Below are positions 1 to 32,000 of a DNA stretch of 32,000 bases, piece by piece. The notes under the pieces are model-generated. The model saw only the letters and a program-made list of their open reading frames with translations, had not been told where the DNA came from and did no database searches. A program made the translations under genes and the position numbers. The stretch is from assembly GCF_000379685.1 (NCBI RefSeq), contig NZ_KB903290.1, positions 211,790 through 243,789 of the forward strand. Reading direction: 5' to 3'. This stretch comes from Catelliglobosispora koreensis DSM 44566 (lineage in GTDB: Bacteria > Actinomycetota > Actinomycetes > Mycobacteriales > Micromonosporaceae). How positions within the stretch are numbered: the stretch's first letter is position 1; the number at the start of each line of letters is the position of its first letter.

Positions 1-7
1 CACTGAC

Positions 8-1336
8 GTGTTGATCGTCTACGGTCTGCTGTTAATCGTGGCGCTCACCGCTGCGACCGCCTACTTTGTCGCGCAGGAATTCGCCTATGTCGCCGCCGAT
101 CGCGGCAAACTGCGCCAGGCCGCCGATGGCGGCGATGCTGCAGCGGCAAGGGCTTTGAAGGTGACCGGGCGGCTGTCGTTCATGCTCTCCGGTGCACAGC
201 TAGGCATCACCGTCACGGCGCTACTGGCCGGGTATGTGGCCGAGCCATTCATCGGCGAGGGTCTCGCCCCGCTCGTCGGCAAAACGGGACTGAGTACGGC
301 GGCGAGCCTGTCGGTGTCGGTAGTGATCGCGCTGCTGTTCGCGACCGTCATACAGATGGTCCTTGGTGAGCTGGCGCCCAAGAATCTGGCCATCACCAAG
401 CCTGAGGGTTTAGCGAAATCGTTGTCCCGCTCCACATTGGTCTACATGGCGGTTGCCGGGCCGCTGATCCGGGTTTTCGATGCCGCCGCTAACCGGCTGC
501 TGCGCTCGGTGGGCATCGAACCGGTCGAAGAGCTTCCGCAGGGGGCGACGCGCGAGGATCTGGAGCAGATCGTCGCTGACGCCCGCTCACGAGGCGACCT
601 CGACGCCGATACGGCGCGGCTGCTGGATTCCGGTTTGGACTTTCGCCGACTGACAGCCGGTGAGGTGATGGTGCCGCGAGTAGACGTGGTCACCATGCAC
701 GCCAGCGATCCAGCTTCCCGCTTCGTCGAGCTCCTGGAAACCGGCCATTCCCGCTTCCCGGTCACCGGGCAGGGCCTCGACGACGTGCTGGGGATCGTGT
801 CGGTCGCCGACATCCTCGCCGTGCCGCCAGCTGACCGGGCACACACGCCGGTGAGCCAGCTGGCGATGCCCGCGCTAACGGTGCCGGCATCGGCTTCGGT
901 GCCGCAGGTGCTAGAACGCCTGCGGGCCGAACATCGGCAGCTGGCGATCGTCGCCGACGAATATGGCGGTTTCGCCGGGGTCATCAGCCTGGAAGACATC
1001 GCCGAGGAACTCGTTGGTGAAATCCATGACGAGGACGATCTGCCAGAAGCTACTGCGAAGCGCCAGGGTGACGGGTCGTGGCTGGTGCCCGGACGCTGGC
1101 GCCCAGATGAGATCGCCGATGCGACAGGCATCGGCCTGCCCGAAGATGACTTGTATGACACCGTGTCGGGACTGATGATGCACCGGCTCGGCCACGTCGT
1201 GACCGAAGGCGACCAAGTCGAAGTCACCACCATGGGCACCGATGGGGAAACCACCGTGCGCCTGACCGCGGTCGAGGCCGAACGGCATGTGGCCACGGCC
1301 GTGCGTATCGACGTCATTGATGGGCGGCGGTCATGA
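8..1336 (+). CDS. CNNM/TlyC-family membrane protein (DUF21 TM domain + CBS pair + CorC_HlyC C-terminal domain); hemolysin-like / Mg-Co efflux-like
   Basis: 442-aa ORF. Hydrophobic N-terminal DUF21-type region (AQEFAYVAADR, GELAPKNLA), a central CBS pair, and a C-terminal CorC_HlyC-like segment. Architecture matches the mycobacterial Rv1842c type. A 4-nt ATGA overlap links it to the next gene. The frame is open to the window edge, so the GTG start at 8 could lie further upstream. Confidence 0.85.
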   Translation: MLIVYGLLLIVALTAATAYFVAQEFAYVAADRGKLRQAADGGDAAAARALKVTGRLSFMLSGAQLGITVTALLAGYVAEPFIGEGLAPLVGKTGLSTAASLSVSVVIALLFATVIQMVLGELAPKNLAITKPEGLAKSLSRSTLVYMAVAGPLIRVFDAAANRLLRSVGIEPVEELPQGATREDLEQIVADARSRGDLDADTARLLDSGLDFRRLTAGEVMVPRVDVVTMHASDPASRFVELLETGHSRFPVTGQGLDDVLGIVSVADILAVPPADRAHTPVSQLAMPALTVPASASVPQVLERLRAEHRQLAIVADEYGGFAGVISLEDIAEELVGEIHDEDDLPEATAKRQGDGSWLVPGRWRPDEIADATGIGLPEDDLYDTVSGLMMHRLGHVVTEGDQVEVTTMGTDGETTVRLTAVEAERHVATAVRIDVIDGRRS

Positions 1337-2424
1337 ACACACCTGTCGCGCTGATCGTGTCGCTGATTTTGCTGCTACTCAACGGGTTTTTCGTCGCCGC
1401 CGAGTTCGCGCTTGTCGCGTCCAAGCGTCACCGGCTTGAGCAGTACGCCGCCGAAGGGTCCCGTGCGGCGAAAGCCGCGATCGCCGGCACCCGCGAACTG
1501 TCGCTGATGCTCGCCGGCGCCCAGCTCGGGATCACCTTGTGCTCACTGGGATTGGGTGCCCTGGCTAAACCCGCCCTGGCCGACCTACTCAACCCGCTGT
1601 TCACAGCGTTGGGGATTCCGGCACAAGCCAGCTATGTGGTGGCGTTCATCCTCGCCCTGTCGGTTGTGGTGTTCTTGCACATGGTGATCGGCGAGATGGC
1701 ACCCAAGTCATGGGCGATCAGCCATCCCGAATCCTCCGCCCTGCTTTTGGCTTTGCCGTTTAGAGCGTTCGCCCGGTTCACCCGCCCCGCCCTGCGCGGC
1801 CTCAACGCGATCGCCAACGCGGCACTGCGCCTGATCAAAGTACAGCCGCAAGACGAACTCGCCCAAGCCCACGGTCCGGCCGAGCTGCGCATGCTGCTTG
1901 ACGCTTCCCGTGAGCACGGCACCCTTCCAGCCGCGGACGAGCAACTGCTGCAGGCGATGCTGAATCTGCAGAACACCACTATCGACACCGTCATGGTCCC
2001 CGCTGATGGGATCGTGTCTGTGATAGCCGATGCCCCCGCTGAACAAGTGGAGCGGGTCGCACAGGCACGCGGCCGTTCCCGCCTCGCGGTCACCGACACC
2101 AGAACCGGGAACGTCGCCGGGATCGTGCATGTGCGTGACGCCCTGAAGGCCACCACCGCACGCGTGAACGCGACGGCCGGCTATCTGATGACCGCGCCGC
2201 ACATCCTGCGCCCGCACCAAAACGTCATGTCAGCCATCCGCGGCATGCGTGAACACCGCGCACAGGTCGCCCTCGTCAATGACCAGGCTGGGCGAACCGT
2301 TGGGCTGGTGGCACTGGAGGATCTGCTGGAGCAAGTGATCGGCCAGTTCGATGACGAAACCGACCCGATCATCGCCGCCCACAAAACGGTTGCCCCACGA
2401 CCGCCACACGGCACCGTCACCTGA
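1333..2424 (+). CDS. Second CNNM-family DUF21 + CBS-pair membrane protein (no CorC_HlyC domain), Rv1841c-like
   Basis: 363-aa ORF. It has an N-terminal DUF21 signature (NGFFVAAEFALVASKRHRLE, GEMAPKSWA) followed by CBS-like repeats. It is translationally coupled (ATGA) to the upstream paralog. Confidence 0.85.
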   Translation: MNTPVALIVSLILLLLNGFFVAAEFALVASKRHRLEQYAAEGSRAAKAAIAGTRELSLMLAGAQLGITLCSLGLGALAKPALADLLNPLFTALGIPAQASYVVAFILALSVVVFLHMVIGEMAPKSWAISHPESSALLLALPFRAFARFTRPALRGLNAIANAALRLIKVQPQDELAQAHGPAELRMLLDASREHGTLPAADEQLLQAMLNLQNTTIDTVMVPADGIVSVIADAPAEQVERVAQARGRSRLAVTDTRTGNVAGIVHVRDALKATTARVNATAGYLMTAPHILRPHQNVMSAIRGMREHRAQVALVNDQAGRTVGLVALEDLLEQVIGQFDDETDPIIAAHKTVAPRPPHGTVT

Positions 2425-2457
2425 CGGCCCGGCCCACCCATGTAAGGAAGGTAGCTC

Positions 2458-3588
2458 ATGGTTTTCAAGAAACTGCTCGCCGGGCTCGGTTTCGGCGGCA
2501 TCGAAGCAGACACCATCCTGCCCCCACAACCGGCCGCCTCCGGCGGCCAGCTGACTGGGCAGGTGAACCTGCGTGCTAAATCTGATACCGACATCACCGC
2601 CATTACGCTCATCCTCGTAGCCCAGGCGCCGATGGGTGAGCTTGAGCTGAGCCGGTTCCAGGTCGCCGGAATGGTCCGCATCCCCTCTGGGGCAACACAA
2701 GCGGTGCCGTTCAGTGTGCCACTGTCGGCATACACCCCGTTCACTGTCCTATTCGGGCAGAATCTTCCCGGCATGCACCTCGGTGTGCGTACCGAACTCG
2801 CGGTCGCCTCAGGTAAAGCCAAAGGCGACTTCGACCCGGTCCGCGTCGAAGCCGCCGGCGTGCACGAGCAGATCATGGACACCCTCGGGCTGATCGGCTG
2901 CAAGTTCGTGCGCAGCGACATCCGCCCCGGCGCCCAGGTGGGCCTCAATGTTCCTGCGGTGCAGGCGATCACGTTCTTCGCGCCGAGCCCCGACGGGCAG
3001 CAGCCCGGCCCGCACATCCCACTGATTACCTTCACCCTATCCGGCAACAACGAGGGCCTTACCGTCCTATCCGAACTGACCGGCCGCCCCGGTGTGCCGG
3101 ACCGCCACGAACTATCTGCAGCCGACGTCACGCGACTGACGAACACCGATGGTGGCTGGAGCGGCGAAGTCGACCGGTGGCTGATCAACACTCTTGAAAA
3201 GCTCGGCCAGGCATCAGCTGGTGCCGGTGCGGGCGGGTTCATGCAGCCGCACGCACAAAGCCACCAGCCAGGCTATGGACAGCAGCCGTACGGTTACGGC
3301 CAGAAGGGGTATGCCTACGGCGGGCACGCCAAACACGGTTCCTACAAATACTCTGGCTATCACGGTAAACCGTCGATGGCCGGTGCCTTGGCGATGGGTG
3401 TCGGCGGTGCCGCGCTCGGATTCCTGGGCGGGATGATGCTAGGCGACATGATCGGCGACGCCTTCGGCGGCGACATGGCAGGCGAGGCAATGGATGCCGC
3501 CGGTGTCGAAGACCCAGGCCTGGCCGATGCCGGCGGCGATATGGGCGGGTTCGACGATTTCGGCGGCGGAGACTTCGGCGAATTCTGA
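2458..3588 (+). CDS. SpoOM-family (sporulation-control-like) protein with long G/Y-rich, glycine-zipper and acidic C-terminal extension
   Basis: The N-terminus MVFKKLLAGLGFGGIEADTIL...GQVNL is the typical SpoOM start. An RBS (AAGGAAGG) precedes the ATG. From about aa 251 the C-terminus is low complexity. Confidence 0.8.
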   Translation: MVFKKLLAGLGFGGIEADTILPPQPAASGGQLTGQVNLRAKSDTDITAITLILVAQAPMGELELSRFQVAGMVRIPSGATQAVPFSVPLSAYTPFTVLFGQNLPGMHLGVRTELAVASGKAKGDFDPVRVEAAGVHEQIMDTLGLIGCKFVRSDIRPGAQVGLNVPAVQAITFFAPSPDGQQPGPHIPLITFTLSGNNEGLTVLSELTGRPGVPDRHELSAADVTRLTNTDGGWSGEVDRWLINTLEKLGQASAGAGAGGFMQPHAQSHQPGYGQQPYGYGQKGYAYGGHAKHGSYKYSGYHGKPSMAGALAMGVGGAALGFLGGMMLGDMIGDAFGGDMAGEAMDAAGVEDPGLADAGGDMGGFDDFGGGDFGEF

Positions 3589-3752
3589 GCCGCCGAAACT
3601 GCCACCCAAACGGCCGGTGGCGGCCCGCTCTGCACTGGTCCGGGCGGGGCCACCGGTCCCACACTGGGTGCCGCGTCTTATGTGGAGTGACCCTGGCGCG
3701 CGGGCACCGCGATGGAAACCACACATTGCGCACTGCGCTGAGGGACTGCATC

Positions 3753-3766
3753 AGGTCTTTGGTCCC
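3753..3766. promoter_or_regulatory. Candidate distal DosR/DevR-like box (AGGTCTTTGGTCCC)
   Basis: Matches GGGACTWWAGTCCC at 11/14 positions. An extra GGGAC half-site lies at 3742-3746. The box sits about 250 nt upstream of hyhB. Confidence 0.3.
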
Positions 3767-3938
3767 GCTTGGTGGGGCCGTGGACTCTATTGGCAAGCCT
3801 TGCGTAGCGTGCACGCTGAATGCAGTCACCCGTCGGCGAAGTGACAAGAGAACTCGCACAGACTCGACATCCTCCTTCTGCCGGCGGGTCGCCATGGCGC
3901 GGGTGGAGCACCGAGGTCAAGGTGTTGTAGCCAGGAGG

Positions 3939-3958
3939 TACGGGCCTTTAGTCCCCGG
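3939..3958. promoter_or_regulatory. DosR/DevR-like box upstream of the hydrogenase operon (TACGGGCCTTTAGTCCCCGG)
   Basis: The core GGGCCTTTAGTCCC matches GGGACTWWAGTCCC at 13/14, and the full site matches the 20-mer TTSGGGACTWWAGTCCCSAA at 16/20. It lies 56-75 nt upstream of the ATG at 4014. Confidence 0.6.
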
Positions 3959-4013
3959 GCCTGTGGGCCCTGCGAATCTAGCCGTCGAGGCAAAGGGATA
4001 GTGCACTTAAGGC

Positions 4014-5126
4014 ATGGTGCTAACCCGCAAACGCGTCCTCCCGACCGCCATGCTGGACTCGCTATCTCCTCTCATAGCGGCCTTGCGTGCCGACGGCTAC
4101 AGCGTGATCGGGCCAACCCTGCGCGATGGGGCCATTGTGCTTGCCGAGCTAACCTCAGCCAGCGATCTGCCCCACGGCTGGGGCGTCGAACTTGACGCGG
4201 GCAGTTACCGGGTCCGCCGCCGTGATGACGATGCCGCTTTCGGGCACTCATCCGGGGCGCAGTCCTGGAAAACCTACCTGCATCCAGCGAAAGTTCCCTT
4301 TTGGACCGCACAGAAAACCAGTGATGGCTTCACCGTTGACGTACCTCCGCCGGACGGCATCCGGTACGCCTTCGTCGGAGTGCGGCCATGCGACTTGCGT
4401 GCCATAGCAATTCAGGGGCGTGTGCTTGGCAGTAGCTATGCGGCACGTCTCGAGTCCGCGTTCATCGTTGCTGTTGACTGCACCGAGCCGGGTGAGGCCT
4501 GCTTCTGCGTCACGGCCGGCGGCGGACCGGCCTGTGGCCCAGGTGCCGATATTCAGCTCACGGAGACAGTTGGTCCACGCTACCTAGCCAGCGCGCAAAC
4601 CACGATAGGACAAGCCGTCCTCGATACCTTGCCGCAGCAACCTGCTACACCAGCCGAACGAGAGCAGGGCGCGACGGCTGTGGCGCAAGCCGCCGAGCGC
4701 ATGCAGCGCCACCTGCCGTCGATTGACTTGCGAGACCTCCTGTCTGGTAGCAGGAATGCCGCCCGATGGGATGAGGTGGCGCAGCGCTGCCTGGCCTGTG
4801 GCAACTGCACCATGGTTTGCCCAACATGTTTTTGCACGTCGGTGCGCGACACCACCGATCTCGGCGGGGATATCGCACAGCGCTGGCAAACCTGGGACTC
4901 CTGTTTCGATCTGGACTTCTCCTATCTGCATGGCGGGCCGGTGCGCACGAGCACCAGCAGCCGTTACCGCCAGTGGCTGAGCCACAAGTTAGGCACCTGG
5001 CATGACCAGTTCGGGGAATCAGGGTGTGTCGGTTGTGGACGGTGCATCGTGTGGTGCCCAGCCGGAATCGACCTCACCGAGGAAGTCAGTGCTTTGGCTC
5101 AAGAAAGGCAGACAGACCATGAATAG
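4014..5126 (+). CDS. hyhB: Group 3b-type hydrogenase beta subunit (AsrA/sulfhydrogenase-beta-like 4Fe-4S protein)
   Basis: 370 aa. Two ferredoxin-type Cys clusters are present (CLACGNCTMVCPTCFC and CVGCGRCIVWCPAGID). It is the first gene of a gamma/delta/alpha hydrogenase gene set. Confidence 0.85.
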   Translation: MVLTRKRVLPTAMLDSLSPLIAALRADGYSVIGPTLRDGAIVLAELTSASDLPHGWGVELDAGSYRVRRRDDDAAFGHSSGAQSWKTYLHPAKVPFWTAQKTSDGFTVDVPPPDGIRYAFVGVRPCDLRAIAIQGRVLGSSYAARLESAFIVAVDCTEPGEACFCVTAGGGPACGPGADIQLTETVGPRYLASAQTTIGQAVLDTLPQQPATPAEREQGATAVAQAAERMQRHLPSIDLRDLLSGSRNAARWDEVAQRCLACGNCTMVCPTCFCTSVRDTTDLGGDIAQRWQTWDSCFDLDFSYLHGGPVRTSTSSRYRQWLSHKLGTWHDQFGESGCVGCGRCIVWCPAGIDLTEEVSALAQERQTDHE

Positions 5127-5583
5127 CGTTCGTGACACGTTAGGTGAATTTTCGTTCCTTGACGAGGTACCCGACACCTGGCTGGATCGCCTGAGCAGTA
5201 TCGGGCACAAGGTAACTTACCCGACTGGGCAGCGGATCTTCCATGAAGGTGAGCGCGCAGAACACTTCTGGCTCATCACTAGCGGAGCGGTTGGTTTGGA
5301 CCTGCATGTGCCGGGCAGGGGCGACATCCTCATCGAAACGTTGCGCGAGGGCGACGTACTCGGCTGGTCGTGGATGTTCCCTCCCCGCCGCTGGCACTTC
5401 GGCGCAGTGGCAGCGCGGACAGTGCACGCGATCCAATTCAATGGCGAAGAGGTCATGCGGACGTGCCGCGAGAATCCGGCCCTCGGGATGGACCTGATGC
5501 AGCGGTTCGTGGCGCTCATCCTAGATCGTCTGCAGGCCACGCGAATGAGACTCATCGATCTTTATGGGTATCCGCCATCATGA
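5119..5583 (+). CDS. Stand-alone cyclic-nucleotide-binding-domain (CAP effector-domain fold) protein, no HTH
   Basis: The track ORF 5002-5583 is trimmed to the ATG at 5119, which is preceded by AAGAAAGG. The sequence FSFLDEVPDTWLDRL...YPTGQRIFHEGERAEHFWLITSGAVGLDL...REGDVLGWSW is a cNMP-binding beta-roll. It overlaps hyhB by 8 nt, and its TGA overlaps the hyhG ATG. Confidence 0.8.
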   Translation: MNSVRDTLGEFSFLDEVPDTWLDRLSSIGHKVTYPTGQRIFHEGERAEHFWLITSGAVGLDLHVPGRGDILIETLREGDVLGWSWMFPPRRWHFGAVAARTVHAIQFNGEEVMRTCRENPALGMDLMQRFVALILDRLQATRMRLIDLYGYPPS

Positions 5584-6386
5584 TGCCTTCGCTATTTCGT
5601 GTTGTTCACCGGCGCGTGGAAACGCACGACACAGTCACGCTGGCCTTGGCACCTGCTAGTGAGCCGCTGACACCGCCAGCGCCAGGCCAGTTCCACATGC
5701 TCTACGCCTTTGGGATCGGCGAGATCCCCGTGTCCGTCAGTGCCACCGAGGATGCAGGGATTCAGCTGCACACGATAAGGGCGGTTGGTGCGGTGTCCCG
5801 GGCACTGTGCCAGGCCATGCCAGGAACGATGCTCGGCGTGCGTGGCCCATTTGGCAAAGGCTGGCGTGTCCCGGCACAAGGTGGCAAAAACCTGCTGATT
5901 GTTGCCGGCGGGATTGGGCTGGCGCCGTTGCGGCCTGTGATCCGCGAGGCCATACGACGGCGTGAACAGTACGGAAACGTTGCTGTTGCCATCGGCGCTC
6001 GCAGCCCAGGCGAACAGCTCTACACAGCGGAGTACCGGGAGTGGCGAGACGCCGGCCTGAAGGTGCTGACCACCGTGGACCAGGCGCCTGGGGGATGGGG
6101 CGGCCACGTGGGGCTCGTTACGCAGCTGCTGCCAGGTCTGGTGACGAGCCCAGCGGCGACCGTCGCCATGCTTTGCGGCCCCGAGGCCATGATGCGGGTG
6201 ACCGCCCGGGCATTGGCCGATCAGGGTATGGCAGCGCCATCGATTCAGGTTTCGCTCGAACGCAACATGCAGTGCGGCATAGGCGAATGCGGTCATTGCC
6301 AGCTTGGCCCGCTGTTGGTCTGCCGAAGTGGCCCGGTCACCGGCTACGAAGTGGCGGAGCCATTGTTCGCGGTGAAGGAGCTGTGA
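5580..6386 (+). CDS. hyhG: Group 3b-type hydrogenase gamma subunit (AsrB/PyrK-like FAD/NAD(P)-binding oxidoreductase with C-terminal 2Fe-2S)
   Basis: Trimmed to the ATG at 5580 ([21 protein letters not shown]). It has an FNR-like fold, an [13 protein letters not shown] nucleotide-binding motif and the C-terminal cluster motif [14 protein letters not shown]. Confidence 0.85.
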
Positions 6387-7075
6387 TGAAACCGAAACTC
6401 GCCGTGTGGAAGTTCGCCTCGTGCGACGGCTGCCAGCTGTCCCTTTTGGACTGTGAAGACGAGCTACTGGAGATCGCCGCACACGTGCAGATCGCGCACT
6501 TCCTTGAGGCCTCCAGCGCCAGCGTCTGCGGCCCATATGACATCTCGCTGGTGGAAGGATCCGTCACGACACCATTGGATGTGGAGCGCATCCGGCAGGT
6601 GCGGGCAGACTCCAAGCAGCTGATCACGATCGGTGCCTGCGCGACGGCCGGTGGAATTCAGGCTCTGCGCAACTTCGCCGACGTTGACGAGTTCCGGTCA
6701 ATCGTTTACGCGCGACCCGAATTCATCGACACCCTTGCCGAGTCCACGCCGATCGCAGCGGTCGTACCGGTGGACTATGAATTGCGCGGCTGTCCCATCG
6801 ACCGCGGTCAGCTACTCGAGACACTGTCGGCGCTGCTGAATGGGCGACGGCCGCGTGGCCCGCTGCACAGCGTGTGCTTCGAATGCAAAACACGTGGGAC
6901 AACCTGCGTTCTCGTGAAGGGAACGCCCTGCCTCGGACCCGCCACGCAGGCCGGGTGTGGAGCGCTGTGCCCAGCCTATGGCCGCGGTTGCTACGGCTGC
7001 TTCGGCCCGGCCACGGGTGCACCGGCCCACGCCAAGAAGGTGTTCAACCTCTTCAACTCGGGAGCGCCGTCATGA
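6386..7075 (+). CDS. hyhS: [NiFe]-hydrogenase small (delta) subunit, NuoB-like
   Basis: Trimmed to the ATG at 6386 ([28 protein letters not shown]). [10 protein letters not shown] and a C-terminal Cys-rich FeS region are present. Start and stop codons overlap the neighbours on both sides. Confidence 0.9.
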
Positions 7076-8373
7076 CGCACCGTCTCGATCGTTCACTGCA
7101 GGTCAGCGCGCTGTCGCGAGTGGAGGGTGAGGGCGCGATGCGTCTTGTCACCGCAGGCGGCAGGGTGGAGTCGGTAGCGCTGGAGATATACGAGCCGCCG
7201 AGGTTTTTCGAGGCGCTGCTTCGCGGGCGCACCATGGGCGAGGTCACCGACATTACAGCGCGCATCTGCGGCATCTGCCCGGTCGCCTATCAGATGTCGG
7301 CGTGTCACGCGATGGAAGACGCTTGTGGGACCAATATTCCCGTTCCGATACAGGACCTGCGGCGGCTGCTCTATTGCGGCGAGTGGATTTCCAGCCACGC
7401 CCTGCATATCTACCTGCTGCACGCCCCAGATTTCCTTGGCTACGACAGCGTTGTGGAGCTGGCCCAGGCACACCGGCCCCTTGTGGAACGTGGCTTGCGC
7501 CTGAAGAAGGCCGGCAATGCGATCCTGCAAACCGTTGGCGGAAGGGCGATTCACCCGGTCAACGTACGGCTCGGCGGGTTTTACCGTTCGCCGAGCCGGG
7601 CTGAACTACAGGAGCTGGCGGTCACCTTGCGGTCGGCCCTCGATGACGCGCTGGCAACGGTGCGATGGGTGGCGGGATTTGACTTTCCGGACTTCGCCCA
7701 TGAGCACGAGTACCTCGCGCTAGTGAGTCCCGGCTGCTATGCCATAGAATCCGGCGTTCCCACCACCGACCGCGGGCTCAGCTTCCCGGTACGCGATTTC
7801 GAATCGCATGTCATCGAGGAACAGGTACCGCATTCCACGGCCCTGCACGCCCGCCTGGCTGGCCGTGGCCGTTACCTGACAGGCCCGCTGGCACGCTATT
7901 CCCTTAGCCAGCAATGGCTCTCACCGCTGGCCAGGATGGCCGCGGCGCAGGCCGGGCTGGGGGAGACGTGCCGTAACCCCTTCCGCAGCATCGTGGTGCG
8001 TGCCGTTGAGACCGTCTACGCGGTGGAAGAGGCACTGCGACTGATCGACGGCTACGTGCCACCGCAACCGGCGCATGTGGACCTCATTCCCTTATCCGGC
8101 AAGGGTTTTGGTGCGACTGAGGCACCCCGGGGCACGCTATTTCACCGGTACGAGATCTCCGCGTCCGGGGACATTGTGTCTGCCCGGATCACCCCGCCGA
8201 CGTCGCAGAACCAGGCCGCGATCGAGGACGATCTGCGCCTATTCGCCGGGCCTAGGCTGGAACTGGATGACCACGAGCTGGCGCACGCCTGCGAGTCGGC
8301 GATCCGCTGCTATGACCCTTGCATCTCCTGCGCCACACACTTCCTCGAGTTGACTGTGGAGCGGAGACTGTGA
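7072..8373 (+). CDS. hyhL: [NiFe]-hydrogenase large (alpha) subunit, group 3b-like
   Basis: Trimmed to the ATG at 7072. The N-terminal Ni-binding motif [10 protein letters not shown] and the C-terminal DPCISCATH are both present. The size (433 aa) fits cytosolic group 3 enzymes. Confidence 0.92.
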
Positions 8374-8816
8374 TGGGCAAGATTGTCGTTATCGGTGTGG
8401 GGAACCCTTACCGGCGTGACGACGGCGTAGGCCCGGCGGTAATCGACTTGCTGCGGGATCGTCGGCTCGTGGGCGTGCGCCTCGCCACGTCCCTCGGCGA
8501 CACCGCGGAACTCATCGAATTGTGGTCTAGCGCGAGCTTGGCCATCGTCGTCGACGCCATGCGGGCTGTCGCGCCTCGCCCTGGGCGAGTCCACCGGACG
8601 GTCAGCTCACATGGCCTGCCGATGGGTGAGGCGATAGAGCTCGCGCGAGCGCTCGGCCGCATGCCCGATCGCCTTGAGGTGTATGGCATCGAGGTACAGG
8701 AAACCGGTCACGGGCACGGGCTAAGCCCTGACGTGGCGTCAAGTGCGATCGCGGTCGCGCGCCGCATCGCTGTGGAGGTGAAACGCGCATGTGCCTCGCC
8801 TACGCCGCAAAAGTAG
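8373..8816 (+). CDS. Hydrogenase maturation endopeptidase (HyaD/HycI family)
   Basis: [23 protein letters not shown] carries the GNxxxxDDGxG motif. The ATG overlaps the hyhL TGA. Confidence 0.85.
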   Translation: MGKIVVIGVGNPYRRDDGVGPAVIDLLRDRRLVGVRLATSLGDTAELIELWSSASLAIVVDAMRAVAPRPGRVHRTVSSHGLPMGEAIELARALGRMPDRLEVYGIEVQETGHGHGLSPDVASSAIAVARRIAVEVKRACASPTPQK

Positions 8817-8989
8817 TGTCCGTTTCGGACACCGTTGCCATGGTCTTCACCGGAGAAAACCAGCAGCGGGTCACTTTGCTTGCCCTTGAAGGAGATCCCC
8901 CGGTGCCCGGGGACTGGGTGCTGGTCCTTTCCGGGCTAGCGCTACGAAAGCTCACCGAGGAGGAGCGCCATGAGTACCTCACACCGTAG
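8789..8989 (+). CDS. hypC: HypC/HupF-family hydrogenase assembly chaperone
   Basis: 66 aa. It begins with MCL (the essential N-terminal Cys) and contains the PGDWVLV...L..EE pattern typical of the HypC OB-fold. Confidence 0.8.
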   Translation: MCLAYAAKVVSVSDTVAMVFTGENQQRVTLLALEGDPPVPGDWVLVLSGLALRKLTEEERHEYLTP

Positions 8990-9857
8990 CGGGCTAGCGT
9001 TAGCTTTTGCCGCAGCCGCCATAAGCGGTGTCGCTGTTTACCTCAACGGTTTCGCGGTCAAAGTCGCCCGCGACGCCACGATTTACACCACAGCCAAGAA
9101 CCTCATCGCAGGACTAGTCATCGTGGGCTTTGTCATGGCGACACGGTCGGCCAAACCTGTCCGCGGCGGTAAACAGCTTGCCACTCTTGGCCTGGTGGCC
9201 CTCATCGGTGGCAGCATCCCGTTCGTGCTGTTCTTCGAGGGGCTCGCACGAGCATCGTCGGTGCATGCCGCGTTCATTCACAAGACGCTGTTCCTCTGGG
9301 TCGCCGTCCTTGCCATACCCCTCCTTGGCGAGCGGCTTCGCCCGGTACACGGATTGGCGGCCGCGATGCTTGTCGGCGGCCTCTTCGTCCTCGAAGGCGG
9401 CCTGACCGGCTTCAGTATCGCCACCGGTGAGGTTCTCATTTTCGCGGCGACGCTGTTGTGGTCGGCTGAAACAGTTGTGGTGAAACGGCTTTTGCACGAC
9501 GTCGCGCCCGCGACAGTGGCGCTGGCACGAATGGCTGTCGGCTCCCTGGCGCTGGTGGCCTGGGTCATTGTTACCGGCCGCTGGCACGCTCTGGTTGCTC
9601 TCCCGGTGCAGGGGTGGCTGTGGGCGGCGGCCACCGGTGTGATCCTCAGCTGTTACGTGCTGACCTGGTTCACCGCTCTGGAACGAGCCCAGGCGCTTGA
9701 TGTGACTGCGATCCTCGTCGCAGGCGCCGTGCTCACGGCTGTCCTGCGGGGTGGATACGTGACCGTCACTGCCGCTACCGGGCTGACGCTGATTGCCGTA
9801 GGCGCCGTCATCACTGCCTTCGCAGCCGTACAATCGCGGCAGCCGGAGCTGACATGA
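8970..9857 (+). CDS. EamA/DMT-superfamily transporter (about 10 TM)
   Basis: 295 aa and highly hydrophobic, with two internally repeated 5-TM halves typical of EamA. It overlaps hypC by 20 nt and shares an ATGA with the next gene. Confidence 0.75.
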   Translation: MSTSHRSGLALAFAAAAISGVAVYLNGFAVKVARDATIYTTAKNLIAGLVIVGFVMATRSAKPVRGGKQLATLGLVALIGGSIPFVLFFEGLARASSVHAAFIHKTLFLWVAVLAIPLLGERLRPVHGLAAAMLVGGLFVLEGGLTGFSIATGEVLIFAATLLWSAETVVVKRLLHDVAPATVALARMAVGSLALVAWVIVTGRWHALVALPVQGWLWAAATGVILSCYVLTWFTALERAQALDVTAILVAGAVLTAVLRGGYVTVTAATGLTLIAVGAVITAFAAVQSRQPELT

Positions 9858-10669
9858 CCGGCGGCGCAGTACCGCACGCGCAACACCGCGGTGGCGGCCG
9901 AGCCGCTGAAGCGGACATAGCCAACGGCGCACTCAGATTCGCGCGCTACGCGTACCCGCCGAATGCGCTGGGCTATTGCGGTCCAGGCGATTCGGCCGCG
10001 CTTCTAGGCTATGCGGAAGCCGGTGCCGTCGATGCTGGGCTCGCCGATCTGGCACAGCGGTTCGCCGGGGCGTGGCCCTACCTGTCGCTCATCGGCGCTG
10101 CTAACCATGACCTCTACCCGCTCGATGACGCGGTCGTGGAAGCGTACTGGCTCGGCAATCCACTGCTTGAGCGGATCGCGCCGCCCCTGCTTGCCGCGCA
10201 TCTGGCGGACCGTTTCGCTGACCGGGCGGGGCCAGCGTGGGACAACCTCTCCGTCCTGGCACACCGTGGAGGCCGGGCGCATCACAACTTCCACGTGTTC
10301 GCCGTCTACCCCTGGGTGGGGATGCTCCGGGCAGGTTTCACCGAGGATCCGTTGCGGGTGCTCAATTCCTGCCGCGTCCGGTGGGGCACCGTGCTTGGTG
10401 TACATCCCGGCTTCGCCGAAGTGTGGGCACAACCGTTGACCTGGAACGGGAACCTTTCGCTCGGCCCTGGCCAGGTTGACGTGGCGACTCTGTCCGCAGC
10501 CCAGACGACTTCTATCAAGAGCGGCGACATGGTGTCTCTGCACTGGGACTGGGTGTGCGAGACACTGACACAGCAGCAGGCCCAACGTTTGCAGAGGTAC
10601 ACGGCCTCCCAGCTGCGGCTGGTTAACGAGGCTCTGGGCTGGCCAGCCACGGCAGCACTGCTGGGCTGA
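9854..10669 (+). CDS. Conserved hypothetical protein (actinobacterial DUF); C-terminal about 80 aa resembles a HypC-like fold
   Basis: 271-aa ORF, ATGA-coupled to eamA, with codon usage like its neighbours. The N-terminal motif is RFARYAYPPNALGYCGP. The C-terminal segment CRVRWGTVLGV...SGDMVSLHWDWVCETLTQQQAQRL parallels the HypC pattern C-x-x-x-P-G-x-V...GD-x-V-L-V-H...L..EEA. Confidence 0.65.
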   Translation: MTGGAVPHAQHRGGGRAAEADIANGALRFARYAYPPNALGYCGPGDSAALLGYAEAGAVDAGLADLAQRFAGAWPYLSLIGAANHDLYPLDDAVVEAYWLGNPLLERIAPPLLAAHLADRFADRAGPAWDNLSVLAHRGGRAHHNFHVFAVYPWVGMLRAGFTEDPLRVLNSCRVRWGTVLGVHPGFAEVWAQPLTWNGNLSLGPGQVDVATLSAAQTTSIKSGDMVSLHWDWVCETLTQQQAQRLQRYTASQLRLVNEALGWPATAALLG

Positions 10670-10680
10670 CGGGCACGGAA

Positions 10681-10848
10681 CTAGCGCAGCAGTCCGAGAA
10701 TCACCCGCAGCGCGGTGGTCCTTCCCGCGCCATTTGGGCCGAGAAAACCATGCACCTCACCAGCCAGGACCTCCAGATCCAGGCCAGCAAGCGCCCGCGT
10801 GCGGCCAAAAGACTTGTGCAGTCCGGCAGTCGAAATGACAACAGTCAT
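10681..10848 (-). pseudogene. Truncated ABC-transporter ATP-binding protein (N-terminal 55 aa only, ends just after Walker A)
   Basis: [55 protein letters not shown] then a stop. The Q-loop, signature motif and Walker B are all missing. The convergent upstream gene ends only 12 nt away, so the rest of the gene is absent rather than merely interrupted. Confidence 0.7.
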
Positions 10849-10928
10849 GCCCGCACGGTATGTCCAGCCGACTGGAGCGTTGAAGAGGCAAAAGACCCAA
10901 ATGGCGAGGCCCATGTCCAGCCGCCGCG

Positions 10929-11552
10929 TCAGGACTGCGCGATCTGCTTAGCGGCTCGTACTCCGATATCGTGGCCGCTGGGGTGTTGTGATGACGCGAG
11001 GGCGAGACCGGCTGCCCATCCGGGTGCGCGTCCGTGTTCTGGGATGACAGCTCGGGATAGATTGTGGCCGCTTGCGGCCAGCAGCCAGGAGACCAGTGAG
11101 TTGGAGTTCCACTGATCACCGGCGTGCAGCTGGTCGCGACCCCAGGTCAGTTCCGGCACGCGTGCGGTCAGGTGCATGACGCGGCGGGCAAGGATTGGGC
11201 TGGTGCTAAGGCGCTGGGGGCTGCTGACGGCTTTGGCGATGTCAGGCAGGATGCCGTTTTTCCAGCACCGCACCTCGTACCGGAACAGGCGGGAGCGGCC
11301 AAGCACCGCCAGCCCGACCGGTCCAGTCGCCACCACTCCGCGATCTGGCTCGTGGCGTCCCCACGCCGGGCCCATCTCGATGACGTATGAGTCGCTGCCG
11401 TCGCCGGCGATTAGTGCGCTGTGGTAGAGGCCGCACGCTACGCGATGCTGAAAACGAGCGGCGAATGCTTTGTACACGCGGCCGCTGAAGGCCACCAGGC
11501 GGTTGCCGTCCGCGCCAAGTGGCAGCCAATACAGGTCAACAAAACTGGTCAT
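10929..11552 (-). CDS. Conserved hypothetical protein (actinobacterial family, function unknown)
   Basis: 207-aa ORF. Motifs such as [18 protein letters not shown] and [11 protein letters not shown] recall a widely conserved actinobacterial hypothetical family. No catalytic motif was recognised. Confidence 0.6.
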
Positions 11553-11813
11553 CGGGCCGACTCAAGCGGTGGCGGTACGGCAAGCGTATTCGCAGCCTCA
11601 TTCGTTGCGCACGCGGTGGATTCGGCACGTTGCTTGATCCCGCCATCGCCTCTGCCTGTTTCGGTGACATCGGCACCCACTGTCCAACTTGAAGATGCTT
11701 CCACTCTGCGACGACCTCCCGCGCGCTTGGGCGGGCAAGGTTGTCCGGTCTCTGCCCAGCGAGTTGGCTGGCCGCTGGCCACGGCGGCCGGTAAGGGAGC
11801 GATGCGACGCGGC

Positions 11814-12329
11814 TCATCGCGGCGCCCGCAAATAGCCGCGCACCGAAGGCAGCAGTGGCAATCCGGCCAGCGCCACTCCGATAGGACCGTAAACTGCTTG
11901 AAGCACTGAGAGCTCAGGCAGATATACCAGCTCCAAAGCGATCCAGGCGATATGGCCAAGTCCAATCAGGATGGTCGCTGACCACGACCAATGGTGTCCT
12001 GTCAGCCGCTCGGCAAAGCCTAGCCACGCCACGTGTGGGCGCCGCAAGACACCGAAGCCCGTGACCAGCGAACCCAGCCCGAACCCAAGACCTAGCACCA
12101 AACCCGGCACGACCCAATTGGTCACGACGGGAATTCCATCAAGCCACGCGGCCGGAGGGGTGTAGCCCAGCATCATCGCCAGCCCGCCCCCAAACGCCGT
12201 GACACCAAGAAACCACAGCACCGCAACGGTGACCGACACTGCCACCGGGCGATGCCTCCGCACTGCGATCGTCGTCATGCCAACAGCCCATATCACCCCC
12301 GTGCTGTCAGGCAGAGGCTTAAGAAGCAA
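11814..12329 (-). CDS. Hypothetical integral membrane protein (about 4 TM)
   Basis: The 171-aa ORF has four long hydrophobic segments. The start could instead be the internal ATG at 12278 (MTTIAV...). Confidence 0.55.
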   Translation of the reverse strand: MLLKPLPDSTGVIWAVGMTTIAVRRHRPVAVSVTVAVLWFLGVTAFGGGLAMMLGYTPPAAWLDGIPVVTNWVVPGLVLGLGFGLGSLVTGFGVLRRPHVAWLGFAERLTGHHWSWSATILIGLGHIAWIALELVYLPELSVLQAVYGPIGVALAGLPLLPSVRGYLRAPR

Positions 12330-12370
12330 GACGAAGGGACCTTAGGCCCAGGCTGCCGAATAACTCTTGC

Positions 12371-12772
12371 CTACTGGCCGACAGCCGGCGGAACCGGCTG
12401 AGCCAATGCTGGCTCGCGGCGGCGCGCCTGGCGCAGGTGCCATAAGAACACCGGAGCGCCCACGATGACCGCGACGCCGCCGTAGAGTGCATCGGCGTAC
12501 CCGCCAATGCGCGCCCGGTCAAGCGCGTCGGCTCGTGATCGCTCGCGCTCCTCGGGCGTCAGCGGCACCACCGTCCCGTTGGCGATGGGCTTTTCATAGG
12601 TCATGTAGCGAATCTCGGAGGAGATTTCCGGTAGCGCCGCTGTCACCAGCCCTCTAAGCCCGCCGACGAGGCCAAAGAGGAGCACGCTTAGCCCGATAGC
12701 CGCGCCCAGATAGTAGTAGGCAGATGGCAGCCATCCCATACGCTGTGTCATTCCAGTCTCCACATTCGACAA
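12371..12772 (-). CDS. Hypothetical membrane protein (2 TM)
   Basis: 133-aa ORF. Two hydrophobic helices (YYYLGAAIGLSVLLFGLVGGL and GGVAVIVGAPVFLW) flank a charged loop. Confidence 0.5.
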   Translation of the reverse strand: MSNVETGMTQRMGWLPSAYYYLGAAIGLSVLLFGLVGGLRGLVTAALPEISSEIRYMTYEKPIANGTVVPLTPEERERSRADALDRARIGGYADALYGGVAVIVGAPVFLWHLRQARRREPALAQPVPPAVGQ

Positions 12773-12869
12773 AGGGTGTGCGACGAGAATGCGGCCGCAC
12801 TAGCGGGCGTGCCAGAGTCCAAAGTCCCGCCAGGCTCACCTAATTTCACGTAGGCGACAGCGATTGGGG

Positions 12870-12889
12870 AGAGGGACTTATGACCTGAA
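12870..12889. promoter_or_regulatory. Candidate DosR/DevR-like box (AGAGGGACTTATGACCTGAA)
   Basis: The core GGGACTTATGACCT matches at 11/14 and the 3-prime flank GAA fits the consensus. It lies 93-112 nt upstream of the USP GTG at 12982. Confidence 0.4.
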
Positions 12890-12981
12890 GCGCAGAGTCG
12901 TGTGAATCTGGACGGCCGCGCTCGGTTCCGGTTCGCTAGGGGTGAACGCGATGACCGACGCTGCTACGGAAGGAACACACT

Positions 12982-13857
12982 GTGCCTGGCCGTCATGTTG
13001 TGGTAGGGCTGGATTTCTCGCCGTCCGGACAGGATGCCGTCGAGTACGCCGCACGGCTCGCAGCACGCTACCGTGCTCCGCTTACGCTCATCCATGCCCA
13101 TATCAACGCTCTGCCCGGTTACACGGGAATTGGAATGCCTGTTCCGTACATCCCCGGGCAAGAGTCGGTATTGGACTGGATCGACTCACAGTTAAAACAA
13201 ACCGTCGAGTCGGTGCGGGGCATTTATGATGGCGATATCGATGTCCGGCGAGTCATCGGCCGCCCCGCCGGTGTCCTGATTCGCGCATCGCGAGACGCTT
13301 TGGTCACGGTCGTCGGCGCCCGTGGGGCGGGAGGATTCTCCGGGCTGCTCCTCGGATCTGTGTCATCCCAAGTCGCCGCGCACGCTCACGGCCCGGTGAT
13401 CGTCGTGCGCCCGCCCGAGATGCGACAGGACTTCGCCGCTTCCGGGCCGGTGCTGGTGGGTTATGACGGATCCGCCGAGTCCGGTGCGGCACTGGAGTTC
13501 GCCGCCGCGGAGGCGTATTCGCGCCGGGCGTCGCTGAAGGTCGTCAACGTCTATTGGGCGCAACCGTGGCTGGATGACGATACTCGTCAGCAACGGCTGG
13601 CCGCCGCCGAAAACCTTGTGGAACAGGCGATCGCGACCTGCCGCGACGAGTATCTGGCGCTGGATCTGCAGCCCCTGACAGTGCTCGACCCCAGCCCTGA
13701 GCATGCCCTGATAGAAGCGTCAAAGGGTGCCGCTTTGACCGTGGTTGGCTGCCGCGGACGTGGGGGTTTGGCCGGGATGCTGCTGGGCTCGGTGTCATGG
13801 GCTCTGACCCACCATGCCCAGCACCCCGTCGCCGTCGTTCACCCGGCTGGGCGCTAA
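12982..13857 (+). CDS. Universal stress protein, tandem Usp domains
   Basis: 291 aa. Two Usp repeats each end in a G-x2-G-x9-G(S/T)-like ATP motif (VVGARGAGGFSGLLLGSVS and VVGCRGRGGLAGMLLGSVS). An RBS (GGAAGGA) precedes the GTG start. Confidence 0.9.
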   Translation: MPGRHVVVGLDFSPSGQDAVEYAARLAARYRAPLTLIHAHINALPGYTGIGMPVPYIPGQESVLDWIDSQLKQTVESVRGIYDGDIDVRRVIGRPAGVLIRASRDALVTVVGARGAGGFSGLLLGSVSSQVAAHAHGPVIVVRPPEMRQDFAASGPVLVGYDGSAESGAALEFAAAEAYSRRASLKVVNVYWAQPWLDDDTRQQRLAAAENLVEQAIATCRDEYLALDLQPLTVLDPSPEHALIEASKGAALTVVGCRGRGGLAGMLLGSVSWALTHHAQHPVAVVHPAGR

Positions 13858-13882
13858 GGCTCTGGTTGCCCTGGGCCCGTGA

Positions 13883-14209
<327 letters not shown>

Positions 14210-14264
14210 TTGGATGCGCGGAACATGCGCCCTGTTGTCTGGGCGCATTTTTCCGGCCTTCCAC

Positions 14265-14280
14265 ATACCCCCGAGGGTAT
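14265..14280. promoter_or_regulatory. CsoR-family operator, ATACCC-CCGA-GGGTAT inverted repeat
   Basis: Perfect 6-bp arms. It sits immediately upstream of the RBS GAAAGGAG and the ATG at 14297 of the rhodanese/tauE/MBL-rhodanese/trx unit. Confidence 0.7.
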
Positions 14281-14296
14281 TGAAGAAAGGAGTCCG

Positions 14297-14532
14297 ATGG
14301 AGATCTCACAAGCTGATTTTGCCGGTGCGCGCACGGACGGCGATCCCGTGATCGACGTGCGCACCTTCACCGAATTCGCATCGGGGCATGTTCCGGGAGC
14401 GTTGCTGATTCCGCTGGATCACCTGCCAATGCGGCTCGCGGAAGTCCCGCAGCCGTGAAAACCACCGTTTCGGTGTGCCGGTCGCATACTCCCCACGGTA
14501 TGCGCCGGGAGCTCATCAGGACCCGCGCATGA
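14297..14532 (+). pseudogene. Degraded/frameshifted single-domain rhodanese
   Basis: In frame, only 53 aa are encoded (MEISQADF...VIDVRTFTEFASGHVPGALLIPLDHL...PQP then stop at 14456-14458). That is the N-terminal half of a rhodanese fold. A VSVCRS active-site-like loop lies in the -1 frame just downstream, and that frame ends in an ATGA overlap with tauE at 14529-14532. Confidence 0.55.
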
Positions 14533-15287
14533 CCGCAGGGGTGCTCTTGGCACTGGCCGCTGCGCTGATAGTTGGGCTGATGCTAGGCGGGCTCGGCGGC
14601 GGTGGCTCGATTCTGGCTGTCCCGGTGCTGGTGTATCTCGCTGGCATCGACCCTAAGCCTGCTATCGCGATGTCCCTGGTTGTCGTCGGGGTCACTGCGG
14701 CGGTGGCGCTAATTCCTCATGCGCGTGCGGGCCGGGTGCATTGGCGTACCGGGCTTTTGTTCGGCGGGTTCGGCATGGCTGGTGCCTACGCCGGCGGGCG
14801 GATCGCTGCGTACCTTCCGGCAGCGGTTCTGCTGGCCGGTCTCGCGGTAATGATGCTTCTGACCGCGGTGGCGATGCTGCGTCCCAGCCGCACCGCACCG
14901 CCCACCGCTGCCGTGCGCCGGCGGCCGCTGGCGAAGATCGCCGTCGAGGGCACCGCCGTCGGGCTGATTACTGGGCTCGTTGGCGCGGGCGGCGGATTCC
15001 TTGTCGTACCAGCGCTGGTTCTTCTAGGCGGACTGTCGATGCCAGCCGCGATCGGCACCAGCCTGCTCGTCATCAGCCTCAAATCTGGTGCCGCCCTTGC
15101 TGGATACCTTCACTCTGTCGCTATTGACTGGCCACTGACGCTGTCGGTCACCGCGCTGGCGGTCGCTGGCAGCCTCATCGGTGCCCGGTTGGCTGGGCGG
15201 ATCAACCCCAGCGCGCTGCGCCGGGGATTCGGATGGTTCGTCATCGTCATGGGTCTTGGTGTCCTGACCGGACAGCTGCTCGCTTAA
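14529..15287 (+). CDS. TauE/SafE-family sulfite/organosulfur anion exporter
   Basis: Trimmed to the ATG at 14529. The protein is polytopic and Gly-rich (LGGLGGGGSILAVPVLVYL and GLVGAGGGFLVVPALVLL), which gives the duplicated TauE motifs. Confidence 0.8.
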   Translation: MTAGVLLALAAALIVGLMLGGLGGGGSILAVPVLVYLAGIDPKPAIAMSLVVVGVTAAVALIPHARAGRVHWRTGLLFGGFGMAGAYAGGRIAAYLPAAVLLAGLAVMMLLTAVAMLRPSRTAPPTAAVRRRPLAKIAVEGTAVGLITGLVGAGGGFLVVPALVLLGGLSMPAAIGTSLLVISLKSGAALAGYLHSVAIDWPLTLSVTALAVAGSLIGARLAGRINPSALRRGFGWFVIVMGLGVLTGQLLA

Positions 15288-15330
15288 CACCCCACACCGT
15301 TTCGCATGACTACCAACGCAGGAGAGAATC

Positions 15331-16713
15331 ATGTTGTTCACCCAGTACTACCTCGACTGCCTATCGCAGGCGTCCTATTTGGTTGCCGATGAGACCACCG
15401 GCCGGGCCGTTCTCATCGACCCACGCCGCGACATCGCCGAATATCTCGCCGACGCCGAGGCCCGCGGACTAACCATCGAAGGCGTCATCAACACGCACTT
15501 TCACGCCGACTTCGTCGCCGGCCACCTTGAGGTCGCCGCCGCTACGGGAGCCTGGATCGGGTACGGGCACCGCGCCGAGACCGAATACCACATTCGAAAA
15601 CTCAACGACGGCGAGCGGATCAGTCTCGGCAAAGTGACTTTGGAGATCATGGAGACTCCCGGTCACACCCCAGAATCGGTCAGCGTCCTGGTTTATGAAC
15701 ACCCGGACGACGCGGTCGCGTACGGAGTCATGACCGGAGACGCGCTGTTCATTGGCGACGTGGGACGGCCTGATCTGCTCGCATCCGACGGTGTAACAGC
15801 CGATGAACTCGGCCGGATGCTTTTCCACAGCGTCCAAGGCAGACTCATGAGCCTGCCGGACCAGGTGCGTGTCTTCCCGGCGCACGGTGCCGGGTCGTCC
15901 TGCGGCAAGAACCTGTCCACCGAACGCCAGTCCACGATCGGCGAGCAGCGCCGGACCAACTATGCCTGCGCACCGATGACCGAAGACAAGTTCCTTGCTC
16001 TGGTAACCGCCGGGCAGCCGGCCGTACCCGGTTACTTCTCCCACGACGCGATGCTCAACCGCTCGGCGCGGGGCCTGCTGAACGTCACGCCGAATGTCCG
16101 TGCCCTCGATACAGCCGAATTCGAGCAGGCACGCCAATCGGGCGCCATCGTCGTAGACGCACGTGATCCGCAAGAGTTTTCCGCAGGGCATCTGCGCGGC
16201 TCTATTAATGTGCCAGCTGACGGAAGGTTCGCCGAAACCGCCGGAAGCGTCCTTCAGCCAAACGAGCCACTCGTGGTCGTGGCACCAGAAGACATCGCCG
16301 AAGAAACCGTGATCCGGTTGGCCCGCATTGGTTTCGATCAGGTGACCGGGTACCTCACCGATCCAGCACGTGCCCTGGCGGAGTTGGACTCGGCCGTGAC
16401 GCCGGCGAGCCGGCTCACCGTCATTGCCCTTCACGAAGCACTCGCTGGCAGCAGCGCCCCGCTTGTCGTCGACGTACGCAACGCGGGCGAACGCGAGCAA
16501 GGCCACATCAGCGGGTCCATCCACATTCCACTCGCCGAGCTGACGGCCAGGTCCACCGAAATACCAAACAACCGGCCTGTCGTTCTGCATTGCGCAGGTG
16601 GCTATCGGTCCTCGGTGGCAGCTAGCGTGCTGCGCCGCAACGGGCACCCGGATGTGTCCGACCTCATCGGTGGATATGCCGCCTGGGAATCTGCCTTCGC
16701 ATCCGCCAGCTAA
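15331..16713 (+). CDS. MBL-fold persulfide-dioxygenase-like domain fused to two rhodanese domains (CstB/Blh-like)
   Basis: 460 aa. The N-terminal metallo-beta-lactamase motif is INTHFHADFVAGH. The middle rhodanese domain lacks a Cys. The C-terminal rhodanese domain has the active-site loop LHCAGGYRSS. An RBS (GGAGAG) is present. Confidence 0.85.
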   Translation: MLFTQYYLDCLSQASYLVADETTGRAVLIDPRRDIAEYLADAEARGLTIEGVINTHFHADFVAGHLEVAAATGAWIGYGHRAETEYHIRKLNDGERISLGKVTLEIMETPGHTPESVSVLVYEHPDDAVAYGVMTGDALFIGDVGRPDLLASDGVTADELGRMLFHSVQGRLMSLPDQVRVFPAHGAGSSCGKNLSTERQSTIGEQRRTNYACAPMTEDKFLALVTAGQPAVPGYFSHDAMLNRSARGLLNVTPNVRALDTAEFEQARQSGAIVVDARDPQEFSAGHLRGSINVPADGRFAETAGSVLQPNEPLVVVAPEDIAEETVIRLARIGFDQVTGYLTDPARALAELDSAVTPASRLTVIALHEALAGSSAPLVVDVRNAGEREQGHISGSIHIPLAELTARSTEIPNNRPVVLHCAGGYRSSVAASVLRRNGHPDVSDLIGGYAAWESAFASAS

Positions 16714-16773
16714 CTGGCGAGCCGCGATCCCCTTGGCATGAACGGAATGACTGCTGTTGAGATAGGAGAACCC

Positions 16774-17148
16774 ATGACAGTCATTGAGCTGACCGAAGAC
16801 AGTTTCCTCGGCGCCATCCAGCGTGACGGCATCGTTTTGGTGGATTGGTGGGCCGCCTGGTGCGGACCATGCCGGGCATTCGCGCCTATCTTTGAGCAGG
16901 CTAGCACCCGCCACCGCGACATAGCCTTTGCGAAGATCAACACAGAGGAACAGCCACGGCTTGCTGCCGCCGCGGAGATCCGCTCGATTCCAACGCTGAT
17001 GGCTTTCCGCAACGGGAAGCTGGTTTACAGTCAGGCCGGTGCACTGCCAGCCGCCGCGCTCGAACAGCTCATCACCGCGATCCGCGAACTGGAAAGCGAG
17101 CCGAAAGGCCTTGCGCACAAAGGCATTCGCTGGCGCGCGGTTAGATAG
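16774..17148 (+). CDS. trx: Thioredoxin
   Basis: WCGPC active site (WWAAWCGPCRAF) and cis-Pro region IRSIPTL. The ATG at 16774 was chosen because it follows GGAGAA; the track ORF starts at 16738. Confidence 0.88.
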   Translation: MTVIELTEDSFLGAIQRDGIVLVDWWAAWCGPCRAFAPIFEQASTRHRDIAFAKINTEEQPRLAAAAEIRSIPTLMAFRNGKLVYSQAGALPAAALEQLITAIRELESEPKGLAHKGIRWRAVR

Positions 17149-17375
17149 TCGTTACAGCACAACGAAAGGTGAACGGTGATGACGTGCGGATATGGCATCG
17201 GTGCCTGATAGGCGATCATCACGCCCATCACAGCCAACGGATGAGATCGACGAGTCCACCTACTTGAAGGCGCGGGAGAAACATCGCCGGCCACACGCAG
17301 GCGAGCATGTGAGGAGTCGGGCGCGAAGGTGAATGGCATCCTGTTTACCCTCGCGTCTGATGAAAGCTGTGGAGG

Positions 17376-18221
17376 CTAGGACGGTAGGTGTGCCCACGCT
17401 CCATGGGCGCCAGCTCGCAACCGGGCGATGACCACCGGGCATCTCGCATGGTGGACGAGCGCTTGGCCAGTCGAGCCAAGCAGCAGACCGGCAAAGCCGC
17501 CAAGCCCGCGTGAGCCGACTACTACCACGCTGGCGGCCTCAGTGCGAGGCACGAGGATGTGTGCCGGTGATCCCGGAACAGCCTGCTGCTCCGTTCGCAC
17601 ATCCGGGAAGGCTTCCTGCCACGGAAGGAGTTCCCGCGCCAGCAGTTCGGTCGCCTGATCATGTTCGGTTTCCGCGTCAGGCACAGGAATCAAGGCATCC
17701 GGGTAACCCATGAGCCCACTGGCGTAAACATGCAATGCGAGAACCGGGCGGCCGGTGAGGTTGGCTTCCAGGAAGGCGTACTCAAGAGCCCCTTGGCTGT
17801 GTGGCGAGGAATCGACACCAACAACAATCGGGCCGTCTTGCGCTGTGTTGCCGCGTACGACGGCGACTGGGCAGTGCGCGTGCATCGACACCTGTAAACT
17901 TGTCGAGCCAAGGAGAAGGTCGGGCAGCGCGCCGCGACCGCGGCGGCCCACGACGATGAGCGCCGCATGATCGGAAGCAGCGATAAGCGCCTGCGCTGCT
18001 GTGGTTTCGGCCAGTTCGGGCACGCAGCGCGCGTCCGCGAACCTCTCCTTCACGAAAGCGTCAGCCTGCCGCCACAGGCCGTGTGCTGTTTCAGCGGATC
18101 CCGCGTGGAGGGTAATCAACGGCACGCGGCGCACGGCAGCCGCGTGGGCAGCCCACATCAATGCCTGCCAAGACGATTCGGATCCGTCGATGCCTACAAC
18201 GATCTGCCGCGAGTCCATCAC
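17376..18221 (-). CDS. Universal stress protein, tandem Usp domains
   Basis: 281 aa, starting IVVGIDGSESS. ATP motifs are VVGRRGRGALPDLLLGSTS and VVGSRGLGGFAGLLLGSTG. Confidence 0.9.
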   Translation of the reverse strand: MMDSRQIVVGIDGSESSWQALMWAAHAAAVRRVPLITLHAGSAETAHGLWRQADAFVKERFADARCVPELAETTAAQALIAASDHAALIVVGRRGRGALPDLLLGSTSLQVSMHAHCPVAVVRGNTAQDGPIVVGVDSSPHSQGALEYAFLEANLTGRPVLALHVYASGLMGYPDALIPVPDAETEHDQATELLARELLPWQEAFPDVRTEQQAVPGSPAHILVPRTEAASVVVVGSRGLGGFAGLLLGSTGQALVHHARCPVVIARLRAGAHGAWAHLPS

Positions 18222-18272
18222 TGATCATCCCCCTGCCCTTCAGTCTGAGGCGAAAACAGCCCGAGGCGGTAG

Positions 18273-18286
18273 GGGTACAAGGTCCC
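18273..18286. promoter_or_regulatory. Candidate DosR/DevR-like box in the usp/fbp divergent region (GGGTACAAGGTCCC)
   Basis: Matches the core at 10/14 with both outer GGG/CCC triplets intact. It lies 59-72 nt from the ATG at 18345 and 52-65 nt from the minus-strand start at 18221. Confidence 0.35.
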
Positions 18287-18344
18287 GGCGATCTGGGCCG
18301 TCTGCTCCTAGTGGGTTAGATCCCCGGCGAGGTGCCCTGAGTCT

Positions 18345-19475
18345 ATGGATATCACGCTAAGCATTATCAAGGCCGATACCGGCGGCTTCGTCGGCCACAC
18401 CGCCGTTCACCCGGAGATGATGGCAGCCGCGAGATCCGAGATCACAAAAGCCATCGCCGAAGGGCTATTGATCGATGGCAATGTTGCCGCGTGTGGAGAT
18501 GATATTTCGCTCATCATGACCCATCAGCGTGAGCCCGAGAACGCGGCTATTCATTCGTTTGCCTGGAACGTTTTCCGCGAAACGACAGTGATTGCCAAGC
18601 GCCTCGGGTTGTATGGCGCCGGGCAGGATCTGCTCTCCGACGCCTTCAGCGGCAACCTTCGTGGAATGGGCCCCGGCTATGCCGAGCTGTCGTTCACCGA
18701 GCGGCCTAGCGAGCCAGTGATCTGCTTCCTGGCCGATAAGACGGAGCCTGGTGCGTGGAACTTGCCTCTGTACAAGATGTTCGCCGATCCGTTCAACACC
18801 GCTGGGCTGGTCATCGATGCCAAGATGCACGCTGGTTTCCGGTTTGAGGTGTACGACCTTTATGAGGAGAAGCGCATCTGGTTCGACTGTCCCAAGGATC
18901 TCTACGAGATGCTGATGTTCATCGGTGCGCCTGCTCGTTACGTGATTCACCGGGTCGAGTCGCCAACACTGGGCGAACCGGCGGCGGCTACCTCGACGCA
19001 ACGCCTCTCACTGATCGCGGGCAAGTACGTAGGCAAGGACGATCCGGTGATGATCGTTCGCGCGCAATCCGGATTACCCGCGGTGGGTGAGGTGCTAGAG
19101 CCGTTTGCCTTCCCGCACACGGTGGCGGGCTGCATGCGTGGCTCCCACCACGCACCTCTTACACCGGTCAGCCTCGCCCAAGCTCATCCCAGCCGCTTCG
19201 ACGGGCCGCCGCGTGTCGTGGCGCTCGGATTCCAGCTGCATGAGGGAAAGCTGATCGGCCCTCGCGATCTATTTGACGATGTCGCGTTTGACGGTGCCCG
19301 TACCACCGCCGGAGAGGTCATGGACTATCTGCGCCGGCACGGCCCGTTTGAGCCACATCGGCTCGCACTCGAGGATCTGGAATACACGACGATGCATGAA
19401 CTGGAGCGCCGTCTAGCCGATCGCTGGGAATCGATGGGGGAGCCGGTGCGGGCACAGAAGGGAATCGCGTCATGA
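18345..19475 (+). CDS. fbp: Class V (archaeal-type) bifunctional fructose-1,6-bisphosphate aldolase/phosphatase
   Basis: The 376-aa protein is collinear with my recollection of the Sulfolobus/Thermoproteus enzymes. Shared blocks: SIIKADTGGFVGH, GAGQDLLSDAFSGNLRGMGPG, ADKTEPGAWNLPLYKMFADPFNT, IAGKYVGKDDPVMIVR, MRGSHHAPL, RFDGPPRV. Confidence 0.92.
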   Translation: MDITLSIIKADTGGFVGHTAVHPEMMAAARSEITKAIAEGLLIDGNVAACGDDISLIMTHQREPENAAIHSFAWNVFRETTVIAKRLGLYGAGQDLLSDAFSGNLRGMGPGYAELSFTERPSEPVICFLADKTEPGAWNLPLYKMFADPFNTAGLVIDAKMHAGFRFEVYDLYEEKRIWFDCPKDLYEMLMFIGAPARYVIHRVESPTLGEPAAATSTQRLSLIAGKYVGKDDPVMIVRAQSGLPAVGEVLEPFAFPHTVAGCMRGSHHAPLTPVSLAQAHPSRFDGPPRVVALGFQLHEGKLIGPRDLFDDVAFDGARTTAGEVMDYLRRHGPFEPHRLALEDLEYTTMHELERRLADRWESMGEPVRAQKGIAS

Positions 19476-19759
19476 CCACTCCAACCCATTGGCTTGTCGA
19501 CATCGAGATCATGCCTGAAGACGTCAACCGCATGACCTACGCCCTGGCGAGATTGCGTGACGGGCGAGAAGGTCACGCGTCTGCCATCGAGGCATCTGGT
19601 CACGCACGCCGCAACCCTGCCGATTTTCCAAGGCCAGAACTGGGTGCGGAACTAGCCGCCACCCGGGCGGTGACTGCACTGGCCCGCAAGATGCAGGCTC
19701 ACGCTGCCGAGGACTTGAGCGTCCTGGCCACACCGCCTGCCCACAGCTCGGGATGGTGA
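19472..19759 (+). CDS. DUF1876-family protein (Rv1738/Rv2632c-like)
   Basis: The pattern W-x-VDI-x-I...A-x-A-x-L...G-x-A-R-R-NPAD-x-P-x-P-E-L-G-x-ELA-x-x-RA recalls Rv1738. It is ATGA-coupled to fbp. Confidence 0.7.
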   Translation: MTTPTHWLVDIEIMPEDVNRMTYALARLRDGREGHASAIEASGHARRNPADFPRPELGAELAATRAVTALARKMQAHAAEDLSVLATPPAHSSGW

Positions 19760-20181
19760 GGCACATGGCCACCGGGAAGATGCAGGCCCGCCAGACCAAG
19801 CCGGGCCTGCACGCCTGGAACACCTTCACTCGCTGGCTTCTGCATGTCCCATTGCTGCGGCGTCTGGCCGATAGCGAGGTCTGTGAGCTGACTTTCCACG
19901 GTGTCCTAACCGGCAGGCCGGTAACGCTTCCTGTCATGTACGCCGAGCAAAACGGGTGCGTCGTGGTGTTGGTAGGCGCGCCGGACACCAAGGTGTGGTG
20001 GCACAACTTCGCTACCGAACAGCCCGTAAGGGTGTGGCTACGAGGCCGCGAGCGCGACGGCCGGGGCCGCACCGTGATGCCCGGCGATCTCGCCCGTGCG
20101 GCGGTGGCCGATATCTACAACGCCAAGTATCTAGACATCCCGGTGCAGGACGATCCGCTCCTGTTCATCACCTTGAAGTAA
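19753..20181 (+). CDS. Split-beta-barrel protein, DUF385/deazaflavin-dependent nitroreductase-like
   Basis: LTGRPVTLPVMYAEQNGCVVVLVGAPDTKVWWHNFATEQPVRVWLRG resembles the GRxSGxxRxxPL...WYxNLxAxPxV pattern. The start is uncertain (19753 or the ATG at 19765). Confidence 0.5.
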   Translation: MVRHMATGKMQARQTKPGLHAWNTFTRWLLHVPLLRRLADSEVCELTFHGVLTGRPVTLPVMYAEQNGCVVVLVGAPDTKVWWHNFATEQPVRVWLRGRERDGRGRTVMPGDLARAAVADIYNAKYLDIPVQDDPLLFITLK

Positions 20182-20200
20182 CCGTCCACATCAGGGTTGG

Positions 20201-20629
20201 CTAGTTATTTGGCGGTGCTGAATATACAGCGCCTGCGAACTCGGCAACCTCTGCCTGATAAAGATTTCTGGCGAGGTCTGCTTCGCTGATCATGCCAACA
20301 AGGCGATGGTCTTGCATCACGGGCAAGCGGCGGATGGCGTTGATTTCCATCAGGCGCAGCACCTCGCGTTCGTCAGCTTGCGCGTCGACCCACACCGGGG
20401 TTCCCTTGGCTAGCTGGCCCGCTGTTGTCTGCTTCGGGTCGCTTCCTTCCGCGATGCAATGCACCACGATATCGCGGTCAGTGATGATGCCGTGCAACCG
20501 GTCATCGGCGCCGCAGATGGGAAGCGCGCCGACATGCAGGTCACGCATCTTGCGGGCGGCCGCGTCTAAGGTCTCCGATTCCTTGATGCACTCGACGCCT
20601 TCATGCATCAGGTCCCTTGCTGTGGCCAT
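20201..20629 (-). CDS. CBS-pair domain protein (Hrp1/Rv2626c-like)
   Basis: Trimmed to the ATG at 20629, preceded by CCAGGAGGAAG. The 142-aa protein has two CBS motifs (ARDLMHEGVECI...GALPICG...GIITDRDIV and the second ...LPVMQDHRLVGMISEADLA). Confidence 0.88.
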   Translation of the reverse strand: MATARDLMHEGVECIKESETLDAAARKMRDLHVGALPICGADDRLHGIITDRDIVVHCIAEGSDPKQTTAGQLAKGTPVWVDAQADEREVLRLMEINAIRRLPVMQDHRLVGMISEADLARNLYQAEVAEFAGAVYSAPPNN

Positions 20630-20809
20630 GGTGACTTCCTCCTGGTCGTTGGCCCGCGGCGCCGCTGCCGGACATGCCGGCACGGTTTGCCTCGCGTGTA
20701 TCTGGCTCGTCTTCGAGCCTGGCAGGCACCTGCCGGCGCTCGCAGGCTAACCCGGAAATGCACGCGGATTGCCAGGCGTTTTCTGCCTGCCGCGAGTTGG
20801 GAGCCTGGC

Positions 20810-22015
20810 TTAGACGCCTGAGGGATATGTCTCCCATTCGCCGTGGGCGGGCTGGGTATGCAGCGGATGCACACTGGTTGTTTGCTCGCACCAGACGAAC
20901 GCGTCGTAGCGCTGGCCGAGGCGGGTTGGTACGTAGTTCGACCGGCCTTCGCTCTCAGGGTGGTATACGACACCGATAGCGCGATGGCGACAGGTCTCGG
21001 TGAGCCATCGCGGCTGTCCGTGACGGGGAAAGACCATCAGTGTCCGTGCCGGAAGGTGGAAGCGCAGGAGATCCTCCAGTGACCCGGATTGTGCTGGCGG
21101 CACCGTCATGTTCTGCCAAGGCGAGCCCCACCGCGGGGCGGCGATGACGGTGCCCCGGTGGCTGCCGAACCCCACCAGGACAACATTTTCGCGCCCATAT
21201 CGCTCGCGGGCCAATTGCCCAATGTTGACCATGCCTGCCGCTGCCATATCCGTGGCACCGGCGTCGCCGACGTGCGTGTTATGCGCCCAGATCACGGCTT
21301 TGGCTTTGCTGCCGTAGTGCTCAAGAAGCCGGTCAATCGTCTCCATCATGTGGGTATCGCGAATGTTCCATGAGTCAGGACCGCCCTGGACCATCGCCCG
21401 GTAGTACCGTTCGGCATCGGCCACGACGTTGGCGTTCTGCCAGACGTCAAAACTTGTTTCGCGCTGGCGGGCCTGAACAAGAAGCCGCATCACTTCGGTT
21501 TCGCAACTGCGGGGCACTAGCCGGGTGGACATGGCGTACTCCTGCGGGTCCTCGTGGTATGGCTCAAAGCACCGGTAGGCGTCCCACACAGCATCCAGAC
21601 TGTCTGGCTCGTGTGCGCGTACGTAGTCGGTAATAACCTGAAGCGATTCCCACAAGCTGTAGACATCCAGCCCATGGAACCCCACCCGCGCTGAACGCGG
21701 TCGCGTTTCATTCCAGTGACGCAACCAGCGGCAAAAGGCCGCAACCTCCGAATTGGCCCACATCCATGTCGGCCAGCGGGCGAAGGCGTGTAAAGCCGCA
21801 TCGGTGTCGCCGCCGCCTAGAACGGCCTGATTGACCCGGTCGCAGTCGGGCCAGTCGCCTTCCACGGCGACGAAGGAGAACCCGTGCTCAGCGATCAGCA
21901 TGCGTGTTATCTGAGCACGGATCGCGTAGTAGTCGTGGGTTCCGTGGCTTGCTTCGCCCAGCATGACAATCCGGGCTTTCCCGATGTGCTCGGCAAGCGG
22001 CATCAGGCTCATCAT
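20810..22015 (-). CDS. Erythromycin-esterase-family (PF05139-like) protein
   Basis: 401 aa. The N-terminus ARIVMLGEASHGTHDYYAIRAQITRMLIAEHGFSFVAVEGDWPD is the family signature as I recall it. An RBS (GGGAGGTGG) is present. Confidence 0.75.
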   Translation of the reverse strand: MMSLMPLAEHIGKARIVMLGEASHGTHDYYAIRAQITRMLIAEHGFSFVAVEGDWPDCDRVNQAVLGGGDTDAALHAFARWPTWMWANSEVAAFCRWLRHWNETRPRSARVGFHGLDVYSLWESLQVITDYVRAHEPDSLDAVWDAYRCFEPYHEDPQEYAMSTRLVPRSCETEVMRLLVQARQRETSFDVWQNANVVADAERYYRAMVQGGPDSWNIRDTHMMETIDRLLEHYGSKAKAVIWAHNTHVGDAGATDMAAAGMVNIGQLARERYGRENVVLVGFGSHRGTVIAAPRWGSPWQNMTVPPAQSGSLEDLLRFHLPARTLMVFPRHGQPRWLTETCRHRAIGVVYHPESEGRSNYVPTRLGQRYDAFVWCEQTTSVHPLHTQPAHGEWETYPSGV

Positions 22016-22070
22016 CCACCTCCCGCTGAGGCTGCCCTTCCTAAGGATTGGGCTGATGTGATGAGCAGCT

Positions 22071-22090
22071 GTAGGGCCAGAAGTCCTCTA
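22071..22090. promoter_or_regulatory. Candidate DosR/DevR-like box proximal to the esterase gene (GTAGGGCCAGAAGTCCTCTA)
   Basis: The core GGGCCAGAAGTCCT matches at 10/14. It lies 56-75 nt upstream of the minus-strand start at 22015. Confidence 0.4.
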
Positions 22091-22138
22091 CCTGGCGCAT
22101 CGCCGATCACTCTGCGCGGGGAGCCGTGTGGCCCACCG

Positions 22139-22158
22139 CAGAGGACCTTAGGCCCTTC
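22139..22158. promoter_or_regulatory. Candidate DosR/DevR-like box proximal to the hsp20 gene (CAGAGGACCTTAGGCCCTTC)
   Basis: The core AGGACCTTAGGCCC matches at 11/14. It lies 58-77 nt upstream of the ATG at 22216. Confidence 0.5.
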
Positions 22159-22215
22159 TGCCGGGTGGTTGTCCTGAACTTAGCTGGACTCGAGCAGAAC
22201 AGGAGGTGACTGGTC

Positions 22216-22605
22216 ATGACGGTGCTAGTGCCCCGCATGCTAAGCCGGTTAGAGGATTTGCTCGAGTGGGATGGTCCCGCGACTCATCTGATCCGCGTCG
22301 AGGAGCAGCAGCAGGACGGTGTTTACCGCATTCGCGCGGAGCTGCCTGGTATGGATGCCAAAGACATCAAGGTTTCCGTTGACCACGGCATGCTGATCAT
22401 TGATGCCGAACGCAGCGAAGAGAAGAAGGACAACTACCGCAGCGAGTTTCGGTATGGATCGCTTCACCGAAGCGCAGCCCTTCCCGCTGGCGCCGAGGAG
22501 CAGAAGATCCATGCGTCCTACGACAAGGGGATCCTTGAGATCACGGTGCCGGTGGGCGAGAAGAAGCCTTCCGGGCGCACGATTCCTATCGAGGCCGCCA
22601 AGTAG
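22216..22605 (+). CDS. Hsp20/alpha-crystallin small heat-shock protein (HspX/Acr-like)
   Basis: YRIRAELPGMDAKDIKVSV..GMLIIDAERSEEK....RSEFRYGSLHRSAALPAGAEEQKIHASYDKGILEITVPV closely parallels M. tuberculosis HspX as I recall it. An RBS (AGGAGG) is present. Confidence 0.9.
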   Translation: MTVLVPRMLSRLEDLLEWDGPATHLIRVEEQQQDGVYRIRAELPGMDAKDIKVSVDHGMLIIDAERSEEKKDNYRSEFRYGSLHRSAALPAGAEEQKIHASYDKGILEITVPVGEKKPSGRTIPIEAAK

Positions 22606-22717
22606 AAAACCGGTGGTGCCCGGCTGCGGGCGGTAGCTTGGCGCGGTGGAGGGTGCCGCTTCCAATCGCTGCCCGGCCGGGCGCCATCACCCCAGTTTGC
22701 GGGCGGAGGTTGCTCGA

Positions 22718-24490
22718 ATGTCGTGGGATCCGATAGGCAAGACTGAGACCCAGTGGGCGTCGGCGAACCTGACTGACTACGAAGGGGCGCGGCGAAAGTT
22801 CACGTGGGAGCAGGCACGTGAATATCTTTCCGGGCTACCGGGCGGTCAAGGGCTCAACATCGGTTACGAGGCGGTTGACCGGCACGCCTCCGGCCCGAGA
22901 CGTGACAAAGTCGCGATCCGTTTCCTTGGCGCTGGCGGCGCAGTTACGGAACTGACTTACGCCATGCTTTACCAACTGACGAGCCGATTCGCCAATCTTC
23001 TTGCGTCTCTGGGGGTTCAGCCCGGCGAGCGAGTCTTCTCACTTCTCGGCCGAGAGCCAGATCTTTACGTGGCGGCGCTGGGAACGTTGCGATACCAAGG
23101 TGTTTTCTCGCCACTGTTCGCCGCGTTCGGGCCCGAACCGGTCAGGCAGCGGATCACGGCAGGCGATGGGGTGGTTCTGGTGACTACGCCACGACTATAT
23201 GAGGCGAAGATTGCGCCCATCCGGCACTTGCTTGCGAGCCTGCGTCATGTGCTTGTTACAGGGCAAGGAAAAACTCCGCCAGGCACATCCAGCCTCGACG
23301 ATCTGATGGCAGCCGTTGCGGACCACTTCACTGTCGCTCCAACTGATCCGCAGCAAATGGCACTCCTTCATTTCACCAGCGGCACGACCGGCATGCCCAA
23401 AGGCGCCGTCCACGTCCATGAGGCGGTCGTGGCGCATAACATGACCGCCCGCTTGGCGCTGGACTTGCACCCCGATGACATCTTCTGGTGTACAGCGGAT
23501 CCCGGCTGGGTAACCGGAATGTCCTACGGCATCATCGCCCCGCTAACGCTTGGTGTCACCATCATCGCCGATGCCGGTGAGTTTGACGCCCGTCGCTGGT
23601 ATCAGCAGTTAGCTGAGCAGCGCGTCACGGTCTGGTATACCGCACCTACGGCGCTGCGGATGCTGATGCGGCACCCGCCGGAACTCGCCAAGGAGCACGA
23701 CCTTAGCCGCTTGCGGTTCATCGCCTCAGTGGGCGAACCGCTTAACCCCGAAGCGGTTGCCTGGGGGCAGCGAACGCTCGGCCTGGCTGTGCACGACAAT
23801 TGGTGGCAGACCGAAACCGGGGCCATCATGATTTCGAACTTCGCCGGCCTGGAGGTGCGGCCCGGGTCGATGGGCCGCCCGCTGCCGGGAATCGACGCCA
23901 CCATTCTTGAACGCGGTGAAGACGGACGTGCGCTCATCATCGATGGGCAGGTCCGTCCAGTGCCATCCAATGTGGATGGTGAGCTTGCGCTACGGCCGGG
24001 GTTCCCCTCTATGTTCCGCGGTTACCTGCACGAGGAGCAGCGATACGAGAAATGTTTCGCCGGCGGCTGGTACCTGACTGGCGATCTGGCGCGCTGCGAT
24101 GAAGACGGATATTTCTGGTTCGTTGGGAGGGCCGATGACGTCATCAAGTCGGCCGGGCATTTGATCGGGCCGTTTGAGGTGGAAAGTGCGCTCATGGAGC
24201 ACCCAGCTGTCGCCGAGGCGGGTGTCATCGGTAAGCCGGATCCGGTGGCAGGAGAGATCGTCAAAGCTTTCGTCACCTTGCGCACCGGCAACGTGCCATC
24301 GGACGAGCTGCGCCTGGATCTGCTCGCGTTCGGCCGCCGGCGGCTGGGCGCGGTCGCGCCACGCGAGATCGTCTTCGACCAGAACCTTCCCCACACGCGC
24401 AGCGGCAAGGTGATGCGGCGCCTGCTTAAAGCCCGCGACCTCGGCCTGCCAGAAGGTGACTTGTCCACGTTGGAGAGTGCACATGAATGA
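22718..24490 (+). CDS. acsA: AMP-forming acetyl-CoA synthetase-like ligase (Bacillus AcsA type)
   Basis: Trimmed to the ATG at 22718 (RBS GGCGGAGG). The N-terminus resembles B. subtilis AcsA (NLTDYE...FTWEQA...[11 protein letters not shown]). The AMP motif is [16 protein letters not shown], and the A10 motif is [15 protein letters not shown] with the regulatory Lys. Confidence 0.85.
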
Positions 24491-25430
24491 GTCGTTTGAA
24501 CTTCTTAGGCGGATGCTGCTGATCCGGCGGTTCGAGGAACGGTGCGCAGAGCTCTACAGCAGCCAGGAAATACGCGGTTTCCTGCACCTGTACGTAGGGG
24601 AAGAGGCAGTCGCCGTGGGCGTCATGGCTGAGTTCGGGCCGGAAGACGCGATCGTTTCGACCTATCGCGAGCACGGCCATGCCCTTGCCCGCGGTGTCAG
24701 CCCTGACGCGATCATGGCTGAAATGTTTGGCAAGGCAACGGGATGCAGCGGCGGCCGGGGCGGTTCCATGCACTTGTTCGACGCGTCCACACGTTTCTAT
24801 GGTGGCAATGCCATTGTTGCTGGCGGACTGCCCCTTGCGGTGGGGCTCGCGCTGGCGGACCGGATGCAGGGACGGCCTGTCGTGACCGCATGCTTCTTCG
24901 GCGACGGCGCCGTCGCCGAAGGCGAATTCCACGAGAGCATGAATCTCGCGGCGCTGTGGCGTCTTCCTGTTCTGTTCTGTTGCGAAAACAACCTCTACGC
25001 CATGGGGACGAGGATCGAGCGCACGCATGCGGTAACCGAACTCGCCGTACGAGCCGCGGGCTATGGCATGCCAGCCGAGGTTGTGGACGGCATGGACGTC
25101 CTCGCCGTGCGTGAGGTGACTCGCAAAGCTCTTAAACGGATCCGTTCTGAAGCAGGGCCACAGTTCCTGGAACTACAGACCTACCGGTTCCGTGCACATT
25201 CCATGTATGACCCCGATCGCTATCGCGACAAAGCCGAGATCGCCGAATGGAAACGGCGTGACCCGATCGACAAGCTCGCCGCCACACTCCGTCTGCCAAC
25301 CGAGGACATATCAAAACTGGATACGGAGATAACGGAGGTCATTGACGCGGCTGTGGCATTCGCCCGTACGGCATCGCCGGAGAATGTCGATTCGCTGACC
25401 CGCCACGTCTACAGCGAGGTGCGCAGATGA
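24483..25430 (+). CDS. 2-oxoacid (pyruvate/acetoin) dehydrogenase E1 alpha subunit, TPP-dependent
   Basis: Trimmed to the ATG at 24483 (8-nt overlap with acsA). It contains [32 protein letters not shown] and the TPP motif [37 protein letters not shown]. Confidence 0.88.
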
Positions 25431-26401
25431 GGACGACCTACCGGGAAGCAGTCCGCGAAGCCATACGTGAAGCGATGCGCGCTGATAGCCGTGTCTTTCT
25501 TATGGGGGAAGACGTCGGGAGGTACGGAGGTGCATTTGGCGTGAGCCTGGGGCTGCTTGAGGAGTTCGGGCCGGATCGTATACGCGACACGCCTCTGTCG
25601 GAGTCTGCGTTCACCGGAGCGGGAATCGGCGCCGCTATCGGCGGCATGCGGCCCATCGTGGAAATCATGACCGTCAACTTCAGTTTGCTCGCGCTGGATC
25701 AAATCATGAACAACGCCGCCACGTTGCGGCACATGTCCAATGGCCAAATAGGCGTACCGCTGGTGATCCGGATGACGACCGGTGCGGGCAGGCAGCTCGC
25801 GGCCCAGCATTCGCATAGCCTGGAGGGTTGGTACAGCCATATTCCGGGGCTGCGTATCCTCGCACCGGCCACTGTCGCTGACGCCAGAGGAATGCTCGCG
25901 CCCGCACTTGCCGACCCCGACCCGGTGCTGATCTTTGAACACGGCAGCCTTTACAACACCGAAGGTGAGCTGCCCGAGTCGATTCCTACCTGTGACATTT
26001 CCTCGGCGGCGATCGGGCGGACCGGCACCGATGTCACGGTCATCACCTACGGCGGCACGATGCCAGCCGTGATATCCGCGGCCGATGAGCTTGCCACGCT
26101 TGGGATATCAGCGGAAGTCGTGGACCTGCGGGTGCTGCGGCCGCTAAATGACGCGACCATCATGCAGTCGGTCCGCAAAACACACCGCGCCGTCGTCGTG
26201 GACGAAGGCTGGCGCTCTGGCAGCCTTTCGGCAGAAGTAAGTGCCCGGATCACCGAGCAAGCCTTTTTCGACCTCGACGCACCAGTCATGCGAGTATGCA
26301 CGGAAGAAGTGCCGATACCGTACGCGAAACATCTTGAGGAGGCCGCGTTGCCGCGGCCGGAACGGATCGTGCGCACTGCCAGGGAGCTGGTGGGCAGATG
26401 A
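25427..26401 (+). CDS. 2-oxoacid dehydrogenase E1 beta subunit (transketolase-like)
   Basis: [56 protein letters not shown] is the canonical E1 beta N-terminus. ATGA overlaps occur at both ends. Confidence 0.9.
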
Positions 26402-27624
26402 ACACCGAGTTCCGGATGCCTTCCCTCGGCGCGGATATGGAATCCGGTGTGCTGCTGGAATGGCTGGTTCACCCGGGGGACACTGTCCATAAAGGAGATA
26501 TCGTCGCGGTTGTCGACACCGCGAAGGCGGCCGTTGAGGTCGAATGTTTCACTAGCGGTGTCGTAACGGAGCTGCTCGTCGAGCCAGGCACGCGAGTGCC
26601 GGTCGGCGGGCCACTGGCCGTTATCTCGACGACCACAGGTGAACAACCGCACGCCGCGCCAACCGTGGCGGCACCGGGCGTGGTGACGTCACCGCTTGTC
26701 CGCCATCTTGCCGATCAGCTCCACGTAGATACGGGGACAACACCGGGTACTGGTGTTGGCGGCCGGATCACGCGGGCCGATGTGATCAGGCAGGCCGAGC
26801 CGGTGAGGATTTCGCCGCGGGCACGACGTCTAGCGGCCGAACGCGGCGTTGACCTGCGCACGATAGGAAGTACCACCCCCGGCAGAGTGATCACGGGTGA
26901 CGAGGTGCTCGCGGCCGCAGATGCGCTGGGCCGCCCGGAACATGACGCTAAAGGCATTGACCCGCAAGCGATGCGCAACGCCATCGCACAGCTCATGGCG
27001 AAGTCCAAGAAGGAGATCCCGCACTATTATCTGACCGAGCAGATAGACATGAGCACGGCATTGGCCTGGCTGCACGAGCAAAACCGGGCACTGCCGGTAG
27101 CGCAGCGGATTCTGCCCGCTGCACTGTTACTGCGCGCTGTCGCCTCAGCATGCGCCGAAGTCCCGCAACTGAACGGTTTCTGGATAGACGGCAGCTTCGT
27201 ACCAGCAGGCGGGGTTCATCTGGGGGTGGCGATTTCGTTGCGTGGTGGTGGGCTTGTCGCACCGGCGATACGCGATGCGGGCACGCTGAGCGCACCTGAA
27301 CTGATGGCCGCCCTGCGTGACCTCGTCTCGCGAACCCGTGCCGGGCGGCTGCGGGCCTCCGAGATGAGCGACCCCACCATCACCGTGTCCAATCTCGGCG
27401 ACCAGGGCGCCGATTCATTGCTTGGGGTCATATACCCACCGCAGGTCGCCCTCGTGGGATTTGGGCGGATTGCCGAGCGGCCGTGGGCGTCCGGCGGAAT
27501 GCTTGGCGTCCGGCCGGTGGTGACGGCCAGCCTGGCCGCAGACCATCGCGCGACCGATGGAGTCACCGGAGCCCTTTTTCTGCAAGCGATCGCACGCCAG
27601 CTACAGCTTCCGGAGGAGAAATGA
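26398..27624 (+). CDS. Dihydrolipoamide acyltransferase E2 (lipoyl domain + two PSBD-like repeats + catalytic domain)
   Basis: The lipoyl-Lys motif is [11 protein letters not shown]. Two E3/E1-binding-like segments are [14 protein letters not shown]...GRITRADV and [15 protein letters not shown]...GRVITGDEV. The catalytic motif is ADHRATDG. Confidence 0.88.
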
Positions 27625-27860
27625 ATACCAGCGAGGCCATCGTTTTGGTCCGGCGATGCGTGCATGAAGTGGCGCCTGACATCGACATGGAATCGATCAG
27701 CGACGATGCGCATCTGCAGGAGACTCTGCACTTGGACTCGCTCGACTTCCTGCAGGTAGTGGAGCTATTGAGCAGCCGAAGCGGGATACGTATCGATGAG
27801 GAGGACTATCCTCGGCTGGCTACCATCGCGAGCGCCGCGGCGTTCCTGGCACAGCATTAG
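27621..27860 (+). CDS. Stand-alone acyl carrier protein (phosphopantetheine-attachment DSL motif)
   Basis: Trimmed to the ATG at 27621 (ATGA overlap with E2). The 79-aa protein carries LHLDSLDFLQVVELL, an ACP helix-II Ser motif. Confidence 0.75.
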   Translation: MNTSEAIVLVRRCVHEVAPDIDMESISDDAHLQETLHLDSLDFLQVVELLSSRSGIRIDEEDYPRLATIASAAAFLAQH

Positions 27861-28651
27861 TGTGCTGCGATATCCCGCCGGCTAAACAGTGGGATAGCAG
27901 CCAGCACAAAGGCTGCGGCCGCGGCCACCATCCAAAGGAAGCTCAGGCTGAGCCCGCCGCCAAGGGGGCCTTCACGCAGTGCTTGGTGGAACGGTGATAA
28001 AGGCTGCCAAGGCTGCACGGAGTCCACGATCTGCCCGGCCGCGTAAAGAACATAAGCTGCGACAGCCAGGGTCGTAGCGGCACCGATCGCAAGACTGCGC
28101 CTTCCAGTGATCGCGCCGATGGCCAAGGCCAGGAAGCCAAACTCGATCCCCAGCAGCATCATGGCTGTCGTAGCGGCCGCGAGCGTGGCCGCACCGATAC
28201 CCAGGCCGAAGAGGACCGAACTTACCGCCAGCGTGACGTACACCCCAGCACCGAGCACGGCGACACCGGTGACGAGCGCTGCCGCTTGCTGTAGCAGCAT
28301 CCGACCCGGCGATAAGGGCGTCACGAGGAGCACGTCAAGTGTTCCGGATTCCTCCTCTCCAGCGATGGCCCGCGCACCCCGGCCGATACCGAAAATGATG
28401 AAGAACAGTGGCAGCAGGGCACTGAACAGTTCGGCGTTCATAAAGCCTGTGCCGGTCGTGAACTGCTCAAGATTGAACAGCTTTCGCATCGGTTCCGGGT
28501 AGGCGGCCAGCAGATCCTTCCACGCCGACATGTCGCGAATGGACGGCCAGATAGCCGCTTCGATCACGATAAAGATGATGATCCCGGCAGTCCAGCCGAG
28601 GAGCGCTTTTCGTTGGTCACGCAATGCTTTGAGGTACAGGTTGCGGAACAT
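27857..28651 (-). CDS. ABC-2-type transporter permease
   Basis: 264 aa. The N-terminus MFRNLYLKALRDQRKALLGW is followed by about 6 TM segments. An RBS (GGAGGAGG) is present. It lies downstream of the cognate ATPase. Confidence 0.8.
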   Translation of the reverse strand: MFRNLYLKALRDQRKALLGWTAGIIIFIVIEAAIWPSIRDMSAWKDLLAAYPEPMRKLFNLEQFTTGTGFMNAELFSALLPLFFIIFGIGRGARAIAGEEESGTLDVLLVTPLSPGRMLLQQAAALVTGVAVLGAGVYVTLAVSSVLFGLGIGAATLAAATTAMMLLGIEFGFLALAIGAITGRRSLAIGAATTLAVAAYVLYAAGQIVDSVQPWQPLSPFHQALREGPLGGGLSLSFLWMVAAAAAFVLAAIPLFSRRDIAAH

Positions 28652-29543
28652 TCTGGTCGCCTCCTCCGCGGTAGTAGCTCAAGAAGATTTCTTCAAGGTC
28701 TGGCTCGTGGGACACGACCTGTTCGATACCAAAGGGTGCGGCGATCTGGAACAGCTCCGCCATCGGCCCCTCGACCGTCAGGCGGACGGTTTTCGCGTTG
28801 TGCTCCAGGCTTTTGACGCCCGCGACAGAGCGCAGCGTGTCCGTCGGCGGTGCGGACAGGAAAGTGATGTCGACATGCCGGACAGCTTGCGTTTTCAGCA
28901 CCTCCACCGATTCGACGACTTCCAGATGGCCTTCGTGGAGGATGCCGATGGTGTCAGCGACCGCCTGAACCTCGGACAGTACGTGTGAGGAAAGGAATAC
29001 TGTCTGGCCACGGTTGGCGGCCTCCCGCACGAGGCTTAGGAATTCCCGCTGTATCAAGGGATCCAGGCCAGCTGTGGGCTCGTCGAGGAGAAGTAGGTCT
29101 GGCTGATGCATAAAAGCTTGAACGACACCAAGCTTCTGTCGGTTTCCGTGCGACAGATCGCCTATCCGGGTCGTCAAGTCGAGCCCCAGACGCCCTGTCA
29201 GATCATCCACAATGGACCAATCGACGTTGCCCCGGAGATTGGCGAGGAACGTCAGATAATTGCGGCCAGTGAGGTCCCGGTAGGCAACGAACTCGCCTGG
29301 CAGATAACCGATACGCCGCTGCATTTCCTCCCGGTCACGGACGGCGTCCAATCCAAAGACAACCGCGGTTCCGTTTGTTGGCCGGATGAGGCCGGCGAGA
29401 ATCCGGGTAGTGGTGGTCTTTCCCGCCCCGTTCGCACCCAGGTAGCCGAACACCGTTGCGGGCTCGATCGTGAGATCCACGCCGATGAGCGCGTTTTTGC
29501 GGCCATACTTCTTGGTTAGTCCGGTGGTTTTTATCGCGTCCAT
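28617..29543 (-). CDS. ABC transporter ATP-binding protein
   Basis: Trimmed to the ATG at 29543 (MDAIKTTGLTKKYG). Walker A is GANGAGKTT, the signature is LSHGNRQKLG and Walker B is LLLLDEPTAGLD. It overlaps the permease start by 35 nt. Confidence 0.88.
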   Translation of the reverse strand: MDAIKTTGLTKKYGRKNALIGVDLTIEPATVFGYLGANGAGKTTTTRILAGLIRPTNGTAVVFGLDAVRDREEMQRRIGYLPGEFVAYRDLTGRNYLTFLANLRGNVDWSIVDDLTGRLGLDLTTRIGDLSHGNRQKLGVVQAFMHQPDLLLLDEPTAGLDPLIQREFLSLVREAANRGQTVFLSSHVLSEVQAVADTIGILHEGHLEVVESVEVLKTQAVRHVDITFLSAPPTDTLRSVAGVKSLEHNAKTVRLTVEGPMAELFQIAAPFGIEQVVSHEPDLEEIFLSYYRGGGDQNVPQPVPQSIA

Positions 29544-29548
29544 CAGGC

Positions 29549-30853
29549 TCACCCCGCCGGGGCAGTCGCCGGGCGCAGCAAATGCTGCGCGAACCAGTCC
29601 CGGGCTAGCGTCGCGGCAGTTTCCAGGGTGCCCGGTTCCTCGAACAGGTGCGACGCACCCGGGACCACCATTACCTCGTGCGGGCATGTCATGAGCGCTG
29701 CCGCTTGTTCGTTGAGCCGCAGCACCTGAGGATCATTGCCGCCCACGATCAGCAGCGTCGGTGCCTGTACCTGGGATAGCCGCGATGCGGCCAGATCCGG
29801 GCGGCCGCCCCGCGAGACAATGGCGGTCACATCCGCGTGTGGCTTGCCAGCCGCCCAGAGTGCCGCGGCGCTGCCTGTGCTGGCCCCGAACCAGCCAATA
29901 GGCAGCCCGGCTGACCATGGTTGCCGGCGTACCCAGCGGGTCGTCGCCACCAGCCGGCCGGCCAGGAGCTCGATGTCGAACACGTTGGCCCGGTCCCCGC
30001 CCTCCTGCCCGGTGAGCAGGTCGAACAAGAGTGTGCCGAGCCTGGCCTCGTTGAGGAGATGTGCGACGTAGGCATTGCGTGGGCTGTGCCGGCTGCTGCC
30101 ACTGCCGTGTACGAAAATGACCAGCCCACGGGCGTCTGGTGGAAGTGTTAGGTCACCGATGAGCTCTGCGTCAGTGGTGTTGATGTGTACCTCTGCGAGT
30201 GTCTTGCCGGGCCGGTTCTGATGCCCAGCTTCGGCCAGTATTGCCATCACTTCGTCGTCGCTCACCTCGCTGAAGTCTTGATACCACTGGCCGACAGCCC
30301 GCAGCCACTGCGGCATCTCAAGGCAAACGACCTCATCGGCGACTGGCCTCAGGGCCGTCACCGCCTGCGGGGCGGCAACGGGGACGGCAAGCACCACGTG
30401 CGCCGCACCCATTGCCCGCGCGACTTGGCAGGCCGCCTTGGCGGTGGCGCCAGTAGCCATGCCGTCATCGACGATGACAACCGTCCGCCCGGCGACGGAG
30501 ATAGCCGGCCTGTTCTGCCGGAACAGCGAAGCACGGCGGCGTACGTTGTCCTCTTCCTGCTTTTGGATGGCCCTGAGCTGGTCATTGGAGGCGCCCGCCA
30601 TGGGCAGCACTGACCGGTTTAGGATCACGACGCCTCGTTCTCCCACCGCGCCCATAGCCAGCTCCCGGTTGCCTGGGGCCCCCAGCTTGCGGACGACGAT
30701 CACATCCAAGGGCGCGTGAAGCCTTTTGGCCACCTCAGCCGCGACTGGAACTCCACCGCGTGGCAATCCCAGCACGATCACATCCCGGCCACTATGCCCA
30801 GCAAGCCGTCCAGCCAATCTGCGCCCGGCATCGGTGCGGTCAACGAATATCAT
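29549..30853 (-). CDS. Phosphoribosyltransferase-domain / alpha-beta-hydrolase (dienelactone-hydrolase-like) fusion protein, Rv0571c-like
   Basis: Trimmed to the ATG at 30853 (RBS GGAGG). The N-terminal PRTase motifs are VLGLPRGGVPVA and VVIVDDGMATGAT. The C-terminal hydrolase region has VIFVHGSGSS, the nucleophile elbow GASTG, and PGASHLFEE. Confidence 0.82.
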   Translation of the reverse strand: MIFVDRTDAGRRLAGRLAGHSGRDVIVLGLPRGGVPVAAEVAKRLHAPLDVIVVRKLGAPGNRELAMGAVGERGVVILNRSVLPMAGASNDQLRAIQKQEEDNVRRRASLFRQNRPAISVAGRTVVIVDDGMATGATAKAACQVARAMGAAHVVLAVPVAAPQAVTALRPVADEVVCLEMPQWLRAVGQWYQDFSEVSDDEVMAILAEAGHQNRPGKTLAEVHINTTDAELIGDLTLPPDARGLVIFVHGSGSSRHSPRNAYVAHLLNEARLGTLLFDLLTGQEGGDRANVFDIELLAGRLVATTRWVRRQPWSAGLPIGWFGASTGSAAALWAAGKPHADVTAIVSRGGRPDLAASRLSQVQAPTLLIVGGNDPQVLRLNEQAAALMTCPHEVMVVPGASHLFEEPGTLETAATLARDWFAQHLLRPATAPAG

Positions 30854-30931
30854 CACAGCCTCCAGTCCGCGGTGAATACCTTCAATGTCCACCTGTGCGG
30901 GATTGTCTGGCCAGGGAATCTCGGCTGCGGT

Positions 30932-30951
30932 CTCGGGACTTAAGTCCTAGT
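30932..30951. promoter_or_regulatory. DosR/DevR-like box in the PRT-hydrolase/usp divergent region (CTCGGGACTTAAGTCCTAGT)
   Basis: The core GGGACTTAAGTCCT matches GGGACTWWAGTCCC at 13/14. It lies 54-73 nt upstream of the ATG at 31005 and 79-98 nt upstream of the minus-strand ATG at 30853. Confidence 0.7.
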
Positions 30952-31004
30952 TCATGGGCCCTTACCACCTGTGCCAGGCAGATCCGGGCCGTCACCGTGG
31001 AGGT

Positions 31005-31826
31005 ATGGGCAAGCATGTTCTCGCAGGCGTCTGTGATTCGGATGGATCTCGTGCCGCTGCGGCGTTCGCCGCGCGGCTTGCCCACGCCAATGGTGCGCCG
31101 TTGCAGTTGCTGCACGTCTATGAGGAACCGTTTCTCGGCTACGGCCCGCGTGTCTTAGCCGGGACCTACACCATTGCCGAACCTCAAGCACAAGCACAGG
31201 CGCTCGCTCTCATCGCGCAAGAAACCAGGCGTCTGGCTTTCACATTCCCTGGCCTGACCGTGATGGCACAGATACGAGAAGGCGATGCCGCGCGGGTACT
31301 GTCCGTGGAGTCGAGGAAGGCGGCTATCACCGTGCTGGGCCCGGCAGCGGCACGACAGGGACACGGCGCGAGCCCACATTCGATCCCGGCCACGGTAGCC
31401 GCGCACGGCCATCACGCGGTGGTGATCGTGAACCCTGGCGGGCAGGAACACGGCCCAGTGCTGGTCGGGGTCGACGGCACCCGTCCCGGGCAGGCCGCAG
31501 TCGGTTTCGCCGTGCGCCAGGCACTAGCACTGGACGTTCCGCTTGTCGCCATCAATGTCTATGCCGGCCCGGCGACCGAAGCCGAGGAACTGCTGCGTAT
31601 GTCGCTGCTGCCGTGGGAAACGGTGCACCCCCAGCTCAGAACCGTGTTGCGTCCCATTCATAGCGCCAGCCCCGAATACGCGATGGCCGACGAGTCACAA
31701 CACGCCAGCCTGACAGTCGTCGGCTCGCATGGCCACGCCGGCTATTTGGCTCTTCTGCTTGGCTCGGTAAGCCAGCATCTCGTGCGCGAAGGCACCAGCC
31801 CGGTCGCCATCGTGCATGTGCCATAA
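31005..31826 (+). CDS. Universal stress protein, tandem Usp domains
   Basis: MGKHVLAGVCDSDGS... with the C-terminal ATP motif VVGSHGHAGYLALLLGSVS. The ATG at 31005 is preferred over 30954 because the DosR-like box abuts 30954. The SD (GGAGG) is only 1 nt from the ATG, so the start is not certain. Confidence 0.82.
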   Translation: MGKHVLAGVCDSDGSRAAAAFAARLAHANGAPLQLLHVYEEPFLGYGPRVLAGTYTIAEPQAQAQALALIAQETRRLAFTFPGLTVMAQIREGDAARVLSVESRKAAITVLGPAAARQGHGASPHSIPATVAAHGHHAVVIVNPGGQEHGPVLVGVDGTRPGQAAVGFAVRQALALDVPLVAINVYAGPATEAEELLRMSLLPWETVHPQLRTVLRPIHSASPEYAMADESQHASLTVVGSHGHAGYLALLLGSVSQHLVREGTSPVAIVHVP

Positions 31827-31843
31827 GGAAAGGAGTAGGACCA

Positions 31844-32000
31844 ATGCCTGGGCCTGTTGTGCACTGGGAGATCGGTGGCCGTGATATGGCCGCGTTGGCT
31901 GAATTCTACCGTGCGGCCTTTGACTGGACGATGACGCCAGCCGGGCCGGAGTACACCCTGGTGGAATCAAACGGTCAGGGTGTCGGTGGCGGAATTATGC
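31844..32000 (+). CDS. VOC/glyoxalase-family protein (5-prime partial, runs off window)
   Basis: The ATG at 31844 follows AAGGAGTAGG. The frame stays open to the window end. PVVHWEIGGRDMAALAEFYRAAFDW is a typical VOC N-terminus. Confidence 0.65.
   Translation, partial: MPGPVVHWEIGGRDMAALAEFYRAAFDWTMTPAGPEYTLVESNGQGVGGGIM

Follow-up and report, generated by a model that had tools for sequence, protein, structure and literature searches.

A small cyclic-nucleotide-binding-fold protein with a degenerate phosphate-binding cassette is encoded between the diaphorase genes of a group 3b [NiFe]-hydrogenase operon in Catelliglobosispora koreensis

Introduction

Group 3b [NiFe]-hydrogenases belong to the most widespread hydrogenases of environmental bacteria. 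Their presumed role is the disposal or the recovery of reductant at low oxygen, and the bacterial enzymes are modelled on the four-subunit enzyme of archaea. The soluble hydrogenase I (sulfhydrogenase) of Pyrococcus furiosus (HydBGDA; PDB entries 9nez and 9e15) and the enzyme of T. kodakarensis (5yxy) are encoded in the common gene order beta-gamma-delta-alpha, followed by the gene of the maturation protease. These archaeal group 3b enzymes and the solved structures comprise four subunits, with no cyclic-nucleotide-binding (CNB) protein between beta and gamma, whereas five genes were mostly found in the bacterial clade sampled here.

Among actinobacteria, Hyd3 (Hyh) of M. smegmatis (MSMEG_3931-3927) has been described as a hypoxia-induced fermentative group 3b hydrogenase (PMC2799521). 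Its locus tags for the beta, gamma, delta, alpha and protease genes are consecutive and leave no place for a CNB gene between beta and gamma (PMC2799521), so that it represents the minority type in which hyhB is followed directly by hyhG. An additional gene between the diaphorase genes is mentioned for two other organisms: Francci3_4499 in synton-4 of Frankia (Francci3_4500-4495) was named a "small transcriptional regulator" (PMC11879354), and WP_013415449.1 in the group 3b cluster of Rhodococcus equi 103S is labelled "cNMP-binding domain-containing protein" (PMC13332983). Both show the arrangement reported below and were mentioned in passing, and neither paper surveyed the arrangement, analysed a motif, adduced fusions or proposed a function; a literature search for a described fifth subunit returned passing mentions only.

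The present analysis concerns a stretch of 32,000 nucleotides of the C. koreensis genome (the window), in which such a gene is placed between hyhB and hyhG. The genes of the operon and the protein features described below are located on its forward strand.

Results and Discussion

Organisation of the operon

In the operon, hyhB (4014..5126) encodes the diaphorase beta subunit, a 4Fe-4S dicluster protein of 370 amino acids (Pfam Fer4_22, 111 bits), the best matches of which were sulfhyd_HydB in NCBIfam and the beta chain of sulfhydrogenase 1 in the PDB (9nez_B, E=1e-25). The CNB gene (5119..5583, 154 amino acids) is followed by hyhG (5580..6386), which encodes the FAD/NAD(P)-binding, 2Fe-2S gamma subunit (Pfam NAD_binding_1 and DHODB_Fe-S_bind); its NCBIfam matches include AsrB and sulfhyd_HydG, the top ones being the related AsrB and PRK08345. 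The delta or small subunit is encoded by hyhS (6383..7075; Pfam Oxidored_q6, NCBIfam sulfhyd_ShyD/HydD), the start of which is either GTG 6383 or ATG 6386, the hyhG stop codon being overlapped in both cases. The alpha or large [NiFe] subunit is encoded by hyhL (7072..8373; Pfam NiFeSe_Hases), and a hydrogenase maturation endopeptidase gene (8373..8816; TIGR00072, 85 bits against a cut-off of 47), which overlaps the hyhL stop codon with its start, comes next, as in P. furiosus and T. kodakarensis.

HyhL was assigned to group 3b. Its best PDB matches were the alpha chain of sulfhydrogenase 1 (9nez_D, E=1e-63) and the T. kodakarensis enzyme (5yxy_A, E of about 1e-63), and the matches to groups 3c (6e-47), 3a (4e-37) and 3d (1e-35) were all weaker. 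The best NCBIfam matches of HyhL were ShyA/HydA, although these stayed below the equivalog cut-offs, and the translation carries the metal-site motifs RICGIC and DPCISCATH with the [NiFe] cysteines. Apart from the top matches of HyhG, the best PDB matches of HyhB and HyhL and the NCBIfam matches of the subunits are thus of the P. furiosus/T. kodakarensis type. Judged by these matches, the operon encodes a group 3b [NiFe]-hydrogenase composed of a beta and gamma diaphorase, a small subunit and a large subunit.

An entry 100% identical to the CNB protein is present in the database (WP_020524723.1, 154 amino acids). Since this entry and the homologues begin with the same first residue, ATG 5119 was taken as the start codon rather than the upstream ATG 5002. 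The GC3 of the frame (0.70) is similar to that of the adjoining genes. The start codon precedes the hyhB stop codon (TAG 5124-5126), giving an overlap of 8 nt, and the stop codon (TGA 5581-5583) shares an ATGA with the hyhG start (ATG 5580), giving an overlap of 4 nt. The preliminary description of this DNA had taken coupling on both sides as a sign of stoichiometric co-production. The overlaps are real in this operon, but co-production in fixed ratio does not follow from them: an overlap was found at every junction, that of hyhL with the protease gene included, and because the latter does not encode a subunit, the coupling is not specific to the CNB gene. Among 86 loci, the CNB gene began within the end of hyhB in 52 and overlapped hyhG in only seven, so that only the first of these junctions usually overlaps; its frequent overlap is counted among the points for an accessory role in the diaphorase.

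Fold of the CNB protein

The protein was matched by Pfam cNMP_binding (PF00027) over residues 32-119 (50.6 bits against a cut-off of 27.5, E=1.9e-13), and no other Pfam domain, HTH included, was found in its 154 residues. An AlphaFold2 model (pLDDT 90.6, pTM 0.83) consists of an eight-stranded beta-roll followed by a C-helix, for which Foldseek returned a probability of 1.00 to the CNB domains of CRP, GlxR and PKG. The helix, delimited with DSSP on the model (residues 120-149, 5476..5565), bears the conserved motif RLQATRxRLLDLY, of which R137, L138, R142 and R144 did not vary among 21 relatives, and the chain ends five residues after it. By analogy with the CRP family, it corresponds to the dimerisation C-helix of CRP, and the protein is presumably dimeric. 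Pfam, the model and Foldseek therefore agree with the earlier proposal of a CAP-type beta-roll plus C-helix without an output domain.

The Foldseek matches were the N-terminal domains of CRP and GlxR, and PDB entry 3MDP. The CRP/FNR regulators (E. coli CRP, C. glutamicum GlxR, M. tuberculosis CRP), which have the beta-roll and C-helix in common with the window protein, were found at E values of about 1e-13, TM scores of 0.75-0.81 on the query and 20-28% identity; the window protein, in contrast, is half their size, lacks the HTH and has the Glu and Arg of the cassette replaced. With a TM score of 0.91 on the target, the best full-length structural match was Gmet_1532 of Geobacter metallireducens (PDB 3MDP). 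This CNB protein of about 140 amino acids likewise stands alone and lacks the Glu and the Arg, and it has the S..P-Y part of the cassette in common with the window protein. It was rejected as a solved orthologue on account of its low identity (27%), the absence of the Trp residues of GWSW and RW, and the location of its gene beside ETF, thiolase and SDR genes and not in a hydrogenase context.

Phosphate-binding cassette

The degenerate phosphate-binding cassette (G82-W-S-W-M-F-P-P-R-R-W-H-F-G-A-V-A98; 5362..5412) is the signature of the family. Across 21 relatives, G82, W83, S84, W85, P89 and W92 never vary, and each of G82, S84, W85 and P89 shows at least 95% conservation among 87 operon-embedded copies. 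In a profile alignment with the GlxR sequence GELSIFDPGPRTSSAV, the Glu is replaced by W83 and the canonical Arg by W92, R91 being aligned to the Pro that precedes the canonical Arg position. In an hhalign comparison with E. coli CRP, the Glu was again aligned to Trp, and the R82-S83 pair of CRP fell into a gap. The Glu of the canonical Gly-Glu pair, which contacts the ribose 2'-OH, and the Arg-Ser/Thr pair that contacts the cyclic phosphate are missing in every family member examined.

The cassette had been described as atypical, with a retained Arg and with Asp in place of Glu after the Gly. Its non-canonical character is borne out, but the details are not: R91 is not the phosphate-binding Arg, and the position of the Glu is occupied by W83, whereas D79 precedes the Gly. 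The earlier suggestion that the ligand may not be cAMP or cGMP gains from the family-wide loss of both canonical contacts, as a non-canonical cassette makes either nucleotide improbable as ligand. Two other ligand types were considered and dropped: heme bound through His93, as in a CooA-like sensor, because the 87 embedded copies do not conserve H93, and an Fe-S cluster, because a conserved Cys is absent both from the 21 relatives and from these 87 copies.

Distribution of the family and linkage to the hydrogenase

Relatives with the motif GWSW..PPyRW were found in at least 590 species genomes, so that the gene, previously regarded as an orphan, is a member of a large conserved family. Of the 150 best representatives, nearly all have a length of 130-240 amino acids; no HTH was found in 10 scanned relatives of this set that are longer or contain several domains, and no HTH-bearing protein with the GWSW signature occurred within it.

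The linkage was surveyed from the side of the hydrogenase with metagenomic loci for which similarity to HyhG (45-57% identity) was the sole criterion of choice; 74 of them were informative. A family member was located between hyhB and hyhG in 64 of these 74, which speaks against the gene being absent or unlinked in related group 3b loci. In the other ten (about 14%), hyhB was followed directly by hyhG; these loci were scattered over at least five separate places in the HyhG tree order. The five-gene order was also found in Actinomycetota, Binatia, Planctomycetota, Verrucomicrobiota, Dormibacteria and Deinococcota, and in a Burkholderiales MAG, one cyanobacterium and KSB1. All ten non-actinobacterial genome loci that were found through the CNB protein were operon-embedded. 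Two genomes have a split operon, and in both the CNB gene was kept with the hydrogenase, directly upstream of hyhL. Judged from its sequence, the CNB protein is under purifying selection across phyla; the median identity to the window protein was 39.6%, versus 50-51% for HyhB and HyhG. In a large clade of bacteria, a fifth, sensor-like component may be the norm.

Natural fusions

Fusions to both neighbours occur in nature. HyhB-CNB fusions of about 542 amino acids formed at least 12 clusters (49-76% identity; ENA, JGI and Logan), and one of them was verified inside a hyh operon; a CNB-HyhG fusion of 468 amino acids formed an 11-member cluster and was present on at least 10 contigs. These fusions argue for a physical association of the CNB protein with HyhB and HyhG. 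The lineage with fused HyhB-CNB keeps a second, free CNB gene between the fusion gene and hyhG, and the presence of a fused and a free copy in one operon is consistent with a dimeric CNB unit. An AlphaFold2 model of one HyhB-CNB fusion (P0273) had a pTM of 0.62 and a low-confidence linker at residues 356-384, and therefore gave no confident docking. A candidate triple fusion of 720 amino acids (P0282) was discarded as unreliable, as only Fer4_22 and cNMP domains were recognised in it and the hyhL and hyp genes of its locus were fragmented.

Free paralogues

In a genome sample selected through the CNB protein, 46 of 83 copies did not adjoin any hyh gene. All of these free copies belonged to Micromonosporaceae, Streptomycetaceae, Streptosporangiales or unclassified actinomycetes. 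Their neighbours, which were labelled from called genes with Pfam and not from the noisy GC3-based calls, whose largest cluster was an artefact of antisense ORFs, included genes for USP, CBS-BON, an Acg-type nitroreductase, pyruvate formate-lyase and DosS/R-like proteins. Other architectures of the family comprised fusions to USP and to CBS-BON as well as two to five tandem repeats. At the thresholds used, no residues separating embedded from free copies were found, and the conserved positions were alike; since 46 free copies carry the same conserved residues, the family can work without an adjacent hydrogenase. The phylogeny suggests that the embedded state is ancestral and that the free copies are derived. 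The CNB protein is neither exclusive to the hydrogenase nor essential for it, as is evident from the free paralogues in hypoxia islands without hydrogenase and from the repeated loss of the gene.

Possible roles of the CNB protein

The reading preferred here, to which a probability of roughly one half is assigned, is that the CNB protein belongs to the HyhB/HyhG diaphorase module as an accessory and probably regulatory component, with a ligand other than a cNMP. The protein would represent a CRP-like sensor domain stripped of its DNA-binding domain and of the cNMP-contacting residues, with a pocket region lined instead by the invariant Trp, Ser and Pro. It would dimerise through the C-helix, be positioned near the C-terminus of HyhB and the N-terminus of HyhG, and either bind a non-cNMP ligand or work through its own Trp-filled pocket. 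Under hypoxia, when the operon would be expressed, it might modulate the activity, the oligomeric state or the stability of the electron-input module, and it would be dispensable for core catalysis. A more far-reaching form of this proposal is offered tentatively: most bacterial group 3b hydrogenases would be five-component enzymes, in which the dimeric CNB protein, through its Trp-lined pocket, senses a metabolite that is not a cyclic nucleotide (such as a redox cofactor or a signal tied to hypoxia) and allosterically switches the flow from NAD(P)H to H2 at the HyhB/HyhG interface, with duplication for other dormancy functions in some actinomycetes.

Some of the same observations would also fit a structural or assembly factor that acts independently of any ligand, its pocket being filled by the Trp-rich cassette ("self-liganded"), and that scaffolds or dimerises HyhBG(SL) or chaperones the Fe-S/flavin module. 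The replacement of both canonical contacts by bulky invariant Trp, the long conserved C-helix, the tolerance of permanent tethering in the fusions and the co-occurrence of a fused and a free copy, which suggests an obligate domain pair, would all be accommodated. However, the gene has been lost repeatedly without a compensating domain in HyhB or HyhG, four-subunit enzymes work, and the free paralogues and the USP or CBS-BON fusions look regulatory, so that this explanation is regarded as unlikely. In another proposal, the protein is a free-standing hypoxia or dormancy signalling protein that belongs to a DosR-type regulon, acts on other targets in trans and is only co-transcribed with the hydrogenase, outside the enzyme complex. 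The 46 free copies in dormancy-type islands, the USP and CBS-BON fusions, the tandem repeats, and the DevR-type boxes ahead of hyhB and of a USP gene in the window speak for it. Beyond a few actinomycete families, however, every copy found was embedded between hyhB and hyhG, a mere passenger is hard to square with fusions to both neighbours, and the phylogeny points to derived free copies; a low probability, similar to that of the structural factor, is therefore given to an action purely in trans.

Two further explanations were considered much less probable. In keeping with the database annotation, the protein could be a truncated CRP/FNR-type regulator that acts as an anti-activator through heterodimers with full-length CRP/FNR proteins, in line with its closest folds, the CRP/GlxR N-terminal domains with their dimerisation helix (20-28% identity), and with the name given in the Frankia paper (PMC11879354). 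This is very doubtful, as the HTH is absent here and from all scanned relatives, the GWSW signature was found in no HTH-bearing protein among the best 150 representatives, and both a place between structural genes and a fusion to redox subunits would be atypical of such a regulator. A genuine cAMP or cGMP receptor, or a nucleotide "sponge" linking the hydrogenase to cyclic-nucleotide signalling, would agree with the above-threshold match to Pfam cNMP_binding and with the abundance of cAMP signalling in Actinobacteria; with the ribose-binding Glu and the phosphate-binding Arg-Ser/Thr missing throughout the members examined, it is the least probable of the explanations and hardly to be expected.

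If a fifth, sensor-like component is indeed the norm in a large clade, operon annotations as "Crp/Fnr transcriptional regulator" mislead, the picture of the bacterial enzyme drawn by structural and biochemical models is incomplete, and the protein would offer a concrete handle on the switching of NAD(P)H-linked H2 metabolism. The more far-reaching form of the preferred reading would add a direct small-molecule control layer to a widespread fermentative, H2-recycling enzyme. The protein is a widespread and uncharacterised companion of a soluble NAD(P)-linked hydrogenase in many bacterial phyla. Through its free paralogues in dormancy islands, the question of this switching is also connected with the response of actinomycetes to hypoxia, which is of the DosR type. 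As a small soluble protein with three Trp residues in its putative pocket, it is suited to ligand screens by fluorescence and DSF.

Promoter region

A scan of the operon for sigma-70 promoters and terminators gave nothing above chance. A palindromic box of the DevR/DosR type (GGGCCTTTAGTCCC; 3942..3955, no strand assigned), predicted to function in hypoxia control and matching GGGMCTWWAGKCCC perfectly, is located 59 bp upstream of the hyhB ATG, and a second, degenerate copy lies at 3957-3970. The DevR-type pattern had five matches in the window (at most two mismatches) against 0.94 expected, a number reached in none of 100 shuffles; one of these boxes precedes hyhB and another a USP gene. Control of the operon by hypoxia, as had been supposed in the preliminary description, is thus plausible, and in this respect the operon would resemble that of M. 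smegmatis Hyd3, likewise an actinobacterial group 3b operon, which is induced at low oxygen (PMC2799521).

Operon and junctions

The gene of the cyclic-nucleotide-binding (CNB) protein (154 aa, 5119–5583, Pfam cNMP_binding) is located between the diaphorase genes hyhB (4014–5126) and hyhG (5580–6386) and is followed by the small- and large-subunit genes hyhS (6383/6386–7075) and hyhL (7072–8373) and by a maturation protease gene (8373–8816), all on the + strand. The best PDB matches of HyhL were P. furiosus sulfhydrogenase 1 alpha (9nez_D, E = 1e-63) and T. kodakarensis 5yxy, ranked above Mvh (3c), Frh (3a), and HoxH (3d), and by this similarity HyhL is classed as group 3b. Sulfhydrogenase HydB/G/D/A or ShyA–D models, all scoring below their equivalog cut-offs, were among the strongest NCBIfam matches of all four subunits; such a model ranked top for HyhB, HyhS, and HyhL, and the related AsrB and PRK08345 models for HyhG. 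The CNB ORF resembles the neighbouring genes in codon-position GC, shares its start Met with its homologues, and encodes a product 100% identical to WP_020524723.1, annotated as 'Crp/Fnr family transcriptional regulator'. Its ATG (5119) overlaps the hyhB TAG by 8 nt, and its TGA (5581–5583) overlaps the hyhG ATG (5580). The preliminary description of this ORF as part of a group 3b operon was thus accurate with regard to Pfam, the junctions, and the PDB and NCBIfam matches of the subunits.

Stoichiometric co-production, which had been read from the coupling, is not indicated by overlap alone: every junction of the window operon overlaps, hyhL/protease included, so coupling does not single out the CNB gene. 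The hyhB stop overlapped the CNB start in 52 of 86 loci, typically by 4 or 14 nt, and the CNB stop was usually separated from hyhG by 5–60 nt; since the latter junction overlapped in only seven of these loci, the double overlap in the window is an exception. Median identities to the window proteins across 46 complete loci were 39.6% (CNB), 49.8% (HyhB), 50.6% (HyhG), 57.7% (HyhL), and 71.6% (HyhS). By these values the CNB protein is conserved, yet evolves faster than the catalytic parts, as accessory or regulatory components usually do.

Fold, family, and cassette

The CNB protein was modelled with AlphaFold2 from a 21-sequence alignment (pLDDT 90.6, pTM 0.83); a beta-roll followed by a 30-residue helix (120–149) was predicted. 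Pfam cNMP_binding was the sole domain matched (50.6 bits, cut-off 27.5). Foldseek against the PDB returned the N-terminal domains of GlxR, M. tuberculosis CRP, and E. coli CRP (E ~1e-13, 20–28% identity), together with the stand-alone CNB protein 3MDP. No HTH was found in the CNB protein or in ten longer or multi-domain relatives, taken for scanning from the 150 best representatives that a profile search of 1.84 billion proteins returned; a feature that defines the family named in the annotation 'transcriptional regulator' is therefore missing. The closest solved stand-alone CNB protein, Gmet_1532 of Geobacter metallireducens (PDB 3MDP; locus L166, 6001–6426), is likewise HTH-less and without the cNMP-binding Glu and Arg, and is linked to redox enzymes, its gene ending an ETF/Fe–S oxidoreductase/thiolase/SDR cluster. 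NCBIfam holds no model for the CNB protein. Its top match there, far below threshold, was the CNB insertion domain of family 2B encapsulin shell proteins, a further instance of a CNB domain inside a non-signalling protein.

The cassette region is the best-conserved part of the family: G82, W83, S84, W85, P89, and W92 were invariant among 21 relatives, and in 87 copies embedded in operons the conservation of G82, S84, W85, and P89 reached 95% or more. A gap-free HMMER alignment to GlxR (GELSIFDPGPRTSSAV) placed W83 at the ribose-binding Glu and W92 at the phosphate-binding Arg, and paired R91 with the Pro preceding that Arg. With hhalign against E. coli CRP, W83 again stood opposite E72, and R82–S83 fell into a gap. 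The cassette was accordingly confirmed as atypical, in agreement with the earlier view, and cAMP or cGMP as an unlikely ligand; the Arg that had been described as kept is R91 and does not occupy the canonical phosphate-binding position. Heme-His or Fe–S sensing was also considered and is argued against by the wider set of 87 embedded copies, in which H93 was not conserved and no conserved Cys was found.

Distribution

Metagenome contigs were scanned with a HyhG alignment, the loci being selected without reference to the CNB gene. Among the 80 loci obtained (45–57% identity), 74 had enough upstream sequence, and in 64 of these (86%) hyhB and hyhG were separated by a family member. In the other ten, hyhB led directly to hyhG; these loci are scattered over at least five distinct positions in HyhG tree order, which implies repeated loss of the CNB gene. 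The five-gene operon was also present in a KSB1 genome selected by way of an unfused HyhB. Hyd3 of M. smegmatis, whose beta, gamma, delta, alpha, and protease genes bear consecutive locus tags (PMC2799521), therefore belongs to the CNB-less minority, unlike the window operon. The archaeal enzymes (PDB 9nez and others) are made up of four subunits. Presence of the CNB gene is thus the majority state in the sampled bacterial clade, but a working enzyme does not require it.

When one genome per species was scanned with the family patterns GWSW[LM]FPP and [YR]RWHFGA.., CNB relatives were detected in at least 590 species. The best 80 loci held 83 copies, the window's own included: 30 lay exactly between hyhB and hyhG, two directly upstream of hyhL, two at contig ends or in partial operons, three close to hyh genes as second copies or remnants, and 46 had no hyh gene within 7 kb. 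The two upstream of hyhL occur in split operons (about 3000–9200) of Pseudosporangium ferrugineum and Nucisporomicrobium flavum (L027, L053), with hyhB–hyhG–hyhS on one strand and CNB–hyhL–protease divergent on the other; in these operons the CNB gene has relocated together with that of the large subunit.

All ten non-actinobacterial loci among the best 80 were embedded (a Burkholderiales MAG, two Binatia, Planctomycetota, two Verrucomicrobiae, Dormibacteria, Trueperaceae, Calothrix, and a MAG labelled Enterobacteriaceae), as were those of Solirubrobacterales, Gaiellales, and Nocardia. Free copies were confined in this set to Micromonosporaceae, Streptomycetaceae, Streptosporangiales, and a few unclassified actinomycetes, and showed no difference from embedded copies in the conserved residues. 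Because the neighbour-joining tree mixes them among embedded copies of the same families, the embedded state is suggested to be ancestral, with free copies arising from duplication or operon decay. Two loci look like operon remnants: CNB–maturation protease without structural genes (L025, 7031–7956) and CNB–hyhG–protease (L059, 3828–5567); decay of this kind may be a source of free copies. The neighbourhoods of the free copies are of the hypoxia/dormancy type, with genes for USP, CBS–BON, Rv2632c-like, and Acg-type nitroreductase proteins, pyruvate formate-lyase and activase, WS/DGAT, phosphoketolase, and a GAF-kinase with a LuxR-type regulator.

Fusions and other architectures

The profile search returned a 542-aa Fer4_22 + cNMP protein and a 468-aa cNMP + NAD_binding_1 protein. 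The HyhB–CNB fusion was represented by at least 12 clusters from three data sources (49–76% identity, constant ~540 aa), and the CNB–HyhG fusion by a cluster of 11 members on at least ten contigs, ten of them exactly 468 aa long. Since CNB is fused to both neighbours, this is classical 'Rosetta stone' evidence that HyhB, CNB, and HyhG would act in one complex, and it places the CNB domain putatively close to the C-terminus of HyhB and the N-terminus of HyhG. An AlphaFold2 model of one natural HyhB–CNB fusion gave a pTM of 0.62 and a disordered linker, and so yielded no confidently fixed arrangement of the two parts. Downstream of the 542-aa fusion, locus L083 (6001–8184) keeps another, free CNB gene of 133 aa, and then come hyhG, hyhS, hyhL, hycI, and hypF; two CNB domains per operon suggest an obligate CNB pair, and retention of the second copy would fit a CRP-like dimer.

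A Calothrix MAG (L069, 5502–8402) carries the hyhB–CNB–hyhG triad followed by an unrelated LRR–Roc–COR–CHAT gene; neither hyhS nor hyhL occurs within 6 kb. This points to the diaphorase module as the probable partner of the CNB protein; the module and CNB may serve another partner there, or the hydrogenase genes may lie elsewhere. Further architectures (P0252, P0211, P0121–P0134) comprised tandem USP domains with CNB, CNB–CBS–CBS–BON, and proteins of up to 840 aa with two, three, or five tandem CNB repeats, which shows that the domain also serves as a general sensor-type module.

Role of the CNB protein

The best-supported reading, with a probability of about 0.5, is that the CNB protein belongs to the HyhB/HyhG module as an accessory and probably regulatory component, with a cNMP site remodelled into a Trp-lined pocket for a non-cNMP ligand or into a self-filled one. 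What chiefly speaks against a dedicated subunit is that free paralogues exist and that the gene was lost repeatedly. The same paralogues would suit a free-standing hypoxia signalling protein merely co-transcribed with the hydrogenase, a reading held to be rather unlikely beside the fusions to both neighbours. Those fusions would equally accommodate a purely structural or assembly role, which is set just as low; the sensor-type use of the domain elsewhere speaks for regulation. A truncated CRP-type regulator is very improbable: the fold matches CRP N-terminal domains, but neither the protein nor the longer relatives scanned have an HTH. Least probable is a true cNMP receptor, given a cNMP_binding domain with Trp at both ligand-contacting positions of the GlxR alignment.

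The existence of the CNB gene in such operons is already known, and it has been mentioned for Rhodococcus equi (PMC13332983). In the literature searched, no paper treated the protein as part of the enzyme, surveyed it, or analysed its cassette; its cross-phylum dominance, family signature, fusions, and free dormancy-island paralogues appear to be undescribed there.

Regulatory context and neighbouring genes

A perfect DevR/DosR-type palindrome (GGGCCTTTAGTCCC) is present at 3942–3955, 59 bp upstream of hyhB. With up to two mismatches allowed, five boxes of this type (GGGMCTWWAGKCCC) were counted in the window (3942–3955, 3957–3970, 12336–12349, 22142–22155, and 30935–30948), versus 0.94 expected; in 100 shuffles the count never came to five. 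The genes downstream of these boxes are hyhB, an acetyl-CoA-synthetase-like gene, and a tandem-USP gene, the last immediately preceded by the box at 30935. Three tandem-USP proteins (12982–13857, +; 17376–18221, −; 30954–31826, +) and one CBS-pair protein (20201–20683, −) are encoded, the same classes as those around free CNB paralogues in other actinomycetes. The window resembles a segment of a regulon island for dormancy or hypoxia. M. smegmatis Hyd3 is hypoxia-induced (PMC2799521), and the boxes and USP/CBS genes would be consistent with similar induction here.

Directly downstream of the hydrogenase operon, an EamA transporter gene (8970–9857) is translationally coupled to a DUF6390 gene (9854–10669, +, 273 bits). 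A class V, archaeal-type fructose-1,6-bisphosphatase gene, here in an actinomycete (FBPase_3, 573 bits; 18345–19475, +), adjoins the stress genes.

Follow-up and report, generated by a model that had tools for sequence, protein, structure and literature searches.

A co-inherited cassette of Acs-type ligase, PDH-type E1 and E2, and acyl carrier protein genes in Catelliglobosispora koreensis and other bacteria

In the 32,000-nucleotide stretch of DNA analysed here (the window), Catelliglobosispora koreensis, a member of the Micromonosporaceae and not a mycobacterium, carries at positions 22718-27860 the genes for an Acs-type ligase, a PDH-type E1 alpha, an E1 beta, a lipoyl-E2 and a 79-residue acyl carrier protein (ACP), which together constitute one strictly co-inherited unit found in several bacterial phyla beside dormancy genes. 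We tentatively interpret this unit as a self-contained, stress- and hypoxia-linked accessory PDH module, in which E2 and the ligase would share a dedicated, phosphopantetheinylated ACP as acetyl carrier. We found no publication on the five-gene cassette, which may therefore be an unrecognised route for acetyl handling once oxygen runs out.

Results and discussion

The operon in C. koreensis

The five genes form a genuine operon, with an intact set of domains and translational coupling throughout (Table 1). Domain profiles match all five genes and bear out the gene content given in the initial annotation of this DNA, and consecutive genes overlap by 8, 4, 4 and 4 nt, the first of these overlaps being that of the E1 alpha gene with the ligase stop. 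The ATG chosen as ligase start is backed by orthologue alignments that begin at residue 1. At the other end, the E2/ACP junction reads GGAGGAGAAATGA, so that the final E2 codons double as the Shine-Dalgarno sequence of the ACP gene, and this sequence lies inside the conserved E2 tail. The gene that follows is convergent, and the operon therefore ends at the ACP. A Pfam scan of the 30 open reading frames of the window returned no E3, ketosynthase, acyltransferase or PPTase domain, again as annotated.

Table 1. Features of the window discussed in the text (positions within the window).
Feature	Position	Strand	Basis or remark
DosR/OsdR-like boxes	3941 and 3956		upstream of hydrogenase operon
DosR/OsdR-like box	12335		
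DosR/OsdR-like box 1, AGGGCCAGAAGTCCTC	22073..22088	+	upstream of HSP20 gene; 2 mismatches to AGGGMCNNNNGKCCCT
DosR/OsdR-like box 2, GAGGACCTTAGGCCCT	22141..22156	+	upstream of HSP20 gene; box scan
HSP20/alpha-crystallin (HspX-like) gene	22216..22605	+	PF00011, 78 bits
Long GC-rich hairpin, HSP20-ligase spacer	22612..22688	+	-67.7 kcal/mol, z = -2.0
Acs-type AMP-forming ligase, 590 aa	22718..24490	+	AMP-binding and AMP-binding_C domains
E1 alpha, ThDP-dependent, PDH type	24483..25430	+	E1_dh match; TIGR03182
E1 beta	25427..26401	+	NF006667; 4-nt overlap on either side
E2 (lipoyl, two E3_binding stretches, 2-oxoacid_dh)	26398..27624	+	domain matches
Stand-alone ACP, 79 aa	27621..27860	+	PF00550; Ser40 in LDSLD
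ABC-2 permease gene	27857-28651	-	3' of ACP, convergent

In C. koreensis, the HSP20 gene is probably the first gene of the transcription unit, separated from the ligase gene by a spacer of 112 nt. The claim that no recognisable terminator follows it stands in so far as the + strand of the spacer holds no canonical T-run terminator, and has to be amended in that a long hairpin lacking a U tail (arms 22614-22624 and 22676-22686) occupies the spacer. The hairpin, for which Rfam gave no match, is possibly a U-less terminator, an attenuator or an RNA-stability element, which makes read-through from the HSP20 gene into the ligase gene plausible and not certain.

Conservation of the five-gene unit

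A pattern scan located relatives of the ACP in 229 species genomes. The order ligase-E1 alpha-E1 beta-E2-ACP is retained in 71 loci examined, including that of C. koreensis, and all eight further loci inspected hold the full set: seven show this order, and in Krasilnikovia the ligase gene has moved to a position after the ACP gene and is still linked. When E2 orthologues were chosen from the E2 side, the ACP gene was present in 3/3, and the distant ACP relatives, from Rokubacteria, Blastocatellia, Binatia, Gaiellaceae and one metagenome record, lie inside the same cassette in five of five cases; the module is thus also found outside the Actinomycetota, and across phyla the ACP is never missing from an intact cassette. 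Of 82 loci, 71 show a 4-nt overlap between the end of the E2 gene and the beginning of the ACP gene. Conservation of the E2-ACP adjacency, on which the initial annotation had staked its reading, is therefore strongly borne out.

Pairwise distances among all five cassette proteins correlate (r = 0.68-0.90), and mirror-tree partial correlations, as evidence weak, are 0.31 for ACP-E2, 0.33 for ACP-E1 alpha and 0.06 for ACP-ligase. No ACP fused to either E2 or the ligase was seen, the sole apparent fusions being decayed genes. In the flanks of about 80 neighbourhoods no ketosynthase, acyltransferase, PPTase, E3 or thioesterase gene recurs, in agreement with the earlier remark that ACP-using enzymes are lacking downstream; with no acyl-ACP consumer recurring there, loading and unloading of the ACP inside the module are favoured.

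Hypoxia and dormancy context

Genes of the DosR-regulon type neighbour the cassette in 50 of 65 long loci. Among the neighbours are genes for USP, HSP20, CBS and Rv2632c-like proteins, group-3b hydrogenase, V-type ATPase and PPDK/PEPS. An HSP20 gene is present in 13 of the 65, and lies immediately upstream on the same strand in loci L031, L035 and L084; only about 7 of the 65 have a hydrogenase within 10 kb. USP genes are also found near four of the five cassettes of the distant ACP relatives. The window itself holds, besides the HSP20 gene, three USP genes, a CBS pair, Rv2632c-like and Rv0571c-like genes and a group-3b hydrogenase.

Exact DosR/OsdR-like sites (OsdR consensus AGGGCCGATCGGCCCT; PMC5069765) occur upstream of the ligase gene across genera 12 times, against 1.26 +/- 1.12 expected, in a survey of Actinomycetota loci. 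Significance is reached in this cross-genome test only; boxes at two mismatches within the window are not above chance (11 against 7.0 +/- 2.8). The core of box 2 in C. koreensis, ACCTT..GGCCCT, recurs in boxes that precede the ligase gene of other genera by 49-110 nt. Taken together, the enrichment across genera, the 50 neighbourhoods and the genes of the window support the link to hypoxia and dormancy proposed initially; judged by these boxes and its gene neighbours, the cassette would fit hypoxic energy metabolism, and the operon would be induced by hypoxia.

The E1 and E2 components

E1 alpha scores 436.5 bits against TIGR03182 (cut-off 393.85), shows the GDG...NN ThDP motif in its translation and has human PDH E1 alpha as its best PDB match (250 bits, versus 124 bits for BCKDH), while E1 beta reaches 402 bits against NF006667 (cut-off 321). 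E2 comprises a lipoyl domain (Lys43), tandem peripheral-subunit-binding domains (PSBDs; residues 98-131 and 137-174) and a catalytic domain with an intact DHRATDG site, followed by a short C-terminal tail (...LPEEK), and best matches mammalian PDH E2 in the PDB (160 bits). Lys43 is kept in 62/62 E2 sequences and two PSBDs in 59/62, and the DH pair is invariant. By these profile and structure matches, E1 and E2 are classified as PDH-type, and pyruvate would be the substrate. Those catalytic-domain motifs of E2 that could be compared look canonical, and we found no sequence sign that would bar CoA as its acceptor.

It is very improbable that the cassette encodes a dehydrogenase for acetoin (or another 2-oxo/2-hydroxy ketone) of the AcoABC type, with an acetyl-CoA synthetase recovering acetaldehyde-derived acetate as in acoE/acsA-acu contexts. 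With an E1 alpha of about 315-335 residues, an E1 beta of 324 and an E2 of about 400, the subunits do resemble Bacillus AcoABC in size and architecture, and the PDB chain nearest to the ligase is the 572-residue acetyl-CoA synthetase 9g79 (533 bits), which we take to be Bacillus AcsA, whose gene presumably adjoins acetoin-utilisation genes. However, E1 alpha lies above the PDH equivalog cut-off and has human PDH E1 alpha as its best structure, the acetoin E2 model NF011457 covers the lipoyl end only (74 bits, cut-off 307), the neighbourhoods show no recurrent gene for aldehyde dehydrogenase, AcoR or AcoX, and the ACP would be left unexplained.

The ligase and the ACP

The ligase reaches 863.6 bits against the NCBIfam acetate-CoA ligase model NF003313 (cut-off 729); the Trp of the acetate pocket is kept in the cassette ligases, and WWQTETG is invariant. 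Their A8 motif is family-specific and reads KSAGHLIG in C. koreensis, with Leu in place of the Acs Arg. All five Acs-type PDB references carry this Arg (R526 in S. enterica); each of the 70 cassette ligases examined, from several phyla, has another residue there, Leu in 69 and Met in one. The ligase thus appears to be acetate-type and specialised at the thiol-acceptor step, which we count in favour of a shared ACP carrier. Where S. enterica uses R584 to bind the 3'-phosphate of CoA, the ligase likewise keeps a basic residue; with this residue and a score above the acetate-CoA ligase cut-off, it may simply use CoA.

The ACP matches PF00550 (28.7 bits, cut-off 20.8) and falls below every NCBIfam ACP cut-off. 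Its DS[LM]D motif has an invariant Ser, its PExDY motif is conserved from phylum to phylum, and the AF2 model predicts four helices (pLDDT 95), helix II carrying Ser40 at its N-terminus, so that the protein looks functional and specialised. The nearest solved relatives of its profile are FAS-type ACPs and mitochondrial ACPs, which are subunits of respiratory complex I.

This last likeness favours a rather doubtful alternative, in which an ordinary CoA-dependent accessory PDH and an acetyl-CoA synthetase make acetyl-CoA from pyruvate and acetate for hypoxic metabolism, for instance fatty-acid and triacylglycerol storage, and the ACP is an accessory that might serve as octanoyl donor for E2 lipoylation, as regulator or, like mitochondrial ACP, as structural subunit. 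The scores of the ligase and of both E1 subunits above their equivalog or PDH cut-offs and the canonical E2 motifs speak for it, as does the DosR-controlled flow of carbon to triacylglycerol in hypoxic M. smegmatis (bioRxiv 2023.09.11.557286). It leaves unexplained, however, a dedicated ACP with an invariant Ser, coupled in translation to E2 in 71/82 loci and never lost from intact cassettes, and a phylum-spanning Arg-to-Leu exchange in the motif that the ligase uses for its thioester step. As for the octanoyl donor, the Trp-closed pocket makes loading of octanoate by the ligase impossible, and a housekeeping ACP could supply LipB.

A carrier-based route to acetate

Transfer from an E2 to an ACP has a precedent in the Qnc/Scl systems, whose E2-like domains acylate a dedicated ACP (PMC6335953). 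The analogy drawn in the initial annotation holds as a likeness in working and goes no further, given the PDH-type E1, the unfused E1 beta and E2 and the missing NRPS or PPTase context. That the cassette is itself a QncN/L/M (SclQ1-4)-like precursor system, supplying glycolyl- or hydroxyethyl-ACP from ketose phosphates to an NRPS, is disfavoured and barely credible: the parts list of E1-like protein, lipoyl-E2 and small ACP is shared, but neither the window nor the flanks of some 80 loci hold NRPS, PKS or PPTase genes, dormancy islands form the surroundings in several phyla, and the cassette includes, as an integral member, an acetate-type ligase that Qnc/Scl lack.

The same precedent, and the conserved linkage of E2, ACP and ligase, which speaks for a shared ACP, also favour the model put forward initially, in which the ligase, starting from acetate, and E1/E2, starting from pyruvate, acetoin or acetate, both load the ACP, and acetyl-ACP is exported to anabolic enzymes encoded outside the cassette, for example to prime fatty acids or storage lipids independently of CoA. 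Triacylglycerol storage belongs to the DosR response, and a WS/DGAT gene lies two genes 3' of the Krasilnikovia cassette, with another in locus L017. We nevertheless consider this model unlikely. WS/DGAT genes amount to 2/65 loci, and ketosynthase, acyltransferase or FabH-like genes do not recur in the neighbourhoods; nothing would require strict co-inheritance of two alternative sources for a single product, and a cell short of energy would spend two ATP equivalents on activating acetate. Since acetyl-ACP would be a primer only, with malonyl-CoA still drawn from acetyl-CoA, no bulk carbon would reach lipid by this route. Storage-lipid priming hence finds little support, and the initial interpretation as a whole is supported in part.

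In the accessory PDH module that we tentatively favour, E1 alpha/beta would decarboxylate pyruvate and reductively acetylate the lipoyl-Lys43 arm of E2, and a housekeeping E3 encoded elsewhere in the genome, recruited by the PSBDs, would reoxidise the arm and make NADH. The E2 catalytic domain might then acetylate the holo-ACP thiol, in place of CoA or in preference to it, and the ligase, as the presumed partner of the ACP, would convert acetyl-S-ACP, AMP and PPi to acetate, ATP and holo-ACP. The net reaction would be pyruvate to acetate, CO2, NADH and ATP, with the CoA pool untouched. ATP formation appears the more likely direction for the ligase; the AMP-forming Acs of Syntrophus aciditrophicus makes ATP from thioester, AMP and PPi (PMC4992975, PMC13404658).

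Several points weigh against this reading, among them the weak ACP-ligase mirror-tree link, the lack of ACP fusions, the canonical E2 motifs and the hypoxic carbon flow of M. smegmatis. ATP formation by an AMP-forming ligase requires PPi and a high AMP/ATP ratio, and a source of PPi in dormant cells is not evident. NADH made by a PDH would likewise be unwelcome in hypoxia unless a sink were present; co-regulated sinks could drain it, the group-3b hydrogenase of the window among them, and in hypoxic M. smegmatis the DosR-controlled hydrogenase Hyh gets rid of reductant (bioRxiv 2023.09.11.557286).

Organization of the cassette

The ORF map and family scans bear out, gene by gene, the content proposed in the initial annotation: an Acs-type ligase, the α and β subunits of an E1, an E2 and a small ACP, in that order. 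Successive genes overlap by 8, 4, 4 and 4 nt. At the E2/ACP junction the sequence is GGAGGAGAAATGA, so that the final sense codons of the E2 gene also serve as the Shine-Dalgarno sequence of the ACP gene, with those for PEE (CCGGAGGAG) doubling as its ribosome-binding site. A convergent ABC-2 permease gene comes next, so that the operon ends with the ACP. As had also been stated, none of the 30 scanned ORFs in the window carries an E3, ketosynthase, acyltransferase or PPTase domain; likewise, no Pyr_redox-type ORF occurs in the window or recurs in the cassette flanks. The base composition of the window is even (GC 0.605-0.656). With 100% identity, the ACP matches an annotated protein of Catelliglobosispora koreensis, of the Micromonosporaceae, and a mycobacterial origin of the window was rejected on this ground.

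Features of the cassette and the surrounding island, with positions in the window (hydrogenase ORF ranges overlap as listed, and their start codons are provisional)
Feature	Position	Strand	Details
DosR/OsdR-like boxes, adjacent pair	3941, 3956 (3941-3971)		upstream of hydrogenase operon
[NiFe]-hydrogenase operon, five genes	4014-8816		four subunits and maturation protease
Hydrogenase FeS β-like subunit	4014-5126		
Hydrogenase FAD/NAD γ-like subunit	5370-6386		ORF
Hydrogenase small subunit	6041-7075		ORF
Hydrogenase large subunit	6874-8373		
Hydrogenase maturation protease	8319-8816		
DosR/OsdR-like box	12335		
FBP aldolase/phosphatase region	18345-19726		includes Rv2632c-like gene; NF041126 556.8 bits vs cut-off 520; PF01950
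Rv2632c-like small gene	19472-19726		directly after FBP aldolase/phosphatase gene
DosR/OsdR-like boxes	22073, 22141		upstream of HSP20
Acs-type ligase	22718-24490	+	AMP-binding, AMP-binding_C; NF003313 863.6 bits vs cut-off 729
Ligase A8 motif SAGHLIGP	24152-24175		residues 479-486
E1 α	24483-25430	+	TIGR03182 436.5 bits vs cut-off 393.85
E1 β	25427-26401	+	NF006667 402 bits vs cut-off 321
E2	26398-27624	+	lipoyl, two E3-binding stretches, 2-oxoacid_dh; DHRATDG site intact
E2 tandem PSBDs	26689-26919		residues 98-174
E2 C-terminal tail	27600-27624		short, LLQxPEEL/K
ACP, 79 aa	27621-27860	+	PF00550 28.7 bits vs cut-off 20.8; Ser40 in LDSLD

Conservation of the five-gene module

A pattern scan with one genome per species recovered ACP relatives in 229 genomes. 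Among the loci examined, 71 have the collinear arrangement ligase-E1α-E1β-E2-ACP, the exceptions being contigs that end early or visibly decayed copies, plus orphan ACPs. A 4-nt overlap between the stop codon of E2 and the start codon of the ACP is present at 71 of 82 loci and, starting from the E2 side, all three orthologues in other genera have a small gene at the E2 stop, so that the adjacency of E2 and ACP seen in the window is indeed conserved. A profile of the ACP matched 702 representatives (clusters at 50% identity) at E <= 1e-10; the best 150 of these are small stand-alone proteins, with no functional fusion among them, and no fusion of the ACP to E2 or ligase was found among the best 120 E2 homologues either. 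Two long hits, the proteins P0247 and P0271, were rejected as functional fusions: in each, a deletion or frameshift has brought part of an E2 together with the ACP, which makes them products of decayed cassettes. A further profile, built from distant members, matched at least ~8,000 clusters at 90% identity, and all five distant members that were looked up sit in the same five-gene cassette; four of them carry the annotations Candidatus Rokubacteria, Blastocatellia, Gaiellaceae and Candidatus Binatia. Among the carriers of the cassette are Streptomyces, Kitasatospora, Arthrobacter, Micromonosporaceae, Rokubacteria, Acidobacteriota and Binatia.

The five proteins show correlated pairwise distances (r = 0.68-0.90), the pattern expected if they are inherited together; in a mirror-tree comparison of the ACP with E2 versus the ligase, all pairs correlate, with partial correlations too weak to discriminate. 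A rearranged form is found in Krasilnikovia cinnamomea (locus L086, 9248-13813), where the order is E1α-E1β-E2-ACP-ligase and the ligase gene, moved behind the ACP, is still linked. Internal deletions that fuse a ligase or E2 fragment with the ACP, and frameshifted E2 tails, are seen at loci L004, L017, L026 and L071 and in P0247 and P0271, and from such sequences we conclude that the cassette is being lost in some lineages. Two orphan ACPs, at loci L020 and L033, have neither E1/E2 nor ligase genes beside them, and the one at L033 has no Pfam match. We rejected them as a sign of another partner, given that at least the L020 copy resembles what a deletion would leave behind, with an Rv2632c-like gene still following the ACP, the arrangement seen at locus L001. 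A Gemmatimonadota MAG (L025) carries a complete cassette whose ligase and ACP are 68% and 53% identical to those of the window, reflecting either horizontal transfer or mis-binning.

E1, E2 and the carrier protein

By curated cut-offs, the E1 is a ThDP-dependent α/β heteromer of the PDH clade. The translation of E1α contains the GDG-X26-NN motif, and the best PDB match of this subunit is human PDH E1α (250 bits, compared to 124 for BCKDH). The cassette does not belong to the acetoin clade (AcoABC): E1α fits the PDH equivalog, and the acetoin E2 model NF011457 matches only residues 3-134 of the E2 (74 bits vs a cut-off of 307). The E2, which matches PF00364, PF02817 and PF00198, has mammalian PDH E2 as its closest solved structure; its lipoyl Lys43 is kept in 62/62 sequences, its catalytic DH pair is invariant, and a comparison with human E2 revealed no obvious loss of canonical motifs. 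It nevertheless scores below every NCBIfam E2 equivalog cut-off (208 bits vs 445). By these features of E1 and E2, the cassette classifies as a member of the 2-oxoacid dehydrogenase superfamily.

Two tandem PSBDs are present in 59 of the 62 E2 proteins of the actinobacterial set, whereas the E2 proteins of the distant cassettes are shorter and apparently have one. The PSBDs imply that an E3 is recruited, and E3 is often encoded away from the other genes of such complexes. Cage-forming E2 proteins end in a longer hydrophobic C-terminus than the short tail found here, and the oligomeric state of the cassette E2, judged by its sequence, may differ from the classical 24- or 60-mers.

The ACP conforms to type II ACPs (PF00550) in Pfam score, fold and the position of its serine: the structure predicted with AF2 (pLDDT 95) has four helices, the second of which starts at residue 40, and Ser40 is invariant across phyla, as is a PExDY-like motif. 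It fits none of the named ACP equivalogs (AcpP, AcpM and others), since all 15 NCBIfam matches fall below their cut-offs (the best with 35.9 bits vs 66), and the solved structures that resemble it are generic FAS and mitochondrial ACPs only. No PPTase gene is linked to it.

The ligase and its A8 signature

The closest solved relative of the ligase is 9g79, a 572-residue acetyl-CoA synthetase (533 bits), and all core ANL motifs are in place, including the acetate-pocket Trp, the hinge Asp and the A10 Lys. Among the cassette ligases, WWQTETG is present in 62/62 and the SGK Lys in 61/62. The second Trp of WWQTETG aligns with Trp414 of S. enterica Acs, which we take to restrict the pocket to acetate; a role of the ACP in supplying octanoyl groups for lipoylation was rejected because the ligase pocket is closed by this Trp.

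The exception to this canonical picture is the A8 β-hairpin, which inserts into the active site in the thioester step. All five Acs-type PDB references aligned have an Arg here (R526 in S. enterica), whereas each of the 70 cassette ligases examined has another residue, Leu in 69 and Met in one (Leu in 61/62 and Met in 1/62 of the first set, actinobacterial and related, and Leu in 8/8 additional cassettes of other genera and phyla). The resulting motif is GHL[IV]G, GHLIG in the window. Among the CoA-contact residues compared with S. enterica Acs, only this Arg-to-Leu change stood out: a basic residue is kept at the position of R584, which neither proves nor excludes the use of CoA, and no comparison can be made for R191 and R194, as the closest reference, 9g79, lacks that loop too. 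By its sequence, the ligase is thus of the AcsA family in score but departs from it at one conserved residue, and we regard the A8 change as the mark of a ligase subfamily that appears specialised together with the cassette. In practice, the A8 Leu offers a ready marker for finding further cassettes.

The same data bear on a serious, if on balance unlikely, rival explanation, by which the cassette encodes a plain CoA-dependent PDH and Acs with an accessory ACP. The ligase passes the acetyl-CoA synthetase cut-off, the motifs of the E2 look canonical and, in hypoxic M. smegmatis, carbon flows into TAG (bioRxiv 2023.09.11.557286). While the cassette ligase has its score and core ANL motifs in common with AMP-forming short AcsA proteins (NF003313; 9g79), it differs from these references in lacking the A8 Arg and in that its gene is always linked to those of E1, E2 and ACP.

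Genomic context and regulation

Clustering of the flanking ORFs from ~80 loci yielded no recurrent ketosynthase, acyltransferase, thioesterase, PPTase or E3. The neighbours that do recur are 1) USP, HSP20 and CBS-pair proteins, an Acg-like nitroreductase and an Rv0571c-like phosphoribosyltransferase-hydrolase, 2) Rv2632c-like and Rv2004c-like proteins, GH65 and a CtpF-like ATPase, and 3) PPDK/PEP synthase, V-type ATPase operons and subunits of group-3b hydrogenases. At least one of these types occurs in 50 of the 65 loci of >= 15 kb. The setting of the cassette is that of a dormancy island rather than a biosynthetic cluster. In the window, the island includes three tandem-USP proteins, HSP20, a CBS pair and an Rv0571c-like gene, and beyond Actinomycetota, four of the five distant cassettes have USP genes nearby; in L087 and L088 (overlapping or abutting) and in L091 (117 nt downstream), a USP gene is the next one after the ACP.

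A link of this island to DosR boxes, proposed from the window, finds its support across genomes. The OsdR consensus of Streptomyces, AGGGCCGATCGGCCCT, matches the DevR box of M. tuberculosis (PMC5069765). Window-wide, the number of such boxes does not exceed chance (11 vs 7.0 +/- 2.8). When the 350 nt preceding the ligase gene were scanned at 69 non-redundant loci, however, exact GGGMCNNNNGKCCC sites numbered 12, against 1.26 +/- 1.12 (maximum 4) in 200 dinucleotide-preserving shuffles, and sites with at most one mismatch numbered 53, compared to 21.9 +/- 4.7. Typical examples have the sequence GGGACCTTCGGCCCTG and are situated 49-110 nt before the ligase gene; palindromic promoter boxes of the GGGMCNNNNGKCCC type, a feature of DosR/DevR/OsdR regulons, are thus enriched across these 69 upstream regions.

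In C. koreensis itself, the 112-nt spacer between the HSP20 gene and the ligase gene contains no DosR box. The absence of a terminator after HSP20, noted in the initial annotation, stands as far as canonical terminators are concerned, but the spacer folds into a long GC-rich hairpin (22612-22688). The cassette is therefore probably co-transcribed with HSP20. An Rfam scan gave no match to a leader or riboswitch, and neither a DosR-like response regulator nor a DosS/T-like kinase was identified in the window.

Relation to known systems

Pyruvate dehydrogenase complexes are textbook CoA-dependent enzymes. The cassette resembles those of the α2β2 kind, mitochondrial and alphaproteobacterial, in that its E1α and E1β exceed curated PDH cut-offs and its E2 combines a lipoyl-Lys, a PSBD and a CAT-like catalytic domain with DHRxxDG. 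It differs from them in the two tandem PSBDs, short C-terminal tail and sub-cut-off score of its E2, in the lack of a linked E3, in the coupling of an ACP to E2, in the obligatory Acs-type ligase and, compared to α2β2 PDHs in central-metabolism operons, in its dormancy/stress-island context.

To our knowledge, the only system that works like the proposed E2-to-ACP step is that of QncN/QncL/QncM in quinocarcin and SclQ1-4 in scleric acid biosynthesis. These too combine a ThDP-dependent E1-like component, a lipoyl-E2 domain and a dedicated small ACP, with the C2 unit passing from the lipoyl arm to this ACP rather than to CoA (PMC6335953). The same account describes the Qnc E1 as a transketolase acting on ketose phosphates, QncL as a fusion of E1β-like and E2 parts, and the genes as lying in NRPS clusters, the scl cluster with a PPTase (PMC6335953). 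The cassette likewise encodes a dedicated small ACP beside lipoyl-E2 and E1-like genes, but by sequence it has separate E1β and E2 genes and a PDH-equivalog E1α in place of the fusion and the transketolase, it adds an acetate ligase, it spans several phyla, and no NRPS, PKS or PPTase domains were found in the window or among the recurrent neighbours at ~80 loci. Secondary metabolism of the Qnc type was rejected, there being no biosynthetic context near the cassette. The analogy drawn in the initial annotation may therefore hold for how the E2-to-ACP step works, but not for the kind of system, given the differences in context, fusion and E1 type.

Ligation of acetate to a carrier protein also exists in primary metabolism, as illustrated by CitC, the acetate:SH-ACP ligase of citrate lyase, which acetylates, at the expense of ATP, the thiol of a protein-bound prosthetic group on the ACP subunit CitD. 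Its proteins are of families unrelated to those of the cassette, with CitC outside the ANL enzymes and CitD outside the four-helix ACPs, and the prosthetic group is another one. For the direction proposed below for the ligase, a precedent is Acs1 of Syntrophus aciditrophicus, an AMP-forming enzyme that physiologically converts acetyl thioester, AMP and PPi to ATP and acetate in an energy-limited anaerobic setting (PMC4992975; PMC13404658). SaAcs1, however, uses acetyl-CoA, its bias maps to G196/T197 in the CoA-binding loop and not to A8 (PMC4992975; PMC13404658), and it lacks a linked ACP or PDH.

We found no published description of the five-gene cassette in the literature searched, and the public annotations consulted name its parts 'acetyltransferase family protein' and 'acyl carrier protein'. 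A variant PDH of primary metabolism equipped with an ACP and an Acs-type ligase of its own would be new. In current annotation and metabolic reconstructions, the genes are taken for a plain PDH and Acs, with the ACP left out of account; should the ACP prove to be the true acceptor, these models misassign the fate of pyruvate under stress.

A possible function of the cassette

The five genes are strictly co-inherited and translationally coupled, without a linked consumer of acyl-ACP, and the simplest account that uses all of them is that the ACP serves as an acetyl carrier common to E2 and ligase. We put this forward tentatively, as quite possible, though short of probable. As oxidative decarboxylation by E1 is irreversible, E1/E2 would be the loader, placing acetyl on its private ACP, and the ligase could then discharge acetyl-ACP with AMP and PPi to give acetate and ATP. 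We infer both the identity of the acceptor and the direction of the ligase from the genes and their context, and this ATP-forming version must be regarded as doubtful.

We favour it over the anabolic model of the initial annotation, in which the ligase is a second loader of the ACP, from acetate, and acetyl-ACP is passed on to biosynthetic enzymes. A WS/DGAT gene near the cassettes of L086 and L017 speaks for a storage-lipid link of this kind, but such genes are present in only 2 of the 65 loci of >= 15 kb. Moreover, a producer-consumer pair explains the obligatory linkage better than two alternative suppliers would, acetyl-ACP only primes fatty-acid synthesis and cannot supply malonyl units, and the neighbours, namely NAD(P)-linked hydrogenase, V-type ATPase and PPDK/PEPS, fit fermentative ATP gain and NADH disposal. 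On balance, the anabolic model seems to us distinctly unlikely.

With the ligase as unloader, the cassette would amount to a closed machine for substrate-level phosphorylation, tethered to a carrier protein and with acetyl-ACP discharged by the A8-Leu ligase, a picture we offer with considerable doubt. Redox balance would be kept by co-regulated NADH sinks, such as group-3b hydrogenases and formate-dehydrogenase-like enzymes. The subunits of the window hydrogenase best match Pyrococcus sulfhydrogenase, which indicates group 3b, and the enzyme resembles the DosR-controlled Hyh hydrogenase, which serves M. smegmatis as a redox valve under hypoxia (bioRxiv 2023.09.11.557286); it could be an NADH sink for the PDH-like module. 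If the picture is true, obligate aerobes of several soil phyla would gain CoA-independent fermentative ATP under oxygen or nutrient stress. The dormancy/stress-island setting bears on how obligately aerobic soil bacteria keep ATP and redox balance without oxygen. The cassette is widespread, small, self-contained and easily reconstituted, and hence directly testable.

Further features of the loci

Operons for V/A-type ATPases, which are unusual in the phyla concerned, adjoin the cassette in seven long loci (L002, L004, L005, L012, L023, L025 and L035) and also in L085, from Nocardioides pacificus; they may tie fermentative ATP to the maintenance of membrane potential. In L088, from a Blastocatellia MAG, the cassette adjoins an NAD-linked formate-dehydrogenase/hydrogenase-like pair (9505-13628), composed of a molybdopterin subunit and an NADH-binding 51K-like subunit, possibly another NADH sink. 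In L086, the cassette is followed by a gene for a PQQ-like β-propeller and then by the WS/DGAT gene, and besides L017 this is the sole locus with contextual support for a storage-lipid link.

The window itself holds two paralogous CNNM/CBS/CorC transporter genes, a Spo0M-like gene and a DUF6390 gene (8-3895 and 9854-12329). Three minus-strand ORFs of ~170-220 residues (3239-3895, 10929-11552 and 11814-12329) have no Pfam match, and the first two have no NCBIfam match either. The fructose-1,6-bisphosphate aldolase/phosphatase is of the archaeal bifunctional type, an unusual gluconeogenic enzyme for an actinobacterial dormancy island. Finally, a TauE/SafE sulfite-exporter-like gene is followed by a metallo-β-lactamase-rhodanese fusion (14475-16713), an architecture like that of persulfide dioxygenases, which points to sulfur handling within the island.
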